Shown here: in pieces, positions 1 to 64,000 of the stretch
Numbering within the stretch: the stretch's first letter is position 1
Layout of the letters: each line of letters opens with the position of its first letter
Virus record (IMG/VR): IMGVR_UViG_3300028275_000006
Span: 62,001 to 126,000 of that record
Length of the DNA: 64,000 nt
Reading direction: 5' to 3' (one strand)
Notes under the pieces: generated by a model
What the model saw: the letters and a program-made list of their open reading frames with translations, nothing else
Databases searched by the model: none
What the model was told of the DNA's origin: nothing
Program-made: the position numbers and the translations under genes

Positions 1-1177
1 CTAAGTTCTTATTACCATGTTTGCTTTTTAATTCGTAACCGCCTTTAACTTTAACAATATGTTCGTTAAACTGTTCTGGATTCATTTTACCCCAGTAACG
101 TAGCAATACTCCAGCAAGAGCATTGGCTTCGTTTTCGTCTGGACTGCCAGTTGCACCATCTAATTCTCTTGCTTCGTTTTGTTTGCGATGCACTAATTCG
201 TGTGCTAGTGTTCGCATAATATCCATTTGATGTCTATCTTTAACAGATACAACTATGTCTTGTGTTTCAGGATCAAAGTATCCAAGTGCAGTAGTCTTTG
301 TATCACCTACTAATTTAATACGTGGTGCTTGTTCTATTTCTAAAAGTTTGATAGCCCATAATGCAAAGTCTTTGATACGTTGCTTTTTATCTGGAGTCCA
401 TGCTTCCATCAATCCGCCGCCGTCACCGCCGTCTCCCGCAGGCACACTACCTACACCACTGTAGCCTGCATCGGTACCATATAGTCCGTAAGGACCTGGT
501 CCATATAACGCACCGTATTTGTTTCTGCGTTTTTTCTTACGACCTTCGTCTACATCTTTGTCACCACTAGTGGCAATTAATTTTCCTTGACTTCTATCTA
601 GACTTTTTAACTGCTGTGGTTCGTGTTCTTCTTCACCTTGTCCCACACGTTTAGCACGTTTAAGTCCATCTAATATTACTTGTAAACTATCTTCGTCTGC
701 TTGATATTTGATACCAATACCGCCAGCGGCTTCCCAAGCACTGATATTACTACCTCTGTCGTCAATTAATACGTTAGGCATTCCGCTAGGATTTCTAGCG
801 TACTTGGCTTTGTTTGAAACAATGTAAATGTTGTCTGGCAGTTGATTTAAGTGTTCATCGATCCAAATACGTTTGTATTTTTCACTGCCTTCGTGGTCGC
901 CGCGTAATGGGCTAGAACAAATATTGTAGCCACCGGCCACATCAACTACAATATCAATTAGTTTGTCTGCTGTAGGAAACTTTGGTAGACGTGCAAAAAA
1001 GTCTGTTCCTACCATTTTGTTTAATGTAGGATCAGTCTTCGCTGGTGGAATGTCTCTGTAGTTTCCGCTTTTAATGCCAGCAAGTTTAGCATACTCTGTG
1101 AAAAAGTCTGCAAGAACTCCGTCCATGTCTACATAGACTTCCATGCCTTGGGGTAATTCTAAATCGCTTGCTCTCAT
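1..1177 (-). CDS. Multidomain protein, 3'-truncated by the window edge: HAD 5'(3')-deoxyribonucleotidase (NT5C-like) + HExxH zinc-peptidase-like domain + further module
   Basis: Not in the ORF track; translated by hand from ATG 1177 (ATGA overlap with the upstream stop). MRASDLE...VYVDMDGVLADFF (HAD motif I)...LIDDRGSN (motif IV)...MRTLAHELVHRKQ...ENEANALAG...QFNEHIVKVKGGYELKSKHGNKNL; no stop met up to position 1. Confidence 0.8.
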   Translation of the reverse strand, partial: MRASDLELPQGMEVYVDMDGVLADFFTEYAKLAGIKSGNYRDIPPAKTDPTLNKMVGTDFFARLPKFPTADKLIDIVVDVAGGYNICSSPLRGDHEGSEKYKRIWIDEHLNQLPDNIYIVSNKAKYARNPSGMPNVLIDDRGSNISAWEAAGGIGIKYQADEDSLQVILDGLKRAKRVGQGEEEHEPQQLKSLDRSQGKLIATSGDKDVDEGRKKKRRNKYGALYGPGPYGLYGTDAGYSGVGSVPAGDGGDGGGLMEAWTPDKKQRIKDFALWAIKLLEIEQAPRIKLVGDTKTTALGYFDPETQDIVVSVKDRHQMDIMRTLAHELVHRKQNEARELDGATGSPDENEANALAGVLLRYWGKMNPEQFNEHIVKVKGGYELKSKHGNKNL

Positions 1178-1461
1178 TTTTTATTTACCGGTTTTTCGCC
1201 TGTCATGTAAGGTAAACTAAACCATAACTGAAACCACTCAGGTGTTCCAGGTTTAATGTTTTGTTCTCTCTGTATTCTGCCTTTATCACTGCCAGTAACA
1301 CTGATGTTACTGCCCTGATACTCGTGTAGTCTTGCGGCATGACCTAAGCCTGCAAGATACTGCATAGATTTAATTTCGTATATAGGATCAGAAGGATCAA
1401 GTAAGCAGTCGTCTGGACTGTCTTGATTTAAATTTTCTGTACTGATTCTATATTGTTTCAT
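1174..1461 (-). CDS. hypothetical protein
   Basis: 95-aa ORF tightly coupled to both neighbours. Confidence 0.65.
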   Translation of the reverse strand: MKQYRISTENLNQDSPDDCLLDPSDPIYEIKSMQYLAGLGHAARLHEYQGSNISVTGSDKGRIQREQNIKPGTPEWFQLWFSLPYMTGEKPVNKK

Positions 1462-1464
1462 TTA

Positions 1465-2436
1465 TTATGAAACCTTAACAACAGTAAATCCTGCTTTTAC
1501 GTAGTGATCGTGAGCATAATTCTTTGCGTGTTCGCGACCTTTAGTAGTAGTTACACGGGGTGTTCTTTCAACTTCATTTCCGTCCTTGTCAATAAGAGTA
1601 AAACGGAATGAATACTCTTCTGGATCCGGTCCATTAACATATTCATCATCTTCGCGTTCACGACGTCCAAAGCCTGTGCGACTAGAATCGTAATCGCGTT
1701 GATACGCATCGTAACTACCGTAACGGCCTTCTTCTAATTCTGACATTTTCATAGCATCTTTTTCCTTCTTAGGTTCTTTTTCTTTTTTAGGCTCTTCTTT
1801 TTTCTTAGGTTCTTCTTTTTTCTTAGAATCTTTTTTCTTTGCTTTTTCCTTCGCCTTTTCTTCATAGGGCATCAAGTACTCGGCAACTAAGTCAAAGAAT
1901 GGTTTACCCATAACAGGTGTTTCTGAACTTACGCCAGCGGCATCGCTAAATGCTTGTCTGTCGCCTTTGGCTACTGCTTCACGTAAACTTGTAGCAGAGC
2001 TCTTACGTAATTCTAATTTTGCTTCTTCTATACTGTCGTGGAACAGTCTAATTTCTGGAAAATTGTATTCGCCGTGCGGACCAGACTTTCCATTATAATC
2101 TTGTACAGTAGGAACTACCCATGCTTCGTCAGTAACGATGATTAATTTTACTGCACCGTGTTTCTGATATACATAACTGGCTAATGTTAACCAACTTGTT
2201 TCGGCAACAATATGTCCTGTAACATCAGGCCAAATAACTTTCATACATTCTGTTTTTACATTGTATGGCAGTGGGTCTTTTGGTCCTACAGTACTTTCAT
2301 TAGTACCAACGTACCATACATCTTTAGTAGCGGCAGTTTCCCAAGCGGCTTTATGTCCTTTGTGCGGAGGATTGAATCGACCAAATATAATGGCTACTTC
2401 ACTTGTTTTATTTTCAAATAAATTTCTTAATCTCAT
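1465..2436 (-). CDS. HIGH-superfamily (cytidylyltransferase-like) nucleotidyltransferase with Lys/Glu-rich linker and C-terminal extra module
   Basis: IIFGRFNPPHKGH (HxGH) and SSATSLRE (KMSKS-equivalent) motifs. Confidence 0.8.
   Translation of the reverse strand: MRLRNLFENKTSEVAIIFGRFNPPHKGHKAAWETAATKDVWYVGTNESTVGPKDPLPYNVKTECMKVIWPDVTGHIVAETSWLTLASYVYQKHGAVKLIIVTDEAWVVPTVQDYNGKSGPHGEYNFPEIRLFHDSIEEAKLELRKSSATSLREAVAKGDRQAFSDAAGVSSETPVMGKPFFDLVAEYLMPYEEKAKEKAKKKDSKKKEEPKKKEEPKKEKEPKKEKDAMKMSELEEGRYGSYDAYQRDYDSSRTGFGRREREDDEYVNGPDPEEYSFRFTLIDKDGNEVERTPRVTTTKGREHAKNYAHDHYVKAGFTVVKVS
1760..1862 (-). repeat. low-complexity Lys/Glu/Pro coding repeat (KKKEEPKKKEEPKKEKEPKKEK)
   Basis: Repeated EEPKK/EPKK units in translation. 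Confidence 0.8.
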
Positions 2437-2437
2437 A

Positions 2438-3586
2438 TTATTCCCCAGGAGTCCACTGGTCTCTGTTTACTAACTTTACATTACCGAATTTCTTTTCAGG
2501 GCCAGCATAGCGTACACGACCTTCTCCGTTTGTGTCCCAGATATCTCCTTGCTCGCCTTCAACCTGTGCAAGTATTTGGTTTTTCATTGATTGTATTTGT
2601 TTAACTAGAGAAAATATAGCATCTACAGCGTTAGGATGGGCTTCTATTTTAGCCTGTATTTTTTCTTGTTTTCCTGCACTAACTTTTGACTTTTCCAACC
2701 ATGCGTTAAAATTCTGTAAACCTAAACTGCTTAACTGTTTAGCTCTTGCTGTTTGATTTACATAGGTGTAGAATATATTCTTAAGGTCACTTAACCCAGC
2801 AGTATCGGACAAGAATCCTTCGATTTGTTCTGCGTGTTGTTGTGCATAACCTTCAATGTTATCAATCATCTTAGTATCGATACTAACAGATTTTTTATTG
2901 TATATCGGACCTTGTACAATTAATTTAGGATTAGCATTAAATTGATCAAAATCGTCTAACGGTTCTTGTTCACTGTCATCCATTCCAAATTGTGGGAAAT
3001 AAGCATGACCGACAACCATTACATCTGCATAAGCAATACGCTTACCTAAATCACTGTCGCCTCTGACATGATAACAAGTTTGTGATTTAGGATTTGGACA
3101 GAATGTGTATACTCCGTCTTTTAAATCGGGCCTGTTTAAAAATAATGCGTCAGCATAGACAAAGCCTACAAAATCTTTTGGAGTTGCCGCATCAAATGCT
3201 GGATATAAATTTGCAAACTTGGCGGCAAATTCTTCACGTTGTTTACGCTCTTCTTCTGTCTTAGGTGTACCGCTCTTGTTAGCAATAAAATCTTTTACTG
3301 CTTCTGGATTATCTGTCTTAGCACCACGTGCCCAACCGTTGTGTCCTGCTAGAATTAATGGTCCATTCTTTGTTTCACGACCCCAATAGATTTGAGGATT
3401 ACCGTCCCATTTCATGCGAATGCTTTCAGAACCTTCTTGTGTAGCGATTTCTTTAACGTGGTCTAATGCTTCGATGGTACCGTCGATGCCGTAGAAGAAA
3501 ACTAGATCTTCGAGATGGTTGAATGCACGGCCCAGTTTCTTTTTAACTGTTTCTGTGGATTCAACAAATAGTTCTCTTAATCTCAT
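2438..3586 (-). CDS. DUF6267-like protein, putative ligase-type (KxDG) nucleotidyltransferase
   Basis: NHLEDL, MKWDGNPQIYWG (motif I-like), late GEGRV and VKLVNR resembling ligase motifs IV/V; adjacent to cytidylyltransferase-like gene as in T4-like phages. Confidence 0.6.
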   Translation of the reverse strand: MRLRELFVESTETVKKKLGRAFNHLEDLVFFYGIDGTIEALDHVKEIATQEGSESIRMKWDGNPQIYWGRETKNGPLILAGHNGWARGAKTDNPEAVKDFIANKSGTPKTEEERKQREEFAAKFANLYPAFDAATPKDFVGFVYADALFLNRPDLKDGVYTFCPNPKSQTCYHVRGDSDLGKRIAYADVMVVGHAYFPQFGMDDSEQEPLDDFDQFNANPKLIVQGPIYNKKSVSIDTKMIDNIEGYAQQHAEQIEGFLSDTAGLSDLKNIFYTYVNQTARAKQLSSLGLQNFNAWLEKSKVSAGKQEKIQAKIEAHPNAVDAIFSLVKQIQSMKNQILAQVEGEQGDIWDTNGEGRVRYAGPEKKFGNVKLVNRDQWTPGE

Positions 3587-4437
3587 TCTTCGCCCCTTGA
3601 CTGCTTGGGACCTTTACGTTGTTTCCATTTTTTATCTGTACTGCACCAGTAACGTCCATAAGTACCTTCTACTACGCCTTGCATCCATGAGAACCATTCG
3701 GCAGAACCTTCTTTAACATCTTCAGGCTTTTTGCCTTCGTTGCCAGGCCAGTTCTCATCGGCTAGTGCGTGTTGAATTTTTGGATTTTGTTCTTTACCTG
3801 GTAGTGCGGCAATAATTCTTTCTACATTACCTAAGTCAGCGGCAGTAGCATGAGCACCGATTAAAATTTTAGCAACTTCGTCTGCATTGTGAGAAACAAA
3901 GTCTGCCTTCTTTCCATTTTCATCTCGGGCAAACAGCCCTTGGAATCCGCTCCACATTAGTCCGTAAGGATATCTTTGGTTACGAGTTTCTTTAGCAATA
4001 CTGGAAAGTAGTATGTGCTTATGTAAACCTTTGAATGGAGTATTTTCAATGCTATAATCGTGTTGATGAAATTTACTAACAGAGCCAGCATCTTTAACAA
4101 ACATAATATCTGCTTGTGCAAACTTATCGCCGTTAGGAACTTTAATGTGTACATTGATGCCAGTTAGTGCAGATTCGGTGCCTCTATCTTGAAAGTATGT
4201 TTTTAATTTTTGTCTTGCTTCTTTGGCTGTCTTAACTTTAAAAAAGTCTAACATGGACTGCTCGTCGACCATTAAGTCCATGTCTCCAGAACTGGCTTTA
4301 TGGCCGGCACTGCCAACAGGAATTAAATCAATGCCCTGCGGCATCATTGATTGCGCCTTGGCTAGTACTTCCTTGGCTTCATCCTTGCCAAATGGTTCTA
4401 CATCAGGAAATACATTTCCACCTTCTAATAGGATCAT
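3583..4437 (-). CDS. Pol-beta superfamily nucleotidyltransferase
   Basis: VGSAGHKASSGDMDLMVD (GS...DxD) and third Asp in QADIMF. Confidence 0.7.
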   Translation of the reverse strand: MILLEGGNVFPDVEPFGKDEAKEVLAKAQSMMPQGIDLIPVGSAGHKASSGDMDLMVDEQSMLDFFKVKTAKEARQKLKTYFQDRGTESALTGINVHIKVPNGDKFAQADIMFVKDAGSVSKFHQHDYSIENTPFKGLHKHILLSSIAKETRNQRYPYGLMWSGFQGLFARDENGKKADFVSHNADEVAKILIGAHATAADLGNVERIIAALPGKEQNPKIQHALADENWPGNEGKKPEDVKEGSAEWFSWMQGVVEGTYGRYWCSTDKKWKQRKGPKQSRGEE

Positions 4438-4778
4438 TCATCTCTCCCATCATAAACACCGTTTTCGATGTTATGTTTTTCTTCGTGGAACATTTTAACA
4501 GCCAAGTCCTGTACTTCTTCGGGATCGAATAATACTTTTGGGTTTTGGGTGATTTTGAATTTATTGCAATAAACTGGTATGGCTTTATCGATGCAGGGCA
4601 TAAATGACATTTCGTTGCACTTGCCGCCGGATTTCAACTTGCCTTTTAATTCAGCGATTACAGGATAAACTACCTTACGATAAAAACGTGGGTCGTTGTG
4701 CATAAAAAACTTTAAATCATCGACGAAATCGACGTCTTTAAACTGTTCTGCTTGCTTATCTACATCATTTATTTTCAT
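4434..4778 (-). CDS. hypothetical protein (start probably ATG 4778, MKINDVD; GTG 4823 alternative)
   Basis: ORF directly downstream of the late-promoter box; ATGA overlap with next gene. Confidence 0.6.
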   Translation of the reverse strand: MKINDVDKQAEQFKDVDFVDDLKFFMHNDPRFYRKVVYPVIAELKGKLKSGGKCNEMSFMPCIDKAIPVYCNKFKITQNPKVLFDPEEVQDLAVKMFHEEKHNIENGVYDGRDE

Positions 4779-4831
4779 ATAATCACCATGTTCTGCATAG
4801 AGCCGCGGATATACATACTCCACTAATAGAG

Positions 4832-4838
4832 TATTTAT
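4832..4838 (-). promoter_or_regulatory. T4-late-like promoter (ATAAATA) heading the 4778->1 cluster
   Basis: cATAAATAc in the short intergenic gap; the motif recurs before structural genes. Confidence 0.6.
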
Positions 4839-4855
4839 GCTATTTTACAACTGTA

Positions 4856-5500
4856 TTAAATTTCGCTGATTAGGTACATTTCGTCCACTCTGCGTATCTT
4901 ATTGCCCAGGAATAGTCTGCACATTCCTAGGGTCTTTTCATTTGCGGCGTAAAAGTAGCCTTCGGAGTGGTATGTACGCTTTAGCAGTTTAATGCTGGGA
5001 ATCTGCTCTGCCCATGCGTGGAAACTTTCGCTAGAATCACGTAGAGGATTTACAGTTACTCTATACTTGTGCGTATACTTTTTAGATATAATACAGTTAG
5101 GGTTAGTTAATAGAAACTTCCTAACTTTATCGTCTGCAGGTTTAGTTACTTCTTTAACATGTCCTAATAGTTGAACAGCATCTAATAAAGAATCACTGTT
5201 GGTGTAAATGCTTAATGTGTCGCTTTCTACACGCAACAAAAAATCAGTTTCTTTATTAAGTAAATCTACAAGTTTGTTTATGTAGATTACATCACTGACT
5301 GTAGCATATTTCTTACGCCAGGATCTAAGTTGTACTCTACCATCCGGGACGGCTTCAATTTGATCACTAAGAATCTTGATTGAAGCCATTGCCCGAGCGA
5401 TAGTTCTGCTACGAAACTCCGAAGCAAAAACATTTATTACACTAATCTTGTTGACATATTTGTCAAAAAACAATTTAGATGTTTGCTTGTACAGTTTCAT
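4856..5500 (-). CDS. hypothetical protein (start probably ATG 5500)
   Basis: Overlaps the clpA 3' end; last gene of the dnaJ-def-clpA run. Confidence 0.6.
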   Translation of the reverse strand: MKLYKQTSKLFFDKYVNKISVINVFASEFRSRTIARAMASIKILSDQIEAVPDGRVQLRSWRKKYATVSDVIYINKLVDLLNKETDFLLRVESDTLSIYTNSDSLLDAVQLLGHVKEVTKPADDKVRKFLLTNPNCIISKKYTHKYRVTVNPLRDSSESFHAWAEQIPSIKLLKRTYHSEGYFYAANEKTLGMCRLFLGNKIRRVDEMYLISEI

Positions 5501-7715
5501 TCTGTAATTCGAGTTTAATTTCATCGTCTTCAACATTGATGTTTACTGCTCCACCCTGTTTCAGACCACCAAACAACATAAGTTTGGATAATGGACGCTT
5601 AATATCCTTATCGATTACACGTTGCAATGGGCGAGCACCCATCTTCTTATCAAAGCCCTTATCTACCAAGTAGTCAATTGCTTCGTTGCTGATTGTAATC
5701 TTAATGCCCTTATCCTTGACCTGTGTTTTTAACTCAACTAAGAACTTGCCAACAATTTTAATCATTGTTTCTTTGCTTAGTTTACCAAATGTAACAACAC
5801 CATCTAAACGATTGCGGAACTCTGGAGCGAAGAATTTCTTAAGTTCTTTATCTTCGTAGTCATTATCTTGACTACCAAAACCAATAACGTTCTTTTCAGC
5901 ATCTTGTGCGCCAAGGTTAGTAGTCATAATCAAAATAATGTTACGAGCATCTGCTACTTTACCATTAGATCCTGTTACAAAACCATTGTCCATAATCTGT
6001 AATAGGATAGTTGCTACATCTGGATGTGACTTTTCAATTTCGTCTAACAATAGAACACAATGTGGATTCTCTTGTAGTTTAGTAATCAACAAGCCAGCGT
6101 TTTCTTCAAAGCCAACATATCCAGGAGGGCTACCAATCAACTTAGATACGCTGTGTTTTTCTTGATACTCCGACATGTCAAAGCGAATAAGTGGAACACC
6201 TAACTGTTTACTAAGTTGTTTTGCGGCTTCAGTCTTACCAACACCAGTTGGCCCCATGAATACAAAACTACCCACTGGTTTATTATCAGATTTAAGTCCT
6301 GCTTGTGCTACAAGAATCTTATCAACGATTTCGTCAATGGCTTCATCTTGCCCATAAACTTCACCTTTAAGGTTCTTTTCAAGGTTAACAAGATTTTCGT
6401 TTTCTTTTTCCTTGACTGTGTCTTCGGGAAGTTTAACCATTTTTGCTAATTCGTATTGAATCTCAGGAACATCGACAATCTTATGTTCTGCGTTCTTAAT
6501 ATTGAAACGACTACAAGCCACATCAATTAGATCAATTGCTTTATCTGGTAATTTCTTATCTGTCATATATTTTACAGATAATTTAACTGCTGTTTCAATA
6601 GCCGCATCTGTAATTTCAGCACCGTGATGTTTTTCGTAATACTTCTTAATACCTTTAAGAATATCTACTGCTACTTCTGGAGTAGGCTCGTCAACAGTGA
6701 TGCGTTGGAAACGGCGCATTAACGCACGATCCTTTTCAAAGTACTTACGATATTCTTCCCAAGTAGTAGATGCAACTACTTTAATGTTGCCTTTGCTTAG
6801 AGCAGGCTTCATCATATTAGCCAAGTCATTGGCATTACCTTGTCCACCTGCGCCTGCGCCACTAATCATGTGTGCTTCATCGATGAACAATACAGTTTTG
6901 CCTTTGCCTGTTAGTGCCTTAAGTACTAATTTAAAACGTTCTTCAAAGTCACCGCGATATTTACTACCAGCAAGCATAGCACTAATGTCTAAGTTATAGA
7001 CTGTATATTCTTTTAAGAAGTCAGGAACAGCACCATTAATAATATTATGTGCTAGGCCTTCTGCGATAGCAGTCTTACCTACACCAGGGTCGCCTACTAA
7101 CAATACATTATTTTTAGTTCTGCGACCGAGCCCTAGCGCAATTTGTTCTAGTTCTTCAGTTCTACCGATAACTGGATCGATTTTATTTTTCTTGACTTGG
7201 TCATTGAGGTTAGTAGTAAATGCTTTCAGTGCTTTTTCACTTTGTGCATCTGTGACCTGTTCTTCTTCGTCTTCATCGATTTCGCTGTTAATAAAATCAG
7301 CAAACTTTTCACGATCCACGCCGCCCTTATTAATATAGAATACAGCGTAACTGCGCTTTTCGCTAAGTGCGCTCATAAACACATCTACAAGCTCAATGCT
7401 TTGACGTCCGCTGAAAAGGACTTGTGTGAATGCACGATTAAGAACACGCTCAACAGTTTGAGTCTTCTTAGGTTTAAATCCTTTGGGAATTGGATCTATT
7501 TTAATTTCGTCTAATTGATTTTTAAGATAGTGTTCGAGATTCTTTTTAATGTAATCCCCGTCACCACCGAAGTTTACAAGAAGTTCGTAGAACTTTTCTT
7601 CGCAGAGCATAGCAAAAATAAGATGCTCTAGCGTGACATATTCGTGTCCTAATTTTTTACAGTCTGCAACAGCCTTTTCAAAAACTACTTGCAGTTGATC
7701 ACTTGGTTCTACCAT
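5475..7715 (-). CDS. clpA: ATP-dependent Clp protease ATP-binding subunit ClpA
   Basis: Clp N-domain (HEYVTLEHL); two AAA+ modules (GDPGVGKT/FIDEAH; GPTGVGKT/LLDEIEK); GSKYRGDFEER pore loop; IGF ClpP-docking loop (VIGFG); GARPL; no ClpB middle domain. Confidence 0.93.
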   Translation of the reverse strand: MVEPSDQLQVVFEKAVADCKKLGHEYVTLEHLIFAMLCEEKFYELLVNFGGDGDYIKKNLEHYLKNQLDEIKIDPIPKGFKPKKTQTVERVLNRAFTQVLFSGRQSIELVDVFMSALSEKRSYAVFYINKGGVDREKFADFINSEIDEDEEEQVTDAQSEKALKAFTTNLNDQVKKNKIDPVIGRTEELEQIALGLGRRTKNNVLLVGDPGVGKTAIAEGLAHNIINGAVPDFLKEYTVYNLDISAMLAGSKYRGDFEERFKLVLKALTGKGKTVLFIDEAHMISGAGAGGQGNANDLANMMKPALSKGNIKVVASTTWEEYRKYFEKDRALMRRFQRITVDEPTPEVAVDILKGIKKYYEKHHGAEITDAAIETAVKLSVKYMTDKKLPDKAIDLIDVACSRFNIKNAEHKIVDVPEIQYELAKMVKLPEDTVKEKENENLVNLEKNLKGEVYGQDEAIDEIVDKILVAQAGLKSDNKPVGSFVFMGPTGVGKTEAAKQLSKQLGVPLIRFDMSEYQEKHSVSKLIGSPPGYVGFEENAGLLITKLQENPHCVLLLDEIEKSHPDVATILLQIMDNGFVTGSNGKVADARNIILIMTTNLGAQDAEKNVIGFGSQDNDYEDKELKKFFAPEFRNRLDGVVTFGKLSKETMIKIVGKFLVELKTQVKDKGIKITISNEAIDYLVDKGFDKKMGARPLQRVIDKDIKRPLSKLMLFGGLKQGGAVNINVEDDEIKLELQNETVQANI

Positions 7716-8226
7716 TTAATTTCCTCTGTTTTTTCAGTGCTAAATCTAACTTTAACTTACTTACTCTTTTGGTAAAAGTAATGCCGTCTAAGTGGTCAAT
7801 TTCATGTTGAATACACTTGGCGTCATAACCACTTAATGTAATTGTACATTCTTTTGCTGTCTTGTCAAGATATTTTATTGTAATATTATTAAATCTGTTA
7901 ATCTTTATGAACAAATTTGGAAAACTCAAACAGCCTTCCTCGTCTATACACTCGTCGGATCCGCTGACAATTTCGGGATTAAACATGGCAAATGGTTCTT
8001 GCCCACTAGGTTTGACTACAACAACTCTGCGATCAAATCCAACTTGATTAGCGGCAATGCCGATGCCACGGCCGCCTAGCATTATCTCGACCATGGCTTG
8101 TTCTATTTGGTTAGGATCGATGCCGCAATTAAAATCAAAGGGCTCTAATTTTGTATAGAGTATTGGGTCTGGATCTGTTCTAAGATAAAAATCTTTAGGT
8201 TCTGTAACGGTCTGAAAGTTGCTCAA
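7699..8226 (-). CDS. def: peptide deformylase (start uncertain; TTG 8226 proposed)
   Basis: All three PDF motifs: [24 protein letters not shown]. Confidence 0.92.
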
Positions 8227-9019
8227 TTTGAATCTTATCTTCCGTGAATAGTATTTTGGGAATTGTAATTTGTACTTGTATAAACAAATTTCCTCTTTGA
8301 TGATTGTGTGGACCGACTGGAAGTCCGTAACTATCACACTTAATCATTTGACTAGGTTGTATGCCTGCCGGAACTTTGATTTCTAATTCTTTGTCTTCTA
8401 ATGTTTTAAAGCGGATTGTTTTTCCTAACATAGCATCAAACGCAGAAATTTCTACTTCTGCATATAAGTTCCTGCCATCACGTTTGAATCTTGGATGTGG
8501 AAGTTCAATAATTTGTGCTATTACATCGCCCCTAGGCATATTAGGAATGCTGTCGTCTCCTAATCCTCTAAAACGAATTGAGTCACCGTTTTGTACACCT
8601 GCAGGAATACTTAATTGTAGTGCCTGTTCTTTTCCACTAGGTAATCTGATACTGCCAGTAACTTCTTTGCCGACAAGTATTTCTTCTAAAGTCATTTCGA
8701 CACGGATATTGATATTCCTGTTCTTTCTGGACTGCTGTCTAAAGCCAGCACCAAAGGGATTAGCACCAAACATGGCACCAAACAAATCATTCATGTCGTT
8801 CATATTGCCAGTATGAAAACTATACTGTGGCATTGGGTTGTCGTATTGAGCTCGTTTTTGGTCATCACTAAGGGTGCGATATGCTTCTTCAATTTGTTGA
8901 AATTTAGAAGTATCGCCGCCTCTGTCAGGATGGTGCTTTGAAGCCAATTTACGATATGCTTTTTTGATATCGTCTTGGCTAGCAGATTTTGAAACTCCTA
9001 GTATTGAATAATAATCCAT
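8195..9019 (-). CDS. dnaJ: DnaJ/CbpA-type (class II) co-chaperone
   Basis: J-domain DYYSILGV...HHPDRGG, G/F-rich linker, C-terminal DnaJ_C domain, no zinc finger. Confidence 0.9.
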
Positions 9020-9030
9020 AGTGTATGATG

Positions 9031-9064
9031 AAAAAAGGTATAGTAGTAATTATACTATACCTTT
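9031..9064 (-). terminator. intrinsic terminator of the lysis operon, overlapping the dnaJ promoter
   Basis: Perfect 12-bp inverted repeat AAAGGTATAGTA (9034-9045)/TACTATACCTTT (9053-9064) ending in a T-run on the minus strand. Confidence 0.7.
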
Positions 9065-9077
9065 CTTAGGATGTCAA
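9049..9077 (-). promoter_or_regulatory. sigma70-type promoter for dnaJ-def-clpA
   Basis: TTGACA-17 nt-TATAAT, perfect consensus. Confidence 0.8.
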
Positions 9078-9081
9078 GAAT

Positions 9082-9294
9082 TTATTTCTTAGTCGCTGTA
9101 TCTGGCTTAGTACCTTCTACTTTGGTACCTTCGTGCTTTTTGTGTACTTTGACTGTTTTACAAACTTCTTTTTCCTTACCAGTTTTTGCGTCCTTTTGAG
9201 TTACGCAAGCCTTTTTAGTTTTTGGTGCTTCTTCAGCAGCCATTGTTGGCATTGCAAATGCCGCTGTTAATAATAATGCTAAGAATGTTTTCAT
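9082..9294 (-). CDS. small exported protein with signal peptide and two Cys
   Basis: MKTFLALLLTAAFAMPTMA|AEE signal peptide; AAGGAG RBS. Confidence 0.7.
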   Translation of the reverse strand: MKTFLALLLTAAFAMPTMAAEEAPKTKKACVTQKDAKTGKEKEVCKTVKVHKKHEGTKVEGTKPDTATKK

Positions 9295-9306
9295 TTGTCT
9301 CTCCTT

Positions 9307-9828
9307 TTAGAGTTCTGGTTGTTCTGGTTGTACAGGCATTGGTTTGCCACTGCTTGAGAATCCTACTGCTGGCGCTGGAGTTGCCTTAGGTGTGCTTCCA
9401 AACCCGCCTCCGCCAAAGCCACTTGGTGCTGGTGCTGGGCTTGGTGTTGCAGAACCGAAAGTCCCAGGTGCGGCACCAAATCCTGTTGAAGGTGCGCTAG
9501 GTGCTGTAAAGCCGCTTGGTGCTGTGGTTGGTGCTCCGCCATTGTTTGCTCCTGCTAATTTTTCTTGTGTGCGACCCATTGCCGCGATACCTAGAACAGC
9601 ACCCATTGCGATGTGGAATAATCCAGCACCTTGTAATGTCAATGGTTGCCATTGTGTAATTTGTGATACGTGCATAATTGCTTGTAACATTGACCATAGG
9701 ATTGGAAATAGAACGAAGTCAAATGCACAAACGCCCATGTATAACCAGCCCATCATTGGACGCCATTTACTGTTCATCCAATCTTCTTTTTTCTTTTCTG
9801 AATCACTCATATCTTTATACTCGCTCAT
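9307..9828 (-). CDS. putative holin (3TM gene-transfer-release holin-like) with Gly/Pro-rich tail
   Basis: NSKWRPMMGWLY motif, hydrophobic helices, GRTQEK; located in the lysis cassette. Confidence 0.65.
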   Translation of the reverse strand: MSEYKDMSDSEKKKEDWMNSKWRPMMGWLYMGVCAFDFVLFPILWSMLQAIMHVSQITQWQPLTLQGAGLFHIAMGAVLGIAAMGRTQEKLAGANNGGAPTTAPSGFTAPSAPSTGFGAAPGTFGSATPSPAPAPSGFGGGGFGSTPKATPAPAVGFSSSGKPMPVQPEQPEL

Positions 9829-9846
9829 ATTCGCTCCTTTTAATTT

Positions 9847-10410
9847 TTAGAACCAGAGGAATAAACCGTTTAGGCTTAATACTAGTCCGATACCTGCTAC
9901 TACAAAACTGCTCCAAAACATTGCCATACTAACTGCAAGAATACTTGCTGATAGAACAACAATGGCTAACTGATATGCTGTACTAGCATAACCAATCCAT
10001 GGACTAGATTTTTTAGCGTGTTCACGCTCTGCTTCCATCTTACGTGCATTTACAGCAATTTCTTTCTTATCACTGTCCATGCGTTCTGCTTCTGCTTTAA
10101 ACTCTGCACGTAGTTTAGGATCGCTAGTAGTCTTACTAGCAATTTCGTAACTAACTAAACGATTGTTTTTCGCTTGATATTGTGCCCAAGCATTGTTAGC
10201 ACCTAGTGTATTGTTTAAAACTGTACTAGACAATTTACCACCGTACCAACTGTTTACTGCTAGGAATAATGCAAATACAGAAATAACCATACCTGCTTTA
10301 TCTTTAATCTTTGCTTCACGCTCACTGCGAGAACCGGGTGCTGGCTTTGGTGCGCTTTCGTCCTTAGGTTCTTTATTGATTAGTTTTAAAATTGAATCAT
10401 GTAATGCCAC
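9847..10410 (-). CDS. DUF4337-like membrane protein
   Basis: N-terminal TM, NAWAQYQAK, coiled coil, two C-terminal TMs (QLAIVVLSASIL). Confidence 0.6.
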   Translation of the reverse strand: MALHDSILKLINKEPKDESAPKPAPGSRSEREAKIKDKAGMVISVFALFLAVNSWYGGKLSSTVLNNTLGANNAWAQYQAKNNRLVSYEIASKTTSDPKLRAEFKAEAERMDSDKKEIAVNARKMEAEREHAKKSSPWIGYASTAYQLAIVVLSASILAVSMAMFWSSFVVAGIGLVLSLNGLFLWF

Positions 10411-10435
10411 TTCTCGGCTCCTTTATAATATACTA

Positions 10436-10696
10436 TTATTTAACACTATCTCTGATTTTTTTCTGCCCGTTGTACCATTCGATCCAATCGTCAACTTTAG
10501 CCTTACAGTCGTAGTATTGTTTGTAGTTATCTGCTACAGTATCTACAATAGTGCTTAATTTGTCGTTTTGTGGATCTACAGTTTTTAAGTCTGGGCAAGC
10601 CTCCAGCAATTCTTTAGGAACTTCAGGAAATGGTGGAATTGTTGTTAAACAACCAGTTAACAATACTGCGGGAATCAATAGGAGTAATCTTTTCAT
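10436..10696 (-). CDS. o-spanin (outer-membrane lipoprotein)
   Basis: Lipobox LLTG|C, Pro-rich, ATGA overlap with the i-spanin. Confidence 0.75.
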   Translation of the reverse strand: MKRLLLLIPAVLLTGCLTTIPPFPEVPKELLEACPDLKTVDPQNDKLSTIVDTVADNYKQYYDCKAKVDDWIEWYNGQKKIRDSVK

Positions 10697-11154
10697 TTTG
10701 CCTCCGGATTCTTAGCGGCTTTGTTAATTAGATCATTGACTTTAGGATCTAACTTACAATCTGCGTTAATTTGTTTTTCAACTTCTTTAATTTCAGTTTT
10801 AACGGTGTTGTAATATTCAACACGAACTTTTTGTTTTTTCTTTCGTTCGTCTTCTAACTTTTTATTAAGTTCTGTGGACTGGTCGTTCATTTTAGCAACT
10901 TGAAGTTCTAGTTCTGCAACTTTAGCTCTCCAACTTGCTTCTGTGTCGTATCCACCTTTGAAATAAACACCGCCTACTAATAAAGTCACGCTGACTATTT
11001 GAATTAATAAGTGATATGGTGCTAATGCTGGAAACCAGCGAACAATTCTATGTAATAAAAAGAAACTTAGAACTGTTCCTACAATACCTGCCAGAAGAAC
11101 TGTATGAATAATCCACAGTAAAAAACTATCTGGTACCCACGCAAGTAGCCACAT
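10693..11154 (-). CDS. i-spanin
   Basis: N-terminal TM helices, coiled coil, C-terminal Cys; lies between endolysin and lipoprotein. Confidence 0.7.
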   Translation of the reverse strand: MWLLAWVPDSFLLWIIHTVLLAGIVGTVLSFFLLHRIVRWFPALAPYHLLIQIVSVTLLVGGVYFKGGYDTEASWRAKVAELELQVAKMNDQSTELNKKLEDERKKKQKVRVEYYNTVKTEIKEVEKQINADCKLDPKVNDLINKAAKNPEAK

Positions 11155-11155
11155 A

Positions 11156-11782
11156 TTATGCTCCTAATACGTGTAGTGCGTGATTGTAATGCTTGATACG
11201 GTCTTCTAAACCAATTGTTCCGCCGTTAATGCGTTTTGTTAATGTAAGGATGTCGCCCTTGTCTGCCCATTGGTTTAGGTTATTTGTTTCCCAGAACCAG
11301 CAGGCACTTTGTACAGCACCTTCAAATGTTTCTAGGTATTCTGATGCTTCTTCAACTGGGATTTCAAGGCTAGCGGCAAACCAACTGTAATTGTCTTTTC
11401 CGGTAAGTTGGATAAGACCTCTGCCACAGTAGCGGAAACCATCTCCGGACTCTTCTGGTCCGTTACCCATGCGGTTGCCATAAATTCTGTTAGCGATTTT
11501 CTCTGGTTTCTTTTCATATGCTTGTGCTAATTCATCTGTTGGAAAATACTTAGGAAATACTTTGCGTAAACTTGCGGCTTTGTAATTTAAATTTTCTTTT
11601 AAGAATTTGAACCCACCACTTTCATGAGCGCATTGTGCTAGGAAAGCCGCTACACGTTCTGGAGTATTAATATCATACTCTGGAAGTATTTCGCATAACG
11701 CATGATACCAGTGATCCACATAAGGATTGCCATGAATAATATCTGCTAAATGCTCTTTCTTAAAATCAAACGTAAAACTCAT
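11156..11782 (-). CDS. endolysin, glycoside hydrolase family 19
   Basis: FLAQCAHESGGF, ENLNY, YCGRGLIQLTG, TKRINGG. Confidence 0.9.
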   Translation of the reverse strand: MSFTFDFKKEHLADIIHGNPYVDHWYHALCEILPEYDINTPERVAAFLAQCAHESGGFKFLKENLNYKAASLRKVFPKYFPTDELAQAYEKKPEKIANRIYGNRMGNGPEESGDGFRYCGRGLIQLTGKDNYSWFAASLEIPVEEASEYLETFEGAVQSACWFWETNNLNQWADKGDILTLTKRINGGTIGLEDRIKHYNHALHVLGA

Positions 11783-12525
11783 TATAGTTTCTCCAAAATA
11801 ACTGCACGGCCTTTGTTTTCAAACATGAACTTGTTGCCCAGTTTGGTAATGTTGTAGTTGCCAATGTACTTGGTTAAAAACATAACTTCGGCCATGTCGT
11901 TGTATGAGACAGCAATCCTGTCTTCGACACTTTCTAATACTTCTCTTGTACCGCCGGAAACTAGATATTTGAACTTTAATGGCTCAGCGTACACCTTTTT
12001 AAATTCAATAATGTCGCCGTGCATACGAACACTTTCTAACATACTATTGTTGAAGAACTGTTCGTAACTATTTAGTTCCTGTTCCTGCATACGTTGTTTG
12101 TACAACATAGGATTAGTAGGAATAATTTCATCTAGTTTTTCTTGATTAGCCTCTAGGCTATCAAAACTCTTATGATATCTAAAAGCAAACTTGTCAATGC
12201 CTGCTAGTTTAGAAATACCATATAACATATCGCTGATTTGTTCTGTAACTTTACTTGTTCTTTGTAATTCTACAAACACACGATATTTTCCATCTTCTAA
12301 TTCACCGGGACTCATGTCAGCATCTAGAACAAAGTCGTAACCTTTTTCTACAAAACTAACTAAGTCTTCTGCCGGACTGCGACTTTCCACAGTAAAACTT
12401 AAAACAACGACATCTTCGTCGTCGCCCATTTTAGATTTATAATTGTCTACTTCGAATACACGATTTACTAGATTAACTAGATCGTTGGCTAGTAAACTTG
12501 TTTCATTAAGCGGCTGGTGGGGCAC
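11782..12525 (-). CDS. conserved hypothetical phage protein (GTG start at 12525)
   Basis: AGGAGG upstream of in-frame GTG 12525; the track's longer N-terminus is overlap with the upstream gene. Confidence 0.65.
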   Translation of the reverse strand: MPHQPLNETSLLANDLVNLVNRVFEVDNYKSKMGDDEDVVVLSFTVESRSPAEDLVSFVEKGYDFVLDADMSPGELEDGKYRVFVELQRTSKVTEQISDMLYGISKLAGIDKFAFRYHKSFDSLEANQEKLDEIIPTNPMLYKQRMQEQELNSYEQFFNNSMLESVRMHGDIIEFKKVYAEPLKFKYLVSGGTREVLESVEDRIAVSYNDMAEVMFLTKYIGNYNITKLGNKFMFENKGRAVILEKL

Positions 12526-13072
12526 TTGCTTCTCCTCCTGGTGCTGGAGCGGCTGCGGCCGCTGGTGGTGCGCCTGCTGTGGCTTCACCTGCTGGTGGAG
12601 GTGTAAGCTCTGGCGCCTTTTCATTATTTGCTGGCTCTAGTTCGTCCATTAATTGGTTATGATATCCACGGAAAATTTCTAACATTAACTTCTTAGGCAT
12701 CTGTACTTCTACAATCCAAATTGGATGCTCGTCTAGTTTACCAAGTTTTGTACCTGGACGAATGTCGTCAGGTTCTTTAATTTCTCTAGGCTTGACTAAT
12801 GTATCTTTTTTGTAAATTACTCGACAGCCGTATTCCATCAAACGCTTTGCGGCCTGCGGGTTAGGCATTTGTTTGTGAGGCCACATAAAACTAGCACTGA
12901 CCCAATGACGGTCAACGACAGGTCCTTTGATAAGTTCTCCATCGCGCCAGTTTTCAAATACATACATATCCAACTCGTCAAATACACGCTCGAAATCCTT
13001 AAGGATTGCAAGGCTACTATTGTTGTTATATATGGTGTTGATGTTTTCTATAATATCTAAAATATCGTGCAT
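12506..13072 (-). CDS. conserved hypothetical phage protein with Ala/Pro tail
   Basis: 188-aa ORF downstream of a late-promoter box. Confidence 0.7.
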   Translation of the reverse strand: MHDILDIIENINTIYNNNSSLAILKDFERVFDELDMYVFENWRDGELIKGPVVDRHWVSASFMWPHKQMPNPQAAKRLMEYGCRVIYKKDTLVKPREIKEPDDIRPGTKLGKLDEHPIWIVEVQMPKKLMLEIFRGYHNQLMDELEPANNEKAPELTPPPAGEATAGAPPAAAAAPAPGGEASAPPAA

Positions 13073-13095
13073 TTTTCAGTCATCCCTCGATGAAG

Positions 13096-13102
13096 TATTT
13101 AT
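13096..13102 (-). promoter_or_regulatory. T4-late-like promoter (ATAAATA) for the run ending in the lysis cassette
   Basis: gATAAATAc, intergenic. Confidence 0.6.
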
Positions 13103-13148
13103 CTAGACGATTTTGATATAGTATCAGTTCTATTTTTCTTCTAGATGT

Positions 13149-13154
13149 TAAATA
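13149..13154 (+). promoter_or_regulatory. T4-late-like promoter (TAAATA) for phoH
   Basis: tTAAATAt, divergent from the 13096 box. Confidence 0.45.
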
Positions 13155-13230
13155 TTTTTGTAGGACCTCTCAGTTGTCCTACAAGAAGTGTGACAATATG
13201 ACGTCCTACGCCTCAAAAGGAGAGCAGTTA

Positions 13231-13986
13231 ATGACGACAAAAAGAGCCAAAAAACGTTTTGCCAACGAGGGCTATAATAATCCTCGAGCAAATGTTATTG
13301 AGTTTCAACCATTTCAACACACACTTCCTCAAAGTCTTCCACAGAAGAAAAAGAGCGTACACGTAATTCCGCGCAACCGTAATCAGGAAGAATATCTATT
13401 TAAACTATTAGACCCATCAAAAAACATAGTTTTTGCTCTGGGCCCCGCTGGCACGGGCAAGACGCTGATAGCGTGTCAAGTCGGTATTAAACTCTTTAAA
13501 GAAGGGTTGGTAGATAAAATCGTGGTAACACGCCCTGCTGTTTCTGTAGACGAAGATCATGGATTCCTTCCTGGTACCCTAGAGCAAAAAATGGCTCCCT
13601 GGACTAGACCCATCTTTGATGTGCTAGCCGAGTACTATTACGCTCGCGATATCGAGAATATGATCCGAGAAGGTGTTATTGAAATTAGCCCGTTAGCATA
13701 TATGAGAGGTCGAACCTTCAAGAAGGCATACATTATTGCAGATGAAATGCAAAATGCTACGCCAAATCAAATGAAGATGTTGCTAACGAGATTGGGAGAA
13801 GGCTCTAAGATGGTCGTAACCGGTGATTTAAGACAAGCCGATAGATTAGAAGATAACGGTTTAATTGATTTCACGGAGCGATTGGCAAATAAACAACTAG
13901 ATTTGTTAAGCGTCGTGCAATTTGGTATGAAAGATATCGAAAGACACGAAGCAGTAAAGGAGGTGTTGTCTATTTACGGTGATTAA
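13231..13986 (+). CDS. phoH: PhoH-family ATPase
   Basis: GPAGTGKT, TRPAV, GFLPG, YMRGRTF, DEMQN, LTRLG, GDLRQ, IERH; AAGGAG RBS before ATG 13231. Confidence 0.93.
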   Translation: MTTKRAKKRFANEGYNNPRANVIEFQPFQHTLPQSLPQKKKSVHVIPRNRNQEEYLFKLLDPSKNIVFALGPAGTGKTLIACQVGIKLFKEGLVDKIVVTRPAVSVDEDHGFLPGTLEQKMAPWTRPIFDVLAEYYYARDIENMIREGVIEISPLAYMRGRTFKKAYIIADEMQNATPNQMKMLLTRLGEGSKMVVTGDLRQADRLEDNGLIDFTERLANKQLDLLSVVQFGMKDIERHEAVKEVLSIYGD

Positions 13987-13990
13987 ACCT

Positions 13991-14011
13991 AGGAGGGGTT
14001 AATCCCCCTCC
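13991..14011. terminator. hairpin between convergent phoH and dCMP deaminase
   Basis: GAGGGG/CCCCTC stem at the convergence point; weak U-tracts. Confidence 0.45.
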
Positions 14012-14448
14012 ACTTGTTTTACTTCGATGCCCGATGCTTTGAGAAACTTGACCCCCGAGTCATCTCTATAGTTTTCACCATAGTAAACACGATTAATGCC
14101 AGACTGATAGATAAGTTTGGCGCAATCGAGGCAAGGAGCATGAGTAATAAAAATATTAGCACCAAGCCCAGACTCATTACTACGGGCCAATTTAGCAATG
14201 GCGTTTGTTTCGGCATGTAGTACCTCCGGTTTAGTTTTTAAAACTGTTTCAGGTTCATCGTCGCCGTTATCTTCCCAAATCTCATATTCGCAGTTATTAT
14301 CCCAACCTGCTGGCATACCATTGTAGCCAATACTAATAATTCTATCGTCTTTAACTACAATGGCACCTACGTGTAATCGACGAGCATGACTGAGTTCTGC
14401 GAATGTTTCCGCAGTTTTCATGTATGCTTTTACTAACTTAGGCTTCAT
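13999..14448 (-). CDS. dCMP deaminase
   Basis: GYNG, HAETNA, PCLDC zinc motifs. Confidence 0.9.
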   Translation of the reverse strand: MKPKLVKAYMKTAETFAELSHARRLHVGAIVVKDDRIISIGYNGMPAGWDNNCEYEIWEDNGDDEPETVLKTKPEVLHAETNAIAKLARSNESGLGANIFITHAPCLDCAKLIYQSGINRVYYGENYRDDSGVKFLKASGIEVKQVEGD

Positions 14449-15364
14449 TGAGTCTTGCTAATCTAATCAGCGTGGCCGCTAGATTAATTTCAGGATCTGC
14501 CATAGATACGTGATCCACTAATCCTTGTTTAATTACCAGCACAGCATTGTCTTGTGTATGCTCGTCCTTGCCAAACAGAGTAATGTTGTTGTACATCCAA
14601 GTGTAGATTTCTTCCATTTCTTCTGGACGGGCTTGACTACATAACAGTTTACGTGCTTCTTGAATACGGCCTTTCTTAAACAGTTCAACCATTTCAACTC
14701 TGTAATCTGCACTACCTTCTACAGCATCTGGCAGTATTAATTTACCAGCCAAACTGTTCATTTGAACGTTGTTAATACACTTACGCAAATCTGGATATGT
14801 ACCTTTGACATAAGTGTCCAGTGTATCCAAGTCAAATTCGATATTTTCTTCTACAAGAATAGTTGCTACACGAGCAGTAAACTCTGTAATGTCTGTGCGT
14901 TCAATTTTAATTTCTTGGCAACGACTTTTAACTGGAGTAATAATTCTGTGTGGATAGTTACAAGTAAAAATAAAGCGAACGCTGTTACTGTAATCTTCCA
15001 TTAAGTTACGTAGTGCTGGTTGAACAGAATCTTTGTTCATATAATCTGCTTCGTCGATCAGCACAACTTTATAGTCGCCAAACGGCATAGTTTGACAAAA
15101 ACCGATTAGTTTATCAATCCATTCAATTTTACGACCTTCCTTACTGCCGTTAGCAATAAGAATGTCTGTGTCTTCGACACCGATTTCATTTAACAATACT
15201 TTAGCCAGTGTAGTTTTGCCTGTACCAGCATTGCCGCTAAACAGCAAGTGCGGAATAGCCTTCTGACTAATCCATTTTTCAATTTGCTGTTTTAGTGTTT
15301 CATCCTTAAACACATAACCATCTACAGTTTTAGGACGATACTTTTCTACCCATAATTCTTTCAT
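14438..15364 (-). CDS. sliding-clamp loader AAA+ subunit (T4 gp44/RFC-small-like)
   Basis: WVEKYRPK, GNAGTGKTT, IDEAD, SRC arginine finger. Confidence 0.9.
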   Translation of the reverse strand: MKELWVEKYRPKTVDGYVFKDETLKQQIEKWISQKAIPHLLFSGNAGTGKTTLAKVLLNEIGVEDTDILIANGSKEGRKIEWIDKLIGFCQTMPFGDYKVVLIDEADYMNKDSVQPALRNLMEDYSNSVRFIFTCNYPHRIITPVKSRCQEIKIERTDITEFTARVATILVEENIEFDLDTLDTYVKGTYPDLRKCINNVQMNSLAGKLILPDAVEGSADYRVEMVELFKKGRIQEARKLLCSQARPEEMEEIYTWMYNNITLFGKDEHTQDNAVLVIKQGLVDHVSMADPEINLAATLIRLARLNEA

Positions 15365-15582
15365 TGTAACGATGCCTTTTGAAAAGTTTTAACTTGATCT
15401 CTGCTTTCACTAATATTATCCACCATAGTGTCATATTCTTCTGGACTTAGCGCAGATTTATAAATGGTCAGTGCCTGTGCAATCATAATAGCCGCTACAG
15501 GCAATGGCCCGTATTCTCCAGCCATGGTATCTGTGAATGACAGATACGTTCCGTATAATTCTTCTAATCGTTCGTCTGTCAA
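15361..15582 (-). CDS. hypothetical protein
   Basis: 73-aa ORF with overlapping start/stop coupling. Confidence 0.6.
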   Translation of the reverse strand: MTDERLEELYGTYLSFTDTMAGEYGPLPVAAIMIAQALTIYKSALSPEEYDTMVDNISESRDQVKTFQKASLQ

Positions 15583-15827
15583 AATAATTCCTCCGCAATT
15601 CCTAATACTTCAGCAATAATAATAAACACTCCTGCTCCAATTAAATCGCCTTGGATTAATCTATAACCTGCGGCAAATCTCATTCCGCTTTTAACGATGC
15701 TGATTCTAAAATGCCACTTACTTGTATCTTTAGATTGAATATCTATCATTGGTTTGTGGTGCGGACACCTTCCTTGTTTGTAGTCGCAATCTGGACTATA
15801 TTCTTTTTTACAAATATCACAGTTCAT
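15579..15827 (-). CDS. small Cys-rich membrane protein (start ATG 15827, probably leaderless)
   Basis: MNCDICKK...CDY...CPHH plus hydrophobic C-terminus; ATG 7 nt after a -10 box. Confidence 0.6.
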   Translation of the reverse strand: MNCDICKKEYSPDCDYKQGRCPHHKPMIDIQSKDTSKWHFRISIVKSGMRFAAGYRLIQGDLIGAGVFIIIAEVLGIAEELF

Positions 15828-15833
15828 TTTTTT

Positions 15834-15862
15834 ATTATACAGAATAAAAAAGGGTCCGTCAA
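15834..15862 (-). promoter_or_regulatory. sigma70-type promoter
   Basis: TTGACG-17-TATAAT. Confidence 0.75.
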
Positions 15863-15870
15863 GACCCTTT
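15846..15870 (-). terminator. intrinsic terminator whose loop is the -35 hexamer
   Basis: AAAGGGTC-TTGACG-GACCCTTT-TTT on the minus strand. Confidence 0.75.
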
Positions 15871-15874
15871 GGTG

Positions 15875-16246
15875 TTATTTTTTGGTAACAAATGGTTCTA
15901 ATACTGGAGGAGTCCAACCGAGCGGTTTAAGTACTTTTCCGTCTTCACGCTTGCGAACCTTGCCAGTTTCTTTGTCGATCTTGGCAAAGTTAGTTTTCAT
16001 AACTTCTTTCCAAGCACCTTCGGCATCTGCTCCCATACTATGTATAGCACCGATGGTAACAACCAAAATATCAATTAAGGCATCCAATTGTTCAACATCA
16101 TCATTGGCGGCAACTGCAAGTTGAAGTTCTTTATATTCTTCTTCAATTAATTTTAAGTACATGTCATATTGTGAAAAGTCGTAATCATCTACGCTTTGGT
16201 CACAAGCAACCATGAATTTTTCTTGATCTCGAAATGGGTTTGTCAT
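15875..16246 (-). CDS. MazG-like/all-alpha NTP pyrophosphohydrolase
   Basis: LIEEEYKE...LDALIDILVV...NFAK...REDGKVLKP. Confidence 0.8.
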   Translation of the reverse strand: MTNPFRDQEKFMVACDQSVDDYDFSQYDMYLKLIEEEYKELQLAVAANDDVEQLDALIDILVVTIGAIHSMGADAEGAWKEVMKTNFAKIDKETGKVRKREDGKVLKPLGWTPPVLEPFVTKK

Positions 16247-16587
16247 AGGTGTCCAATAATCATGTCTTTAGGTTCTTCGTCGTCCCACATCATAACTGCT
16301 TCGTTATCAATCATACGAATAGTAATTTCTTCACCGCTTTCATTTTCGTACTTGATACCTCTAGTCCATCGTCCGTGTTCAACTAATATCCAATCACCGA
16401 CTCCGTATTCTTCATCGTGTTCTGGACCAACAGCAAATACCTTAGCCCATCTTGGATGGATGCCGCGATCCTTGCCGTCATCGCTTTGAATGATGATACC
16501 GCTTTGCGTTTTAGTATCACCGAAATCCATATCTGTTACAATGACTTTGTCATGTAACGGTCTAATGGTTCCTTTAACTACCGCCAT
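16243..16587 (-). CDS. groES: GroES-like co-chaperonin
   Basis: IRPLHDKVIV, TQSGIII, VFAVGP, VGDWIL. Confidence 0.8.
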   Translation of the reverse strand: MAVVKGTIRPLHDKVIVTDMDFGDTKTQSGIIIQSDDGKDRGIHPRWAKVFAVGPEHDEEYGVGDWILVEHGRWTRGIKYENESGEEITIRMIDNEAVMMWDDEEPKDMIIGHL

Positions 16588-16590
16588 TTA

Positions 16591-16815
16591 TTATTCCTTT
16601 TCTTGTGGTAATTCGGATTGTTCGTAAAAGTCTTTTAGAATATCTTCACGTTTGCGAAGAATTTGACCACCAGGTCCTAGTTCGTCTCCGCGGGCATTAA
16701 CACGAGCATTACCTACTGCTGGAGTTAATTCGTTGCGTTGACGCAATAGATCCATATCTACAGTTCTACCGTTGGCTGTACGATAAACTTTCTTTGGTGC
16801 TGGTTTCATGGGCAT
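16591..16815 (-). CDS. conserved hypothetical protein
   Basis: AAGGAGG RBS; YRTANGRTVDM...NARGDELGPGG. Confidence 0.65.
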   Translation of the reverse strand: MPMKPAPKKVYRTANGRTVDMDLLRQRNELTPAVGNARVNARGDELGPGGQILRKREDILKDFYEQSELPQEKE

Positions 16816-16841
16816 TTTAATGTCCTCCTTAATATATGTAC

Positions 16842-17348
16842 TTATCTCAGGAATTCGCGCCAGTCTAAATTATATTTCAAACTGTCAATTTTATGTACAC
16901 CAATTAAGTATAGTACATAACTGGCTACGCTACTTCCTCTTCCTACACCCCAAACTATACCTTCCTTACGACAAGTATCTACAAAGTATTTTAGCCAGCG
17001 TAGTAGATCCAGCATATTTCTTTCTCTATACTCTTGTAATTCTTCTATTAGTCTTTGGTAGTTTTCTTTAGGACATTCGTTAACAAGGAACCCTTCAATG
17101 TCCATTTGTTTGTATTCCTCAGGCATATTCCAATTACTCTGCATTAAGGAATCAAACTCTGTTTTAGAAAGTTGTGGTTCTTGATATTCTCGTATTTTTA
17201 CAGATTCAGTATGTAGATTAAACTGCTTAACGTCTGTATCGTCAGGCTCTGCCAAAATATTAGGCAAGACATCCAATTTACCTTGGTAAATTAAATCAAA
17301 GATGTCTTTGGCTGAATATACTGGAATACCTAAATTATCAATCCTCAT
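16842..17348 (-). CDS. DNA polymerase III alpha (DnaE)-like fragment (split polymerase piece)
   Basis: WGVGRGSSVASYVLYLIGVHKIDSLKYNLDWREFL matches DnaE GPGRGS...LLFERFL; ends before the catalytic PDIDxD. Confidence 0.8.
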   Translation of the reverse strand: MRIDNLGIPVYSAKDIFDLIYQGKLDVLPNILAEPDDTDVKQFNLHTESVKIREYQEPQLSKTEFDSLMQSNWNMPEEYKQMDIEGFLVNECPKENYQRLIEELQEYRERNMLDLLRWLKYFVDTCRKEGIVWGVGRGSSVASYVLYLIGVHKIDSLKYNLDWREFLR

Positions 17349-17354
17349 GCAAGT

Positions 17355-17383
17355 ATTTTAACTTACATTAATGAGGCTGTCAA
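17355..17383 (-). promoter_or_regulatory. sigma70-type promoter (leaderless dnaE-fragment mRNA)
   Basis: TTGACA-17-TAAAAT; ATG 7 nt downstream. Confidence 0.7.
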
Positions 17384-17591
17384 GATCTGTGTCTCGTTTT
17401 TGGTATTGTTCTTCCCAGAGTTTTTGTCTGCGAATGTTTAGTTCTGCTTTATACATGTCCAACAACATAATAATCTGCTGTTGAACTCCAGAGTTACTAG
17501 CGGCCATGAAATATCTTCTACTAAGATCTTGGATCTTAGTTTCAAGTTCCACATCCTTTAGTTTGGAAAAATCTTCTGCTAGTGGGTGCAT
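17358..17591 (-). CDS. hypothetical protein
   Basis: 77-aa helical ORF. Confidence 0.6.
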   Translation of the reverse strand: MHPLAEDFSKLKDVELETKIQDLSRRYFMAASNSGVQQQIIMLLDMYKAELNIRRQKLWEEQYQKRDTDLDSLINVS

Positions 17592-18172
17592 TATAGTGCT
17601 GTAAAGTTACCTAAGTATCTTCCAAATACGTTTACGCCACCATCGTAAGTCCAGAATTCAAAAATCTTTGGACTTGTCGAACTAGTAACGCTTTGTGTAC
17701 CGGGCCATCCTGATTCTACATAGAAGTCACCAATGGATTCTGTGTTAAAGGAAAAGAATTGTTCTGTACCATTTCCATATAAATGAACTCTAATAACAGC
17801 CAATGTTCCGCTTGCTGGTAAGTCAGAGAATGTAAGTTCTAAAGGACTTCCTGCGTCAGGATCTGTTGCAGCCAATGTGTACACATGATATGCTCCGCTG
17901 GTAAAACTTACGTTTTGACTAGCAACAATGTTGCCACCTGCATTAAATTCGAAACTGGCACCTTTTAGGTTTGCATTAGCAATGGTGTTTCCGCTAAGAT
18001 CTGTTTCTGGACTAGAAATGTCTAGTCTAGATGCTTGTAAATCTTGAATGTCAGACTTGGCCTGAATTAGCGTATCTTTAATTGCTGAGAAGTTATCACG
18101 GAAGCCTTGGCTTTCGTTGTCTACGCCCGCTACTGGGAACGCTTCATCTATTTGGGTCTCGCGGTATGTCAT
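17591..18172 (-). CDS. putative virion structural protein
   Basis: FPVAGVDNESQGFRDNF N-terminus, beta-rich; late box upstream. Confidence 0.6.
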   Translation of the reverse strand: MTYRETQIDEAFPVAGVDNESQGFRDNFSAIKDTLIQAKSDIQDLQASRLDISSPETDLSGNTIANANLKGASFEFNAGGNIVASQNVSFTSGAYHVYTLAATDPDAGSPLELTFSDLPASGTLAVIRVHLYGNGTEQFFSFNTESIGDFYVESGWPGTQSVTSSTSPKIFEFWTYDGGVNVFGRYLGNFTAL

Positions 18173-18195
18173 TTTACTGGGTATCCTTTATTTGA

Positions 18196-18202
18196 TATTT
18201 AT
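18196..18202 (-). promoter_or_regulatory. T4-late-like promoter
   Basis: gATAAATAt. Confidence 0.55.
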
Positions 18203-21200
18203 CATATGTTATAACGTGCATCGGAGAATTTTAGGTATTTTTCCTGCACATCGTTGATGTCAGAATCTATGATAAATCTGTCAATTTCAAAATCTAACTG
18301 ATTAAAATCAAAGTTTCTGTTAATAATGTTGTCTAAAATATACTGTCCCTCGCCAGGTTTACAGTAGCATAGAGGTACTGCTTTAACAAATCCTGTAGCC
18401 GCAGTTCTAGCATCCTGTGGAGTAGTCATCCAAAGTGGCAGGAATTCATTTTCAGTTAATCCTACTTCTGAGATATTTGCTCTAACATTTTTAATACTGC
18501 TAGGGTAAACATATTCTGTATCATTGCCACTGACCATAACATTTGCTGTATCGATAGTCACAGGTGTCGACATAGGACTAAATCTGTCAAATGCTTGTTC
18601 ATTTAGTTTGCCATTAATGTATGTACTTCCGTAGGTAACAGTTCCGTTACCGTCAACAGTTCCTAGGGAACCGTCCACTGGATTACGTCTTGCTTGATTA
18701 ATTTTTGTTGGGCTGTTTACACCTCTGTCCAACTTAATTCTGCTGGCCGCAGATTTATTAGCAATTTCATAATCATCTAATATTTCAAGATAAATCACTT
18801 CATAGACAATGTCGTTAGTGCCCTGTACTTTAGCAATGGCCTTTTTAAGATTACCAATTCTGTAACGTTTACGTCGAATGTTCTTTGATATGGCAGCAAT
18901 ATATTCTGGCATTGCTTTACTCTCAATTCCAGCATAGATTAACATTTTTAATTCTGTCTGTAATCCGTAATTAGGATCGCCTAAGCGATAAATTTTTTCT
19001 GGAGTAAACACAGTTGTGTCATTGATAAAGTTATAAAACAATTCTCTCTTTGATTGTTTAGGCAAAGGTTTGGTATAGATATTACTATACAGAGTTAGTG
19101 TACCTTCGCTGATTGTAATTATAAATTCTTTACTTACTGAACTATATCTAAATTGATCCTGTGCATTAACAACAAATCTATAAGAACGATCTACGGTTAA
19201 TAAGTCACCGTCGAATGTGGTATCGCCACCGTCGAATAATGTAAATCCTGAAATGCTGTTAGCACGGAACTGATTAATTTTTCCTTCAATAATACCAGAT
19301 GATTTTAATGTAAGTCCTTCAGGCAATCTTCCGTCTACTAATGTGTATCTTAATTTAGCATTAGGCACGGTTGTAGTTGCTTCCACATAAAAGTTACTTG
19401 GGAAACTTGGTTTAATTGATCCTAGTATTCTATCTGTTGTAAATTGAATTACAGAATCTACTTCGCCTAAGATAGCAATAGTAAATGTCTTCGGAGCAAT
19501 CTGTGTTGAAAACTCACTAACTGATTGGTTATATGTTTTTCTAATAATTAATCCGTCTGTTACATTAGTTAATAATGCATCGGATAGTTTAAGTGTAGCC
19601 ATTGTTCCGCCTAGCACAGTATTACTAATATATTCAGTCATAGTATAGATACTAGGACCAATACGGATAACGTCTCCTATTAGTAAGCCAACATCTTCTT
19701 CTGGTAAAGGCAGTATCTTTAAGAAAGTTTGACCAATAGGTGCATCGTCTGCTACTACAATAGCGACTTCAACTTCTGTTAAATTTTCTTTGTCGTACTT
19801 AATGGCATTAACTGTAAATTTAAACTCTTTAGTAATTGCTGGCTGATACGGTGCAAATCCAAATACTTCAGCAGTATCGGAATCAATATATAAGCCGTCA
19901 GGCAATACGCTTGGAGTCAAATCGTCATTGAGTGCGGCTAATTCATATCTTACAGGACCAACTTCTGGATTAGGATCGAAAACATCCAATAAAATAGTTA
20001 CATAATTGTTGGCTCTTCTTAGGCCAAGGTTGGCGGCACTTAACCATATTGGTGCTCTTAAGTATGTAGAGTCTGCCGTGTAAGCACCGTTACCAACTTG
20101 TAAAAGTGTATTGTCGGTTCTTAAGAAGTCATCGCCTACTACATAAATTCTAAATCTTCTTCTAGCAACAGATTCACCATCGCTGACTGTAACAATAAAT
20201 TCGTAATTTCGATTTAGTTTTCTAGGAGTAACAACATTTAAATAATCTTCTTCTCCTATGTTAGGACGCTTACCAAAGTCATAGGCATAGGCATCATACA
20301 AGTTTGTATCATAGAATCCTGTACGTGCTGTTACGTCTAGGGCAAGGATAGGATCGATAATACCAGTAATTCTTCCTGTGCTACTCATAGACAGACCTGG
20401 GGGAAGTTCTCCATCGCCGTCACCGATAAAATATTCCAAAGTATCTGTTGATGACAAATCTGTATCTGTTGCTTCTAATTGAAAATCTACAGGTGTATTA
20501 TCTAACACAAATGTTAACGGATCTTTAATTAATGTAACAGTACCAGAAACAGTTTGTGAACCTAGGTCGCCACCAAGTTTATTAAAGGTAATTGTAGTAG
20601 AAATTCTTGTTAGATATTCTTCGTACTGTTCTCCGTCTAAAGGCAATGGTTGTAGCACTTCTACATTGGCAGCGTTGAATGCCGCAACGTTGGTAGCAAT
20701 AGTTACAATATTTCCAAATACAAAGTTGTGAGCGGATGCAGTAGTTATAGTAACAAGGTTACTTTGACGTTTGGCGCTAACAACTGCCGACACCCTAGTT
20801 GTGACTGGACCGACTGGTAGTAATCCGGTATCTTCTGTGAAAACTTGATAATATGTACTGTTTGGAGGAGTCACTCCTGAAACAGTAGTTGTAGTTCTGT
20901 ATAGTGTACTTTCGTTAGACACAGTATGTCTAATAACAGTATCTGGGATATAAGTTGCTTCTGGATCAAAATCGTAGATTTGAATGTCTGGATTTGGACC
21001 AGGAGTGATCCATACAGGTGCGTCTGGACCTGCAATGGTCATTGTAAATGTTCTGTCGGAAATTTCTGTACCGTTAGATGCACGGATTACAAATGTAGAT
21101 GTTGTGTTAGTAGAAACTTCTAAAGGAGAGCCCTTGATAACCCAAGTGCTTAAATTTGTATCGTAGGCGACTCGTAGCCCGCTGGGCAAATTGCCTGCGA

Positions 21201-21324
21201 TAACTGAAAATGTTACTCCGGTTAAGTCTGCGCTTGGAATTATAGGCAGAGGTATAGTCTGGGTCTGTCGTTCGTTGTAAGTATTAAAACTGTATCCAGA
21301 CGGTTGATTCCATATATTAAGCAT
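18202..21324 (-). CDS. putative baseplate/structural protein with repeated Ig-like (He_PIG-type) domains
   Basis: Repeated LPSGL/LPPGL/LPDGL/LPEGL Ig-like motifs; structural context. Confidence 0.65.
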   Translation of the reverse strand: MLNIWNQPSGYSFNTYNERQTQTIPLPIIPSADLTGVTFSVIAGNLPSGLRVAYDTNLSTWVIKGSPLEVSTNTTSTFVIRASNGTEISDRTFTMTIAGPDAPVWITPGPNPDIQIYDFDPEATYIPDTVIRHTVSNESTLYRTTTTVSGVTPPNSTYYQVFTEDTGLLPVGPVTTRVSAVVSAKRQSNLVTITTASAHNFVFGNIVTIATNVAAFNAANVEVLQPLPLDGEQYEEYLTRISTTITFNKLGGDLGSQTVSGTVTLIKDPLTFVLDNTPVDFQLEATDTDLSSTDTLEYFIGDGDGELPPGLSMSSTGRITGIIDPILALDVTARTGFYDTNLYDAYAYDFGKRPNIGEEDYLNVVTPRKLNRNYEFIVTVSDGESVARRRFRIYVVGDDFLRTDNTLLQVGNGAYTADSTYLRAPIWLSAANLGLRRANNYVTILLDVFDPNPEVGPVRYELAALNDDLTPSVLPDGLYIDSDTAEVFGFAPYQPAITKEFKFTVNAIKYDKENLTEVEVAIVVADDAPIGQTFLKILPLPEEDVGLLIGDVIRIGPSIYTMTEYISNTVLGGTMATLKLSDALLTNVTDGLIIRKTYNQSVSEFSTQIAPKTFTIAILGEVDSVIQFTTDRILGSIKPSFPSNFYVEATTTVPNAKLRYTLVDGRLPEGLTLKSSGIIEGKINQFRANSISGFTLFDGGDTTFDGDLLTVDRSYRFVVNAQDQFRYSSVSKEFIITISEGTLTLYSNIYTKPLPKQSKRELFYNFINDTTVFTPEKIYRLGDPNYGLQTELKMLIYAGIESKAMPEYIAAISKNIRRKRYRIGNLKKAIAKVQGTNDIVYEVIYLEILDDYEIANKSAASRIKLDRGVNSPTKINQARRNPVDGSLGTVDGNGTVTYGSTYINGKLNEQAFDRFSPMSTPVTIDTANVMVSGNDTEYVYPSSIKNVRANISEVGLTENEFLPLWMTTPQDARTAATGFVKAVPLCYCKPGEGQYILDNIINRNFDFNQLDFEIDRFIIDSDINDVQEKYLKFSDARYNI

Positions 21325-21343
21325 TGTTTAATCCCCGATACTG

Positions 21344-21350
21344 TATTTAT
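21344..21350 (-). promoter_or_regulatory. T4-late-like promoter
   Basis: gATAAATAc within a CCGATA/TATCGG inverted repeat. Confidence 0.55.
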
Positions 21351-21372
21351 CGGTACCGGGAAATTAAATTTA

Positions 21373-22602
21373 TTACCAAGTACCGCCAGTAAATGCTACT
21401 CTGACCCAAATATCGGCTGCGCCGGTTGTATAATCTGCAATACAGCGATAAATGTACGAATTTGTAATAATAACAGTTCCGGCAGCATCTCCAGATGCGC
21501 CCTTAGATGAAGTAGGTGCAGTGGCTGTACTTAATATTAAAGAATCGTTAAGTACAAAATTTCCGCTTACTAGTACACCGTCTCCGTCAAAACTTAGGGG
21601 AATTAGGTCATATGAGCTGGTTCCAGTATTGTAAACTTTAAAGTTTAAACCAGGACTTAGTGCAGGAATTAAGTTGGACTGTGTATATGCTTCTAACTTA
21701 ACTAACTGCTCAGTTGTTGTACCGTTGTTTACTTTAAACTCCATAGCAGAGCCAGATCCTAGCAAATCTAATGCGCGACCATTAATTTCTAATGCTATAG
21801 GACGAGCGCCTGAAGTTGAAGTATCAGTAACCTTTAATAATGTAGGGCTACCAGCAGTTGCATTAAACGTACCGACGCCAGTAACTGTTACATTTCCAAA
21901 TGTAGAAGCACCTGTTACATCGATACCGTTTGAAAAATTAGTGTTAGGAGTTACAGTTAAATCCCCAGAAGTAGTAGTAATGGAACTTGTAACAACACCA
22001 CCAGTAAAACTAGAACCAGTAATAGCGCCGCTAACAGCAAGACTAGTCAGCGTACCAACGCTGGTAATGTTTGTCTGTGCGGCAGTTAATACTGTTCCTG
22101 TTAAATTGCCTGATACATTACCAGTTACATTGCCTGATACATTACCAGTTACATTGCCTGTAAACGTACCTTTAACAACTTCTGCTGGAATTCTTCCGTT
22201 ACCCGAATCAACAAGGAGAGTTGAGTCGCTTGCAAATACATTACCTTCAAGCCACCCATTAAAACCATTAGCATTAACTAGACCAGTAACATTCACGTTA
22301 CCAACATAAGGAGTAGATGTTAAGTTAACAGCGGCACTAAAACTACCAATATTGTTGCCATCGTCAACATATGAAAAGTTTATATTTGTGTGTGTACCTG
22401 TTGCAAATACTGCCGCAACTGCATCTCTTGCGTTTTCGTCTGAAAACGCAGTTACTGATTTGCCACCGGCTGTTCCGTCGATGCCGTTGGTACTGTCGCC
22501 TACATACACTTGCTGAAGTGTTGTATCATAAATTAGTTCGCCTTCGAGGAATTTTCTTGCGGTTCTCTCAGCGGTTGTTCCTCTACGGATTTGTAATGCC
22601 AT
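21373..22602 (-). CDS. tail fibre-like protein
   Basis: ALQIRRGT...GELIYDT N-terminus (Mtd-N-like), TGNV repeats, ITSVGTLTSL. Confidence 0.7.
   Translation of the reverse strand: MALQIRRGTTAERTARKFLEGELIYDTTLQQVYVGDSTNGIDGTAGGKSVTAFSDENARDAVAAVFATGTHTNINFSYVDDGNNIGSFSAAVNLTSTPYVGNVNVTGLVNANGFNGWLEGNVFASDSTLLVDSGNGRIPAEVVKGTFTGNVTGNVSGNVTGNVSGNLTGTVLTAAQTNITSVGTLTSLAVSGAITGSSFTGGVVTSSITTTSGDLTVTPNTNFSNGIDVTGASTFGNVTVTGVGTFNATAGSPTLLKVTDTSTSGARPIALEINGRALDLLGSGSAMEFKVNNGTTTEQLVKLEAYTQSNLIPALSPGLNFKVYNTGTSSYDLIPLSFDGDGVLVSGNFVLNDSLILSTATAPTSSKGASGDAAGTVIITNSYIYRCIADYTTGAADIWVRVAFTGGTW
22105..22160. repeat. 24-bp tandem repeat (2.3 copies) encoding TGNVSGNV
   Basis: attgcctgatacattaccagttac x2 + attgcctg. 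Confidence 0.85.
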
Positions 22603-22614
22603 TCTATTCTCTCC

Positions 22615-23196
22615 TTATGCTATGGGTCCAGCGTCTATACTTATAGGGCTCGGGTCGGTAAACGTGCCCATGTCCGTTCCAATTTCATTTAACAAATAAG
22701 TAATTGGATCGTAGTACGTAGGTGCAATGGGTCCATAGTCAAATGTATTTACCTGTCTATCTAAAAGTGTTACATCAACAAACGGGTTTTGAGTTGCAGT
22801 TCCGCCGTTTCTAATTAAACCTACAACATTTCCAGTTAAAGTGCCAGAAAATGTAGTGGCTGTAACAGTACTAATGTTATTAATAGCCTGCCCATTAAAG
22901 TCAACTGTAGCCGTTGGATGTAAATCTAACTGCAACACATCTCCTACTAATTGTAATCTTAGTGGTCCTAGCGCATCTAGTTTTCTAAGTTCTAGATTGC
23001 TGTCTGCGTTCTTTTGTTTAAAAACACCTAGTCCTGAAGTGCCTATATTTTCAGCACTAACTGGAGCATAACCGTTGTTGTACAGATATTCAAAGTTAGT
23101 TTTAACTTTTTCAAAGGCTGTACGCAGGTCGTCCCCAGTACCGTCGTTGACGACATTTCCTAGGTTAATCTCTTGTAAATCATCATATAATGCCAT
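22615..23196 (-). CDS. baseplate wedge/fibre-connector protein (T4 gp9/gp10 N-terminal-like)
   Basis: INLGNVVNDGTGDDLRTAFEKVKTNF; AAGG RBS before ATG 23196. Confidence 0.7.
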   Translation of the reverse strand: MALYDDLQEINLGNVVNDGTGDDLRTAFEKVKTNFEYLYNNGYAPVSAENIGTSGLGVFKQKNADSNLELRKLDALGPLRLQLVGDVLQLDLHPTATVDFNGQAINNISTVTATTFSGTLTGNVVGLIRNGGTATQNPFVDVTLLDRQVNTFDYGPIAPTYYDPITYLLNEIGTDMGTFTDPSPISIDAGPIA

Positions 23197-23206
23197 GTTA
23201 TTTTCC

Positions 23207-26200
23207 TTAGAATCTACCAACAACAATCTCAACTAGGCCTTCGCCTAAATCGTCTTTGTTCTCTAAACTCTTACCAATAATAGTTCCTACAGATGGAGTA
23301 TTATTAACTATTGCGTAACCTTTCTTAGCCGCAGTAACTAGAATATCACCTTTCTTAACCTTACCAAGTACTTTACATGGCAAGCGTCCTGTTAGGCCTA
23401 CTGCTAGTGGATGTTTTCCTGCTAAATCAGAGTTCATCAAATGCGCTGGTTTTTCAGAAATAACACCAGCAACTCTAGTATCGTTATGTTTGTCAGTGAC
23501 TGTAATTTCTTCATCACCACCAAATACTACAACAGTACCAGTTTCATATTCTGCATCTGACAAGTATTTTTCAGCCAAGTCAGCGTAACGAGCACTTGTA
23601 GCAGTACCATTGAATAATGTTGCGTATAGTGTGTCGGTAAATGGATTACAATAAATGCCGCCTGTGCCATATACACTATTACCGCTACCCCATAACATTT
23701 GATATGTGCTGTTACTATCGTTGTTATAGTTAATTGTAACTGTACTTGCATTACCTGCAATGTTCATTGACTGTCCGCTAATGAACGAAGCAACTTTTGC
23801 GGCTGTAGCAGAGCGATAGTAGTTATCGCCAAACTTAGCCATTATGTATGTAATGGTGCCACCACTTACATCGTCGCTACTGTTAAAGTAACTGCTGTTA
23901 ATATAACGTCCGTTGAAGTCACCGTTAACGTCACGTGCAACTAATGTGCTTCCTGTGGCCGCACTTGTTGCGTTAGTTTGGATTGTACGTGTTGTACTAC
24001 CATCGTAACTTGAACCAGCAGTGAAACTTAGGTATGTGCTTAGACCCAGTGTACCAGCCAATGTACCAGTAACAGCACCGTAGATAGTTCCACCAACACG
24101 TAGGTCGCCACTGATACCTGCACCGCCTGTAACCTGTAATGTACCAGTACCGTTGGCAGCACCTGTTACTGCTTGGTTAGCAGTTAAGGTTACTGTATCG
24201 TTAGCAGACAACAATTTAAAATAACCATTACCTCGAGTAGTTGCACCAATGTTTACGTTGTTTATTGATCCGACACTGGCCGGAGCAATAGTTACAGTAC
24301 CGGTACCACTTGGACTTAGTGTTACGTTAGCATTAGCAGGACTAAATGTTGTAGTGCTTGCTGATGTTATTGCGTTTGCACTTAAAGTACCAACTGTGGT
24401 AATAGTTGTGCCTGCTGAAGTAGTTCCAACTGCTGTTAAGAAGTCTACAGCACCGGGTGTAGTCATAGTCAGTGTAGTTCCGCTGACGCTTAAGGTCTTA
24501 TAACTACTTGAAGTTAAGTCTAACTGTGCTACAGCAACACGGCCGCTACCATCAGATTGTATCAATGAACTAGCCTGAGCACTTGTACTAATGTTTGTTG
24601 TACTGTAAGCGTTTGGACCAATAGCAGTTAAAATCATTGCACGACCATTGCTACCTACTGATCCTGGAGCAAATGACGCATTCTTAATACCATCGCCGTT
24701 GGTAACAATCTGTCCAGATGTTACTTGACGAGGATATGTAGCACTGCCTGTATTATTACCTAAATAAGTGTCGTTGGCAATATACTGTAATTTAGTTTGT
24801 AATACACCTGTAGTTGTTGAACTGGATGTTTGCAACTCAATCCAACCGTTAGTTGCAGTAAATTCTGTACTCTTGAAACTTGCTAGACCCAAATCTGCCT
24901 GTGCAATACTTGTAGCATTTGCACGAGTAGTTGCTTTATTCATGTCTAACTTACTTTGTGCAATAGCCGCACTAGAATTAACGTCTGCGTTAATAATTAC
25001 ATTAGACTTGATGTTTAAAGCAAGATTTTTAGTTCCAGGAGTCAATGAAGTTTGAATATCGCCTGTGCTAACTGTTTCAGCGTTGATCCATTTAACTCCG
25101 TTATAAACTAATAAATCATTTAAACTTCTTGCTGGACTTGTTGAAGTATCAACTCTGTCATCGCTTAGTTCTTGATTTCTAACATATAACTTGTTAGCCG
25201 CATCTGTATCAGCAGTAGGACTACCTAAGTTAGCAATAACAAATCCGCCCATGTCCATTGGATCTGGACCAGTAAATGTTAACAAACCAGCACGATCCAT
25301 GTAGCCTGGACCAATTAGTGCAGTTGGATCTAGAACGTTATTTGTACGATCCATTCCAAGACGTCTGTCAATGTAACCTTGTGTTGCCGCTTCAGTTGGT
25401 AGCGCATCGTTAGCACCGTCAGTAAATCTATCATCGTTTGAGAATTCACTAACTGTAACACCACGCTTAAATCCTAGACCGTCTAAGTTTGACAACGCAA
25501 TAGATGCCGCAAACGTTACACGACCAGTACCTTGGTCAACTGTAAAGAATCGACCTACACGGAAAATACCGTCTTGGTCTGTGGTTACATAGAAACAACG
25601 TCCTCTTGTACGTTCTGTAACTTCACGTGCTTGGTTAGGTTCTTTTGGAGCACCGTAAATCTTGCTTGGGAAGTTAGTATCGTTATAGCCTCCAGTACCA
25701 ATGTCTAAGAAGTCATGTCCTGTAACACGGCAAGTACTAATACGTACAATAACTTCTGCTGGCTCTGTGCTAGATAAACCTGCACGTAATGTTGGAGGTT
25801 CAGAAATATCCAAGTTAAAGTCTGGATCAACTGGTGTATTAATACCGCTAGCAGATGTTCCTGCTAGACACTTATCAGCGACATCTTCTATTTCAACATA
25901 AGCGTAACCGGCTAATAACCCCATGTCAGTGTAACTTAAAATTTTATGAATCTTGCCATCCCAGGCAGTAATCATATCTCCGGTATTAAGTCTGCTTTCA
26001 ATGTCAGTTTCGTTTACACGGTCGATGGCAATCTTAGTATCACCAGCAGTCGACCCCATAGTCTGTCCAACATTATCTGGATCAGCGTTAGATACATTTT
26101 CTGCATTGACTAGTAATTTTACATAATCGTAAGTTGTATCGAAGCCTAGAATACTTTCGTCTACCGCAAGGTCTTCATTTAATGGACCTTTGTTACCGTA

Positions 26201-29200
26201 TGCTAACACACGATAAACAATAGCACCTGCATCGGGATCACCGACGAATGTCAATGCAGTACTTGGACGAACCGGGTTAGTGTCATCGACTTCGTAGAAC
26301 TTAAAGTTTTGGTTACTGCGAATAATAATTGGTTGGTCATGTGACAATGCTACGGCCAAGCCGTTTGTAGCAGTATCATTATTACCGCCAGTGTTGATGT
26401 TTAGACGTAGAACGTTGCCTAGGCCCCATAGGCTAGCCAAACCGCCTGCCCATGTTCCAGGATTGGTACTGTACTCTAGTGTAACACTAGATGTTGTACT
26501 AGCGGTAGCAGTATATACACCGTTAAACCCAGAAGTTGTTGATCCACTAACTGTGTAAGGTACACCAATTCTTGGTGTATATGGTTCAGCAGTGAACGAA
26601 TATGTTACGTAATATTTTCCGCCTGTTGGCCCAGTCTTAAGTGGTGTTCCAGAAACAGACTGTGCCAAGGTACTTGAAACATCAGTTACACCTGCAACTT
26701 CGTAACGAGCAATACCGTTACCAATAATAGTTTTAACAGTGATAAAGAAGCCCGAACCTGTTCCGCCTACGTTTGTATTACTGCAACTTAAAATATCACC
26801 TTCGCTGTATCTAATACCTGCGGCAACTAAACCTACAGTAGTTACTACACCTCCTGACACAACAATGTTAGCAGTGATACCACTACCAGTTCCGCCTGTT
26901 AACGGAACATTAATATATGTGCCGTTGGTATAACCACTACCACCGATTAAACTAGTTGCGTCTAGTTCTGTAACAACGCCAGCGCCGTGGTTAATTTCAA
27001 CTTCAGATACGTTGTATGGTGAGTAATCATGTTGGTAGAAAAATACCTGTAAATCACCAACATCGTTGTCTGTGCTATAAATTCCTTGTTTGTAAACACG
27101 AGCAACCTGCATCATGTTGTCTGACAAGTTACACTTATCTGGAACTTCTAATGGATCACTACCTTCAGAAATAATACCATACTCGCCGTGTGCGTTAGAA
27201 CCGTTCAATGAACGAATCTGTCCACCGTTGTTGGCATAATAAGCAGTCCAGCAATAGTAACTGAACACAGAAACTGTTTCAATCAAACCAATGTTTGTAG
27301 CAACCAGTCCATAACCTAAGTCGTTAATCTGTGTAAAGTCATTTGAACACATACTGGTGTTACCAGCACTTAGTAGCATAAAGTCTTTTACATACTCTAT
27401 GGTAGTAGTGCCAGTGCCAAATGCACCCGGGTCACTTGGATAACGTAGTGTCATCGAAGTTAGTGTAGATGCTACACACTCTACAGCATCATTGTTATAG
27501 TTAGAGTTGCTGTTGCCAAACACTCTATAACGTGTTTTAGTTCTAGGAGCAGTAGTTCCAACGGGCGTAACAATGCTGAATACTACATCGTAAGATCCAT
27601 CCCCGACGCCCGAGTCTGCCTTGCTAGTGAAGGTAGAAATAGTATATTCTAAGTCGTTAGTTACAGGAGTAGTTGTAGAAAGAACTAATCTGTATGTTGG
27701 GTAAACGATAGGTTTGGCACCAGTTAATACTGTTGAAACATCTACTTCCGGGTCTGTAATAACTTCGTTTAATAAATCAAACAACTGTCCTGCTCGTGTA
27801 ACAAATGCAGAGCCGTCGTAGTCAGAACTGAATACCTGTGATACTCTATTCTCTACAGCAACATCGTTAATAACTTGATAATTTAATGTTGGTGGAACTT
27901 GATTCAATACAGCCTGTGCAACTTCCTTGGCATAGGCAAATGAATCTAATGTTTGTGATAATTGATTTTCTAATACAACACGGCTACTAGCAGTACCTAC
28001 ATAGTAACGCTGTGCGGCACGAATTGTTAAGTATGTTCCGCCATATAACAAGTCTGCTGAAACTGCGGCAACAATAAAGCCAACGTCTCGTGAACAAATT
28101 TCTTCATTGTAAACTAATGTGTTTGTATAATTAGCATCGATATAATTTGTTACAGCAGTTTGTAAAGTTGACTTAGCACTTTGTAGTGCAGAATTTGCAC
28201 CAGTTAAGCCAGCACTTACCCAAGCAGTACTTGGAGTAATTGTTGAAGGAACAGAACCGAGCCCAAGGTCGATAATTGTTAAAATTTCTCCAATACGCTG
28301 TCCAGCAGTAGCACTGGCAGAACTGTTACCTGGAGTACCGCGAACCTGCGCAACACCACCTTGTAATGCAGTAATAGGTAAGTCTAATGCAATGTCTTCA
28401 ACTAGACTTTGTAGATAACCATATGCGGCCAATGTTGCTGGTTTCTCAGGAGCCGCAACTTGTAGAGTTGTGTAAGAATAATAAGCCTTACCAGCAATCA
28501 ATGTTTGAATGTTACCACCGTAGGTTAGGTCGTGATATAGTGCATCTAAAATGTATTCTGTATCACGTAAGCATACAGCAGGGTCATAACTTAATCCAAC
28601 ATAGTTGTTAGAAATATATTGAATTACTTCTGCTTTAATAAATTCTCTGTTAGATTCAATCAGTGTTCTAGCACGATTATAATTTACATCGTAGCCTGTT
28701 GGATCAGGAGTTACGATTGCAGGTTCTTGAGTTAGTCCGTTAGTAATAACATCTAAGAACATATTCATGTTGGTAGTTACACTAGTAACTGCGGTAGCAC
28801 TTGCACTAACAACAGATAATATTTCATCTCTTAAGAAAGTAAATGCGTCAATAGTTGCGGCTTTTTGTACGCCAACAGCCACAGCGGCTGAAGCTCTGTA
28901 ATAAGATCTTGCCGCTGTAATTGTCTGGAAGTTGCCGCCAAACATTAAGTCGTAACCAATAGCATCAATTACATAACCCACGTCACGTTGACATGTAGCA
29001 GAATCATAGGTAAATCCTACATATTTGTTGTTAATGTAGTTAATAACTTCTGCTTTGATAAAATCTTTATTATCGACTAACAATGCACGAGCACCACGAG
29101 CACTTGGCGGATTTTCTAAAATGCCAATGAACTCGTCAAACAAATCTTGAATAGTTGCTTCTGCTAAGCCGCCATCGGTAATATCGGTATCGATATACTG

Positions 29201-32200
29201 TAGAACAGATTGTTGATATCGTACTGTTGGATCTTCGTTATTAATAACATTTAATATCAATGTTTCAATGTAGTTAATAGCCGCAAGTGTGTTGGCCAAC
29301 TGCTGGTCAATAACAATCTTAGAACTAGCACTAGCATTGAAGTATGCTAGAGCTGCCTGAACTGTTTTTAAATTACCGCTATAATAAATGTCGTGTGCAA
29401 TAGCATCGCAGATGTATCCAGTGTCACGAGCACAAGTATCTTGGTTGTAACTATATCTTTGTTGTAGATAAACTAATGTGTCAGACTTGATACTTTCTTT
29501 GTTGTTTAACAATAATGTTCTGCTGTCTGTTAACGAACCAGACACACTATAGAAAGTTGGATATTCAATAGTAGGAGCCGCTTCACGTCCGCTTAAAATA
29601 ATAGTATTAATGTAGCCCATTAACACACCTACTCTAGCAGATTCAGTTGCGCTACCTGGATTAACTAAATCAAATACCTGTGTTACAGCACTTTGTTTAG
29701 GGAACGGAACAGGAGTATTAGTAACAACTAACTGTGCAACACCACTGGCATAGGCCAATGCTTCTGTGGTTTGCAATGTTTGTCCAGGAATTTGCAAACT
29801 TCCGTTACCATCGTAATATTGATATCCGGCTTCTACAGTTGCCGAGTTACCTTCATATAGTAAGTCGTAAACAATAGAATTTAAAATGTATGCCGCATCT
29901 CGACGACACTTGTCTTCGTCGTAGACAAAGTCTGGATATTCTTCAGCAATCCAGGCAATAATTTCTTCTTTAATAAATTCAATGTTATCTAAAATAAGAT
30001 TTTTTGCATTTACTCTTGAAGTAGGAGCACCTGACGGATCTGACCATGTAATTGTATCTGATGAAATAATACCGTTAGCAATGATATCTGTTATCTCATC
30101 AAAACTTGCTTCTGCTCTTAGACGTGCAACAGAGTTACCGGCTAATACATCAGAAATTAATGTTCTTGTATAGATTAACGCATCTAAGTATTCATCTTTT
30201 TGGTCTGGAAGAATACTGTATTGTGTGCCGCGATAGTATGATTGTCCAGCACGTACAGCATTAAAGTTTGTACCTAGTGCTAGATCGTAACCTAGTGCAT
30301 CAACAATCAATCCAACGTCACGAGCACATTTGGTTTCGTTGAATGTAAATGGTGGACTTAGTTCTGTATTAATATAACCAATAACTTCTGCTTTGATAAA
30401 GTCGATGTTTCGACGAATTAATTTTCTAGCATTTCCATAGCCGTTGCCGTCATCAGTGTATGCTTCAACTTTAAAAGTTCTTCCGTCAATAACAAATGAG
30501 CAAGGAGTTGTTGGAGCACGTTCACTGCCTGTTACTAGGAATTCTGTGTCGCTGATTTTTTCTTGAATCTTAAGAGGAACGTTACCAGCAAAGCCGTCAA
30601 CATACTGTCCACCAGCAAAACGTTGTTTGTTTAGTGATCCTGCAAAAGAACCGGACTGTTGAATATATGCAGACTTGGTTAAAATTTGACCTTCTGGGTC
30701 AAGTACCATCATAAAGCCGCCGTGGCCTTGACAGGTAATCTGACGAATAATAACAGCATCGTTACATAAGAATACGTCAAGGTCTCTGTTGTTCTTTGGT
30801 TCACTTAAAATATCAGACGGGTCTGTTAGATAGTGATAACCGTATTCTGTGCTGGTTAAAGTTAATCCGTCAAATGTTTTATCTCTACGGAACCAAACGT
30901 CAACCCATGGACTGCGACTTGGGCGGTCCGCTGGACGAACAATACATCTACGCAATTCGTCACCAACGATAGCAACGTTTGGCGGGACACGAATTGGATA
31001 GTCTTCAAAATAGATACCAGATTCAACAACAATACTAATTTGGATATTTTTAACTGCTTGGTCAAACTCTAGGTTTTCGCCAGGCACAAAATCACCAATA
31101 ACATCCTGCAAGTCAAAATAGTCTTCGCCGATACTTGAACTACCATCGGAGCCATAGTATTGATAAATGAAACCCTGTGCGCCGCTGGTACGTCCAACAA
31201 CAATCTTACCGGAGACAATATCTGGTTTTGGTAATTGACCTTGGTCAACACGAGAACCACCGTTGTTAGTAAAGTAAACACGAGTAGTACCAGATGCACC
31301 AGATTCAATTCTTGTAACTTCAGAGAACGCTTCACCGCCACCGTAGGCAATTAACTGACGATAAGGACCAGTTTCCCATGGTGCATCATTTACTAATTGT
31401 TCTGCTTTTTGACAGGCTTTGTTAATACTTGCATAAGCATAAGAACGATCGCGTCCTTCTTTTCCACGCGGTGTACGTGCCTGTGTGTCGTCACCGCCTG
31501 TGGTAACGTACAAGTTAAATCTGCTTGAATAACTTGAATTATCTACATAATATTTTGTAGCGGCTTGTAAGTCATCTTCTCCGTTAGGCGTACCAGCACC
31601 TGCAAGTCCGCCTGGATGATCTGCTAAGTTTAGCACACCAGTCATATCGCCGCCAGTTTTTAATACAACTTCTGCGGCACGTGGTGCTTGGTTACCTGTG
31701 GCGTTTGCTGGCACATTTAAGTGACCAGTCATTGTGTCGCCTGTAATGTTTACATATTTGGAGTCGGCATAACCTTTGTTAATAGCAAAGGAATCTATGC
31801 TATAAAGAGTTTCGTGCTGTGTGTTGAAACTATTAACAGCAGTTTGGAAATCTGTTTGATTAATAGGACTGCGTAAGCCGCCGATTAATTGATTACGTGC
31901 ATCCAGCGCATATTGTAATTTTGGTAATGGGTCGTCCTGTAATTTAGAACTTAATGTATCAATTTTAACGGAACCGTAACTGGTAATAGTACCAGTTGCC
32001 GCACTAGTTGATAAGTTTGTTCCTGCGTTTGTATATACTAGAACATTGTCTACTGTGCCAGTTAACAATAGGGCAGAAGTAGTGTTAAATGAAGTATTGT
32101 CTGTGGACGCGATTGTAACTCGTTGTCCAGGATCTAAATTGTGGTTTGCTGAAAGTGTAATAGTGGCAACGTTGCTACTTCTTGATACACTAACAATATC

Positions 32201-32485
32201 AAAGGTTTCTTGCTCGGAATAATCAAACTGGATAGTACCGTTAGGACTGAAAAAGTCTTTGAATACTAAACTAGTACCAATAGAATTAACTACTGGAATC
32301 TTATTACCTTGTCCTACTAATGTATCAGGAGTATCGCTAAGGTCAGTGAACTTTAAAAATCCGCCTTGACCGAAAACAGCATATAACTCTTGGAAGTTTT
32401 CATTCGTTTTTCTAAACGCTTCACGGATACTATCACCAGTTCCGTCATTACCTGATACGCCGATGTCGACTATTTTACGTGCCAT
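23207..32485 (-). CDS. giant (~3,090 aa) tail/baseplate structural protein with six ~150-aa repeats and a C-terminal chaperone-like domain
   Basis: gp9/gp10-like N-terminus GNDGTGDSIREAFRKTNENF; AATKYYVD fibre motif; C-terminal ATSARYADLAEKY; GGAG RBS before ATG 32485. Confidence 0.8.
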   Translation of the reverse strand: MARKIVDIGVSGNDGTGDSIREAFRKTNENFQELYAVFGQGGFLKFTDLSDTPDTLVGQGNKIPVVNSIGTSLVFKDFFSPNGTIQFDYSEQETFDIVSVSRSSNVATITLSANHNLDPGQRVTIASTDNTSFNTTSALLLTGTVDNVLVYTNAGTNLSTSAATGTITSYGSVKIDTLSSKLQDDPLPKLQYALDARNQLIGGLRSPINQTDFQTAVNSFNTQHETLYSIDSFAINKGYADSKYVNITGDTMTGHLNVPANATGNQAPRAAEVVLKTGGDMTGVLNLADHPGGLAGAGTPNGEDDLQAATKYYVDNSSYSSRFNLYVTTGGDDTQARTPRGKEGRDRSYAYASINKACQKAEQLVNDAPWETGPYRQLIAYGGGEAFSEVTRIESGASGTTRVYFTNNGGSRVDQGQLPKPDIVSGKIVVGRTSGAQGFIYQYYGSDGSSSIGEDYFDLQDVIGDFVPGENLEFDQAVKNIQISIVVESGIYFEDYPIRVPPNVAIVGDELRRCIVRPADRPSRSPWVDVWFRRDKTFDGLTLTSTEYGYHYLTDPSDILSEPKNNRDLDVFLCNDAVIIRQITCQGHGGFMMVLDPEGQILTKSAYIQQSGSFAGSLNKQRFAGGQYVDGFAGNVPLKIQEKISDTEFLVTGSERAPTTPCSFVIDGRTFKVEAYTDDGNGYGNARKLIRRNIDFIKAEVIGYINTELSPPFTFNETKCARDVGLIVDALGYDLALGTNFNAVRAGQSYYRGTQYSILPDQKDEYLDALIYTRTLISDVLAGNSVARLRAEASFDEITDIIANGIISSDTITWSDPSGAPTSRVNAKNLILDNIEFIKEEIIAWIAEEYPDFVYDEDKCRRDAAYILNSIVYDLLYEGNSATVEAGYQYYDGNGSLQIPGQTLQTTEALAYASGVAQLVVTNTPVPFPKQSAVTQVFDLVNPGSATESARVGVLMGYINTIILSGREAAPTIEYPTFYSVSGSLTDSRTLLLNNKESIKSDTLVYLQQRYSYNQDTCARDTGYICDAIAHDIYYSGNLKTVQAALAYFNASASSKIVIDQQLANTLAAINYIETLILNVINNEDPTVRYQQSVLQYIDTDITDGGLAEATIQDLFDEFIGILENPPSARGARALLVDNKDFIKAEVINYINNKYVGFTYDSATCQRDVGYVIDAIGYDLMFGGNFQTITAARSYYRASAAVAVGVQKAATIDAFTFLRDEILSVVSASATAVTSVTTNMNMFLDVITNGLTQEPAIVTPDPTGYDVNYNRARTLIESNREFIKAEVIQYISNNYVGLSYDPAVCLRDTEYILDALYHDLTYGGNIQTLIAGKAYYSYTTLQVAAPEKPATLAAYGYLQSLVEDIALDLPITALQGGVAQVRGTPGNSSASATAGQRIGEILTIIDLGLGSVPSTITPSTAWVSAGLTGANSALQSAKSTLQTAVTNYIDANYTNTLVYNEEICSRDVGFIVAAVSADLLYGGTYLTIRAAQRYYVGTASSRVVLENQLSQTLDSFAYAKEVAQAVLNQVPPTLNYQVINDVAVENRVSQVFSSDYDGSAFVTRAGQLFDLLNEVITDPEVDVSTVLTGAKPIVYPTYRLVLSTTTPVTNDLEYTISTFTSKADSGVGDGSYDVVFSIVTPVGTTAPRTKTRYRVFGNSNSNYNNDAVECVASTLTSMTLRYPSDPGAFGTGTTTIEYVKDFMLLSAGNTSMCSNDFTQINDLGYGLVATNIGLIETVSVFSYYCWTAYYANNGGQIRSLNGSNAHGEYGIISEGSDPLEVPDKCNLSDNMMQVARVYKQGIYSTDNDVGDLQVFFYQHDYSPYNVSEVEINHGAGVVTELDATSLIGGSGYTNGTYINVPLTGGTGSGITANIVVSGGVVTTVGLVAAGIRYSEGDILSCSNTNVGGTGSGFFITVKTIIGNGIARYEVAGVTDVSSTLAQSVSGTPLKTGPTGGKYYVTYSFTAEPYTPRIGVPYTVSGSTTSGFNGVYTATASTTSSVTLEYSTNPGTWAGGLASLWGLGNVLRLNINTGGNNDTATNGLAVALSHDQPIIIRSNQNFKFYEVDDTNPVRPSTALTFVGDPDAGAIVYRVLAYGNKGPLNEDLAVDESILGFDTTYDYVKLLVNAENVSNADPDNVGQTMGSTAGDTKIAIDRVNETDIESRLNTGDMITAWDGKIHKILSYTDMGLLAGYAYVEIEDVADKCLAGTSASGINTPVDPDFNLDISEPPTLRAGLSSTEPAEVIVRISTCRVTGHDFLDIGTGGYNDTNFPSKIYGAPKEPNQAREVTERTRGRCFYVTTDQDGIFRVGRFFTVDQGTGRVTFAASIALSNLDGLGFKRGVTVSEFSNDDRFTDGANDALPTEAATQGYIDRRLGMDRTNNVLDPTALIGPGYMDRAGLLTFTGPDPMDMGGFVIANLGSPTADTDAANKLYVRNQELSDDRVDTSTSPARSLNDLLVYNGVKWINAETVSTGDIQTSLTPGTKNLALNIKSNVIINADVNSSAAIAQSKLDMNKATTRANATSIAQADLGLASFKSTEFTATNGWIELQTSSSTTTGVLQTKLQYIANDTYLGNNTGSATYPRQVTSGQIVTNGDGIKNASFAPGSVGSNGRAMILTAIGPNAYSTTNISTSAQASSLIQSDGSGRVAVAQLDLTSSSYKTLSVSGTTLTMTTPGAVDFLTAVGTTSAGTTITTVGTLSANAITSASTTTFSPANANVTLSPSGTGTVTIAPASVGSINNVNIGATTRGNGYFKLLSANDTVTLTANQAVTGAANGTGTLQVTGGAGISGDLRVGGTIYGAVTGTLAGTLGLSTYLSFTAGSSYDGSTTRTIQTNATSAATGSTLVARDVNGDFNGRYINSSYFNSSDDVSGGTITYIMAKFGDNYYRSATAAKVASFISGQSMNIAGNASTVTINYNNDSNSTYQMLWGSGNSVYGTGGIYCNPFTDTLYATLFNGTATSARYADLAEKYLSDAEYETGTVVVFGGDEEITVTDKHNDTRVAGVISEKPAHLMNSDLAGKHPLAVGLTGRLPCKVLGKVKKGDILVTAAKKGYAIVNNTPSVGTIIGKSLENKDDLGEGLVEIVVGRF
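27750..30450 (-). repeat. six tandem 140-159-aa repeats, consensus N(x)2-FIKAEVIxYI...C-x-R-D-x-G-Y-I-x-D-A-I-x-Y-D-L-x-Y-G-G-N
   Basis: Cys codons at 30326, 29906, 29432, 28991, 28571, 28094 (spacing 140/158/147/140/159 aa). Confidence 0.85.
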
Positions 32486-32515
32486 TGAATACTCCAAAAA
32501 AGACTTTGTATCCAA

Positions 32516-32521
32516 TATTTA
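32516..32521 (-). promoter_or_regulatory. T4-late-like promoter for the giant tail gene
   Basis: gcTAAATAt. Confidence 0.55.
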
Positions 32522-32545
32522 GCAGATAATTTTATAACCTTAATG

Positions 32546-32551
32546 TAAATA
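32546..32551 (+). promoter_or_regulatory. T4-late-like promoter (divergent)
   Basis: gTAAATAa, 5 nt before ATG 32556. Confidence 0.45.
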
Positions 32552-32555
32552 ACTG

Positions 32556-32843
32556 ATGTTCATACGTATAGATACAGAAAAAAGTCAGCATACACGAACT
32601 AGTAAACTTGGTCGTGAGCATACTTATGAACGTAAAAAAACTATTGTAGTCCTGCGCTGTGATAACTGCGGTGAAACATTTACTAGGACTAAAGGATCAA
32701 TGGATCCTAATAGGTTAAACAATAATTTCTTTCACTGTTGCCCTAGTTGCGATCCTAAGAGATTTGCACAGAAAAAAGGTGCAGAACGCAAAATCATATG
32801 GGATAAGACTGTTTCGAGCCTGGATGATATTAGTAAACTATAA
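32556..32843 (+). CDS. small zinc-binding protein
   Basis: CDNC and CCPSC motifs. Confidence 0.65.
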   Translation: MFIRIDTEKSQHTRTSKLGREHTYERKKTIVVLRCDNCGETFTRTKGSMDPNRLNNNFFHCCPSCDPKRFAQKKGAERKIIWDKTVSSLDDISKL

Positions 32844-32846
32844 ATA
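32839..32846 (+). promoter_or_regulatory. T4 late promoter, exact consensus TATAAATA
   Basis: Exact octamer upstream of GGAGG RBS and ATG 32869. Confidence 0.65.
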
Positions 32847-32868
32847 TTTGCTCATGGAGGACACTAGA

Positions 32869-33087
32869 ATGTTGTCATTATTAAAAAAACTATTTGGCGG
32901 TAAGTCTCAAGAAACCGTAGCAGAAGCACCATACAAGGTTGAAGCACCTAAAGTGGAAGAAACTAAAGTAGAAGCACCTGCTCCAGTTGCTGAGGCACCT
33001 AAAGCAGAAGCACCTAAGAAAAAGGCCGCTGGCCGTAAACCAGCAGCCGCAAAAAAGGCTCCTGCTAAGAAAGCCCCTAAGAAGTAA
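32869..33087 (+). CDS. small Ala/Lys/Pro-rich protein
   Basis: MLSLLKKLFGG amphipathic start, EAPK repeats, histone-H1-like KKAPAKK tail. Confidence 0.7.
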   Translation: MLSLLKKLFGGKSQETVAEAPYKVEAPKVEETKVEAPAPVAEAPKAEAPKKKAAGRKPAAAKKAPAKKAPKK

Positions 33088-34096
33088 TCGCTTGTTTGTG
33101 TAGTGCAAACGAGGCTAGATTTTTAGCCTTGCTTTCGCACATAATATCAAACTGATCCCAAAAACTCAGTGCCCATTCGTTCACTGCTGTGTTCCAGTAG
33201 AAGTTCGAATGTGCTCTGAGTTTTGCTTTTTTGTGTCCACTTTCCATTAGTGAAAGTAGGGAGGGAGCGGAGTCTGTGGCATGGCCATTAAGATGCTCTT
33301 CCCGTGAAACACTATAATGTATGACAGGGCGCACACCACGCCAACTATCGATAATCCTTTTAACACGGTCGTCAGTTGCTTCAATATATTCTCCAGTATT
33401 AATCCAATGATGGTGTATGTCTAGCACCAAAGCGAGATCTTTGGCAAGTTCGAGGCTTGAGTCGATTCCCCAGGTGATTTCGTCATTTTCGATGGTGATG
33501 CAGTTTCTTGCTTCGGGGGAAAGTCTCGGGAGGGCACTTTTAATACCGGCTGGACCGGCTCTACCGGCGATGTGGACGTTGATCTTAAAGTCCTGAAATC
33601 TTTTACCATACCCCATCCATCTCGCCATATCCGCATGATACTCAAACTCCTCTATAGAACGCTGAACAATATCAGGATTGTCGCTTGCCAACACAGTAAA
33701 TTGACCAGGATGAAAACTGAGACGAACGTTGCGGGAACGAGCAATATCTCCCACTTCTGCAAAATGTTTTTGGGCGTATGTCTGCACATCATTTTCACGC
33801 CAAAACCAGCACCAAGTAGGCTCAGTGTAGACAGGAAGAATATCACTGCTAAGGCGTACCATACGTAAGTCATCATCTAATTGCCCTACCCTTTCTACTA
33901 ATAATTTAGTTGAGTTGATATTTTGTTCAAGCAAAGACCACAATTTTTCAACAGCCACATCTTTGGTTTGACGGTTAAGCCAAGCCACAGTTGTTGCTCC
34001 TGTATTGTATTTCTTACATTCATCTTTGGGTTTAATACCGTCTACTTGATCTGGACGGTCGATCCATTTACAGGCAAAGCCAATACGTTTGTTCAC
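33077..34096 (-). CDS. uvsE: UV damage endonuclease UvsE/UVDE (GTG start proposed)
   Basis: RIGFAC, RLSSDILP, RLSFHPGQF, IENDE, LDIHHHW, HYS, AHS, MCESKAK. Confidence 0.9.
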   Translation of the reverse strand: MNKRIGFACKWIDRPDQVDGIKPKDECKKYNTGATTVAWLNRQTKDVAVEKLWSLLEQNINSTKLLVERVGQLDDDLRMVRLSSDILPVYTEPTWCWFWRENDVQTYAQKHFAEVGDIARSRNVRLSFHPGQFTVLASDNPDIVQRSIEEFEYHADMARWMGYGKRFQDFKINVHIAGRAGPAGIKSALPRLSPEARNCITIENDEITWGIDSSLELAKDLALVLDIHHHWINTGEYIEATDDRVKRIIDSWRGVRPVIHYSVSREEHLNGHATDSAPSLLSLMESGHKKAKLRAHSNFYWNTAVNEWALSFWDQFDIMCESKAKNLASFALHKQAITS

Positions 34097-34124
34097 AAAA
34101 CTCTCGATAAAGTTACGATAATAT

Positions 34125-34153
34125 ATTATAGCATCGTTACTGCCAGTTGTCAA
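34125..34153 (-). promoter_or_regulatory. sigma70-type promoter for uvsE
   Basis: TTGACA-17-TATAAT. Confidence 0.8.
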
Positions 34154-34832
34154 CAATGATTTGGTCCTGGACATCTTCGGGATTTGGTGTTCCGTGGAAC
34201 GCAATTACGCTACAATCCGGGTTCATAGACGGGCTACGCACCGTCTTAAACACGTTTTTACCCTGAACCCTAATCAACTCTTCCCGCTGTCTTATTTCCC
34301 ACTTGTAGCTCTGTATCCAAGTTTCAGGGAAAAATTTTATAATACTTTTGTGTGACTGCCAAATCCAATCTTGATCACCTGGGAACTTTTTGGTTAACGC
34401 TGGATTGTTTTCCAAATCGTCCCAAATATTGCTGAAATGGTTACTGGGCCAACGCAGTACAGCACTACCTAATTTTGGTGGCACACGTCTAAACACTCTG
34501 CCTACATCTTCCAAACCAACAAAATTTCCAGGCAGGTACGAAACCAATTTGTCTATATTACCTACAATAACCATATCCAAATCAAAGAACAAATTTACAT
34601 CACCGTCTGGAAAATGTCCTTGTTTAAAGATATATGGTTTCCACCACCAACCAGAAAACAGTCCTTTGGGCAAGGGTTTAATTTTAATTGCAGGATTTAA
34701 GTTTGTAGGATCTTCAGTAAAGCAATAAAAATCAAAAGGCACAGTTAAGTGCCTTGAGACCATATTGTAAAGTTTGTTTACATATTCCGGACCGTACTTT
34801 GTACCGTGTTTTAAACTAATGACGTTTAGCAT
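34137..34832 (-). CDS. GT-A fold glycosyltransferase-like protein
   Basis: KHGTKYGPEYV, CFTED, WWWKPYIF, FFDLD (DxD), GDQDWI, FHGTPNP. Confidence 0.7.
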   Translation of the reverse strand: MLNVISLKHGTKYGPEYVNKLYNMVSRHLTVPFDFYCFTEDPTNLNPAIKIKPLPKGLFSGWWWKPYIFKQGHFPDGDVNLFFDLDMVIVGNIDKLVSYLPGNFVGLEDVGRVFRRVPPKLGSAVLRWPSNHFSNIWDDLENNPALTKKFPGDQDWIWQSHKSIIKFFPETWIQSYKWEIRQREELIRVQGKNVFKTVRSPSMNPDCSVIAFHGTPNPEDVQDQIIVDNWQ

Positions 34833-34993
34833 TACCAGTGCCTTATTACACCCGCTACAATGAATATGTTAGTTATTATATAAGTCAATACAATAACAGT
34901 TCGAATCAATGCAATCCTGTCCGCTTCTTGTTTGGTAACACCGGCTTTCTCTCCTAGTGCCTTGGCCCATAGTCTCCAAAACTTACGTACCAT
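34832..34993 (-). CDS. small membrane protein (53 aa) of the WRLWAKALG type
   Basis: Hand translation MVRKFWRLWAKALGEKAGVTKQEADRIALIRTVIVLTYIITNIFIVAGVIRHW; fills the gap between queD and the GT gene. Confidence 0.75.
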   Translation of the reverse strand: MVRKFWRLWAKALGEKAGVTKQEADRIALIRTVIVLTYIITNIFIVAGVIRHW

Positions 34994-35540
34994 CTTTATA
35001 AAAAACACTACGACTCTTAGGAGTTTCCCACCATTCGATGCTGTGAACTTTGACGCCTAATTTTTTCATTTTGACATCAACTAATTCTGCCATCCAACTA
35101 CTTAGGTGTTCCGATGTTGGAACAAAGTCTACTACCATAAATCCTTCGTAGTATTCTTGTTCAGGACCAGACATATTAGCATAATAGATTGGATGAATAT
35201 GCCAACCTGCAACGTATTCGGTTTCTGGAACATACACTGGAATTAGCTCGACTTTTTCTCCCAGCATCTTAGTAAACAGCGGATCGTTTTTATCAATAAT
35301 AAATTGATGATCAATATAAGTGTTGATCCATTTCTTTAGCCATTCTAAATGTCTAAAGTCAGTGACCATTCCAGTTTTATCTAATCCGTCGCCTGTTAAA
35401 TGAACCTGCATTTTACCTTCGTGTCCATGTAAATGTCTGCAAGCACATTTCAAGTCTGCCGCATATTCGCCGTTTAGTGTTTGTGTATGAACACGATGTC
35501 CATAACAAAATTCAAATGTTTTATCAATGATCCAAGTCAT
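34983..35540 (-). CDS. queD: 6-carboxy-5,6,7,8-tetrahydropterin synthase QueD (PTPS family)
   Basis: FCYGHRV, CRHLHGH, GMVTDF, IDHQF, PTSEHL, WETPKS. Confidence 0.88.
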   Translation of the reverse strand: MTWIIDKTFEFCYGHRVHTQTLNGEYAADLKCACRHLHGHEGKMQVHLTGDGLDKTGMVTDFRHLEWLKKWINTYIDHQFIIDKNDPLFTKMLGEKVELIPVYVPETEYVAGWHIHPIYYANMSGPEQEYYEGFMVVDFVPTSEHLSSWMAELVDVKMKKLGVKVHSIEWWETPKSRSVFYKDGT

Positions 35541-35613
35541 CTCTTGCCCTTTTTAAGTTAAGTTTGATGACACGCAGAGTATTTAAAGAGGGGTGAGCGT
35601 CTAGTCCTCTATT
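35541..35613 (-). ncRNA. candidate preQ1-I-like riboswitch/pseudoknot leader of queD
   Basis: Leader AAU-AGAGG-ACUAGACGCUCACC-CCUCU-UUAAAUACUCU-GCGU-GUC...: P1 AGAGG/CCUCU, loop ACGC pairs with downstream GCGU; begins at the predicted +1 of a sigma70 promoter. Confidence 0.5.
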
Positions 35614-35618
35614 GATAC

Positions 35619-35647
35619 AGTATATAGGTATTACATTATACTGTCAA
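35619..35647 (-). promoter_or_regulatory. sigma70-type promoter for queD
   Basis: TTGACA-17-TATACT. Confidence 0.8.
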
Positions 35648-36206
35648 TAGTTTTGAATTTAACATTTGCCAAAAGCCAACTACTGGGCATCTGCCATTCT
35701 GTATTGTTAAAAACTACAAAGTACTTATCGGGGAAACATTCAAACACGCGAGCAATCTGGTATATCCAATACCTTGGATCCACTGCGGGTTTAGTAGCAT
35801 CTGCATAGTTAGCAGTATCTTTGTAAATGTTATTGACAAACTGTGTTGGGCTGTGTAGATCAAAACCAAATAAGTTTACATGGTCGTCTAGCATAGCGGC
35901 TAACAAAACAGCATACGGACCACTGCCCCATTGAAAAGGCTCGTCAGGTCTAGTAGTGCCCTGGTAAGGCAAGTCTGGTAATATTTTTACAGGATTGTTT
36001 TTGTAGAAGTGTGCCCAATCTTTTCTAGTATAGATTGTGCCAGCAAAGTGGCTATCCAGTGCTTCTTGTACCATACGTCTGTCTACACAGACTAAATGGT
36101 CGACTGAGTAGTCTCTATGTATGGCGTTACAGCCAACTTTAGTTTCTGTAAGTGAATTTAAATCTAAATGTTTTCTGGATTCGCCGTTGCCAAATACAGA
36201 TATCAT
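35631..36206 (-). CDS. GNGxS-motif Rossmann-like protein (sialyltransferase/Maf/MptE-like)
   Basis: MISVFGNGESR, VGCNAIHRD, LVCVD, SGPYA, LFGFD; ATGA overlap at 36203-36206. Confidence 0.55.
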   Translation of the reverse strand: MISVFGNGESRKHLDLNSLTETKVGCNAIHRDYSVDHLVCVDRRMVQEALDSHFAGTIYTRKDWAHFYKNNPVKILPDLPYQGTTRPDEPFQWGSGPYAVLLAAMLDDHVNLFGFDLHSPTQFVNNIYKDTANYADATKPAVDPRYWIYQIARVFECFPDKYFVVFNNTEWQMPSSWLLANVKFKTIDSIM

Positions 36207-37816
36207 CTTCCGCCAATATAACCGAACGGCTCCCAAGTACCAGGAGTACCGCTCATTACGCAGATCCATCCAACGTAACTAGTTCTTACTGGACTGCTAT
36301 TCCAAATGATATCGCCTTTGTTCCAGGCTTTTTCTGTAGGAGCACCTACGCCGTGTGCAAAGCGTTTACCATTGATAACCATCATTCCGTCTACGCTGAA
36401 TGCCGCATCTTCTTGTGGGTTGGTAATGTTTACACTTAGTTGTCCATAGATGTTTACATTTCTAGTTGTATTATTTTTGTCACCGATACGGATACTGCCA
36501 GCGTTATCTACTTCAAAGTCTTCGCCAATGCCAAACTTATCTGCTGTAATACCACTGCTGGATAATCTTAATGTGCCCGAGCCGTCTTTGATTGTTACAG
36601 AATTGTTAATTGTAACTACGCTGTCTTGTACAGTAATGCTGTCTGACAAGTTTACTGTTCCAGCAACATCTAATGATGTCAGTGTGCCTAAACGAGTAAG
36701 ACTAGAGTTAACAACGCTAACTCCTAGGTCAGTTCTGTTTAATACACTCTTACCGTCGATCCAGAATTCTTTGTTAATTGCTAATTCAAGACTTTCTGAA
36801 GAATAGATTCTGTCAGGGTTTGGAAGCATAATAAACTGACGTGTACCACCTTCGCCCTTCCATTGCATACCCTTGCCAAAAATACTGTTATCCTTACTGG
36901 CTATAAATTCTATTGGACTAGTTTTTTCGATTCTGATGTCAGATACAATGCTGTCTACTTCTAATCTGCCGTGAACTTTGACTATTGCGCCTTTGCTCTT
37001 AGCATTGCCAAACTCTGTAGTGTTTCCTGATACTGTAATACGTCTTGTGTTATCGGTAACAATACTGAAACTGTTACTGCCCCAAGTACCTACAAAACCC
37101 ACTGAGTCTTGATCCGCACCTAAAATTACTTCTACATTATTGTCAACGGCACTGATAACTGCGTTTGGTTCTTCTGTATTGACACCTAGTCTTCCTAGGG
37201 CATTAACAAAAACTGTGTCACCTAGGTTTGTTTCGCCTGTAACACGTAGTTCTTCTAAAGGACCCACTGTGCGTAGGTTACTGTCACGTACTGAATTACC
37301 TAATCTTGTGCGCTCTAAAACATCTGTGCCTTCAATTTGATACTTAGAACCTTTGTATAAATCAATAGATTCTGTGCTGAAAATTCTTTTTGGGTTTGCT
37401 TTAAAAACAAACTGATAACTTACATCTGGGCTGTCCCATTGCAAGCCTTTACCATCTAAATCGCTGAGTTGTCTGCTGGCAAAAGAAATGGATTTTGTAA
37501 ATGATTCTAGGCTTTGTTCTGAAATAACATTCTTAACTAACAGCGTATCTGCTTCTAATTTGCCGTTAACTTTTAAGTTAGCAAATTCGCTAGTACCTGC
37601 GGCAACAATTTTTCCAGCGCCAAGAACGCCTTCTACGTGAATGTTTCCGCTAATTCTGTCAGCACTTAATACGCCAACCTGTACACCTTTATCTGTAACA
37701 ATCATCTGCTCACGTGTAGCAGTATCAGAAATGCCCTTAGATAGTGTGCCACCGTTAGCGGCTGATTTTAGTGCGTCACCTAAATCTTGAAGAATTTTGT
37801 CGATGTTTGAGCTCAT
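36203..37816 (-). CDS. fibre-like structural protein with internal duplication (start ATG 37816)
   Basis: Two copies of KGxQW...QF...NPxRIxSxES...SxLxxxGxL; C-terminal GDIIWN...GWIC...GTPGTW. Confidence 0.7.
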   Translation of the reverse strand: MSSNIDKILQDLGDALKSAANGGTLSKGISDTATREQMIVTDKGVQVGVLSADRISGNIHVEGVLGAGKIVAAGTSEFANLKVNGKLEADTLLVKNVISEQSLESFTKSISFASRQLSDLDGKGLQWDSPDVSYQFVFKANPKRIFSTESIDLYKGSKYQIEGTDVLERTRLGNSVRDSNLRTVGPLEELRVTGETNLGDTVFVNALGRLGVNTEEPNAVISAVDNNVEVILGADQDSVGFVGTWGSNSFSIVTDNTRRITVSGNTTEFGNAKSKGAIVKVHGRLEVDSIVSDIRIEKTSPIEFIASKDNSIFGKGMQWKGEGGTRQFIMLPNPDRIYSSESLELAINKEFWIDGKSVLNRTDLGVSVVNSSLTRLGTLTSLDVAGTVNLSDSITVQDSVVTINNSVTIKDGSGTLRLSSSGITADKFGIGEDFEVDNAGSIRIGDKNNTTRNVNIYGQLSVNITNPQEDAAFSVDGMMVINGKRFAHGVGAPTEKAWNKGDIIWNSSPVRTSYVGWICVMSGTPGTWEPFGYIGGR

Positions 37817-37823
37817 AGTGTAG

Positions 37824-37854
37824 TATTTATATAGAATCCAACATAGCATAAATA
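37824..37854. promoter_or_regulatory. back-to-back late promoters
   Basis: TATAAATA on minus (37824-37831) and ATAAATA on plus (37848-37854) in a 63-bp divergent gap. Confidence 0.65.
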
Positions 37855-37879
37855 TTGGTAACACAGGAATATACCTAAA

Positions 37880-39814
37880 ATGCCAGCAGCCTTTTACGAT
37901 TTTTTTAGAAAAATAAGATTTAGACCCAGCGAAAGCGTTACAACTATCCCCAACGCAATTACTGTAGATACTGAAATTGAAGCAGACAGCGTCACGGATA
38001 CTGCTACCATTGTTGCTGGGCAGAATATTGCATTTAGCATTGAGGATAGTTCCACAGCAACGCCTGGACAGACAACTGATACCATTACAATTCATGGTCC
38101 AGATTATCAAACTTATGTACCGTTAGGCACAACAAAGTTACGTTTAGAGCGCGACCTAGGCGCAGAGACTAGCGATATCGAATTATATCCAGATCCACTA
38201 AGTCCAATTCTTATTACTAGAACTGGCGCAAATCAGATTACAATTGGTTCTAACAGTCCTAGTTTACCATTTAGCCAAGAACAAATTGAAGATTTATCTG
38301 CTTCACTTTTGACTAACGGAACACATACAGAGTTAACAGTTACCTATCAGGATTCCGTTACTTTGCCATCGACATTTGCTCAAAATGCAACTAGCGGCTC
38401 GGGCATTAATGCTGTATTCAATATTTCAATTATTAACAATACCTATGTGGCCAGCGTTAGCAATGGTGGTACTGGTTTTGCCGCAGGTAATACCGTAACA
38501 GTCTATGGAACTAATTTCCCAGGCGGATTGAATCCGGCCAACAATGTAACAATTACTGTAGGCTCTGTTGATGGTAGCGGAACAATTTTAACTATTACTT
38601 CTGCAACAGGAACTCCAATAGCATCAGATAACATAGATTTGGCTGTTACATCTACACTACAAAATGTTACAAGCCGCGGTGCAACAACTACATCAGCAAT
38701 TACGATTAGTAATGCTACAGGCAGTAGTAATACATCTACTGGCGCATTAAAATTAACCGCCGGCGGCCTTGCTGTATTTGAAAATGCTAACATTGGTGGG
38801 TATGTAAAAGCAACAACATTTGAAAGTACTCAGACAACTGGTACTGCTCCATTTACTGTGGCTAGCACTACCGCTGTGGCAAATTTACAAGCCGCCACTG
38901 CAAGTAAATGGCATACTGCTCGTACAGTTACATTCACAGGCGATGTAACAGGTTCATTCAGCATCGATGGATCGGCAGATGTTACTAGCGTAGCATTAAC
39001 AGTTGGCAGTGATACAGTTGCACTTGGTACAGATACTACAGGTAACTATGTTGCTACAGCCGGAGTAAGCGGTAACGGTCTATCAGGAAGTTCGAGTTCA
39101 GAAGGTGGAACATTTACAGTTAGTTCAAATGCTACTGCAAACAACACAGCATCAACTATTGTATTCCGTGATACTAACGGCGACTTTAGTGCAGGCACAA
39201 TTACAGCCACAGCGTTTACAGGACCAGCAAGTCAGGTAGCATTAACAGCAACATCGACTAATGCCGCACACTATCTAACATTTGTCGATACAACCACAGG
39301 TAACGAAAATATTAGAACTGATGTAGACTTAGCCTACAATCCTAGCACAAATGTTCTTACAGCAGGGACATTCAGTGGTATTATCAGTGGTAGTACAGTC
39401 AGTGCAAGTAGTACACTTAGCATTGGCACTAGCACAATTGAAACGGTTTCAGTTAACCCAGCGGCACTTACTGGCGCAACAACATTAGATTGCAAAACAA
39501 ATAGTGTGTTTTACTATTCCTCTAATGCAGCCGCAAACTGGACACTGAACTTCCGTGGTGACGGAAGTACAACAATGAATACATTCTTAACCACAGGACA
39601 GAGTGTAACAGTAGTATTGCTAGCCACACAAGGCGGCACAGCATACTATCCAACAGCGTTTACTGTCGATGGATCTGCCGTTACTCCTAAATGGTTAGGC
39701 GGTGCCGCACCGACAGGCGGTAATGCTAGTAGCATTGACTCATATTCATTTACAATTATTAAAACAGCCGCAAGTACATATACAATTATTGCTAGTCAGG
39801 CTAGATTTGCTTAA
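37880..39814 (+). CDS. tail fibre-like protein
   Basis: Thr/Ser/Gly-rich; TARTVTFTGDVTGS, STIVFRDTNGDFSAGTITA fibre motifs. Confidence 0.7.
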   Translation: MPAAFYDFFRKIRFRPSESVTTIPNAITVDTEIEADSVTDTATIVAGQNIAFSIEDSSTATPGQTTDTITIHGPDYQTYVPLGTTKLRLERDLGAETSDIELYPDPLSPILITRTGANQITIGSNSPSLPFSQEQIEDLSASLLTNGTHTELTVTYQDSVTLPSTFAQNATSGSGINAVFNISIINNTYVASVSNGGTGFAAGNTVTVYGTNFPGGLNPANNVTITVGSVDGSGTILTITSATGTPIASDNIDLAVTSTLQNVTSRGATTTSAITISNATGSSNTSTGALKLTAGGLAVFENANIGGYVKATTFESTQTTGTAPFTVASTTAVANLQAATASKWHTARTVTFTGDVTGSFSIDGSADVTSVALTVGSDTVALGTDTTGNYVATAGVSGNGLSGSSSSEGGTFTVSSNATANNTASTIVFRDTNGDFSAGTITATAFTGPASQVALTATSTNAAHYLTFVDTTTGNENIRTDVDLAYNPSTNVLTAGTFSGIISGSTVSASSTLSIGTSTIETVSVNPAALTGATTLDCKTNSVFYYSSNAAANWTLNFRGDGSTTMNTFLTTGQSVTVVLLATQGGTAYYPTAFTVDGSAVTPKWLGGAAPTGGNASSIDSYSFTIIKTAASTYTIIASQARFA

Positions 39815-39823
39815 GGTTTAACA

Positions 39824-41905
39824 ATGCCATTATTAACTACATTAGGTAGCGCAGGCGTACAATCATATGGAACTTCTGGAATACAGCCGGGAGGAAGTTT
39901 GTACTTTGTTGGCGGCAGTCAGTACTTAACATTTTCGGGAACTAGTTTAACCTACGGTACGGCAAACTTTACCATAGAGTTTTGGTGGAAACCAATTACT
40001 AATTTGACTGGTATTAAAGTTTTATATGCTCAATGGTTTGGTAACAATAATTATCTTTGGATTTATCAACGTGATGGCCAAATTGTATTTGCCACAGTAG
40101 GCGGCGCCATTCGAGCATTTGGTGGAACATTGACATTAAACACTTGGAATCATATTGCTTTAGTTCGAAACAGTGGTAGTGCTAGATTGTTCGTAAACGG
40201 TGTAGCCTATGCTTCTGCAACCTGTACTAATAACTATGCTACTAATACAACATATAATCCGTGTGTGGGGCAATGGTATCCGGGCAATAGTACTTACCCA
40301 GCATTGGGTTACTTAACCAATTTAAGAATTTCTAAGAGTGCGTTATACACTACAGGATTTACTCCTAGCAAAGTTCCTTTTACTAGAACAAGTCAGGGTG
40401 CAACCGCATCTCTATTATTAAATGTAAAATCTAGTGGAACATTTACTACTGATAGTTCAGCCAATGCGATAGCAGTGACAAACAATCTTGTAACATATAT
40501 TGCTGAATCTCCATATACTGAAAATTATGTAACGCCGCCAACAGTAACAGTAGTATCTGCTACAGTAACTCCATCTACTCTTACAGGCAGCGAGGGTAGT
40601 GCAATTACGTTTACTATTGCTGGAACAAACGTTACAGATGGAACATACTACTATACAATTGAACAAGCATCCGGTAGTACAGCAATTACTACATCTGATT
40701 TTACCTCTGCATCCTTGTCTGGTACATTTACAATGACCAGCAATAGCGGATCATTTAATATAACACCTGCAAAGGATTTATTTACAGAAGGTACCGAAAC
40801 GTTTTCTGTTGCAGTAAGACAAACATCGATTACAGGAACAATTATTGGCGCCAGTGATGAAATAACTATAACAGATATTTCTATTACACCAACATTAACA
40901 CCTGACGCGGCAACTGTAAACGAAGGAAGTAGTGTATCGTTCACCGCAGCCAATGTTGGCCCAGACGGAACATACTACTGGACAACATCTGGTATTAGTG
41001 CAGGCGATGTAACTGCTACTAGCGGCTCATTTACAATAAGCGGTAGTACTGGTGGAATAGAAAACGGCACGGGCACATTTAGCATCACTACGTCTTCGGA
41101 TAGAACAACCGAAGGATCTGAAACTATGAACGTACAAGTTCGAAGTGGCAGTACTAGCGGAACTATTATTGTATCAACTAGTGTAACGATACTTGATACC
41201 TCATTGACACCATTTACTTCATTTACTGCCAATAGTACTATTGCAGAAATGGCAGGCAACATATCCGGGTATGCTACATCGACTACATTACAAGTAGGAA
41301 ACCTTGGGCCTGCTGGAACATATTATTATACATTTAATAACGTATCTGGAACACTATTGACCACAGATATTTCTACAGGAAGTCTATCAGGATCTTTCAC
41401 AACAACTTCATTAAATCAAACAACTACATTAACTATCGGTGCGGCCTCTGATACTGTAGCAGAAACTAATAGTGTCCAAGTGTTTACAGTTCAAATTAGA
41501 GAAGGTTCTATATCAGGAACAGTATTAGTAACTAGTGGACAGATAATATTATACGATTCATCGATGACAATTTCTGCAGTTTCTCCGAACCCTGCTAGTG
41601 AAGGTAACGGATTAAACATTACAGTAACTACACCATTATCGTCTCCTAACGGAATGGTTCAAGGAACATATTGGTTAACATTTGAAAGCACCAGCTCTGC
41701 TGTAGCCGCAGACGTTAGCGGACTACCGTATTCGTTTAATATTACCAGCCAAGGAAACTATTTTATTAACGGTATAGTTTCTATTCGTGCCACGGACGGA
41801 GCAGAAGCCGCAGAAACATTTAGAATTGGTGTGAGACAAGGGTCCACTACCGGAACCCTTGTTGGACTAAGTCCTGTGATTACAATTAACGCTAGTGCTA
41901 CTTAA
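39824..41905 (+). CDS. putative receptor-binding/adhesin protein: LamG/ConA domain + four Calx-beta/Ig-like repeats
   Basis: NFTIEFW...NTWNHIALVRN...LFVNG...GYLTNLRISK; four GTYY(Y/W)T...E(G)xETF modules. Confidence 0.7.
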   Translation: MPLLTTLGSAGVQSYGTSGIQPGGSLYFVGGSQYLTFSGTSLTYGTANFTIEFWWKPITNLTGIKVLYAQWFGNNNYLWIYQRDGQIVFATVGGAIRAFGGTLTLNTWNHIALVRNSGSARLFVNGVAYASATCTNNYATNTTYNPCVGQWYPGNSTYPALGYLTNLRISKSALYTTGFTPSKVPFTRTSQGATASLLLNVKSSGTFTTDSSANAIAVTNNLVTYIAESPYTENYVTPPTVTVVSATVTPSTLTGSEGSAITFTIAGTNVTDGTYYYTIEQASGSTAITTSDFTSASLSGTFTMTSNSGSFNITPAKDLFTEGTETFSVAVRQTSITGTIIGASDEITITDISITPTLTPDAATVNEGSSVSFTAANVGPDGTYYWTTSGISAGDVTATSGSFTISGSTGGIENGTGTFSITTSSDRTTEGSETMNVQVRSGSTSGTIIVSTSVTILDTSLTPFTSFTANSTIAEMAGNISGYATSTTLQVGNLGPAGTYYYTFNNVSGTLLTTDISTGSLSGSFTTTSLNQTTTLTIGAASDTVAETNSVQVFTVQIREGSISGTVLVTSGQIILYDSSMTISAVSPNPASEGNGLNITVTTPLSSPNGMVQGTYWLTFESTSSAVAADVSGLPYSFNITSQGNYFINGIVSIRATDGAEAAETFRIGVRQGSTTGTLVGLSPVITINASAT

Positions 41906-43098
41906 GAACTAGCCTTAAGAAGAATAATCTCTTCGTTAATGCGTCCATTCATACGAGCCTCTGTAGCATTAATCTCGTCTAAGAACTTACGCAACTGCAC
42001 CTTACCAGCGGCTTTGAACTCTTTCATCTTTTCCTCTGGCTTACGCACAGTCTTCATAATGCTGAGTGTTTCGCTAAAGCCGGTAATTGTGGTGCCTTTA
42101 ACACCTAATTCCATATATTCGTTGGCAACATACTTGCCCAACTTACGGCTCTTAGTGTTATAAACCCACAACTCCTTGCTACCGATAATGTCAGTAGGAT
42201 TAATTGACACCAATTTCAATGGCTCGTCAGTTTTCTTGTACTTGAGTTTAGCAACAAGTTTGTCAACACTGACTGCTTTCTTAGCACGAGGAGCACGATT
42301 CACTTTGGCTTCCTGCATTAACATAGTACAGGCGTTTTGAATCTCCTGCAAAAATGTAATGAAGTTACGAATCTGCTTTTTGCTACGATGACTGTAACCT
42401 TCTTTCAACTGTTCGTCTGCTTTACCGCTGGCAAGCTCTTCTAGTTCTGCCAAATCGCGAGCATAAAAGTCACGAATGATACGAGCGTGTGCGGCTTTGG
42501 CCTGCTGGCTCTTCAACAAATTAAGAACCTTAAATGCTTTTGGATCAAAGTTTTCCGGATCGATTTGAAACGACTCATAGGCCTTTTCAATTTCTTCAGT
42601 CATATTCAGCGCAACTTCACGCAGACGTTCTTGAATGCTAGGAGTGTACACTTCTTTTTTGACTTCAACTTTTTCTTCGCCCTCGGTATCGTCTTTGCCT
42701 TCGAGGATTACATTGACAATGGCATTACGCAACCAAGCGGCGGTGTCCTTGCCGCTGTTAAAGTCTGCACGTTGCGGAGTCATACCACGTAACAGACAGT
42801 GAGCAATGGCGCCCATTGTGGTGCTGATACGATTGTCTTTGACTTTCTTAATAGCAACAATGTCTTCTTTAGCACAGCCTGCATCAGTCATCCACTTAAC
42901 AATAATTGGCTTGTAAGTTTTAATGTCGCTTTCTAAACGATAGTAGTCCATGCTACTACGAAAGTGTTTATGGAACTTGTCGGCATCCCAAGATTCGCAA
43001 CCTTCCCAATTTGGGCTAGTATCTTTGACTGCACGAGTGCGGTGTGCAATAACTTGCTTTTTGGTTACACGGGTTTTGGTTGCTGTCTTAGTAGCCAT
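41902..43098 (-). CDS. conserved hypothetical phage protein
   Basis: 398 aa, AGGAG RBS, own sigma70 promoter; VSINPTDIIG...WVYNTKSRKL. Confidence 0.75.
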   Translation of the reverse strand: MATKTATKTRVTKKQVIAHRTRAVKDTSPNWEGCESWDADKFHKHFRSSMDYYRLESDIKTYKPIIVKWMTDAGCAKEDIVAIKKVKDNRISTTMGAIAHCLLRGMTPQRADFNSGKDTAAWLRNAIVNVILEGKDDTEGEEKVEVKKEVYTPSIQERLREVALNMTEEIEKAYESFQIDPENFDPKAFKVLNLLKSQQAKAAHARIIRDFYARDLAELEELASGKADEQLKEGYSHRSKKQIRNFITFLQEIQNACTMLMQEAKVNRAPRAKKAVSVDKLVAKLKYKKTDEPLKLVSINPTDIIGSKELWVYNTKSRKLGKYVANEYMELGVKGTTITGFSETLSIMKTVRKPEEKMKEFKAAGKVQLRKFLDEINATEARMNGRINEEIILLKASS

Positions 43099-43129
43099 TT
43101 TTGCTCCTGTTAATTAACTTAATAAACAT

Positions 43130-43158
43130 ATTATATAGTCACTCTTCCGAAATGTCAA
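43130..43158 (-). promoter_or_regulatory. sigma70-type promoter
   Basis: TTGACA-17-TATAAT. Confidence 0.8.
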
Positions 43159-43429
43159 CTCCGCTCCAATACAGAACAAACCAATCCAAATCCTTTTTAT
43201 TCTTAAACCAAAATTGGGTATAGCTCATTCTGCGAGCTCTTTTGGGCCAAATATACGTCTTAAACGTATTGTAACACCAATTACTTATATTTTGGTAAGT
43301 AGATTCGCTAAACGGTTCTTCAAACCCGTCCCATTCCGGAAAGAGTTCTTGTTGTCCACTTTGGGTAACATAATAAACGTCAGCAGTCCAAAACCCGTCT
43401 CTTTTGTCGATTCGGAACTGTGGTTTCAT
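43139..43429 (-). CDS. hypothetical protein
   Basis: 96-aa ORF in operon. Confidence 0.6.
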   Translation of the reverse strand: MKPQFRIDKRDGFWTADVYYVTQSGQQELFPEWDGFEEPFSESTYQNISNWCYNTFKTYIWPKRARRMSYTQFWFKNKKDLDWFVLYWSGVDISEE

Positions 43430-43734
43430 TACAACATGAAATTTATTTTTTGGATGTTCTCAAACTTAAAACTACGCCAATTGCCAATTACGGTATCCCA
43501 AACTGTACAAAGAACTTCTGAAGTTTTTGGGTTCTCTACTGTAGGGCAAATGCCTTCTTTAAGAGTACACTTCATTTCTCTCAGTGTGCCATCAGTTTTT
43601 TTGAATGTTACTTCCACTGTGTCGTGCATACGTAGAACGTTAATCAACCATTCGCGAAATGACTTGCGTTCATCTTCTGTGGCAGTAGCATACCAATCAC
43701 TTTGAAACTCTACTAAATCTGTTACCTGTGTCAT
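43429..43734 (-). CDS. WYL-like/SH3-fold protein
   Basis: VEVTFKKTDGTLREMKCTL...VWD...WRSFKFENI. Confidence 0.65.
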   Translation of the reverse strand: MTQVTDLVEFQSDWYATATEDERKSFREWLINVLRMHDTVEVTFKKTDGTLREMKCTLKEGICPTVENPKTSEVLCTVWDTVIGNWRSFKFENIQKINFML

Positions 43735-43735
43735 A

Positions 43736-44299
43736 TTAAAACTCCAAATCTGCGGCTAATACATATCTAAATTCTTTACTCTGTGGAGGAGTTGGTCTGT
43801 GATATATCTTGCCAGGATATATTAACCAATGATTCTGCACAGGCTCTATGGTGATTCGTTCTGGCTGACCGACACCGTTAGGGGCAAACTCTGTACCACT
43901 TGACTTATAGTCTGCATCGGTGGGTATCTTTAAATACCAAATGCCTGATACAGTAGTTTTCCCTTCGGTATAATGGTGCGTGTGCCAAAGATTATCTCGA
44001 TCCTCGGTAATTTCATTGTTAGTCATGAAACTCCAAGCCATTAATTGATTAATCTTTACTTCTTTACCTAAATACATAAACACACTAAAGATAAAACTCA
44101 TTCTAAATTTCATCCAAAGCGGGTCAGGCAATCCAAATAAATTAACCTGTGTTTGATACTTGGGACTGTTTTTAAAATACTGTCCAGAATTTACAATGTC
44201 TGTAATTCGTTGTATAGCATCGGCCTGGTCTTGTTCTGTAATTACAGAACTAAAATTATATTTTTCAAATTGCCCAGTATGGTCTACGTATGTGGTCAT
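43736..44299 (-). CDS. putative 2OG-Fe(II) oxygenase-fold protein
   Basis: WHTHH, SGIWYL, GTEF, distal YHRP and RYVLA. Confidence 0.55.
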
Positions 44300-44919
44300 T
44301 CACGTTTCTCAATTACTTTATCTGCAAGTCCATATTCAACAGCCTGTTGTGCAGATAAGAATGTATCAAACTTCATGTCGCCAAACATTTCGTCATAGGT
44401 TTTACCTGCCGTATTGTGTTTAACATACAATTCAGTTAGACGTTTGTTGATACGCTGACTTTCCTCGTAAGTACGTTTAGCATCTTCGAACTGTAGTTCT
44501 TGTACGTGTACGCTACCACGTGTGCCAGGAGTTCCTGAACTAACACGATGAATCATTGTGCGACTTTCTGGCAATACAAATCGTTTACCTTTTGCACCAG
44601 CAGACGCTAGGAATGATCCCATACTTGCGGCCTGCCCAACTACGTAAGTGGCAACATCTGGTTTGATAAACTGCATGGTATCGTAAATAGCCAGTCCCGC
44701 AGTTACACTTCCACCAGGACTGTTAATAAACAGACTAATGTCTTTTTCGCTATTCTCACTTTCGAGGAATAGCAGTTGTGCCACAATCACACTGGCTGAA
44801 TGTTCATTGACGTCGGTGTCTAACATAATTACACGATCCTTTAATAGACGTGAATAAATGTCATAGGCACGTTCGCCTTTGTTTGTGGACTCTACTACCA
44901 TTGGCACCAAATGTGGCAT
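44296..44919 (-). CDS. clpP: ATP-dependent Clp protease proteolytic subunit
   Basis: [26 protein letters not shown] (Ser), MIHRV (His), DTFLSA (Asp). Confidence 0.95.
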
Positions 44920-44920
44920 C

Positions 44921-45205
44921 TTATTCTACCTTTTCGTAAGTTTGTTCAAAAATATCTGGCTTGCAGGCATAGAACTCGCCCTGCACTCCTTTAATAATCC
45001 AATCGCCTTCGGTGGCAATATGTTTAACTGTTAAACCTATACCGTCTTCTAATGTGCGTATTTCTGCTTCGGCTGGATCATTGTTATGTTCTTTGCGAAT
45101 GTTGCCTAGAGATTCTCCGCAGAATTCTTCTAACTGTGCAACAGATTCGTCTGTGTAAAAAAATTGTACAGCCTCGATAATCACAGGCTTCTTACGAAAT
45201 TTCAT
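44921..45205 (-). CDS. conserved phage protein
   Basis: [13 protein letters not shown]...[24 protein letters not shown]. Confidence 0.75.
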
Positions 45206-45908
45206 TATGTTCCTTTGCTAACGTAAAATTAAAAAGTTTATAAAAATACAATTGATCTATCCTGTCAACTTCATAGAAGGTATCAAACGCAACTTCAGTC
45301 TTGTCAACAACTAACTGCTTAAACATCTCCAATAAAGGATTATCGCTGGCTACTTCGATGTTGTATAGATAACGGTCATCTGTAAACCAAAAACGATTAA
45401 TATTTCGCTTCTGTTGTCTGCTAGAAGTAGTCTTCAAATACTTTAATTTTAGTTGACTCTTAACAGGCTTACCCATACCACGAATTATACGTGGAACATC
45501 TGTGGTGTTATATTGTTTTTTGAAATCATCGTATATCATATCTTCTTCGTAAAAGTAAGGAAGTTTATAATATATACCTAGGTCTTTGCCTTCGCAGGTA
45601 TGAATACGATTTTCTAACAAATAGCAAACACGACTTCTAAAGTCACTGATATTTCTAGCATTAGTAAGATTAGACCAAAAGTATTTCTTACCGTAATATT
45701 TTCTAATCTTTTCGGCTAATGTTCTAGTTTCATCTTTGATATTATTTTTTACACGGTCGTCTTCCATGGAATAAAAAGAACCTGGATTTCCCTCCATAAG
45801 TTCTTTTAGACTTACAGACAACACCAGTGGATCTTCTTGAAACTCCGTGGCTTTTTCTTTATAAGTTGCGGAAAAAATATTATCAAGATCTGAAACTACA
45901 ACGTTCAT
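45192..45908 (-). CDS. hypothetical protein
   Basis: 238-aa ORF in operon. Confidence 0.65.
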   Translation of the reverse strand: MNVVVSDLDNIFSATYKEKATEFQEDPLVLSVSLKELMEGNPGSFYSMEDDRVKNNIKDETRTLAEKIRKYYGKKYFWSNLTNARNISDFRSRVCYLLENRIHTCEGKDLGIYYKLPYFYEEDMIYDDFKKQYNTTDVPRIIRGMGKPVKSQLKLKYLKTTSSRQQKRNINRFWFTDDRYLYNIEVASDNPLLEMFKQLVVDKTEVAFDTFYEVDRIDQLYFYKLFNFTLAKEHNEIS

Positions 45909-46144
45909 TATCTGCCCTCTGTATATTTTTGACCTTTTGGTCCGTTACTAATAAAATCCATTCCGGCCATACGACCTTCGTAAACTCTGCCATTCCAGTT
46001 CATTAATAGTTTAACACTTTTGTTCATTACCACAGTTAAGTTACGACCTTCATTGAATGCCATAACATCTGCTTGAACAACTCTACCCGAACTTTCCTGT
46101 TTAACTTCGCAGGTAGCATCGTATCTCACTTTAATATTACTCAT
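45908..46144 (-). CDS. hypothetical protein
   Basis: Coupled ORF. Confidence 0.6.
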   Translation of the reverse strand: MSNIKVRYDATCEVKQESSGRVVQADVMAFNEGRNLTVVMNKSVKLLMNWNGRVYEGRMAGMDFISNGPKGQKYTEGR

Positions 46145-46530
46145 GGCGCACTCTGTACTTGTTCTGATTCGGATTCATATTTGCCAGCAATGGCTTCTAA
46201 TAAATCAAAGTTTTCTTCTGCACGTTGAATTGCTTCATATGCTTTCTTCAGTGCGGGATTATTTTCTGCGGCATATTTTCTGGCCTGTTGCTTACTACGC
46301 TGTTCACGTGCCCACTCTAACAAACTTTCTGCTTCTTGTGTAAGTTCAACAGTGGCATAATTCATGTTTAGTTGTTGCCATGAATTGCCATCGTTGACTT
46401 CCATAGCACTCGTGTTAGGGTTATACCGCAACATACCTGCACCACTGGAGCCAGGACTAATATAGTTACTGCTGGGCTGGCCACCAGATACAGTAACAAA
46501 TCTTCCACTAGAATTAATACCTTTAATCAT
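46141..46530 (-). CDS. hypothetical protein
   Basis: Coupled ORF, AAGGAG RBS. Confidence 0.6.
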   Translation of the reverse strand: MIKGINSSGRFVTVSGGQPSSNYISPGSSGAGMLRYNPNTSAMEVNDGNSWQQLNMNYATVELTQEAESLLEWAREQRSKQQARKYAAENNPALKKAYEAIQRAEENFDLLEAIAGKYESESEQVQSAP

Positions 46531-46952
46531 TTATACTCCTTATCTAATTCTACATTAGTTAGTCCAGCCACTGTTTGAAATTTATCCCATGCCGCCTTGG
46601 CCGCGGGATTAGTAGCCAACTCACTGCTAGGCAAAACTGTTTCTAACCAAATCTCTGGGCGACGACTTGGATGTGCGCCAAACTTTCTTGGCTGGTGCAT
46701 TTTACCCGAATCATACAATTCGATGCTAATATCACGAAACTGTTGTTCGTTATGATAACCAGTCCATTCTGGGTTACTCCAGATACTGCCCGCACTACGA
46801 CCACCGCCGTAGCCTTCCCAAATATTGCCCCATTGTTCATCGTTATGCGGATCAAAGTCCGTACGAGTAATGAGAACAAGAACATCATTGATATCTACAA
46901 CACCATCAACAATGTCTCGAACACAACGGCTATAACTTAATCCAACTTTCAT
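46527..46952 (-). CDS. conserved hypothetical protein
   Basis: MKVGLSYSRCVRDIV...GKMHQPR. Confidence 0.65.
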   Translation of the reverse strand: MKVGLSYSRCVRDIVDGVVDINDVLVLITRTDFDPHNDEQWGNIWEGYGGGRSAGSIWSNPEWTGYHNEQQFRDISIELYDSGKMHQPRKFGAHPSRRPEIWLETVLPSSELATNPAAKAAWDKFQTVAGLTNVELDKEYK

Positions 46953-47803
46953 TATACTTCCAATACTATGTTAGGGTTCCAGCCACTATCTTCGCTGTAA
47001 CCATCTGATTCGTAACCACGTGGATTACACACAACTCTTGTTTCACCAATCATATAATCAAAACAATGATGAGTGTGACCGTGTACCCACAGTTTGATTT
47101 GTGGACGATCCAAGATGAACTCACTCAAATCACTGTGGTAAGCACCGTTCATTAGTGTTTCACCTCTGTACTGTTCGTGTACACTTTGGAAACTCGGCGA
47201 ATGATGTCCTACTACAACAAACTTTTCGTCAGGGCGTTCTGCTACTACATTTTTGATGTAGCCAAGCATATGACGATGACGGATAACAGTATCATGTGGC
47301 TTAAGGTTAGTGTAACCTTCTTCTTCCTTTTTGATAACACGAAAGTCATTCATCATATCCCGCACAGCATGGAGTGTCAAAGGATCACCTTTGTTCATGT
47401 CAGTCCACAATGTACCACCAATAAATGTTACATCATCAATTTTCTTTGAGCCTGCCTCCAAGAAGTAGACATTAGGGAACTGAGCGCACTCCTCAGATAG
47501 TACAGTAAGTGTACGATTCCATTTACCGTGATAGAATTCATGGTTACCCGCTACGTAAATTGTATTTGGGAATTGGAAACTGCAACGTTTCAAAAAGTCA
47601 CGAAAGCGAGCTACCCTTTGTTGTTTACGTCCAAGGTCAGCAAACGCACCATACTCGTAGATGCTGGGCACAACAGGATGGTCGTAGAGTTCCTCTGCAA
47701 TCATAATATCGCCGGCAAGAATAAGCACATCGTAATCCTGATCATTTTGGATATTGATGTCGCTAAACTCTAAATGGAGATCTGACACAAGTTTAATTTT
47801 CAT
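46952..47803 (-). CDS. calcineurin-like metallophosphoesterase (start ATG 47803)
   Basis: SDLHLE, AGDI, GNHEFY, GHHSP, HGHTH. Confidence 0.88.
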   Translation of the reverse strand: MKIKLVSDLHLEFSDINIQNDQDYDVLILAGDIMIAEELYDHPVVPSIYEYGAFADLGRKQQRVARFRDFLKRCSFQFPNTIYVAGNHEFYHGKWNRTLTVLSEECAQFPNVYFLEAGSKKIDDVTFIGGTLWTDMNKGDPLTLHAVRDMMNDFRVIKKEEEGYTNLKPHDTVIRHRHMLGYIKNVVAERPDEKFVVVGHHSPSFQSVHEQYRGETLMNGAYHSDLSEFILDRPQIKLWVHGHTHHCFDYMIGETRVVCNPRGYESDGYSEDSGWNPNIVLEV

Positions 47804-47809
47804 ACTAGT

Positions 47810-47839
47810 ATTATACTTGAAATGTACCGATTCTGTCAA
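47810..47839 (-). promoter_or_regulatory. sigma70-type promoter (leaderless mRNA)
   Basis: TTGACA-18-TATAAT; ATG 7 nt downstream. Confidence 0.7.
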
Positions 47840-48206
47840 TGCTATTGCCCCATTTTAATATAAAAAATGTAGCATCTTGAGCAGTTAGTTTGGCTGTTAT
47901 AGCATAATCGGTATGATAGTTCATTGGAGCCATATGTCTATGCCATATAGGAGTTTCTACAGCGTGACTCATAACCCATTTACCCGATTCGCTTTCCTGC
48001 CATTCTAATAATGGTTGTGCGGCATACAGGTCTGGATCTTCCACATCTCCCATTTTAAATCGATGTACAATTAGTTCTTTGAACTCTACAACCTTGTCAT
48101 CGATTAAATTATATTGATGTTTGTAATGACCCGGAGGATTATTATTGTAATTGTTTGGAGTGGGCATAGTTACAGGCCAATTAAAACGGCCACTTATTGT
48201 TCCCAT
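47811..48206 (-). CDS. hypothetical protein (start uncertain)
   Basis: GDVEDPDLYAAQPL...W...GKWVM. Confidence 0.55.
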   Translation of the reverse strand: MGTISGRFNWPVTMPTPNNYNNNPPGHYKHQYNLIDDKVVEFKELIVHRFKMGDVEDPDLYAAQPLLEWQESESGKWVMSHAVETPIWHRHMAPMNYHTDYAITAKLTAQDATFFILKWGNSIDRIGTFQV

Positions 48207-48720
48207 TTTCTTCCTGCCATTTTCGAACAGACTCAGCAAGTTCTTCTCTAGTACGTAATTTAACGTTTTCTTCAACAACAGTACCGTCATCTTCACAGAG
48301 ACTGACTTGGAAAGGAGCGTCGATAACTAGGTAGTCATCTTCAACTTGCCAATCATGATTGCCTTCAAACAACCAAGCCGCACCACTGCGCTCGTCGTCA
48401 TCGTCTGGATCGCCTTCTAGGTAACACTCTTTAATTTGTTCTTGCTCTTCTTCAGTGATATCATCGCTAAATTCAAACCAACAAGCGTGTTGGTCATCTA
48501 ATTCAGACCCCCAACCGCAGTCTGTCTTAGCGTGTGCTTGAGCATCGCCTTCTAAAGGCAAGTTACAATCCATGTCTTCTTCAACAAACCCTTGACCCCA
48601 ACGATAGTGATCATCGATGTTGAACCAACTAATTGAACCATCCGCATTTTCGCGGTACATTTCAATGTGCCAGCAGATACTTTTCTTTTCTAACGGTTTG
48701 ATCAGATATACTTTGCTCAT
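48181..48720 (-). CDS. highly acidic hypothetical protein
   Basis: Asp/Glu-rich; resembles 48942-49445. Confidence 0.7.
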   Translation of the reverse strand: MSKVYLIKPLEKKSICWHIEMYRENADGSISWFNIDDHYRWGQGFVEEDMDCNLPLEGDAQAHAKTDCGWGSELDDQHACWFEFSDDITEEEQEQIKECYLEGDPDDDDERSGAAWLFEGNHDWQVEDDYLVIDAPFQVSLCEDDGTVVEENVKLRTREELAESVRKWQEENGNNKWPF

Positions 48721-48723
48721 TCT

Positions 48724-48945
48724 TCAACTCCGAAATGTTCTTGCCACATACGCTTGGGTTCGCTGATTATTGGTTGCCTTGCCATGAAACCATTCAGATT
48801 CTACCATTGCATCCAACACCATTCGTTCCATCAACTCTACATACTTTTCTGCGTATGCTTGACTATACGGCATTGCTGTAGTTTCGTTTTGCTTGACAGC
48901 ATAGATACGAGCCTGTTGCTCAAGTTGTTGAATTCGTTCGTTCAT
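48724..48945 (-). CDS. hypothetical protein
   Basis: MNERIQQL N-terminus typical of small phage ORFs. Confidence 0.6.
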   Translation of the reverse strand: MNERIQQLEQQARIYAVKQNETTAMPYSQAYAEKYVELMERMVLDAMVESEWFHGKATNNQRTQAYVARTFRS

Positions 48946-49445
48946 TCTTCGTCCTTAAAGTCAATAACATTACCGTCTTCATCTGCACAGATGATGCGTA
49001 CAGTTTCGCCGTCTTCGTTTTTAATCTCAATAGGACCCCAAATCCACCATTCAGTTTCATCTTGATACCATGAATCTTCGCGATCTTCTAAATCGTAAAT
49101 GCTATTCTCGTCGATAAACTCTTGCAGTTCTTCTTCCTCTTCTTCTGTTAGGCCATCAAACTCGATATCATACCAGCAACCACCGTCGTCCATACTGATA
49201 AGTTCAACTTCTTCAATATTATTGTATGAGCAGTCTAGCATATTGATGCTGTCTTTTCGGCCATCGCCTCCAGGAACTTCTGTAAATTCAAATTCTGGAG
49301 GATTGTCGTCACTGGTTTCTACTGACCATTCTCCCCAACGGAATCCATTGGTGGTAGTAATTCTGCCTTTACCTTCTCGTTGAACCCAAAATTCAACTTC
49401 TTGTACACTCTTTTTGTAATAAGTTCTTACTGTCCAGGTTGCCAT
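48942..49445 (-). CDS. highly acidic hypothetical protein (start ATG 49445)
   Basis: AAGGAG RBS; Asp/Glu-rich. Confidence 0.7.
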   Translation of the reverse strand: MATWTVRTYYKKSVQEVEFWVQREGKGRITTTNGFRWGEWSVETSDDNPPEFEFTEVPGGDGRKDSINMLDCSYNNIEEVELISMDDGGCWYDIEFDGLTEEEEEELQEFIDENSIYDLEDREDSWYQDETEWWIWGPIEIKNEDGETVRIICADEDGNVIDFKDEE

Positions 49446-49456
49446 GCTACTTCTCC

Positions 49457-49939
49457 TTAAAGTTCTAAACCGTTTTGTTTGGCATAATCCTCGGGTGATT
49501 GACGTTTTTTCTGATACTCTGCTTCGTGCATATCGCATAGCGTACGAATCCATCCGCCATCTCTACGTTTGCCAGGAGCACAACATTCTTCGCAACAAGA
49601 GTCTGCCCAGGATTCTGCCATGGTAACCATGCCGTGAATGTATTCGTCACCGCCTTGATAATAGAAACGAAGCCCGCCAAACTTTTCTTTAATTTGTTCT
49701 ACAACTACCTGCGGAATAAGTTCACGAGCAGGTTCTTTTTTATTTTCAACGTCCCAATCGTGTTGCTTCTTTGCCCAATCAATCCTGCCCTGTATATTGG
49801 CACAGAGATTTTCTAGGATAGGCCACCAACCTTTACCTACAGCAAATCCGCCGTAGCGTTCCGCAAACATTAATGGAAATCTTTCTTCCATACGTTTAGC
49901 AAAGGCTTCGTATTCGTTATACTCTTGATCTTCTGTCAT
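49457..49939 (-). CDS. conserved phage protein with Cys/His zinc motif
   Basis: QIKEKFGGLRFY, CEECCAPG, WIRTLCDMH. Confidence 0.7.
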   Translation of the reverse strand: MTEDQEYNEYEAFAKRMEERFPLMFAERYGGFAVGKGWWPILENLCANIQGRIDWAKKQHDWDVENKKEPARELIPQVVVEQIKEKFGGLRFYYQGGDEYIHGMVTMAESWADSCCEECCAPGKRRDGGWIRTLCDMHEAEYQKKRQSPEDYAKQNGLEL

Positions 49940-50190
49940 TTTATATCATCCGAGGTTTCAGGGAAATGGCTAATAATTAAATCTAATGCTTCAATGGTAC
50001 GCATATTGATTACAACATCTTCAGGGTGTAACCAATAGCCGTCTGGATTTGATTCTGTTTTAGGATTCTTTTTCCATTGACGTAATTCTTTTTTCAAGTA
50101 AGCACGATAGTCTTTTAGATTAAGACTAGTAATTCGATCCGCAGTTTCGCCATCAATCCATTGATAAGGTTTATGCTTTGCTTTACTCAC
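49936..50190 (-). CDS. hypothetical protein
   Basis: Coupled ORF. Confidence 0.6.
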   Translation of the reverse strand: MSKAKHKPYQWIDGETADRITSLNLKDYRAYLKKELRQWKKNPKTESNPDGYWLHPEDVVINMRTIEALDLIISHFPETSDDIK

Positions 50191-50408
50191 GACTTCAGTC
50201 CTTCTAACGTTTGACGTTTGGCTTCTTCTTTGACTTCTTGTTTATGAATTGTCTGCAATCCGCGAAACATTTCTTCGACTACATGAATAATAGCATTCTT
50301 ACCGTCTTCAGTTAAGTGACTGTATTCAGGACTTACAGTACTTTCGTGCCAGACTCTACCGTTTTGGCTAAGTTCTAGTAATGCTCCATAGAGCATATCC
50401 TTGTGCAT
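50187..50408 (-). CDS. hypothetical protein (start probably ATG 50408)
   Basis: Non-overlapping part of track ORF 50187-50666. Confidence 0.55.
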   Translation of the reverse strand: MHKDMLYGALLELSQNGRVWHESTVSPEYSHLTEDGKNAIIHVVEEMFRGLQTIHKQEVKEEAKRQTLEGLKS

Positions 50409-50421
50409 ACTTCTGCGGATA

Positions 50422-51744
50422 TCAAATTTTCTCGCCACTTTGGAACCCTCTAAAATGTAAGAAGCGCGGAAAGCGTAAAGAGTAACTTCCATCCTGGTTT
50501 TGTGTGATAGCGTCAGCACGTACCTCAACGATTTTGCCAACCACCTCTTCACGACCGGACCAATAAGCATCGCGATCAGCATCAGTAAAACCGCTACCAA
50601 CATTAACAATGATATCACGTCCATCGTCTCTGCCTTCGCAAACAAAAGCGCCAAGTTTTCCGACATTTTTACCTGTTCCTTCTTCTACTGCTGTAACAGC
50701 CAATGACACTTCGATAAATGGCTTTAGTTTAAGCCAAGCCACACTACGTTTACATTCATATCCAGCATTAGGATCTTTGATCATAATACCTTCGTAACCG
50801 CCATCGATTGCCTTTTGATTAATTTCTTTGAAACGTTTTTTACCTGCATCAGTATCGAGATCGACAAGTTCGTGTCCAACAACTGCTACATTAGGTAACG
50901 CATCTTTATGTTTCTTGTGCCAGTAGTAGACCATATCGCTACGATCCGATTGGCTTTTATCCCAAGAGCCTTGTTCAAAGTTTGACAAAGGTAGTACGTC
51001 AAACAAATTAAGTACAGCATCATCGCTTTGTACATCACTCTTGCGGTGTACCTGCTTCATCAAATCTTGGAAACTGCTAGACATAACTTCGCCGTCTAGC
51101 ACCAAATCATATGGCGGAGGATCTTGTTTAACTACTGCACTAATCTGCTCTGCTATGTGAGGAAAATTGACAAGCTCTTTGCCGTTACGACTAAACATAT
51201 CAACACGCCCGTCGGCCCTGACGATAGTAATAACTCGTACTCCATCAAGTTTGACTTCGATAAGTTTCTTTCCAACCACCTTAGCCTCATGATTTGCGCT
51301 ATCGTGAGCGAGCTGGCAACTAAACACAGGCACACTATAGTGAGCATATTTCTTCTCCACAACTTTGTTGATTGTTTTTTCGCTTACGCCACAACGCAAG
51401 TCTTTAATAAGGATACGACGATACCAGCCATTCCACTGTTTCTTAGTGGCTGACTTTATCATTGTTTGAATCATATCCCTCGCTGTATTACCGGTGACAT
51501 TGCGAGTGACAAAGCCAGTAATAGCGAGAGTAAAACTGCCCCAGTCTAAGCCTGGACCGTCTGCATCTGTTTTCTCTGGGATTTGTTTAAGTCCAAAGGT
51601 AATCATTGGATCTAATGCAAGACGCACACCTTCGAAGAATTCGTTGTTACCTGCCTCCGCTTGTGCAAGAATGATTGCTTCTTTGTTCAAACGACTAGGA
51701 TGATCTTCTAGTGTACTAATAACATTTTGGCATGGATCGCTCAC
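50422..51744 (-). CDS. ATP-dependent DNA ligase
   Basis: EVKLDGVR (motif I), LDGEV, YEGIMIKD, WLKLK, OB-fold VGSGF...SLRFPRF. Confidence 0.93.
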   Translation of the reverse strand: MSDPCQNVISTLEDHPSRLNKEAIILAQAEAGNNEFFEGVRLALDPMITFGLKQIPEKTDADGPGLDWGSFTLAITGFVTRNVTGNTARDMIQTMIKSATKKQWNGWYRRILIKDLRCGVSEKTINKVVEKKYAHYSVPVFSCQLAHDSANHEAKVVGKKLIEVKLDGVRVITIVRADGRVDMFSRNGKELVNFPHIAEQISAVVKQDPPPYDLVLDGEVMSSSFQDLMKQVHRKSDVQSDDAVLNLFDVLPLSNFEQGSWDKSQSDRSDMVYYWHKKHKDALPNVAVVGHELVDLDTDAGKKRFKEINQKAIDGGYEGIMIKDPNAGYECKRSVAWLKLKPFIEVSLAVTAVEEGTGKNVGKLGAFVCEGRDDGRDIIVNVGSGFTDADRDAYWSGREEVVGKIVEVRADAITQNQDGSYSLRFPRFLHFRGFQSGEKI

Positions 51745-51773
51745 AATATCTCCTAAAATTTAACTATGCTATT

Positions 51774-51802
51774 ATTTTACTGCCAAATTAACTCTTTGTC
51801 AA
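51774..51802 (-). promoter_or_regulatory. sigma70-type promoter for the ligase run
   Basis: TTGACA-17-TAAAAT. Confidence 0.7.
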
Positions 51803-52490
51803 TTGGTTTGACATAATTTAATTGGGTTTCAATGGATTTGGTTGTGTAATTTACACCGTGTGCTTTGACTCTGGCACGTATAGTTTGAGTCTCTCCAGTC
51901 TTACCTAGTGCAGACTTATTCAAAAAGTTTACCAAATGACCGCCATCTGTGACAGCATCGTGGGCATAGCAGTTAAGTTTTTTGACATATCTAGTATTAA
52001 CATATCTAATATTCAGTAAAATTGGCTCACCTACTACTCCGATATGCTCTTGTTTGGCAGTTTTGGACTCTGTGATAATACGTTTCTTTTCCATTTCTTT
52101 GAAATACAAACTAGGAACGCTGGCCAAAATACCAAAGTCTTTAAAAATTACTTCAGGTTTTTGAGTACTAGAAAACACTCGTTGCATATAGTCGTTGAGA
52201 TTGTCTGCAATAACACCAAATGTCAGTCTACGATAATAATGTATAATAGCACTGGCTGTATCTGTATCTTCCTGAGTAACTTTGACCAGTACTTTATAAT
52301 CTTTATTCAAGTCCGGAACCATTTGATAACTCAAATGTTCTTTGCTATTCCAGCGTTCATCGCTGTCAGGATCTGCATTGGTAAAAGCACTAACGCTGGT
52401 ATAGCCTTTAGTTCTAAAAATAGCACAGGCCATAGCCAAAACATTTTCAGCAGGCCATGTACGTTCATTTAATGGAGTAAAATCATTCAT
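51777..52490 (-). CDS. hypothetical protein (possible C-terminal OB-like domain)
   Basis: 237-aa ORF in operon. Confidence 0.65.
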   Translation of the reverse strand: MNDFTPLNERTWPAENVLAMACAIFRTKGYTSVSAFTNADPDSDERWNSKEHLSYQMVPDLNKDYKVLVKVTQEDTDTASAIIHYYRRLTFGVIADNLNDYMQRVFSSTQKPEVIFKDFGILASVPSLYFKEMEKKRIITESKTAKQEHIGVVGEPILLNIRYVNTRYVKKLNCYAHDAVTDGGHLVNFLNKSALGKTGETQTIRARVKAHGVNYTTKSIETQLNYVKPIDKELIWQ

Positions 52491-52728
52491 AATCGATCAT
52501 CGTTTGTTGTTGAATAAGAATGTTTTTGCCTATTTCAAATAAGCCTACCCCGCCAATAAGGTCTTTAACGCTGGCGTGAATGTTTACTTCGCCATCTTTG
52601 TCTATACTGGCCATGACAAATTCTTCCATGCTACCTTCTTCGATACGCTTACGCACTTCTTCGATAACATCCAGCATATTTTCTTTGCGACGTTTTTCGT
52701 TGCGGTCGTTGATGTTAATTACTTCCAT
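52483..52728 (-). CDS. hypothetical protein
   Basis: AAGGAG RBS. Confidence 0.6.
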   Translation of the reverse strand: MEVININDRNEKRRKENMLDVIEEVRKRIEEGSMEEFVMASIDKDGEVNIHASVKDLIGGVGLFEIGKNILIQQQTMIDYE

Positions 52729-53185
52729 TAGATTCTCCTTTATTACCCTTAAGATAATCTTTTTCTTTGTAAGTCTTAATCATGTGACAACGACAGCAGA
52801 GTGTTTGAATATTTTCTGCAACATCTTTACCACCATCGCTTTGACGTTCTAAGTGGTCGCCGTGCATTACACCACGCATACAACGTAATTTATGGAACGG
52901 ATCTTCGATATCGTCAAACTGCGGATCAACACGAGGATCGTATCCACACTTCTCGCACACCCACCCACGATAGAATGTGTGTGGACGATCCGCTTTGCCC
53001 ATACCACCGTACTCTGTTAATTGCAGTTGGTGTTCACGACAGTAACCATCGCTACCAGGACCATCGAAGATTGTAAGGTCATTGTCACAATCTTCTAACT
53101 TACATTTGCATTGTAAGCGATATTGTTCCTTAAGGATACTCTGTCCTTTGAGTTTATCCTTATTAGGATCTCTGAGCTTGGACAT
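52715..53185 (-). CDS. zinc-binding HNH (His-Me) endonuclease-like protein
   Basis: CEKCG...GDHLERQSDGGKDVAENIQTLCCRCH; ATG 1 nt after the upstream stop. Confidence 0.75.
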   Translation of the reverse strand: MSKLRDPNKDKLKGQSILKEQYRLQCKCKLEDCDNDLTIFDGPGSDGYCREHQLQLTEYGGMGKADRPHTFYRGWVCEKCGYDPRVDPQFDDIEDPFHKLRCMRGVMHGDHLERQSDGGKDVAENIQTLCCRCHMIKTYKEKDYLKGNKGESNGSN

Positions 53186-53186
53186 A

Positions 53187-54332
53187 TTACCACAAGTCTT
53201 TCTTAGCAACAGTAAAACCGTTGTTAGCAGAATATTCTGGTGTCTTCAATTTAGTACTCTTCTTAACCTGTGCAATCAAGAACGGAATACCTGTACGCAT
53301 TTCTGAAGTAAAGCCACGCAATCCTGACTCTGCGTATGACTCTGGGTTGGCCTTCTTGTACCATTCTTCATAGGCCATCTTAACCTTATCCCAGAACGGA
53401 CCGTTGGGGCCAAAGTCACCATCGAAGTATTCTTTTGTAAATGCCGCAAAGTCTAGCAAGTATTTGTCATCAACAGTAATGCCTTGTTCAAAACACAGAT
53501 TAAAGTATTCGTATAACTGACGTGCTTCCTTAGGTTCTACAGGACGTTGTTGGTTTAAGTAAGTCCAGTACTGAGCAAACATACGGGTGACTTCCGGATC
53601 CTTACGAGTCTTCAGACTCTTGCTCATAAGTGTGTCAGCCAACAAACTGAACGCACCAGGTTGGTCTTCGTCACCAAACTTGCTGTGTGTGGCAAACAAG
53701 CCAGCGGCCGCAAGATAATCGTTCTTCTTGGCTGTGTCAGTCCATTCGGTGTCATCTGCACCGTCAACCTTAGAGCCATAAACCATTTGCTTGTACTTGT
53801 CAATGAAGTCAAGTTCTTCTTTAGCATCGCCGTTTAACAAAATAAAGTTACGACGAATTTCTAATTTGTGTTTTACATTATACACAACCACTGGCACCAT
53901 TGTTTGTGCTGTGCGTTCACCGAACACTTTGGTAAGAATAATGTAAAGAGTAATTGCGGTGTGCTGTCCGTCCCAGGCAATGTAATAACCAGGCTTGTCT
54001 TCGTCAATATAAACTTGAATAGCCATAGTCATTGTGCTACGGAAGTGTTGAAGAATGTTTAGAACATGTCGCAGATTAAGACTGCGTTGCATCGTGGAGT
54101 CAATTAGGATCTTGTCCATTGGCACCATGATTGCTTGGCACAACAGCAGGTCGGTAAAGGTTGTCCATTCTTTGTGACGACGTTTAAATTCGTCAACTAC
54201 TCCGGTGAGTAGTCCAACAAACATAGGAGCGGTTTTGAGTGCTTCAGCCAAACGTTCTTGTAGAGTTACAAAATGGCTATCCGATTTGAGATATTGCTCG
54301 TTGATAATCTGAGCATGGGTTTTTTGTGTCAT
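53187..54332 (-). CDS. ParB/Srx-fold protein with DUF262 (GmrS)/DndB-like motifs
   Basis: MQRSL, WDGQHT, NFILLNG in the order QR...DGQ(Q/H)...FxxxN. Confidence 0.6.
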   Translation of the reverse strand: MTQKTHAQIINEQYLKSDSHFVTLQERLAEALKTAPMFVGLLTGVVDEFKRRHKEWTTFTDLLLCQAIMVPMDKILIDSTMQRSLNLRHVLNILQHFRSTMTMAIQVYIDEDKPGYYIAWDGQHTAITLYIILTKVFGERTAQTMVPVVVYNVKHKLEIRRNFILLNGDAKEELDFIDKYKQMVYGSKVDGADDTEWTDTAKKNDYLAAAGLFATHSKFGDEDQPGAFSLLADTLMSKSLKTRKDPEVTRMFAQYWTYLNQQRPVEPKEARQLYEYFNLCFEQGITVDDKYLLDFAAFTKEYFDGDFGPNGPFWDKVKMAYEEWYKKANPESYAESGLRGFTSEMRTGIPFLIAQVKKSTKLKTPEYSANNGFTVAKKDLW

Positions 54333-54397
54333 ATAATTTCCTTTCTAGGCCTTCTCTTGGCCACCTACACACAACATTATTATTGTGTATATGGAAT

Positions 54398-54426
54398 ATT
54401 ATACAGTCAAATTATTTAAAAGTCAA
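54398..54426 (-). promoter_or_regulatory. sigma70-type promoter for the ParB-fold/HNH operon
   Basis: TTGACT-17-TATAAT. Confidence 0.75.
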
Positions 54427-54427
54427 G

Positions 54428-54643
54428 TCAAAGGCGGTATGTAATTCGGCCTTTGGACAAATCGTAAGGGCTCATTTCAATCCGAACTTTGTCGCCCAAG
54501 ATGATTTTGATTTTATTTTGGCGCAGTCGGCCATTAGTGTAGCAAGTAAGAACATGCCCATTTTCCAAAGTTACCCTAAACATATTGCTAGGTAATACTT
54601 CAGAAATGGATCCTTCCATTTCTAATAAATCGCTTTTGCTCAT
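54428..54643 (-). CDS. infA: translation initiation factor IF-1
   Basis: [11 protein letters not shown]...FRVTLENGH...[21 protein letters not shown]. Confidence 0.93.
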
Positions 54644-54813
54644 TCTTTAGTAAAGATCATACGACCATCGGTTACGGAGATATGAATTTTATCTCCTTCT
54701 TTCCATCCCATTTTTTCACAGATTTCAGGAGGAATTTTGAACATGACATTATCTGGATCTCCAGGTATGTCTTCGAATATTTCCTCTACCGTGTACGTTT
54801 TTGATTCGTTCAT
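54640..54813 (-). CDS. AbrB/MazE-like small DNA-binding protein (57 aa)
   Basis: Hand translation [57 protein letters not shown]; AAGGA RBS; ATGA overlap with infA. Confidence 0.65.
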
Positions 54814-54852
54814 AATCCTTAGTTTATTATATTAGTTTAAAAATGTCAACTT

Positions 54853-57507
54853 TTAGTTTACCGATATATTGACATTTGGTGCAGGAAATATCCCCAAACG
54901 CACATTCATAGTCAGCGCCGATTGGGTGTTAATAGTTATTGGTAATGATGCGGTATTACTGCTAACCGTCATTACTCCAGTTAATGGAACACTAACATCA
55001 CCAGCCGCAAATGGATATGTTGCTACAGTAGTAGACCAACGAGCGTTAACTCCTGTATGTACATCAACTTGATTAGGAGTGGCTTCGTAAAAGACTGCTT
55101 CGTAAACCATATTAGGTGAACCTAGTGTGCCAGATGTAGACGCTGTTCCCTCCCAGCGAACACGGAAAGTTCTGTTAGGTGCTGTGCCTTCTGCACCATA
55201 ATAGATTCGTTGACAACTATTGTCTGCAGAACTTATCATTATCTTTGGATAAGGAGGGTTAGTACCATTTAACTGACTCCAGTTTGATGAACCAGCACCA
55301 AATGTGATATATGTATTTGTTCCAATATAAATTGTATTGTATGTTGTACCACAGAATGTTACATTGAACGGCAGTGGAACAGTCCAGTATCCATCGTCTT
55401 GACTGCCAACAAAGGTCAACGCTCCAGGCACAGTAGGTGTTGAACTAGACAATGCTAGGGCACCTAATATACTATTTGTAATAACACTACTGGAACCGTT
55501 AGGTAAACCAGTAGTTAAGAATCTATTTCCGCTGTTAGGTCTTGTATCTAAAGTTATACCAGTAACTATAGCATCAGCAGTATAAACACCAGAGAACGCA
55601 GTAGTAGTCAATGAACCGGACGGCGCAGGCTTTGCTGTAATAATATAAGGAACCTGTGTACCATTAGCAACGTTAGTAGTAGTTAATGTTACTGTAGCAG
55701 TTTGAGTATTTGATACTGTTGAATCGTCTACTGCTAGACTAAATGTTGCGGCCTTATTATAACTGTTAAGAGTTTTCTTTCTTGGATATACTTGTCCACT
55801 GGTAGGTCTGTACCAGTTGTTTACTGTTGGGAAAGGTGTTGGATAATATCCACCGACTTCTTGACCTGGATGTCTTGTTCCTTGAAAGAACAACATCTTT
55901 CTACAACTATTTGGATTGTAAGTAAACCCAGCATCTTTACCATCAAACGTTCCGCCGTTGGTACTTAATACTGTGTCTGTACTAATTGCGGCTATTAATG
56001 CACGAGCATCTGCCTGTGTCATACGAGGATATTTTTCTGCATAACAGGCAATTACACCTACGGTATTAGGACAACTCATACTAGTGCCAGGACACTTTTT
56101 AAAATTATTATTAATTGAGTCAGATCCGCCTAATGCAGTAACTCTTGGATCAGTAGCGGCAGTCCCATCATACAACGATGCTCCACTATTCCAAACACTT
56201 TGAACACCAGAACCGGGTGCATATACATCAATGCGAGGACCGTAGTTACTAAATTCTGCTTTGTAGTCGCCGACCTCAATACCAGTCGAGGCGTAGATAC
56301 TAGCATTTGTTGCTTCGTTGTGTTGTCCTATTGCTCCGCTACAGATAATTTTTGTATCTTCTGTGCCACCATTTGCCGAGCCAGGACTACTACCTCGGTG
56401 AATATAGTAACTAACTCCTCCGTAGACCATATAATTGTCATAGTCAGGACCTCCAGGAACATCTATATACCAATAACTATTTCCTGCGCTGGCTACAATG
56501 ATGACGCCTTCGCTCATCGCCTCAATCATATCTATATCCGTTGCGGAACTTTGTGTTGGCAATGCCGCACCAGTACGGATCCTAAATGTGTCTAAATCTG
56601 CTGTAGTCCATCCTGTACTAGGACGATTATATGTAACACCTCTATAATACACAGAACTAATGCTAGACTCTGTAATTCCATTTAAACGATATCCCCAACT
56701 GTTATTCATAACTGTTGGATTTTTAACACCAGTCAACGGATTGATTGGTTTATTTTTATGAAATTCTCTTACATAATCTATGCTATCGTAGAATGTAATA
56801 TTATAGATATTAGCATCGCGAGCAAACCCTTGTGTGTTACCTGCACAGTTTCCAGTAGTATGTCCACCATGTTCTTGTAATCGGTAACCCGGATAACTGT
56901 ATTCGCCTGCCGCACCACCAGTTACTACAGGATTGTGTTGCTCCCAGTTGTATTCAACCATTCGGCTATAACCAGTACCATCTGGATTCTGTGCATATTC
57001 GTACACAGTAGGGTACGGAGTTCCATCGTCCATAACAACTACGTCAACATTTTTACCACTGGCATCCATAATAATAGTTGCCGCTTGATTAACTGTGCCA
57101 GTAATACCCCAATTACTAATATCTGTTTTTCTGTTTAGTCGTAACAGGCCCCAGTTGATATCGACGCTGTCGCTGGCCACACGTTTGTCAAAGTTTGAAC
57201 TAGTTTGAGTAAACCCGTCACAGCCGATAACCATACCAAGATCTGTATGATTTAATTCAACAGTAAAAACTCTAGGATCGTTTCTAACCTGTGCCGCTTC
57301 GTCATAGGTCAACATATAATGTGTATTTCGACTAATAGGTCGTCTGTTAACACACTCTACCATTCGATCAGGAATGTATAAATTTCCGCTAGGTGTTTCC
57401 ATATCTTTATAAAACTCTTCCGAGTCTTTAAAGTCTTTTAAGGTAACAATGTATTCTTTAAGACTTTGATCTTCTGGATTCCCTAGATGAGGAATTGGTG
57501 TTGTCAT
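54853..57507 (-). CDS. subtilisin-like (S8) serine protease with prodomain and C-terminal beta domains, probably virion-associated
   Basis: VVVMDDG (Asp), HGGHTTG (His), SAGNS (oxyanion), GTSMSCP (Ser). Confidence 0.85.
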   Translation of the reverse strand: MTTPIPHLGNPEDQSLKEYIVTLKDFKDSEEFYKDMETPSGNLYIPDRMVECVNRRPISRNTHYMLTYDEAAQVRNDPRVFTVELNHTDLGMVIGCDGFTQTSSNFDKRVASDSVDINWGLLRLNRKTDISNWGITGTVNQAATIIMDASGKNVDVVVMDDGTPYPTVYEYAQNPDGTGYSRMVEYNWEQHNPVVTGGAAGEYSYPGYRLQEHGGHTTGNCAGNTQGFARDANIYNITFYDSIDYVREFHKNKPINPLTGVKNPTVMNNSWGYRLNGITESSISSVYYRGVTYNRPSTGWTTADLDTFRIRTGAALPTQSSATDIDMIEAMSEGVIIVASAGNSYWYIDVPGGPDYDNYMVYGGVSYYIHRGSSPGSANGGTEDTKIICSGAIGQHNEATNASIYASTGIEVGDYKAEFSNYGPRIDVYAPGSGVQSVWNSGASLYDGTAATDPRVTALGGSDSINNNFKKCPGTSMSCPNTVGVIACYAEKYPRMTQADARALIAAISTDTVLSTNGGTFDGKDAGFTYNPNSCRKMLFFQGTRHPGQEVGGYYPTPFPTVNNWYRPTSGQVYPRKKTLNSYNKAATFSLAVDDSTVSNTQTATVTLTTTNVANGTQVPYIITAKPAPSGSLTTTAFSGVYTADAIVTGITLDTRPNSGNRFLTTGLPNGSSSVITNSILGALALSSSTPTVPGALTFVGSQDDGYWTVPLPFNVTFCGTTYNTIYIGTNTYITFGAGSSNWSQLNGTNPPYPKIMISSADNSCQRIYYGAEGTAPNRTFRVRWEGTASTSGTLGSPNMVYEAVFYEATPNQVDVHTGVNARWSTTVATYPFAAGDVSVPLTGVMTVSSNTASLPITINTQSALTMNVRLGIFPAPNVNISVN

Positions 57508-57508
57508 A

Positions 57509-59668
57509 TTATGCTTCCAATTGTAGTAGTTTTACTGTAACAGTAATAGCCGCTGTTGAGCCGCTTCTGTTAACTACTTTAATTTGTATATCTGTAGTTG
57601 GACTAGATTCATCGTTATAGCCAAATACACCAGGAGTAAATGTTTGTGTTTGTGCTCCGGTAGTAATTACCTCAGCAATTACTCCACTACCTGGTACTGG
57701 ATCATCTGTAATTGCACGACTAGCATCTGCTGTACGTGCCGCAGAAGATGTATAAACAGTTACCCAAGCCGCCGCACTAGTTTGAATACTTAATAACGCA
57801 TAACCACTGAAGCCTGTAATTGTAGCATTAGCACTGGCTAAGTTTGCTATCGAAGAAGTAGTAACAGAACGTGTTGTTCTGGTCGATAGTGTACCACCGC
57901 CGCCCCCGCCACCAGTTGCATCGGTATCATTAACCCATGCACTACCATTCCATTTTAAAACTTGCCCAACACTTGGACTAGAAACAGTCACATCTGCCAG
58001 GTCATTAATACTGGCCGTAGAAATATCTGTGCCACCACCTCCGCCGCTAATTGTTGTCCATGCCAATGTTCCTGAACCGTTTGTTGCTAGAACTTGTCCA
58101 CTGGTTCCGTCTGTGGCTGGGAATGTGAACCCTGGAAATCTTGTTGTGCCGTTTTCTTTGAATACCCATGTAGGCTTGGTAATATCGTTGAACGTTTGAA
58201 TATAGATATCGTTCTCAGCATATAGCCCCCAACCAATAGTTGGACCTGCTAGGAATTCTTTCCAACCAACTGATGCTTGTCCATTGGCAGCACTGCCTGC
58301 ATTAATAATACCGTTGTTAGGTAGTGTTACTGAACCGTCTGTATTAAATGTAAAATCTTTAGTACCGTTTGTAGTTAATTTAACACCGGTATTATTTAAA
58401 ATAATTTTATTAGTATATGCGCTATGACTTACACCCCAGTTAAGTGTAATGCTACCTGCGGTATCGGCAACATTAATGGCAAACGGGTCGTTAGTATTTC
58501 TTGTATATCCGTCCACAGCCAATGTACCGTTGTCAAATGCAATAGTGCCACCTGCTGGTAATGTTAGAGTACCATCGTCTCCAAATATCCAACCATGCAC
58601 GGTTGCACCATAGTTACCAGTTGAAATCTTTACTGCCTTTAATCCATCGGAATCAGAATTAAAGCCAATGGTCGCCAAATCGAGACCGTTAGAAGATGTC
58701 CAGCCTACTAATATCTGAGAATTATTACCCGGTGCCGCAATATGTATTGATTCATTTAGTGCCTGAATCATCATCGTTCCGAGACTTGGGCTATAGTCGC
58801 CTAACTTAGCAATTTTTAAATTAGTAGGAAAATCTAACGCACCGTCTGTACCAAATGACCAAGTATTAGTACTATTAGTAATCGAAGGAGTTGTGACGTC
58901 TGCAAATTCTACGCTATCTGTTGTGTTTAAATTTTGATTAGGTGCATCTAACAAATCGTTATAACTTACACTCTGACCAATAGTTGCACTTAAAGTGGTA
59001 GCAGTTGCTTGACAGCGAACAGCGAAAGGAATCTGTTGCCAATCGGACGCTACAAAGGAGGCAAACGGATCAGTTACGCCACCGATGTAAACATACATAT
59101 AATCTGTACAGATTGTAGCAACATCAACAACTCCATTGATATCGCTGTCAGAATAGTGGTTACCGCCAGTGTCTACGGTGGCGCCGCTGATATAACCATC
59201 AGCATCTAATGTTGCAGAATACGTTGCTCTGATCCATCCATAGGGAACAGTTAGTTGTGTACCACCTAATACTGCCCATGCAAAAGCATCGATTAATTTA
59301 ACATTTAAAGCGTTCCCCCATGTTCTGTCTTGTACTGGACCTGCTTTGGGATAGACTTCAACTGCTTGGTGTCCAGTAGGATCATAAACACCAGGAAGAA
59401 TAACCTGTCCATTAGTAGTTGCTGATAGTTTGGCATCGCCAATATACACAGATCCAGAACCAACATATAAACTGTGCCAACGATTTGTAGGGCTACCTAA
59501 GTTGTATGTTAAATCACTGTCTGGAACAATATTTTGTGATACTGCTGAAAAGTCACCTTCTGGAATTGTAGTGTACAATTCTCCGATCATTGTATCAATC
59601 TTTTTTAAGGCTGATCCTAACGGTTCTCTACTAATGCCGTCGCCTAAATTTAATGGTGTATATGCCAT
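57509..59668 (-). CDS. tail fibre-like structural protein
   Basis: YNLGSPTNRWHSLYV, WxFGxDGxL repeats, GQVLKWNGSAW, poly-Gly hinges. Confidence 0.7.
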   Translation of the reverse strand: MAYTPLNLGDGISREPLGSALKKIDTMIGELYTTIPEGDFSAVSQNIVPDSDLTYNLGSPTNRWHSLYVGSGSVYIGDAKLSATTNGQVILPGVYDPTGHQAVEVYPKAGPVQDRTWGNALNVKLIDAFAWAVLGGTQLTVPYGWIRATYSATLDADGYISGATVDTGGNHYSDSDINGVVDVATICTDYMYVYIGGVTDPFASFVASDWQQIPFAVRCQATATTLSATIGQSVSYNDLLDAPNQNLNTTDSVEFADVTTPSITNSTNTWSFGTDGALDFPTNLKIAKLGDYSPSLGTMMIQALNESIHIAAPGNNSQILVGWTSSNGLDLATIGFNSDSDGLKAVKISTGNYGATVHGWIFGDDGTLTLPAGGTIAFDNGTLAVDGYTRNTNDPFAINVADTAGSITLNWGVSHSAYTNKIILNNTGVKLTTNGTKDFTFNTDGSVTLPNNGIINAGSAANGQASVGWKEFLAGPTIGWGLYAENDIYIQTFNDITKPTWVFKENGTTRFPGFTFPATDGTSGQVLATNGSGTLAWTTISGGGGGTDISTASINDLADVTVSSPSVGQVLKWNGSAWVNDTDATGGGGGGGTLSTRTTRSVTTSSIANLASANATITGFSGYALLSIQTSAAAWVTVYTSSAARTADASRAITDDPVPGSGVIAEVITTGAQTQTFTPGVFGYNDESSPTTDIQIKVVNRSGSTAAITVTVKLLQLEA

Positions 59669-59689
59669 GGGAAATCCTCGCTTATCCTA

Positions 59690-59695
59690 TATTTA
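59690..59695 (-). promoter_or_regulatory. T4-late-like promoter for fibre + S8 protease
   Basis: gcTAAATAt. Confidence 0.55.
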
Positions 59696-59722
59696 GCGAG
59701 TTTTGGTATAGATACAATAGTC

Positions 59723-59747
59723 AAAAAAATACCCGCCGAAGCGGGTA
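59723..59747 (-). terminator. intrinsic terminator with UUCG tetraloop
   Basis: TACCCGC-TTCG-GCGGGTA-TTTTTTT. Confidence 0.88.
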
Positions 59748-59758
59748 AAGTTTGTAGT

Positions 59759-60352
59759 TTATTCGTCTTCCCAGGGTACAGGAATCCAACCTAGTTTAAG
59801 TAAATCTGCTTCTATTTCTTCTGTAACAATGCCTTCGGGCACATATCCTGTACGCTTTTGCCATTGTTCATTAGTTTCTTTAGCATCGTACTCTTGATTA
59901 AGTCCGCCCATACCTGAACAGTACCAATCAATGTAATCACCTTCTTGACGCATATCTGCAACAATGCCGCCAGCACTACGCCAACTAGCACTCCACAAAT
60001 CTTTGTCAGGATCTTGTCGCAGATAAGGAAACATTTCTTTACGAACAAAACGCATATTACACATAGCCGCATAAAGATTCTGTGCATAGGCATCGCTGTT
60101 ACGAACCTTGGCTAGAATCCAATCTGTACTACGTAGGTCGTATTCTAAATTATTTTCCTGCCATTCGGGGTTAGACATGTTTTCTTCGTCTTGTTCACGA
60201 AAGGTTTTAAAAAGATTTAAGTAATCTTCTCTAGGCTCTTTACCTTCTTCCGCACAACGTTCGATATATCCGTTTAATTGAAAACTATGACGCTCTGGGC
60301 TTGAGCTTATTTTAACGTTTGTATCCGGTGAATCCGAGTTTTCTGTAGGCAT
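59759..60352 (-). CDS. conserved hypothetical protein
   Basis: YAQNLYAAMCN...WSASWRSAGG...DYIDWYCSG. Confidence 0.7.
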   Translation of the reverse strand: MPTENSDSPDTNVKISSSPERHSFQLNGYIERCAEEGKEPREDYLNLFKTFREQDEENMSNPEWQENNLEYDLRSTDWILAKVRNSDAYAQNLYAAMCNMRFVRKEMFPYLRQDPDKDLWSASWRSAGGIVADMRQEGDYIDWYCSGMGGLNQEYDAKETNEQWQKRTGYVPEGIVTEEIEADLLKLGWIPVPWEDE

Positions 60353-60845
60353 TACGCACTCCTATAGCCTGTCGTTTAGCATCTTCTAACGCATTGTGTT
60401 TTGCATCCTGCGGCATTTCAGGATCTGCTAGTTCAAACAATGTACGTGTGTCACGCATTTCCCAGAAGTTCCAAGGATATGCACGACCTAATTTTTCGTA
60501 GATATTCTGCAAAATCATTAAGTCAAAAGTAGCACCGTGACTCCAAAAATGACTGCACCCCCATGCTAGTGCATGAAACTGATTAATAACTTCATGGATT
60601 GGAATACGATCCCTTGGATCAAATGCTTCCTCCATGATGTTAGTATCCTGCTGATTCCACCATTTTAGTGTGTCGTCGCTTACAGTACAACCTAGAGCAT
60701 CTTGGCTGTCTATCTCCACACGCAGATAAAGTTCTTTCATGGGTGCATTTGTAAACGGATCAAACCTTACTGCGCCCAAGGTAAGAATAGTTGCTGTAGT
60801 CTTTGTGTCAAGAGTTTCCAAGTCGACCATTAAGTGTTGTGCCAT
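60312..60845 (-). CDS. DEDDh 3'-5' exonuclease (Rv2179c/RNase AS-like)
   Basis: MVDLETL, GATFD, RDTRT, HNALEDA. Confidence 0.85.
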   Translation of the reverse strand: MAQHLMVDLETLDTKTTATILTLGAVRFDPFTNAPMKELYLRVEIDSQDALGCTVSDDTLKWWNQQDTNIMEEAFDPRDRIPIHEVINQFHALAWGCSHFWSHGATFDLMILQNIYEKLGRAYPWNFWEMRDTRTLFELADPEMPQDAKHNALEDAKRQAIGVRNAYRKLGFTGYKR

Positions 60846-60848
60846 ATA

Positions 60849-61211
60849 TTATACCAGAATGAAAATGATTAAAAGATAACCTAGTTGATGAGCCATTTGA
60901 TCTAGGCCTAAATGATTCCAAAATTCCTTAGTAGTAATATCTCTATTACCCCAATTCATTTTAGCCCAGTCTATGTGGTAGTGCATTATAAAATCTAACG
61001 CACCCATAGCCAGTGCTACATTAAGATTGGCCACAGTTAGCACGACTACGGTTGTACCAAAGCCGTGTTTTAGACTGTGTTTAATGCCACGCCAGTCGAG
61101 ATAAATTCCTTTATGCTTGACCTCTTCGTCACTTTGATTAACAAAGTCAATGTACCAATGCTTAACCTGAAGTAAAGCCAATAGAATGAGTGCAATAGTT
61201 AGATAGTCCAT
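60849..61211 (-). CDS. DUF3307-like membrane protein
   Basis: KHWYIDF...H...H...HYHIDW...LGLDQMAH. Confidence 0.7.
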   Translation of the reverse strand: MDYLTIALILLALLQVKHWYIDFVNQSDEEVKHKGIYLDWRGIKHSLKHGFGTTVVVLTVANLNVALAMGALDFIMHYHIDWAKMNWGNRDITTKEFWNHLGLDQMAHQLGYLLIIFILV

Positions 61212-61218
61212 GCTTATG

Positions 61219-61247
61219 ATTATACTATCTTATTAATGTAAAGTCAA
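61219..61247 (-). promoter_or_regulatory. sigma70-type promoter (leaderless or near-leaderless mRNA)
   Basis: TTGACT-17-TATAAT; ATG 8 nt downstream. Confidence 0.75.
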
Positions 61248-61249
61248 GT

Positions 61250-61435
61250 TTACTTCTTGGGTTTATCGTTCGATTCGTCCAAATCGTAGTATTCGTTTTT
61301 CATTATTGCTTCATCAAACTTTTCTGCATCTGTCTTTTTATTTTTTCGAAAAATGTTATCGTAATTATTACGATAGTTGTCAGTGACTCCTTTGGTTTGA
61401 ATAGAGTCGCCTGTGATGTCGTTTCTTGCTACCAT
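61250..61435 (-). CDS. hypothetical protein
   Basis: AAGGAG RBS; NDITGDSIQTK. Confidence 0.65.
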   Translation of the reverse strand: MVARNDITGDSIQTKGVTDNYRNNYDNIFRKNKKTDAEKFDEAIMKNEYYDLDESNDKPKK

Positions 61436-61471
61436 ACCACACTCCTTAAAAGTATAGTTATCTGGAGAAGG

Positions 61472-61930
61472 TCAAGTTCTCCAGATTTCCTTAAAGCCTT
61501 CGTCTTCGGTTGGCATTTCAAAAGTATCAATCATGCTACGCATAACTGAATCTGGAATGTTCTTGCCTGGACGACTGGCTAAACGTCGATCCAATTCTTC
61601 CTTTTTAGGAGTTGGAAATACCACAGCAATATGTTCATAGTTAGGCAACATATTGAACTTACGCTTACGGCTCTTAATCGAAACACTGGTCTGATCCCAG
61701 ATGATATCTAAATTATTTGCCTTACAAATTTCGACTTGGTTAGCCATCAACTTTACGGCAATAGGCATATATTCATCAAAAACTTCGTTGTAGGTTTTAC
61801 CCATTTTTTCAGCGTATTCTTCCACAAACTTATCTGTGCTAACCACAGGAATATCCTTAGCCCAGTCTTGATTCTTAATCCAAGTGCTCTTACCTGCACC
61901 TGGCACTCCGATTAATTGATAACACTTCAT
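61472..61930 (-). CDS. P-loop kinase (polynucleotide 5'-kinase-like, AAA_33)
   Basis: LIGVPGAGKSTW, VSTD, WDQT, RLASR lid. Confidence 0.8.
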   Translation of the reverse strand: MKCYQLIGVPGAGKSTWIKNQDWAKDIPVVSTDKFVEEYAEKMGKTYNEVFDEYMPIAVKLMANQVEICKANNLDIIWDQTSVSIKSRKRKFNMLPNYEHIAVVFPTPKKEELDRRLASRPGKNIPDSVMRSMIDTFEMPTEDEGFKEIWRT

Positions 61931-62160
61931 GGTTGAAAGTTGTCCCTTCCTTTTGTATGCTTACTGATTTCGGCTAAGGTTGCCCTTAGCATTTGAATTT
62001 CCATTGCGGCTTCTTCTAACAAGTTAGCAATCTTGTCGGGCTTACCTTCTGTGACTGCTAACCTGCCAGGAATCTGCCTACGTATCTCTGCTCGTTTATA
62101 CAAGCGGAACACTAGGCTTTGCTCTGCTACAGGCAAATGACTTTCATCTTCACATCTCAT
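61927..62160 (-). CDS. hypothetical protein (start ATG 62160)
   Basis: ATGA overlaps on both sides. Confidence 0.6.
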   Translation of the reverse strand: MRCEDESHLPVAEQSLVFRLYKRAEIRRQIPGRLAVTEGKPDKIANLLEEAAMEIQMLRATLAEISKHTKGRDNFQP

Positions 62161-63041
62161 ACTGTCTCCATATAGTTGCGTACCCAAGATAAACGAGCTT
62201 GCTCGTCCATAGCAGTATACTCCTCAATGTTAGCACGGATAGCATCCACTAGTGGATAGTATTCTTCGTCTAAATTGTGCTTGATGTCTTTGTTCAAGTC
62301 TACTAACTTGTCTGTGCGTGGATTGCGAGCAACCCACTTTGAAGTCAAGTAGTAAGGTGACTTGATCTTAGAACCAACGCCGTCCTTAGTATAGAATACA
62401 AAACCTTCGTGCTTAACAGTCTTTACTAGAGCCTTTAACTCGCCTACTGTAGTAGTAAAGATATCCACAGGGAGGCATCCAAGATGCTTGCCCAAAGGTT
62501 CTAGCGTAAACTTTTCGTAGTATAACTTACCGTTCCAGTCTTTGTGACGGAATCCGATAAAGTACAGTCCAGGTTCTTCAGGTATGATGTGTGGGTCAGT
62601 TGGATGAACGCACTCAAACATAAAAGTAAAATCTGGGGCACATCTTAGTACATCACGGAAGTTATCAGTGATATATTCCTTTGCCATATCGACAAACTCG
62701 CCTGAAGTAGAACCTGTTGTTGAAACTAGGATATCTCCATTGTGCCAAGTCATAGCAACCATAAAGCCGTTAACTTTACGAAGTGCTGTGATCTCAGTAT
62801 CGTCGGATAGCACTGGTGCTTCCTTTTCAATACCATAGTTATAGATCTTTGTGAATGGTCGTTGTACTACATTAAACTCAGAGTCTACAATAGTACCTCG
62901 ACATTCGGCGATGTATTCGTTCCACAAGTTATCGTAGAACACTTTCTTCTTGTACTTTAGCACATAGATACCATCGCCACATTCTTTCATGTTGACTAGG
63001 TTACTAGTGTTTACATACTCCTTCAATTCATCTTTAAACAT
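62157..63041 (-). CDS. RNA ligase 1 (T4 Rnl1-like)
   Basis: ECRG, PFTKIYN, RKVNGF (motif I), FMFEC, HEGFV (IV), KIKS (V). Confidence 0.82.
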   Translation of the reverse strand: MFKDELKEYVNTSNLVNMKECGDGIYVLKYKKKVFYDNLWNEYIAECRGTIVDSEFNVVQRPFTKIYNYGIEKEAPVLSDDTEITALRKVNGFMVAMTWHNGDILVSTTGSTSGEFVDMAKEYITDNFRDVLRCAPDFTFMFECVHPTDPHIIPEEPGLYFIGFRHKDWNGKLYYEKFTLEPLGKHLGCLPVDIFTTTVGELKALVKTVKHEGFVFYTKDGVGSKIKSPYYLTSKWVARNPRTDKLVDLNKDIKHNLDEEYYPLVDAIRANIEEYTAMDEQARLSWVRNYMETV

Positions 63042-63582
63042 GATGACCCTTAATTTCGTTGTTTTTAATTCTGCCAATCGCATATTCCATTGACACAACA
63101 ATCTCACCGGTTGAATCCATACCTACATCGAATGCACGATACTTTTCTAATCCACTAACACCTCCGTGTAAGTGACCATGAAAATGTAATGCTCCTCTGT
63201 GCATTTGATCCCACTCAGCAATCGGATAGTGAAACATGACAATCTTGTGACCATCATATGTAATATCCAAATACTCGTGTACTTCTGCAAACGCACCACG
63301 GAACGTTTCGTCCATCAATGTCTTACGGTCATGATTTCCTCTAATTAAAATCTTTGTGCCATTCAAACGCTTTACCATTCTACCAGCATCACTACCTGAC
63401 ATGAACGCTACATCGCCTAAGATGTAGACTGTGTCTTCAGGTTTGACTTTATGGTTCCATTCTTCGGCCATGGCGTTGTTCATATATGCAACGTCGTCTT
63501 TAAATCGTGCTCTCGTCACTGGACAGAACTTCATGATGTTCTTATGTCCAAAGTGTAAGTCGCTTGTAATCCATGTTTTCAT
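63034..63582 (-). CDS. calcineurin-like metallophosphoesterase (start ATG 63582)
   Basis: SDLHFGH, LGDV, GNHD, HYP, HGHLH. Confidence 0.88.
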   Translation of the reverse strand: MKTWITSDLHFGHKNIMKFCPVTRARFKDDVAYMNNAMAEEWNHKVKPEDTVYILGDVAFMSGSDAGRMVKRLNGTKILIRGNHDRKTLMDETFRGAFAEVHEYLDITYDGHKIVMFHYPIAEWDQMHRGALHFHGHLHGGVSGLEKYRAFDVGMDSTGEIVVSMEYAIGRIKNNEIKGHHV

Positions 63583-63606
63583 TTTTTCGCTCTTCTTTCT
63601 TGTTAT

Positions 63607-63635
63607 ATTATACAGCCAAAAGAACGCCCTGTCAA
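63607..63635 (-). promoter_or_regulatory. sigma70-type promoter for the RNA-repair operon
   Basis: TTGACA-17-TATAAT. Confidence 0.8.
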
Positions 63636-63662
63636 CTCTCGAAGACAGGGCAAATGTTGTTT

Positions 63663-64000
63663 TTATACAACGGGCTTGTATGTGCGCCAATCGTCGATGT
63701 TGGGCTTTTCGTCCGCATCGTAGGTCCAACCCAAGGCTCGCATCATTCTGTGCTTAACGAGCAGATTAGGGCTTCTAAACCGCCCTGTATCCTGAAAGCC
63801 CAGCATTACGCCTACTTCGCATACAGCACCGCTACGACAAATTCCAGCAAAACAATGAACAACAACGTTCATTTTGTTATCCAAAGCGTGTTGTAAAAGA
63901 GCCACAAGTTGATTGGCTTGTTCTTGACTACACTTCATTGCTTCGTCGTCTACGTGGTCGTTTTCCTCCACGTCCAAAAATTCAAAGTTATGAATTTCCT
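63663..64000 (-). CDS. CX5R (tyrosine/dual-specificity) phosphatase-like protein, 5'-truncated
   Basis: VVHCFAGICRSG; frame stays open to the window edge. Confidence 0.8.
   Translation of the reverse strand, partial: EIHNFEFLDVEENDHVDDEAMKCSQEQANQLVALLQHALDNKMNVVVHCFAGICRSGAVCEVGVMLGFQDTGRFRSPNLLVKHRMMRALGWTYDADEKPNIDDWRTYKPVV

Follow-up and report, generated by a model that had tools for sequence, protein, structure and literature searches.

Why does a giant phage encode, in a single open reading frame, a nucleotidase, a zinc peptidase-like domain and several small modules joined at glutamate residues? The question came from a first-pass annotation of a 64,000-nucleotide stretch of a T4-like phage genome from river water (hereafter, the window), which placed three boundaries of this frame at DVDE|G, GLME|A and QFNE|H. 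It inferred that such modular proteins are head cargo, cut into separate effectors during capsid maturation. To answer this question, we first completed the gene, then asked whether its joints are true module boundaries, and finally examined whether the motif at the joints points to a particular protease.

Architecture of the 581-residue protein

The window corresponds to positions 174577-238576 of a 270,181-bp IMG/VR virus record (G000; CheckV 71%). The ORF lies on the minus strand, which the first-pass annotation did not state, occupies window positions 2..1177 and is open at its 3' end because it runs off the left edge of the window. Reading into the flanking sequence (L001) gives a complete protein of 581 aa, here called P0002 (L001:935-2677, minus strand). 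Five IMG/VR contigs carry it at 100% identity, and it occurs in at least 18 riverine metagenomes and 6 metatranscriptome libraries. Contigs from DNA and RNA libraries, including an 8.7-kb RNA-library contig, span the ORF without joints or indels. An assembly artefact is therefore rejected, although the RNA-library contigs do not prove transcription. The features of the gene and of its neighbours are as follows.

1139..1177, minus strand: N-terminal extension (residues 1-13, MRASDLE...), a divergent member of the leader class of the family
545..1138, minus strand: module A (residues 14-211), HAD-superfamily 5'(3')-deoxyribonucleotidase (NT5C) with the DMDG motif (residues 17-20) at 1118-1129, ending in an acidic tail
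545..553, minus strand: joint J1, V209-D-E211 | G212
404..544, minus strand: module B (residues 212-258), with a basic head (RKKKRR), a Gly/Tyr-rich middle and a Gly/Asp tail; 4.7 kDa, pI 9.5, predicted disordered
404..412, minus strand: joint J2, L256-M-E258 | A259
62..403, minus strand: module C (residues 259-372), a minimal gluzincin/IrrE-like zinc metallopeptidase by predicted fold and catalytic residues, with HELVH at 188-202 and the third ligand E348 at 134-136
62..70, minus strand: joint J3, F370-N-E372 | H373
2..61, minus strand: first 20 residues of module D (residues 373-416); the rest of D, module E (417-524), joint J5 (V522-D-E524|N525) and module F (525-581) lie left of the window, at L001:935-1500
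1465..2436, minus strand: neighbour of 323 aa, with leader MRLRNLFE (2413-2436), a cytidylyltransferase/NMNAT-like enzyme, a Lys/Glu-rich linker, joint L234-E-E236|G (1729-1737) and an 87-aa tail module (1468-1728)
2438..3586, minus strand: neighbour of 382 aa, with leader MRLRELFVE (3560-3586) followed by a DUF6267 protein with a KWDG (ligase-like) motif
3583..4437, minus strand: neighbour of 284 aa with no family match, with joint V255-V-E257|G (3667-3675) and a 27-aa YGRYWC tail (3586-3666)

Module A is identified by Pfam PF06941 (residues 14-154; 26.7 bits against a cut-off of 24.8), by phrog_2643 at 4e-20 and by Foldseek matches to human mitochondrial deoxyribonucleotidase 4l6a (TM 0.51) and to 1mh9, with pLDDT of 80-92 over the core of the AlphaFold2 model. 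Module B, which the first-pass annotation described as a basic/Gly-Tyr linker, is in fact a conserved and mobile module, although its pLDDT is only 25-38. It follows NT5C, an unnamed 188-aa domain or the peptidase, or comes directly after a leader, as in the relative P0036 and in a 144-aa ORF of a related locus (L059). The assignment of module C relies on its residues and its predicted fold. H326, E327, H330 and E348 are invariant in 56 sequences, pLDDT is 85-95, and the model matches the minigluzincins 4jiu and 4jix (TM 0.55-0.59), abylysin and jannalysin, and 122-aa IrrE-like phage proteins (TM 0.80). However, its profile matches remain below threshold in both Pfam and PHROG, since DUF6782 scores 18.9-20 bits against a cut-off of 27 and Peptidase_M78 scores 15.4-16.6 against 22, so that module C is not a scored member of these Pfam families. 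Modules D, E and F have no match in Pfam, PHROG or the ESM atlas. Module F is a predicted helical peptide of 6.4 kDa and pI 10.9 with pLDDT of 73-89, while module E folds with low confidence, and a dedicated prediction of E and F together gave a mean pLDDT of 56.6, too low for a meaningful fold search. Among the neighbours, the 323-aa protein matches phrog_3041 at 4e-16 and its orthologs carry other tails or none, whereas the 382-aa protein matches PF19782 at 2.8e-16 and its leader is conserved in orthologs. The YGRYWC tail of the 284-aa neighbour recurs behind a different, leader-bearing protein in two related loci (L051 and L056), again after a Glu.

Joints, leaders and the prohead protease motif

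A word search found more than 2,274 relatives of P0002, and these reuse its modules in other orders and with other enzymes. The ends of BLASTP matches to 120 relatives cluster at residues 201-211, 251-263, 368-373, 412-416 and 521-524. These are the three joints of the first-pass annotation, E211|G212, E258|A259 and E372|H373, and two more beyond the window edge, confirming that the proposed boundaries coincide with true module boundaries. Modules are permuted in P0014, P0043 and P0076, and relatives combine them with GH19, dCMP deaminase, cytidylyltransferase, DUF5661, DUF6321, amidoligase and AAA proteins. In P0013, joint J3 is fused directly to module F (QFNE|NFADG). At tblastn level the modules are single-copy within the genome, and a tblastn search of cultured phages matches only the NT5C part. 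The joints lie in predicted disordered segments or at fold edges, as pLDDT falls below 50 at residues 194-258, 410-430 and 523-532 and the confident fold of module C starts right after E258.

An interesting finding is that the joints carry a specific motif. The tripeptide [ILV]-x-E lies within 4 residues of 155 of 535 homology breakpoints, against 52±6.6 at random positions. In 289 non-redundant windows around breakpoints it occurs 108 times, against 51.4±5.5 after shuffling each window's own residues, whereas [ILV]xD, [ILV]xK, Ex[ILV], [ILV]E, [ILV]xxE, [AGS]xE, [KR]xE and [DE]xE are not enriched. The sequences are related, however, and these permutation figures overstate independence. By column counts, J1 has E in 35/35, with relatives showing ...ALEE|R or ...DVDE|G; J2 has [ILV] in 54/56, [N/K] in 50/56 and E in 53/56; and J5 has [VLI] in 40/42 and E in 51/53. 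J3 is less constrained, with F/L/I/V at P3 in 56/56 but E372 in only 31/49 (63%), and J4 (E416) is acidic but non-canonical, with A/L/K at P3. P0002 contains only five [ILV]xE sites, and three of them are J1, J2 and J5.

This motif is the cleavage site of the T4 gp21 prohead protease, which cuts after Glu in L/I-X-E (PMC9026906). The same record encodes a Peptidase_S77 (gp21) homolog (PF03420, 7.8e-27) and a Gp23 capsid protein (PF07068, 3.2e-97), as do four of five long related contigs, including both 364-kb complete genomes. By capsid protein, the nearest cultured phages are Phosso, Vibrio 2.275.O, PA5oct and Erwinia pEa_SNUABM_19, at 65-70% identity, and the head cluster is syntenic with that of PA5oct. 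The protein in the scaffold (gp22) position has the highest [ILV]xE density of 223 proteins (6.3 per 100 aa), and the protease itself ranks fifth. The capsid protein has an L-S-E|S site where T4 gp23 is cut (L-T-E65|A). Prediction of a complex between the gp21 homolog (P0123) and the J5 segment (P0002:500-545) gave no verdict (score 0.00) and is not evidence either way.

In addition, the leaders and the joints are equivalent. Neighbouring genes start with a shared motif (MRLRELFVE, MRLRNLFE and MRLIDIINE), and in related loci 66 unrelated ORFs start M-[RKL]-[LIA]-x-[DENQ]-[LIF]-hydrophobic, of which 46 have Glu at residues 8-10, against 178 of 1155 (15%) other ORFs. When a module is the first in a protein, only an 8-10-residue leader ending in the same Glu precedes it, and the module begins at the same residue as after an internal joint, as is seen for module B in P0036 and for modules C, E, F and a further "TSAGN" module. 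A search with module F alone found 326 small proteins. Of the best 120, 116 have the NFxDG start of the module. All 116 have Glu just before it, 106 have V/I/L/F/M at P3, and 63 are nothing but an 8-11-aa leader plus the module, although the Glu before module F could simply belong to the conserved ENFADG motif of that module. Their 9-mer consensus, MK[TS]FK[EQ][FLI]xE, is close to the T4 IPII/IPIII capsid-targeting sequence, MKTYQEFIAE, and in T4 such a 10-aa N-terminal sequence (CTS) targets unrelated proteins to the prohead (PMC9026906, PMC12373910). Similar N-termini also occur on head-cluster proteins, namely the scaffold-position protein (…SLFEN), a 79-aa ORF beside the portal, and PA5oct gp150, which is annotated as detected by MS in virions. 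However, PA5oct has only two genes with a strong leader, and one of them was not found in virions, leaving an enrichment test underpowered. In G000, a strict MR[L..] pattern found only the local cluster and a loose pattern was only weakly enriched (9 against 3 expected), while a leader PSSM found 8 genes above the 99.5th percentile of the internal-Met background, against 1.4 expected, with the 382-aa neighbour scoring highest (19.5). P0002 itself scores 4.6, which is above this percentile. Its M[RK]A[SK][DE][FL] start is the commonest in the family and is an extension that ordinary NT5C genes lack, as free-standing NT5C relatives start at residue 12-14. Nevertheless, this is a weak leader with no canonical site at residues 8-10. 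A search for the T4 late promoter, TATAAATA, upstream of the cluster was uninformative, because the motif is rarer than chance in this genome (8 sites against about 33 expected).

A probable capsid-cargo precursor and its alternatives

Taken together, these results support the interpretation of the first-pass annotation, and its own test, whether homologs shuffle modules at the Glu joints, came out positive. We consider it more likely than not, although by inference from sequence only, that P0002 is a cargo precursor of a T4-superfamily jumbo phage, made as one 65-kDa chain and recruited into the assembling prohead core through its leader-class N-terminus and/or its small basic modules. When the gp21-type protease is activated, the chain would be cut after Glu at the exposed [I/L/V/F]-x-E joints, releasing a 22-kDa deoxyribonucleotidase, a 13-kDa zinc peptidase and several small peptides, including the internal-protein-like module F, which would stay with the DNA and enter the host at infection. 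No virion proteome, N-terminal sequence or protease assay exists for this phage or for any carrier of modules B-F, so packaging, cleavage, ejection and any effector role of the pieces are inferred. It should also be noted that the gene lies 75 kb from the head genes, among replication and nucleotide-metabolism genes.

An alternative, which we consider unlikely, is that P0002 is an uncleaved multidomain "polyvalent" protein, packaged or not, whose joints are merely conserved flexible linkers kept because modules are exchanged there by recombination. Polyvalent phage proteins with a zincin-like peptidase hub and many unrelated domains are a described class, and some, such as N4 vRNAP and ArdC, are transferred unprocessed (PMC5512222). 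Linker homology also extends about 8 residues upstream of E211. However, linkers alone do not explain why aliphatic-x-Glu is enriched while [ILV]xD and [ILV]xK are not, why P3 stays hydrophobic in front of module F across unrelated upstream sequences, why a bare 8-aa leader ends in the same Glu, or why the scaffold is the most motif-rich protein. It is even more doubtful that the precursor is processed, in cis or in trans, by its own module C, the mechanism proposed for polyvalent proteins (PMC5512222). The catalytic residues are invariant and the closest solved folds are minigluzincin zymogens. However, many proteins with identical joints lack module C, for example the NT5C+F+GH19 protein P0049 and the small proteins found with module F. 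Moreover, the conserved positions, P1 Glu and P3 aliphatic with a variable small or polar P1', are the known gp21 signature, while gluzincins probably tend to favour a hydrophobic P1'. The peptidase module is thus more likely cargo than the processing enzyme. Equally doubtful is a cytoplasmic fusion enzyme of nucleotide metabolism, with leader and tails serving another purpose, such as recognition by the ClpA-type unfoldase and chaperones encoded 4 kb away, translation control or assembly of a cytoplasmic complex: although the gene sits among DNA-polymerase and nucleotide-metabolism genes next to ClpA-like, peptide deformylase and DnaJ genes, and NT5C, dCMP deaminase and cytidylyltransferase are ordinary phage metabolic enzymes, the NT5C homologs of cultured phages lack both leader and tails, the permuted module order and the pairing with lysozyme-like GH19 and a peptidase make no metabolic sense, the leader resembles the T4 CTS and head-core N-termini, and its conservation is at amino-acid-class level, not at nucleotide level.

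A broader possibility, which we regard as about as likely as not, is that freshwater and riverine T4-superfamily jumbo phages use a simple and portable grammar, an 8-10-residue capsid-targeting leader plus hydrophobic-x-Glu joints. Because leader and joints would be the same signal, any module could be moved, fused or split freely, and capsids could be loaded with shuffled precursors that the prohead protease cuts into a cocktail of injected enzymes and small basic peptides. Proteins injected with phage DNA act before any phage gene is expressed, and in T4 they are anti-defence factors, but outside T-even and phiKZ-like phages they are known almost only from virion proteomics of cultured phages. 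If this grammar holds, the injected proteome of thousands of uncultured phages could be read directly from sequence, and T4-type cargo could be delivered as multi-module polyproteins. It would also nominate unexpected injected activities (deoxyribonucleotidase, minimal zinc peptidase, dCMP deaminase, cytidylyltransferase, GH19) as early take-over or counter-defence tools, and offer a natural design rule for packaging foreign proteins in phage capsids.

Relationship to known systems

The closest known systems are the internal proteins of T-even phages (IPI, IPII, IPIII) and Alt, with their capsid-targeting sequence and gp21 processing. In both cases these are T4-superfamily phages with a gp21-type protease, unrelated proteins share only a roughly 10-aa N-terminal leader ending in hydrophobic-x-Glu (though the leader of P0002 itself is weak and lacks a canonical site), the genes cluster in a variable hotspot and small basic products occur. 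Here, however, several modules inferred to be cargo are strung in one chain with internal sites and free module order, the inferred cargo includes metabolic-type enzymes and a zinc peptidase, and the carriers are 270-364-kb river and freshwater jumbo phages. What appears to be new is this combination, multi-module precursors with enzyme cargo in a large clade of uncultured jumbo phages, whose joints match the prohead-protease site and are interchangeable with the leader, and our literature searches found no description of it. The polyvalent proteins of phages and conjugative elements (PMC5512222) likewise place multiple unrelated effector-type domains in one polypeptide, with a zincin-like metallopeptidase as a recurrent module, extensively mosaic architectures and predicted delivery with the DNA. 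In contrast, those proteins are predicted to be autoprocessed by the metallopeptidase, no common joint motif or leader is described in the sections of that paper we consulted, and the modules of P0002 are much smaller. In phiKZ, 201phi2-1 and SPN3US, many head-internal ejection and inner-body proteins are cut C-terminal to Glu after a short motif by a diverged gp21 homolog and are ejected into the host (PMC9026906). The present phage belongs to a different lineage, its P3 is aliphatic as in T4, and its architecture is beads-on-a-string with shuffled modules. Finally, the T4 gp22 scaffold and the gp67/gp68 core proteins are substrates cut at many L/I-x-E sites, but scaffold fragments are discarded, whereas the modules here are conserved folded units or conserved peptides and are presumably retained.

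A possible mimic of the capsid protein N-arm

Another finding concerns the gene located just downstream of the polyprotein-like ORF, which was compared with the capsid protein of the same phage. The two features, given in the flanking locus L001 and in the whole viral record G000, are as follows.

L001:276-935, minus strand (G000:173352-174011): gene encoding a 219-aa protein
G000:98731-99906: capsid protein

The 219-aa protein ends in a module that begins ...FDE|TATPGGTSAGMV, and free-standing versions of 76-88 aa begin leader|TATAGATSAGNI. This arrangement mirrors the predicted mature N-terminus of the capsid protein itself, ...LSE|SASTGATSAGNV, while PA5oct has ...VE|NASAGATQAGNI. It may be that the module is a mimic of the N-arm of the capsid protein.

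Other features of the window and of the record

Next to the cargo-like cluster, three genes are encoded in a row, and the window also contains a very large ORF.

window 5475-9019, minus strand: ClpA/ClpB-type double-AAA unfoldase (746 aa), peptide deformylase (212 aa) and a DnaJ (274 aa)
window 23207-32515, minus strand: giant ORF of 3,102 aa

A link between protein handling and cargo loading is conceivable. The giant ORF has no Pfam family at E below 1e-5, and ARAGORN found no tRNA or tmRNA genes in window 1-64000. In the whole record G000, the T4 late-promoter motif TATAAATA is under-represented, with 8 sites against about 33 expected, and is not placed before head genes. This T4-like phage probably uses another late signal.

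Leader-like starts within and beyond the gene cluster

Two more strong leader-bearing genes lie far from the cluster, outside the window, and another is found in PA5oct.

G000:21527-22126: gene encoding a 199-aa protein that starts MRLREITE...
G000:35126-35482: gene encoding a 118-aa protein that starts MRAKEFIDE...
PA5oct MK797984.1:179881-180267: hypothetical gene EST35_0271

The second of the two distant genes showed a weak tblastn match to module E, one of the unnamed modules of the polyprotein-like ORF. In PA5oct, EST35_0271 has a near-perfect leader (MKIKEIILE) that starts 5 codons inside its annotated start, so the true start may be the internal Met. Virion MS of PA5oct also flags a DNA ligase, FtsH and ClpP as virion-associated.

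Within the cluster itself, two further features and the leader-bearing genes are as follows.

window 1174-1461, minus strand: 95-aa ORF with no leader and no family match
window 1738-1850, minus strand (residues about 196-232 of the 323-aa protein): Lys/Glu-rich repetitive linker (KKEEPKK-type repeats)
window 1465-4437 and G000:167942-175753: hotspot of about 9 adjacent minus-strand genes with leader-like starts

The 95-aa ORF is wedged between two leader-bearing genes, with overlapping stop and start codons. The linker lies between the cytidylyltransferase-like domain and the ELEE|G joint, and orthologs either end here or carry other tails. The leader-like starts in the hotspot are MDIRSIL, MDMKQIL, MRLIDII, MRASDLE, MRLRNLF and MRLRELF. 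These genes have variable small C-terminal tails and recall the internal-protein hotspot of the T-even phages.

What the first reader, a model, noticed from the sequence alone, without database searches (positions are those of the whole stretch)
1..4838. Putative virion-packaged cassette of three unrelated nucleotidyltransferase folds plus a HAD nucleotidase
Seen: behind one late box (4832-4838) lie coupled genes for a Pol-beta NTase (GS...DMD), a KxDG ligase-like protein, a HIGH-family NTase and a HAD nucleotidase/peptidase fusion. Three different NTase folds side by side under late control are not explained by replication. Their N-termini (MILLE, MRLRELFVE, MRLRNLFE, MRASDLE) resemble T4 internal-protein capsid-targeting leaders (MKTYQEFIAE-type), which the prohead protease removes by cutting after Glu. 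Inference: these enzymes are packaged in the head and injected, acting at once on RNA/tRNA ends, NAD or nucleotide pools, or host immune signals.
Basis: partly seen in the sequence, partly recalled or inferred. Interest (0 to 1): 0.8.

Follow-up and report, generated by a model that had tools for sequence, protein, structure and literature searches.

The report
Late operon of capsid-targeted repair-like enzymes
A large uncultured T4-like river phage has a late operon for a DNA-polymerase-X-like enzyme, a ligase-like enzyme and an NAD-synthesis-like enzyme, two of which carry the short N-terminal tag that phage T4 uses to load proteins into its head, so they are probably delivered into the host with the DNA.

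Summary
Six tightly coupled minus-strand genes (A to F, window 1-4778) follow a CATAAATA box at 4831-4838.

- **Promoter.** All seven ATAAATA sites in the 64 kb lie just upstream of a gene start, including tail-fibre-like and virion-structural genes. They fit the NATAAATA late promoter of T4-like cyanophages.
- **B** is a minimal family-X-polymerase-like nucleotidyltransferase (predicted fold).
- **C** is DUF6267. It has an invariant KxDG lysine and only weak resemblance to RNA/DNA ligases.
- **D** is a HxGH nucleotidyltransferase closest to NadM-type NMN adenylyltransferases.
- **F** is an NT5C-type HAD domain fused to an HExxH peptidase-like domain.
- **One module.** B, C and D occur as natural B-C, C-B, C-D and B-C-D fusions in many relatives.
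- **Leader.** C and D, but not convincingly B or F, start with M-R-x-x-E/N-Φ-Φ-(x)-E. This matches the T4 capsid-targeting sequence in its key positions and is shared by dozens of unrelated, often basic, neighbouring proteins in relatives.
- **Published support.** D homologues with this leader were detected in purified virions of cyanophages S-SZBM1 and S-CREM2. In S-CREM2 the leader is enriched among virion proteins.

Packaging of C and D is therefore plausible but unproven for this phage. The substrates are inferred.

The parts
4831..4838 (-). NATAAATA-type late-promoter-like box (CATAAATA), 53 nt upstream of the ATG of gene A
   Evidence: ATAAATA is depleted in the window (7 sites against 22 expected), and all 7 sites lie just upstream of an SD plus start codon, including structural genes. 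The box is conserved in diverged relatives. NATAAATA is the late promoter reported for S-PM2 and other cyanophages (PMC2984593).
4434..4778 (-). Gene A, 114 aa, unknown function, first gene of the operon, no leader
   Evidence: ORF. An SD GGTGA lies 4 nt before the ATG. No hit in any family library. Conserved upstream of B/C in relatives.
3583..4437 (-). Gene B, 284 aa, minimal family-X-polymerase-like nucleotidyltransferase (palm plus thumb). G42-S43, D52, D54 and D110 are invariant.
   Evidence: Alignment A1. AlphaFold model, pLDDT 81. Foldseek against PDB puts Pol lambda, beta, mu and ASFV PolX on top, E 1e-5 to 1e-3, TM 0.41-0.55. Atlas structural neighbours carry DNA_pol_B_palm/thumb. No Pfam, PHROG or PDB sequence hit.
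2438..3586 (-). Gene C, 382 aa, DUF6267. Candidate lysine-nucleotidyltransferase (ligase-like): K59-W-D-G, D146, Y172, E355-G356 and K371 are conserved.
   Evidence: Pfam DUF6267, E 3e-16. Invariant residues. Model pLDDT 94. Only weak ligase resemblance: Lig4/Lig3 at E 0.15-1.3, phage RNA ligase at E 0.014, RNA_ligase clusters by language-model features at 0.70-0.76, and hhalign aligns only KWDG to KLDG.
3560..3586 (-). Leader of C: MRLRELFVE, modelled as disordered, followed by a linker of variable length
   Evidence: Pattern M-R-x-x-E-Φ-Φ-x-E in orthologues, followed by a gap-rich linker. pLDDT 52 for residues 1-10. The C core begins at residue 16-22 in fusions and in shorter homologues.
1465..2436 (-). 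Gene D, 323 aa. N-terminal HxGH nucleotidyltransferase (residues about 14-190) closest to NadM-type NMN adenylyltransferase, then a Lys/Glu-rich linker and a variable C-terminal part.
   Evidence: PHROG 'cytidyltransferase', E 4e-16. Profile A4 against PDB: NMNAT MJ0541 at 1.2e-7 and NadM-Nudix at 4e-7. Invariant G19, P23, G27, H28, S147 and R152. Only residues 1-191 are conserved in relatives.
2413..2436 (-). Leader of D: MRLRNLFE. Its first 12 nt are identical to those of C.
   Evidence: aligned with MRFRQFIIEA of S-SZBM1_140, MKNFSSFLTEA of S-CREM2 gp154 and MKKFSEIIEA of Melnitz.
1174..1461 (-). Gene E, 95 aa, unknown function
   Evidence: ORF. Conserved downstream of D in many relatives. 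No family hit.
1..1177 (-). Gene F, first 392 codons of a 581-aa protein. NT5C-type HAD domain (window 683-1144; DMDGV), basic/Gly-rich linker, HExxH metallopeptidase-like domain (window 104-352; HELVH at 188-202).
   Evidence: Pfam NT5C 26.7 bits, above the cut-off of 24.8; DUF6782 and Peptidase_M78 below their cut-offs. PHROG deoxyribonucleotidase at 4e-20 and metallo-protease at 1e-3. Full length in L003. In relatives the peptidase-like part is a separate gene with its own leader.
13096..13102 (-). Other late box, upstream of a 'virion structural protein' gene (12509-13072)
18196..18202 (-). Other late box, upstream of ORF 17594-18172
21344..21350 (-). Other late box, upstream of the 1040-aa ORF 18205-21324
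32840..32846 (+). Other late box (TATAAATA), upstream of a small plus-strand ORF
37824..37854 (.). Pair of divergent late boxes (37824-37830 on the minus strand, 37848-37854 on the plus strand) between two tail-fibre-like genes

Best explanation
Window 1-4838 is the start of a late operon in a large uncultured T4-like phage, driven by a NATAAATA box. It opens an array of genes whose products carry a T4-type capsid-targeting leader, M-[RK]-x-x-[EQN]-Φ-Φ-(x)-E.

**Packaging.** C and D carry this leader. They are most likely loaded into the prohead core, trimmed after the Glu by the prohead protease, kept in the head and ejected with the DNA.

**The module.** B, C and D are one functional unit.
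- B, a minimal family-X-polymerase-like enzyme, extends or fills 3' ends.
- C, a DUF6267 protein with a KxDG lysine, seals the break by a ligase-type mechanism.
- D, a NadM-like adenylyltransferase, supplies the nucleotide cofactor. The most likely reaction is NAD+ made from NMN and ATP.
- B has no convincing leader of its own. It may ride in with C, to which it is fused in many relatives.

Together they would repair or join broken nucleic acid at the moment of infection, before any phage gene is expressed.

**Shown:** operon structure, promoter motif and its positions, the leader and its spread, natural fusions, intact catalytic motifs, fold assignments for B and D, and published virion detection of D homologues.

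**Inferred:** packaging in this phage, cleavage after Glu, ligase chemistry of C, the substrate of D, and whether the target is DNA or RNA.
For: **Operon and promoter**
- Gene coupling.
- Promoter positions and partner genes.
- Promoter conservation.
- NATAAATA also precedes the homologous genes in S-CREM2 (TATAAATA) and S-SZBM1 (AATAAATA). It is the published cyanophage late promoter (PMC2984593).

**Leader**
- 143 of 918 unique coding-strand ORFs in 80 related loci carry it, against 0 of 254 on the opposite strand (p = 6e-17).
- They fall into about 20 or more unrelated families, many of them Lys/Arg-rich.
- The next two genes of the same phage carry it too: MRLIDIINE and MKLFQMIQD.
- The T4 capsid-targeting sequence is MKTYQEFIAE (PMC8442874). 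Targeting depends on residues 4 and 7, processing on residues 8 and 10, and gp21 cuts after L/I-x-E (PMC9026906). The leader here has the same spacing.

**Virion data**
- S-SZBM1_140 (leader MRFRQFIIEA; D homologue at E 1e-13) was detected in CsCl-purified virions (PMC9146016).
- S-CREM2 gp154 (leader MKNFSSFLTEA; D homologue at 3e-11) was detected in virions (PMC10665884).
- In S-CREM2, 5 of 5 leader-bearing CDS are among the 52 virion proteins out of 219 CDS (p = 6.5e-4). A pattern fixed beforehand gave 6 of 7 (p = 8e-4).

**Module**
- B-C, C-B, C-D, B-C-D and D-B-C fusions.
- The C-D pair is adjacent in S-CAM4 and S-SZBM1 and one small ORF apart in Melnitz. It is fused in S-PM2.

**Folds**
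- B.
- D.
- C motifs.
Against: - There are no virion or expression data for this phage.
- A gp21-type prohead protease was not found in the 64 kb. The rest of the 270-kb contig could not be read.
- The only protease-like gene in the window is ClpP-like.
- The N-terminus of B is part of its conserved core, and F does not fit the leader pattern.
- The authors of the S-CREM2 study themselves caution that abundant enzymes may co-purify with virions.
- D of S-CAM4 and the C proteins of S-CAM4 and S-SZBM1 lack the leader.
- C has no significant similarity to any solved ligase.
- No terminator separates gene G from the box, so earlier read-through transcription is possible.
- RNA-library contigs bridge the box in 2 of 4 runs.
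- The regular expressions for the S-CREM2 test were partly refined after seeing the data.
Confidence: 0.5

Rival explanations
1. The enzymes are ordinary intracellular late enzymes and are not packaged. The shared N-terminus would serve another purpose, such as efficient translation initiation, docking to a common partner like the sliding clamp, or simply being a recombination scar. The virion detections of homologues would be carry-over of abundant proteins.
For: The S-CREM2 authors raise co-purification as a possibility. Peptide counts for the D homologues are low: 2 and 3 peptides. C and D share 12 identical nucleotides at their 5' ends. DNA repair enzymes often bind clamps through short terminal peptides (general knowledge). 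B lacks a separate leader.
Against: The leader varies in sequence but keeps the pattern of the T4 capsid-targeting sequence across about 20 unrelated families. In S-CREM2 every protein carrying it is in the virion proteome, including low-abundance hypothetical proteins. The leader is followed by a variable disordered linker, as expected for a propeptide. The genes lie behind late promoters together with structural genes.
Confidence: 0.2
2. The main purpose is NAD+ supply as a counter-defence. D would be a virion-delivered NMN adenylyltransferase that restores NAD+ when host systems such as Thoeris, DSR or SIR2-type effectors deplete it. B and C would be accessory or act on unrelated targets.
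For: The best solved relatives of D are NMNATs, with an intact HxGH and SxTxxR. The cyanophage literature calls this protein an NMNAT homologue that may enter the host. Phage NAD+ reconstitution pathways are known (Osterman et al. 2024, cited in PMC12801897).
Against: An NMNAT alone needs NMN, and no Nampt or NadV was seen among the window ORFs that were scanned. The recurrent physical fusion of D to C and B argues that D serves the ligase-like and polymerase-like enzymes rather than the general NAD+ pool. The match to NMNAT covers mainly the first 60 residues. There are no PADLOC hits.
Confidence: 0.15
3. The module repairs RNA or tRNA. B would add nucleotides to RNA 3' ends, like a CCA-adding enzyme or a terminal uridylyltransferase. 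C would be an RNA ligase that reseals tRNAs or mRNAs cut by host anticodon nucleases or other ribonuclease defences.
For: The nearest named neighbours of C by language-model features and by weak fold hits are RNA ligases. Terminal uridylyltransferases, CutA and OAS are secondary fold hits for B. Trypanosome RNA editing is a precedent for a Pol-beta-type nucleotidyltransferase working with an Rnl2-type ligase (general knowledge).
Against: B matches family X DNA polymerases clearly better than RNA nucleotidyltransferases: TM 0.41-0.55 and rmsd about 5 Å, against TM 0.23-0.31 and rmsd 8-12 Å. Its structural neighbours carry DNA_pol_B_thumb. The phage already has a T4 Rnl1/gp63-like ligase next to a polynucleotide-kinase-like P-loop protein at 61.5-63.1 kb. 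No kinase or 2',3'-phosphoesterase domain is found in the fusions.
Confidence: 0.15

Closest known systems
T4 internal proteins IPI/II/III and Alt (capsid-targeting-sequence-bearing, gp21-processed, ejected head proteins)
   Same: A short N-terminal leader with hydrophobic residues at the targeting positions and Φ-x-E at the cleavage position. Late expression. A variable array of unrelated, often basic, cargo proteins sharing only the leader. Alt is an enzymatic cargo.
   Different: The leader is one residue shorter (MRLRELFVE against MKTYQEFIAE). The cargo includes a conserved three-enzyme nucleotidyltransferase module. Cleavage and packaging are not shown here, and no gp21 gene was seen in the window.
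'Cytidyl(yl)transferase' of T4-like cyanophages (Kyanoviridae), for example S-SZBM1_140 and S-CREM2 gp154
   Same: They are homologues of D (E 1e-13 and 3e-11), carry the same kind of leader, lie behind a NATAAATA box, and usually have a DUF6267 gene next door. They were detected in purified virions.
   Different: Identity is only 21-27% (A4). In the literature they are annotated as glycerol-3-phosphate cytidylyltransferase or as auxiliary metabolic genes. Neither the leader nor the link to DUF6267 and the PolX-like protein appears in the papers read. The PolX-like B protein was not detectable in those isolates.
African swine fever virus Pol X (minimal family X polymerase) with its DNA ligase
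   Same: A minimal palm-plus-thumb polymerase without the 8-kDa and fingers domains, working with a ligase in short-gap repair. ASFV PolX is among the fold matches of B (TM 0.55 by target).
   Different: There is no detectable sequence similarity. The ligase partner here is DUF6267, not a canonical ATP-dependent DNA ligase, and a third, NMNAT-like enzyme is part of the unit. Virion packaging of the ASFV repair enzymes is recalled from memory only.
NadM-type NMN adenylyltransferases (MJ0541; Francisella and Synechocystis NadM-Nudix)
   Same: GRF(Q/N)P(F/P)HKGH and S-x-T-x-x-R motifs. Profile E-values of 1e-7 to 4e-6.
   Different: The similarity is concentrated in the first 60 residues or so. 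D has an N-terminal leader, a Lys/Glu-rich linker and a variable C-terminal domain, and is fused to DUF6267 in relatives. The substrate is untested.
Bacterial LigD and mammalian PNKP-Pol beta-Lig3 (heal, fill and seal machines)
   Same: A polymerase and a ligase combined in one polypeptide or complex. A HAD-family phosphatase (F) is encoded in the same operon.
   Different: The polymerase of LigD is of the primase (AEP) type, not family X. F is an NT5C-type nucleotidase, not a demonstrated 3'-phosphatase. No Ku or kinase component was seen.

Membership tests
T4-type capsid-targeted internal head proteins | N-terminal leader of about 10 aa with hydrophobic residues at the targeting positions and L/I-x-E at its end | tested here: met
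   C has MRLRELFVE and D has MRLRNLFE. Orthologues keep M-[RK]-x-x-E-Φ-Φ-x-E. The T4 rules are in PMC9026906. The feature is not met for B (conserved core) or for F (MRASDLE).
T4-type capsid-targeted internal head proteins | Same leader on several unrelated cargo proteins of one phage | tested here: met
   C, D and the next two genes of the same contig carry it. About 20 or more families carry it in relatives.
T4-type capsid-targeted internal head proteins | Late expression | tested here: inconclusive
   The NATAAATA box is shared with structural genes and is conserved. RNA-library contigs break at the box in 2 of 4 runs but bridge it in the other 2, and they give no timing.
T4-type capsid-targeted internal head proteins | Protein present inside purified virions | not testable with these tools
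   Only homologues have data: S-SZBM1_140 and S-CREM2 gp154 by LC-MS. The leader is enriched among S-CREM2 virion proteins.
T4-type capsid-targeted internal head proteins | Leader removed by a gp21-type prohead protease encoded by the phage | not testable with these tools
   No gp21 homologue was seen among the window ORFs that were scanned, only a ClpP-like protein. The rest of the contig is not held. A scan with S-CREM2 gp21 returned only other contigs.
Family X DNA polymerase (B) | Pol-beta palm with G-S and three catalytic carboxylates | tested here: met
   G42, S43, D52, D54 and D110 are invariant in 22 homologues.
Family X DNA polymerase (B) | Palm-plus-thumb fold like solved PolX enzymes | tested here: met
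   Foldseek puts Pol lambda, beta, mu and ASFV PolX first, E 1e-5 to 1e-3, TM 0.41-0.55. Atlas neighbours carry DNA_pol_B_thumb/palm, TM 0.49-0.68. These are comparisons of predicted models only.
Family X DNA polymerase (B) | Match to the family's sequence profiles | tested here: not met
   No Pfam, NCBIfam or PHROG hit. Neither the single sequence nor the profile finds PolX in the PDB.
Family X DNA polymerase (B) | Template-directed DNA synthesis | not testable with these tools
   Needs an enzyme assay.
Covalent nucleotidyltransferases: DNA/RNA ligases and capping enzymes (C) | Motif I KxDG with an invariant lysine | tested here: met
   K59, D61 and G62 are invariant in 42 sequences with a mean column identity of 33%.
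Covalent nucleotidyltransferases: DNA/RNA ligases and capping enzymes (C) | Motifs III, IIIa, IV and V in order | tested here: inconclusive
   Candidates are D146, Y172, E355-G356 and K371-x-x-x-R375. Motifs IV and V would follow a 100-residue helical insert.
Covalent nucleotidyltransferases: DNA/RNA ligases and capping enzymes (C) | Significant sequence or fold similarity to known ligases | tested here: not met
   PDB Foldseek best E is 0.15, with Lig4/Lig3 at probability 0.15-0.21. BFVD RNA ligase at E 0.014. hhalign against the phage's own DNA ligase gives probability 0.2%. Profile against PDB finds nothing. RNA_ligase clusters appear only as leads at 0.70-0.76.
HxGH nucleotidyltransferases / NadM-type NMNAT (D) | (H/T)xGH motif and SxTxxR motif | tested here: met
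   G19, P23, G27, H28, S147 and R152 are invariant.
HxGH nucleotidyltransferases / NadM-type NMNAT (D) | Profile similarity to solved members | tested here: met
   1f9a NMNAT at 1.2e-7, 2qjt at 4e-7, PPAT at 1e-6. Pfam CTP_transf_like is below its cut-off for this protein (16.1 against 21) but above it in fused homologues (32.6).
HxGH nucleotidyltransferases / NadM-type NMNAT (D) | NMN (or NaMN) as substrate | not testable with these tools
   Needs an enzyme assay.
HAD NT5C 5'(3')-deoxyribonucleotidase (F, N-terminal domain) | Pfam NT5C above the gathering score, with a DxDxV motif | tested here: met
   26.7 bits against a cut-off of 24.8. DMDGV is present. PHROG 2643 at 4e-20.
ImmA/IrrE-like (M78) or DUF6782 metallopeptidase (F, second domain) | HExxH plus a profile match above the cut-off | tested here: inconclusive
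   HELVH is present. DUF6782 scores 18.9 against a cut-off of 27, and Peptidase_M78 scores 15.4 against 22.

The most novel reading that the evidence does not exclude
A T4-capsid-targeting-like leader marks a large, so far unrecognised repertoire of capsid-delivered proteins across aquatic T4-like phages, both Kyanoviridae and uncultured jumbo relatives. Its conserved core cargo would be a self-contained fill-and-seal nucleic-acid repair machine: a PolX-like polymerase, a new ligase family (DUF6267), and an NMNAT-like enzyme that regenerates the ligase's NAD+ cofactor. It would mend or join the injected genome before any phage gene is expressed.
Probability: 0.3. Interest if true: 0.85.

Novelty: new variant of a known kind. 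Interest (0 to 1): 0.68.

Why it matters
- The 'cytidyltransferase' of T4-like cyanophages is widespread (matches in 340 phage records, mostly cyanophages). It has been treated as an unexplained metabolic gene, and its repeated appearance in virion proteomes was left open.
- Linking it to a T4-type capsid-targeting leader, to DUF6267 and to a PolX-like enzyme through gene order and natural fusions turns three unknowns into one testable hypothesis.
- The leader also gives a simple sequence rule for predicting which proteins of aquatic T4-like phages are injected with the DNA. In S-CREM2 these include a SAM hydrolase, a kinase and several small basic proteins. That bears on early host takeover and counter-defence in abundant environmental phages.
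- If C proves to be a ligase, DUF6267 would be a new, strongly diverged branch of the ligase superfamily.

Tried and rejected
- **DNA search.** A near-identity search against isolated phages found nothing. A protein-level search with B found nothing.
- **Sequence against PDB.** Single-sequence and profile searches for B and C gave only chance hits.
- **C against the phage's own DNA ligase.** hhalign aligned only motif I, with no significance.
- **T4 consensus box.** The full TATAAATA occurs only twice, below chance. The informative unit is ATAAATA/NATAAATA.
- **Sigma-70 and terminator scans** of 1-9000 gave nothing above the shuffled expectation.
- **PADLOC.** No defence-system relatives.
- **B homologues in cyanophage isolates.** The genes upstream of the cyanophage and Melnitz C-D pairs (S-SZBM1_142, S-CAM4 gp099, Melnitz_15) and S-CREM2 gp156 were tested for B homology with hhalign. 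None was significant. gp156 is a different Pol-beta-type nucleotidyltransferase.
- **Looking for a gp21 protease on the window's own contig.** A scan with S-CREM2 gp21 returned only cyanophage-like contigs.
- **Other domains in the fusions.** No kinase, HAD or HExxH motifs were found.
- **Clustering.** Single-linkage clustering of the leader-bearing proteins merged families through low-complexity Lys-rich segments. It was redone with coverage and SEG filters.
- **Literature.** Searches for DUF6267 and 'cytitidyltransferase' found no paper. Only one paper, a T4 head-assembly review, holds both 'capsid targeting' and 'cyanophage'.
- **Tool failures.** Two protein-comparison runs failed internally and were replaced by hhalign in a script.

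Full report
**What is there**

All genes in window 1-7715 lie on the minus strand. Downstream of a ClpA-like ATPase (5478-7715) and an unknown gene G (4859-5536) there is a 77-nt spacer that holds CATAAATA (4831-4838). Six genes follow, with junctions of -4, -4, +1, +3 and -4 nt.

| Gene | Window | Length | N-terminus |
|---|---|---|---|
| A | 4434-4778 | 114 aa | MKINDVDKQ |
| B | 3583-4437 | 284 aa | MILLE |
| C | 2438-3586 | 382 aa | MRLRELFVE |
| D | 1465-2436 | 323 aa | MRLRNLFE |
| E | 1174-1461 | 95 aa | MKQYRISTE |
| F | 1-1177 | cut by the window edge | MRASDLE |

F is 581 aa in the identical contig held as L003. It omitted the two small genes A and E.

**Origin**

- No isolated phage is close at the DNA level.
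- The window is identical to IMG/VR contigs of 212-270 kb.
- It is present in riverine metatranscriptome libraries.
- 256 viral contigs encode a relative of C. The order ClpA-like, G, A, B, C, D, E is widely kept.
- The window also encodes T4-like functions: a gp44-like clamp loader, an ATP-dependent DNA ligase, a gp63/Rnl1-like RNA ligase next to a polynucleotide-kinase-like protein, tail-fibre-like proteins and an endolysin.

**The late box**

- The full T4 consensus TATAAATA occurs only twice.
- ATAAATA occurs 7 times against 22 expected. Every copy is followed, 10-25 nt downstream, by a Shine-Dalgarno-like sequence and a start codon. For gene A, the ATG that homologues support (4778) lies 53 nt downstream of the box.
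- The genes served include two tail-fibre-like genes, transcribed divergently, and a PHROG 'virion structural protein'.
- The extended box is kept upstream of gene A in relatives whose A protein is only 41-47% identical.
- NATAAATA is the late promoter described for S-PM2 and other T4-like cyanophages (PMC2984593).
- The homologous genes in cultured cyanophages sit behind the same box: TATAAATA before S-CREM2 gene 154 and AATAAATA before the S-SZBM1 operon 142-141-140.
- RNA-library contigs stop at 4807 and 4814 and resume at 4857 in two runs, but bridge the box in two others. They may contain DNA, so this is weak support only.

**The enzymes**

*B.*
- It has no family hit.
- In 22 homologues G42-S43, D52, D54 and D110 are invariant.
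- Its AlphaFold model (pLDDT 81) matches family X polymerases best: Pol lambda, beta, mu and ASFV PolX, at E 1e-5 to 1e-3, TM 0.41-0.55 and rmsd about 5 Å. RNA uridylyltransferases and OAS match clearly worse.
- Independent Atlas models place it beside clusters that carry DNA_pol_B_palm/thumb.

*C.*
- It is DUF6267, a virus-only family.
- Across 42 sequences with a mean column identity of 33%, H24, K59, D61, G62, G69, D146, Y172 and K335 are invariant, and E355-G356 and K371 nearly so.
- The model is confident (pLDDT 94) but has no significant match in the PDB.
- DNA ligases IV and III, phage RNA ligases and RNA_ligase clusters recur only as weak leads.
- Ligase chemistry is therefore a hypothesis that rests on KxDG.

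*D.*
- It is the 'cytidyltransferase' of PHROGs.
- A profile of diverse homologues finds archaeal and NadM-type NMN adenylyltransferases in the PDB, at 1.2e-7 and 4e-7. PPAT follows.
- The GxxxPxxxGH and SxTxxR motifs are invariant.

*F.*
- It combines an NT5C-type HAD domain, above the Pfam cut-off, with an HExxH peptidase-like domain, below cut-off.

**One module, not three strangers**

- Among the 150 best 50%-identity representatives of C, dozens are natural fusions: B-C, C-B, C-D, B-C-D and D-B-C. Atlas clusters show the same.
- The C-D pair is adjacent in S-CAM4 and S-SZBM1 and separated by one small ORF in Methylophilales phage Melnitz. It is fused in S-PM2.
- B was not detectable in those isolates.

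**The leader**

- *B is different.* Its MILLEGGN is invariant and also occurs internally in C-B fusions. It is part of the enzyme.
- *C and D have an extension.* It is 9-15 residues long, modelled as disordered, followed by a linker of variable length, and absent from many homologues. The pattern is M-[RK]-x-x-[EQN]-Φ-Φ-(x)-E.
- *It is widespread.* In the 80 related loci, 143 of 918 unique coding-strand ORFs carry it, against 0 of 254 on the other strand. They fall into about 20 or more unrelated families, many rich in Lys and Arg.
- *It continues in this phage.* The two genes after F in the same contig start MRLIDIINE and MKLFQMIQD.
- *It matches T4.* The T4 capsid-targeting sequence is MKTYQEFIAE (PMC8442874). 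Targeting depends on residues 4 and 7, processing on residues 8 and 10, and gp21 cuts after L/I-x-E (PMC9026906). The leader here has the same spacing and is one residue shorter.
- *Fusion junctions.* Domain junctions in the natural fusions also carry [IL]-x-E. Such a short motif is expected fairly often by chance.

**Experimental support from relatives**

- S-SZBM1_140 is a D homologue (E 1e-13) that starts MRFRQFIIEA. It was the one enzyme found in CsCl-purified virions (PMC9146016).
- S-CREM2 gp154 is a D homologue (3e-11) that starts MKNFSSFLTEA. It is in the virion proteome. The authors note 'frequent detection' of cytidyltransferases in cyanophage virions, and they also warn of possible co-purification (PMC10665884).
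- I rebuilt the 219 CDS of S-CREM2. All 5 proteins with M-x-x-[FL]-x-x-F-[LFM]-x-E are among the 52 virion proteins (p = 6.5e-4). They are the SAM hydrolase, gp13, the kinase, gp136 and gp154. A looser pattern fixed beforehand gave 6 of 7 (p = 8e-4).
- That paper does not mention an N-terminal signal.
- No paper in the library links capsid targeting to virion-associated enzymes of cyanophages; the only paper holding both terms is a T4 head-assembly review.

**Mechanism**

The best-supported reading has two layers.

1. *Delivery.* C and D, together with many neighbouring proteins, are T4-style internal head proteins. They would be made late, loaded through the leader, trimmed after Glu and ejected with the DNA. 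B may ride in with C. For F and A there is no evidence.
2. *Chemistry.* The PolX-like B extends or fills 3' ends. C seals through a lysyl-nucleotide intermediate. D supplies the adenylate donor, most simply NAD+ from NMN and ATP. That would explain why D is so often fused to C.

The target, DNA or RNA, is open. The PolX-like fold of B, and the separate kinase plus Rnl1 pair at 61.5-63.1 kb, favour DNA. Everything beyond folds, motifs, gene order and fusions is inference.

**Limits**

- There are no data on this phage's virions or on expression timing.
- No gp21-type protease was seen in the window.
- C is not demonstrably a ligase.
- The virion detections of homologues rest on few peptides.
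- Some motif definitions were refined after inspection.

Noticed in passing
L086/L085/L088 (S-CREM2, OR473000): gp6, gp13, gp14, gp136, gp154: The 'non-structural' virion proteins of cyanophage S-CREM2 share a T4-capsid-targeting-like N-terminus: SAM hydrolase MKDFDSFLEE, gp13 MKDLHSFLTE, kinase (V)KRFDAFLTE, gp136 MQTFSMFFSE and cytidylyltransferase MKNFSSFLTE. Several lie behind NATAAATA boxes. The source paper does not mention this.
   Followed up: yes
window 61475-61930 and 62160-63107 (minus strand): A P-loop polynucleotide-kinase-like protein lies next to a T4 Rnl1/gp63-like RNA ligase. With the ATP-dependent DNA ligase at 50425-51744 and DUF6267, the window holds three ligase-like genes.
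   Followed up: partly
window 5478-7715 and 44299-44919 (minus strand): The phage encodes a ClpA/ClpB-like ATPase (PHROG 4871, E 2e-250) and a ClpP-like protease (PHROG 94, 'head maturation protease'). Whether the latter is a ClpP partner or the prohead protease is open.
   Followed up: no
window 23207-32515 (minus strand): A 3102-aa ORF, not analysed. A 1040-aa ORF (18205-21324) behind a late box has no PHROG match.
   Followed up: no
window 2373/3565; RNA-library contigs of runs X2 and X4: A contig form joins 22 nt of the C-type leader DNA directly to the body of D at codon 22, and the sequence upstream of it is unlike B. It probably comes from a related phage with a different gene order. 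It hints that the near-identical leader DNA (12 identical nucleotides at the starts of C and D) could mediate shuffling, as in the T4 internal-protein loci.
   Followed up: partly
window 1468-1850 (C-terminal third of D): After its enzyme domain, D carries a Lys/Glu/Pro repeat (KKKEEPKKKEEPKKEKEPKKEKD) and a C-terminal part that differs between relatives, whose lengths range from 219 to 558 aa. B has a basic tail (GRYWCSTDKKWKQRKGPKQSR) that is kept in only some homologues.
   Followed up: no
L003 12836-14251 (same phage, beyond the window's left edge): A Lys-rich protein of about 440 aa contains DUF3008. Its likely true start is the internal MKLFQMIQD, the same start as its homologues in other loci. 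It is another candidate internal protein.
   Followed up: partly
window 7702-8337, 34140-35540, 43739-44299, 46955-47839: Further genes: a peptide deformylase, a glycosyltransferase, a QueD-like 6-pyruvoyl-tetrahydropterin synthase, a 2OG-Fe(II) oxygenase-like protein and a metallophosphoesterase. The QueD-like gene may point to 7-deazaguanine DNA modification.
   Followed up: no
Atlas clusters related to C: DUF6267 also occurs fused to a Cu/Zn superoxide dismutase domain in one viral cluster of 65 members.
   Followed up: no
L085 8013-8723 (S-CREM2 gp156): A second virion-detected protein, two genes downstream of the cytidylyltransferase, is a Pol-beta-type nucleotidyltransferase (NTP_transf_2, 21.4 bits against a cut-off of 21). 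It is not detectably related to B.
   Followed up: partly

What the first reader, a model, noticed from the sequence alone, without database searches (positions are those of the whole stretch)
27750..30450. Six phycobiliprotein-like Cys-x-Arg-Asp repeats inside a giant tail protein
Seen: six helical-looking repeats of 140-159 aa with KCARDVGLIVDALGYDL, KCRRDAAYILNSIVYDL, TCARDTGYICDAIAHDI, TCQRDVGYVIDAIGYDL, VCLRDTEYILDALYHDL and ICSRDVGFIVAAVSADL. The 140/158/147/140/159 spacing suggests a duplicated triplet. Known: the bilin-attachment helix of phycobiliproteins reads KCARDIGYYLR/ACLRD (Cys84, Arg86, Asp87) in a globin-fold domain of similar size. Inference: the virion may display globin/phycobilin-like domains that bind a tetrapyrrole (light or redox sensing, photoprotection, host binding). 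The window has no photosynthesis genes suggesting a cyanophage. Similar repeats may already be present in other large phage structural proteins.
Basis: partly seen in the sequence, partly recalled or inferred. Interest (0 to 1): 0.7.

Follow-up and report, generated by a model that had tools for sequence, protein, structure and literature searches.

The report
Phycobiliprotein-like bilin domains in phage fibre
A giant baseplate fibre of a freshwater jumbo phage carries six domains with the fold and pigment-attachment motif of cyanobacterial phycobiliproteins, and the same phage encodes the enzymes that make such a pigment, so the virus particle may be pigmented.

Summary
One 3,102-aa ORF (window 23207..32515, minus strand) holds six 140-170-aa repeats, each with one Cys-x-Arg-Asp motif. 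Composition predicts 0.055 such motifs.

An AlphaFold model of one repeat (pLDDT 94) superposes on phycobiliproteins at Z 15.6 and 1.7 A rmsd. It covers helices A to H but lacks the N-terminal X-Y hairpin. A profile-profile comparison with 134 cyanobacterial phycobiliproteins gives 93.5% probability (E 2e-7).

The repeat family is large: at least 1,488 protein clusters, with up to 37 repeats per protein. Across 1,809 copies Cys, Arg and Asp are 96-98% conserved and are lost together.

The phage lacks psbA, hli, nblA and cpeT, and its clamp loader is closest to PA5oct-like jumbo phages. A second contig of the same phage carries overlapping heme oxygenase and PcyX bilin reductase genes about 7 kb beyond the end of the window's record. 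The cassette and the repeats co-occur in 5 of 6 near-complete relatives.

My best reading (about 0.55) is that the fibre domains covalently bind a phage-made bilin. Chromophore binding itself is untested. Pelagiphage Mosig is a counter-example: it has the cassette but no such domain. I found no paper describing these domains in phage fibres.

The parts
23207..32515 (-). Giant baseplate-attached fibre gene. The ORF as listed is 3,102 aa from a TTG start; the probable real start is the ATG at 32485, giving 3,092 aa.
   Evidence: open frame. (GGAG 8 nt upstream of the ATG at 32485). (PHROG tail-fibre and virion-structural families along its whole length).
31976..32485 (-). N-terminal baseplate connector module (aa 11-180), like the N-terminus of T4 gp9/gp10.
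   Evidence: Pfam PF07880 T4_gp9_10_N, aa 13-50, E 8e-5, 23.2 bits against a cut-off of 25. phrog_677 'baseplate wedge tail fiber protein connector', aa 11-180, E 6.6e-8.
30023..30442 (-). Phycobiliprotein-like repeat 1 (aa 692-831), CxRD at Cys730 (KCARD).
29543..30019 (-). Phycobiliprotein-like repeat 2 (aa 833-991), CxRD at Cys870 (KCRRD).
   Evidence: Pfam PF00502 E 0.054.
29105..29536 (-). Phycobiliprotein-like repeat 3 (aa 994-1137), CxRD at Cys1028 (TCARD).
28685..29104 (-). Phycobiliprotein-like repeat 4 (aa 1138-1277), CxRD at Cys1175 (TCQRD). This is the repeat that was modelled.
   Evidence: Pfam PF00502 E 0.001, 19.5 bits against a cut-off of 22.2. AF2 pLDDT 94.2, pTM 0.89. Foldseek and VIA-align matches to phycobiliproteins.
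28208..28684 (-). Phycobiliprotein-like repeat 5 (aa 1278-1436), CxRD at Cys1315 (VCLRD).
   Evidence: In 81-85% identical relatives the Cys and Asp of this repeat are replaced (Y-x-K/R-N; Arg kept in one of five).
27701..28207 (-). Phycobiliprotein-like repeat 6 (aa 1437-1605), CxRD at Cys1474 (ICSRD).
23666..27700 (-). Distal fibre shaft and probable receptor-binding region (aa 1606-2950). It is a mosaic with tail-fibre proteins of Pelagibacter phage Mosig and of Synechococcus and Prochlorococcus myoviruses.
   Evidence: tblastn, 39-47% identity over pieces of aa about 1693-2387. phrog_9851 and phrog_5342 tail fibre families.
23207..23635 (-). Conserved C-terminal module (aa about 2961-3102), shared with PA5oct-like and Atu_ph07 jumbo phages. 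It may be a fibre-end or chaperone-like domain.
   Evidence: tblastn, 41-46% identity to PA5oct-group and Atu_ph07 proteins. phrog_22593 and phrog_19602. No Pfam match.

Best explanation
The six repeats are globin-type domains of the bilin-binding phycobiliprotein/BBAG superfamily. They keep helices A, B, E, F, G and H, lack the X-Y hairpin, and are strung in tandem in the proximal part of a giant fibre that plugs into the baseplate through a gp9/gp10-like N-terminus.

Shown:
- The fold and the homology.
- The Cys-x-Arg-Asp motif at the position of the phycobiliprotein Cys84 attachment site, near-universally conserved and lost as a unit.
- A heme oxygenase plus PcyX-type bilin reductase cassette in this phage and in most near-complete relatives.

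Inferred:
- During late infection the phage enzymes turn host heme into biliverdin and then into a reduced bilin (phycoerythrobilin-type if the enzyme behaves like characterised PcyX).
- Each repeat binds one bilin. The Cys forms a thioether to ring A, and Asp and Arg hold the pyrrole nitrogens and a propionate, as in phycobiliproteins.
- No CpeT (T-type) lyase is encoded (the only lyase family searched), so attachment would be autocatalytic, as in BBAGs and the ApcE domain. The fibre would then be a biliprotein.

What the pigment does is the least certain step. It may stabilise the helical beads as a structural cofactor, or make fibre behaviour light-dependent.
For: Fold:
- AF2 pLDDT 94.2, pTM 0.89.
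- The top 50 Foldseek PDB hits are all phycobiliproteins or their derivatives (ApcE bilin domain, PE/PC alpha, smURFP), TM 0.6-0.74.
- VIA-align gives Z 15.6 and rmsd 1.6-1.7 A over 119 residues; model residues 1-121 match phycobiliprotein residues 36-177.

Sequence:
- hhalign of 95 diverse repeats against 134 cyanobacterial phycobiliproteins gives 93.5% probability and E 2.3e-7 over 91 columns, with CxRD aligned to CxRD.
- 18 of the 20 PDB profile hits are phycocyanin alpha chains.
- Many homologues carry a precomputed PF00502 hit.

Site:
- In 1,809 full-length copies Cys is 96%, Arg 96% and Asp 98% conserved, although the sampled copies are under 35% identical overall.
- Asp is never lost while Cys is present (0 of 1,731) but is lost in 31 of 78 Cys-less copies. 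Arg is lost in 24 of 1,731 copies against 44 of 78 (Fisher p about 1e-46 and 1e-49).
- Cys is mostly replaced by Phe or Tyr (48 of 78). The Cys-less copies fall into 58 clusters at 50% identity.
- 1,481 of 1,809 copies have this as their only Cys.
- Rockwell et al. 2023 (PMC10151467) state that CXRD is the phycobiliprotein chromophore-binding motif and that BBAGs with it self-attach bilins without lyases.

Pigment supply:
- Contig G027 is the same phage: 100% identity over the fibre locus and 99.987% over the last 7.6 kb of G000.
- It carries overlapping FDBR (60.6 bits) and heme oxygenase (82.8 bits) genes.
- The FDBR matches PcyX structure 5OWG at E 1.6e-69.
- Three of 4 genomes that are at least 90% complete and were picked by the fibre have the cassette. 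Both genomes that are at least 90% complete and were picked by PcyX have 12 repeats each, and all four PcyX contigs that are at least 70% complete have 9-12 repeats.
- The PcyX genes of these phages are only 44-56% identical to one another, so both traits persist over long divergence.
Against: - No chromophore has been observed and the model has no ligand. I could not inspect whether a pocket exists.
- Pelagibacter phage Mosig has the HO-PcyX cassette but no such domain, so the cassette does not need these fibres.
- One 93%-complete relative (G002) has 21 repeats and no cassette.
- Co-occurrence was measured inside one jumbo-phage clade, plus cyanomyoviruses as a second lineage, so it may partly reflect shared ancestry.
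- The cassette lies about 72 kb from the fibre gene, next to chaperone genes, not in the structural module.
- True phycobiliproteins usually need lyases, and no CpeT homologue was found.
- The window's own repeats stay under Pfam's PF00502 cut-off, and only 2 of 95 diverse repeats hit it at E of 0.01 or less.
- I know of no report of coloured phage particles.
Confidence: 0.55

Rival explanations
1. Purely structural spacer. An ancestral phycobiliprotein/BBAG-type globin was captured and multiplied as a compact helical 'bead' that sets fibre length and stiffness. No chromophore is bound. Cys, Arg and Asp persist for folding or for contacts between domains or chains, such as Arg-Asp salt bridges.
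For: The copy number varies widely between relatives (1 to 37 per protein), as expected of a length-setting module. Some copies have lost the triad yet are retained. G002 has 21 copies and no bilin cassette. Many cyanomyoviruses with the domain lack bilin genes, according to a review (PMC10452541). Fibres of other phages are built from repeated non-enzymatic modules (general knowledge).
Against: In phycobiliproteins these three residues have ligand-binding roles, not structural ones (PMC10151467). Conservation of 96-98% for a single Cys in copies under 35% identical is hard to explain by packing, where Ala, Ser or Val would serve. When Cys is lost it is replaced by bulky Phe or Tyr and the partners decay, which is the pattern of a filled-in ligand pocket. 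The phage carries a bilin pathway that otherwise has no acceptor.
Confidence: 0.3
2. The domains bind something other than a bilin. Candidates are a metal through the Cys, another small molecule, or a host surface component, in which case the repeats would act in adhesion.
For: The fibre context fits adhesion. The 100% conserved Asp52 and 99% conserved Tyr68 have no counterpart in phycobiliproteins and could form a different site. Mosig shows that the bilin cassette can serve other ends.
Against: The conserved triad is exactly the bilin triad, aligned in register with phycobiliproteins. The repeats sit in the proximal part of the fibre, while the mosaic, host-range-like part is distal. No second Cys or His is conserved that could build a metal site.
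Confidence: 0.1
3. Heme-binding sensor globin. The repeats are ordinary globins that bind heme and sense oxygen or redox state.
For: AlphaFold DB cluster hits include globin-coupled sensors (RsbR N-terminal domain, DosC, HisK-N-like), TM 0.55-0.68.
Against: No conserved His is available as a proximal heme ligand among positions that are over 50% conserved. Solved phycobiliproteins match far better (Z about 15, rmsd 1.7 A) and fill the top of both PDB rankings. Sequence profiles hit phycocyanins, not heme globins.
Confidence: 0.03

Closest known systems
Cyanobacterial and algal phycobiliproteins (Pfam PF00502: CpcA/CpcB, PE, APC, and the phycobiliprotein-like domain of ApcE)
   Same: The globin-type helix arrangement A-B-E-F-G-H is the same (Z 15.6, rmsd 1.7 A). 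The K-C-x-R-D-x-G-Y motif sits on helix E in register with the Cys84 bilin attachment site. Profile-profile homology is 93.5%.
   Different: There is no X-Y hairpin, so the alpha/beta heterodimer interface is missing. The domains occur as 1-37 tandem copies inside 2,000-6,000-aa virion proteins rather than as 160-aa subunits. Identity is about 16%. Asp52 and Tyr68 are invariant here and absent from phycobiliproteins. There is no phycobilisome or photosynthetic context. The window's repeats fall below Pfam's gathering score.
BBAGs, the bilin biosynthesis-associated globins of heterotrophic bacteria (Rockwell, Martin and Lagarias 2023, PMC10151467)
   Same: Both are distant phycobiliprotein homologues outside photosynthesis, some with CXRD. 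Both are encoded in genomes that also encode a PcyA-family reductase. BBAGs attach bilins without lyases, which is what a phage without a CpeT homologue would need.
   Different: BBAGs are small cellular proteins encoded next to the reductase gene. Here the domains are tandem arrays in a fibre about 72 kb from the cassette. I had no BBAG sequences, so I made no direct comparison.
Giant tail-fibre and baseplate proteins of T4-like cyanophages (S-PM2 p091, P-HM2 gp7; PHROG 4527, 5342, 701)
   Same: They contain the same repeat family. S-PM2 has 9 copies in two proteins, with KCRRDIGYF, and P-HM2 has 5. All 117 isolate records with a tblastn match are cyanophages (Synechococcus 97, Cyanophage 11, Prochlorococcus 8) except one named only 'Marine'. 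BFVD structural matches are to their tail or structural proteins.
   Different: Those proteins are annotated only as tail fibre, structural or baseplate wedge, with no mention of a phycobiliprotein-like domain. The window's phage is a psbA-less jumbo phage whose clamp loader is closest to Pseudomonas phage PA5oct at 49% identity.
Phage hemO-pcyX cassettes of aquatic myoviruses (PDB 5OWG PcyX; PMC11480375)
   Same: The window's phage has the same overlapping two-gene cassette. Its FDBR matches 5OWG at E 1.6e-69 and is 50% identical to that of Pelagibacter phage Mosig.
   Different: The published cassettes have no known acceptor protein. The authors mention phytochromes or BBAGs as possibilities. 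Here a candidate acceptor is encoded by the phage itself. Mosig lacks that candidate.

Membership tests
Phycobiliprotein (PF00502) | Globin-like fold with helices A, B, E, F, G, H | tested here: met
   AF2 pLDDT 94.2. VIA-align Z 15.6, rmsd 1.6-1.7 A over 119 residues. The top 50 Foldseek PDB hits and top 50 VIA-align entries are phycobiliproteins or proteins derived from them, plus one entry titled only 'Bacterial fluorescent protein'.
Phycobiliprotein (PF00502) | N-terminal X-Y helical hairpin that builds the alpha/beta monomer | tested here: not met
   The model aligns to phycobiliprotein residues 36-177 only. The 140-aa repeat period leaves no room for the hairpin.
Phycobiliprotein (PF00502) | Cys-x-Arg-Asp chromophore site on helix E (Cys84 equivalent) | tested here: met
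   All six repeats have it. It aligns in register with CxRD of CpcA/CpcB in the HMM and hhalign alignments. It is 96-98% conserved in 1,809 copies.
Phycobiliprotein (PF00502) | Score above Pfam's gathering threshold | tested here: not met
   The best repeat scores 19.5 bits against a cut-off of 22.2. Only 2 of 95 diverse repeats reach E of 0.01 or less. Many multi-repeat homologues do carry a precomputed PF00502 hit.
Phycobiliprotein (PF00502) | Covalently bound bilin | not testable with these tools
   This needs expression with a bilin pathway, or analysis of virions.
Phycobiliprotein (PF00502) | Assembly into (alpha-beta)3 discs and phycobilisome rods for light harvesting | not tested
   This is unlikely given the missing hairpin and the fibre context. 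A homotrimer prediction gave no verdict.
BBAG / wider bilin-binding globin clade | Distant phycobiliprotein homologue encoded together with a PcyA-family bilin reductase | tested here: met
   HO and PcyX are in the same phage genome but not adjacent, about 72 kb away. The two co-occur in 5 of 6 relatives that are at least 90% complete.
BBAG / wider bilin-binding globin clade | Lyase-independent self-attachment of bilins | not testable with these tools
   Consistent with the absence of a CpeT-type lyase in 28 related contigs and in G000. S-type and E/F-type lyases were not searched.
T4 gp9/gp10-type baseplate-attached fibre | gp9/gp10-like N-terminal connector domain | tested here: inconclusive
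   PF07880 scores 23.2 bits against a cut-off of 25, E 8e-5. phrog_677 'baseplate wedge tail fiber protein connector' matches aa 11-180 at E 6.6e-8.
Cyanophage | Photosynthesis or host-takeover genes typical of cyanophages (psbA, hli, nblA, cpeT) | tested here: not met
   None was found in the 270-kb record. psbA was found in 0 of 28 related contigs, including four that are at least 90% complete. The host is unknown.

The most novel reading that the evidence does not exclude
Phage particles of two unrelated lineages, aquatic jumbo phages and T4-like cyanomyoviruses, carry covalently pigmented biliprotein fibres. The pigment would come from the phage's own hemO/pcyX (or pebS, pcyA) genes or from the host. 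These fibres would act as a virion-borne photoreceptor or photoprotectant. This would explain two things at once: why phages of non-phycobilisome hosts carry bilin synthesis genes, and how adsorption of S-PM2, P-HM1 and P-HM2 depends on light without host photosynthesis.
Probability: 0.2. Interest if true: 0.95.

Novelty: new variant of a known kind. Interest (0 to 1): 0.85.

Why it matters
Two questions have stood open for about twenty years.

1. Why do phages carry functional bilin-synthesis genes when their hosts have no phycobilisomes? This applies to Prochlorococcus phages (PMC1079782, PMC2984593) and to phages of heterotrophs such as SAR11. The 2024 study of hemO-pcyA/X cassettes explicitly leaves the purpose and the acceptor unknown (PMC11480375).

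2. What makes adsorption of several cyanomyoviruses light-dependent yet independent of host photosynthesis? [quoted passage not shown]

A phage-encoded array of phycobiliprotein-type domains with an intact bilin attachment site, sitting in baseplate fibres, is a concrete candidate for both questions. It occurs in S-PM2 and P-HM2, which can be grown, so it can be tested directly.

If bilin binding is confirmed, it would be the first pigment-bearing virion structure that I know of, and a new natural source of compact self-labelling fluorescent domains. If it is refuted, the domain remains a clear case of a light-harvesting fold reused as a fibre building block. It would also give a usable annotation for more than 1,400 clusters of 'hypothetical' giant phage proteins.

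Tried and rejected
- Homotrimer prediction of one repeat (complex prediction, 3 copies with alignment A2) returned 'no answer', score 0.00. It is not evidence either way.
- The search for related loci with alignments A1 and A2 failed because there was no conserved 7-10-column stretch. Single proteins were used instead.
- megablast of the gene against phage records found no match.
- The search of the window's own 270-kb record for heme oxygenase and FDBR was negative. This turned out to reflect an incomplete record (71% complete), not absence.
- Reading the phage as a cyanophage was rejected for lack of psbA, hli, nblA and cpeT, and because the clamp loader is closest to PA5oct-like jumbo phages. 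Mosaic matches of the fibre genes to cyanophage fibres are not enough to name a host.
- The expectation that every phage with hemO-pcyX has the domain was rejected by Mosig.
- The ESM Atlas fold search and the AlphaFold DB clusters gave only generic helical or sensor-globin matches.
- RNA libraries contain the gene, but transcription is not shown because DNA carry-over is possible.
- Ten literature searches found no description of phycobiliprotein-like domains in phage fibres. The library lacks most subscription journals. Gasper et al. 2017 on phage CpeT could not be read.

Full report
**1. The observation**

The finding lies inside a single minus-strand ORF, window 23207..32515, of 3,102 aa. 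From the protein's composition 0.055 such motifs are expected, and 20,000 shuffles never produced more than two.

Aligning the six units (27-37% pairwise identity) leaves C, R, D, a second Asp, an Ala and a Tyr invariant. The repeats occupy about 27701..30442. The proposed 'duplicated triplet' is only weakly visible. Repeats 1 and 4 share the short form and are the closest pair, but the pairs 2/5 and 3/6 are no closer than other pairs. The real start is probably the ATG at 32485, which has a GGAG upstream.

**2. What the protein is**

- Residues 11-180 resemble the N-terminal connector of T4 gp9/gp10-type baseplate proteins. Pfam PF07880 scores just under its cut-off, and phrog_677 gives E 6.6e-8.
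- The repeat block and the rest of the protein match PHROG families labelled only 'tail fiber', 'short tail fiber' or 'virion structural protein'.
- The region after the repeats is a mosaic with tail-fibre proteins of Pelagibacter phage Mosig and of Synechococcus and Prochlorococcus myoviruses.
- The last 150 residues or so are shared with PA5oct-like and Atu_ph07 jumbo phages.
- Neighbouring genes encode further fibre and baseplate-like proteins.

So this is a giant baseplate-attached fibre, with the repeats in its proximal third.

**3. What the repeat is**

- The window's own repeats hit Pfam 'Phycobilisome protein' (PF00502) only weakly. The best is 19.5 bits, E 0.001, against a cut-off of 22.2.
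- A profile of the six repeats, and then of 95 diverse homologous repeats, searched against all PDB sequences returns almost only phycocyanin alpha chains (18 of 20 hits). The alignment runs from helix B through the CxRD helix.
- I fetched 134 distinct cyanobacterial phycobiliprotein sequences from genome contigs and compared profiles. hhalign gives 93.5% probability and E 2.3e-7 over 91 columns, with CxRD on CxRD.
- AlphaFold2 with the 95-sequence alignment folds repeat 4 with pLDDT 94.2 and pTM 0.89 into six helices.
- The top 50 Foldseek matches in the PDB are all phycobiliproteins or engineered derivatives: the ApcE bilin-binding domain, phycoerythrin and phycocyanin alpha, and smURFP.
- VIA-align gives Z 15.6 and rmsd 1.6-1.7 A over 119 residues. 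Model residues 1-121 lie on phycobiliprotein residues 36-177.

The domain is therefore the phycobiliprotein globin core without the N-terminal X-Y hairpin.

**4. How widespread it is**

- An exhaustive profile search finds 1,488 representative proteins at E of 1e-3 or less (644 at 1e-30 or less). Most are 1,000-6,400 aa long, with up to 37 repeats each.
- Many relatives already carry a precomputed PF00502 hit, yet all are named 'hypothetical'.
- Among 50,697 isolate-type phage records, tblastn finds the repeat block in 117. These are all Synechococcus, Prochlorococcus or 'Cyanophage' records except one named only 'Marine', in genes annotated as tail fibre, short tail fibre or baseplate wedge.
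- A profile search finds 9 copies in two giant proteins of S-PM2, with KCRRDIGYF, and 5 copies in P-HM2.
- BFVD structural matches are to the same cyanophage tail proteins.
- Ten full-text searches found no paper that describes this domain in phage fibres.

**5. Is the CxRD site under selection as a site?**

I located 3,490 repeat copies in 259 fetched proteins and examined the 1,809 full-length ones.

- Cys is 96% conserved, Arg 96% and Asp 98%, although a sample of 95 copies is under 35% identical overall.
- 1,481 copies have this as their only cysteine.
- The three residues are coupled. Asp is never lost when Cys is present (0 of 1,731) but is lost in 31 of 78 Cys-less copies. Arg is lost in 24 of 1,731 copies against 44 of 78.
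- Cys is mostly replaced by Phe or Tyr (48 of 78).
- The Cys-less copies fall into 58 clusters at 50% identity, so these are many separate events. One example is repeat 5 of 81-85% identical relatives of the window protein, which reads Y-x-K/R-N.
- Rockwell et al. 2023 state that CXRD is the phycobiliprotein chromophore-binding motif: Cys forms the thioether, and Arg and Asp hydrogen-bond the bilin. They also state that proteobacterial BBAG globins with this motif attach bilins without lyases (PMC10151467).
- No conserved His exists that could hold heme.

**6. The phage and its pigment pathway**

- The window is part of a 270,181-bp IMG/VR virus record estimated 71% complete. It comes from riverine metagenomes and has 32 tRNAs.
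- It holds 16 CxRD domains in two giant proteins, plus one degenerate copy in a third.
- It has no psbA, hli, nblA, cpeT, FDBR or heme oxygenase.
- Its clamp loader is closest to Pseudomonas jumbo phage PA5oct at 49% identity. It is not a typical cyanophage.
- I collected 28 long viral contigs (80-331 kb) that carry related fibre genes. psbA is present in 0 of 28 and CpeT in 0 of 28.
- Heme oxygenase and a ferredoxin-dependent bilin reductase occur together, as adjacent genes, in 6 of the 28. That includes 3 of the 4 contigs that are at least 90% complete.
- One of the six, G027 (212,542 bp), is the window's own phage. Its fibre locus is 100% identical, and its positions 150001-157605 match the last 7,605 bp of the window's record at 99.987%.
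- The cassette lies about 7.3 kb beyond the end of that record. The FDBR is 226 aa (60.6 bits) and overlaps the 184-aa heme oxygenase (82.8 bits). ClpS, Hsp20, DnaK and CsgG/CsgF homologues lie nearby.
- The reductase is of the PcyX type: E 1.6e-69 to PDB 5OWG, and 50% identical to that of Pelagibacter phage Mosig.
- In the reverse direction, among contigs found with PcyX, all four that are at least 70% complete hold 9-12 phycobiliprotein-like domains, including both that are at least 90% complete.
- The PcyX proteins of these phages are only 44-56% identical, so the pairing has persisted through long divergence.

**7. Counter-evidence**

- Mosig has hemO-pcyX, sitting between its tail-fibre and neck genes, but no detectable copy of the domain.
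- G002 is 93% complete, has 21 copies and has no cassette.
- The co-occurrence is measured mainly inside one clade.
- The cassette is not next to the fibre gene.
- No pigment has been seen, and I could not inspect the model for a pocket.
- The trimer prediction gave no verdict.

**8. Interpretation**

Shown:
- A phycobiliprotein/BBAG-type globin domain with an intact, selectively maintained bilin-attachment triad.
- Multiplication of that domain in virion fibres of two unrelated phage lineages.
- A phage-encoded route from heme to a reduced bilin in the window's phage.

Inferred, at about 0.55: the domains covalently bind that bilin, probably autocatalytically.

Speculative, at about 0.2: the pigment gives the fibre a light-related function. 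Published work records that adsorption of S-PM2, P-HM1 and P-HM2 needs light but not host photosynthesis, and that light-sensitive tail fibres are one unexplained possibility (PMC6628666; PMC2984593). It also records that the benefit of phage bilin genes in hosts without phycobilisomes is unclear (PMC1079782; PMC2984593; PMC11480375).

The main rival (about 0.3) is a chromophore-free structural bead.

**9. Classification**

This is not a bona fide phycobiliprotein. It has no X-Y hairpin, scores below Pfam's threshold and has no phycobilisome context. It is a new branch of the bilin-binding globin superfamily in a new architecture. I rate it a new variant of a known kind, with high interest because the decisive experiments are simple and culturable phages carry the domain.

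Noticed in passing
Own genome G000:C1 67906-79413 (-) and 79462-87474 (-), outside the window: There are two more giant proteins. One, of 3,835 aa, has about 11 phycobiliprotein-like repeats and 10 CxRD sites. The other, of 2,670 aa, has one degenerate repeat without CxRD. The phage therefore carries 16 intact sites in all.
   Followed up: partly
G027 (same phage), locus L273 14886-16113 (-), about 7.3 kb beyond the end of G000: Overlapping PcyX-type bilin reductase and heme oxygenase genes are flanked by ClpS, Hsp20 and DnaK (Hsp70) homologues.
   Followed up: yes
G027, locus L273 9739-11451 (-): The phage encodes homologues of the curli secretion components CsgG (E 1e-46, with a C-terminal SH3 domain) and CsgF, and nearby a Bax-inhibitor-1 family membrane protein. 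These suggest a Gram-negative host. Their role in a phage is unexplained.
   Followed up: no
G000:C1 239723-252576, just downstream of the window: A cluster of 32 tRNA genes includes one that ARAGORN calls tRNA-Pyl with anticodon CTA, which would be a possible amber suppressor. No sign of TAG recoding was needed to read the genes examined.
   Followed up: no
window 5475..7715 (-): A 746-aa AAA+ 'ATP-dependent protease' (phrog_4871, E 1.9e-250). Together with ClpS, Hsp20 and DnaK elsewhere in the genome, this points to a phage-encoded proteostasis set.
   Followed up: no
window 22615..23232 (-): A 205-aa ORF immediately downstream of the giant gene also begins with a gp9/gp10-like connector motif (phrog_958 and phrog_677, aa 20-53). 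It may be a second, short baseplate-attached protein.
   Followed up: no
window 37880..39814 (+) and 39824..41905 (+): Two fibre-like genes on the opposite strand have mosaic matches to tail-fibre proteins of Synechococcus phages (S-CBS4, BUCT-ZZ01, S-MbCM6) and of Roseobacter and Flavobacterium phages. This shows module exchange across phages of different hosts and does not identify the host.
   Followed up: partly
window 33077..35540 (-): Between the fibre genes lie an endonuclease (phrog_8420, E 8e-80), a glycosyltransferase and a QueD-like 6-pyruvoyl-tetrahydropterin synthase.
   Followed up: no
Relatives P0013, P0015, P0019, P0021, P0022 (repeat 5) and P0012 (repeat 2): In proteins 81-88% identical to the window's, single repeats have lost the site: C to Y and D to N, with R to K in four of the five repeat-5 copies; in P0012 repeat 2, C to Y and R to K with Asp kept. 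The window keeps all six. These are recent, repeat-specific losses of the site.
   Followed up: partly
Pelagibacter phage Mosig MT647606.1, record 39650-46756 (locus L274): In Mosig the hemO-pcyX cassette sits inside the structural module, between tail-fibre and neck genes, next to a ferrochelatase and four 2OG-Fe(II) oxygenase genes. The genome has no phycobiliprotein-like repeat.
   Followed up: yes
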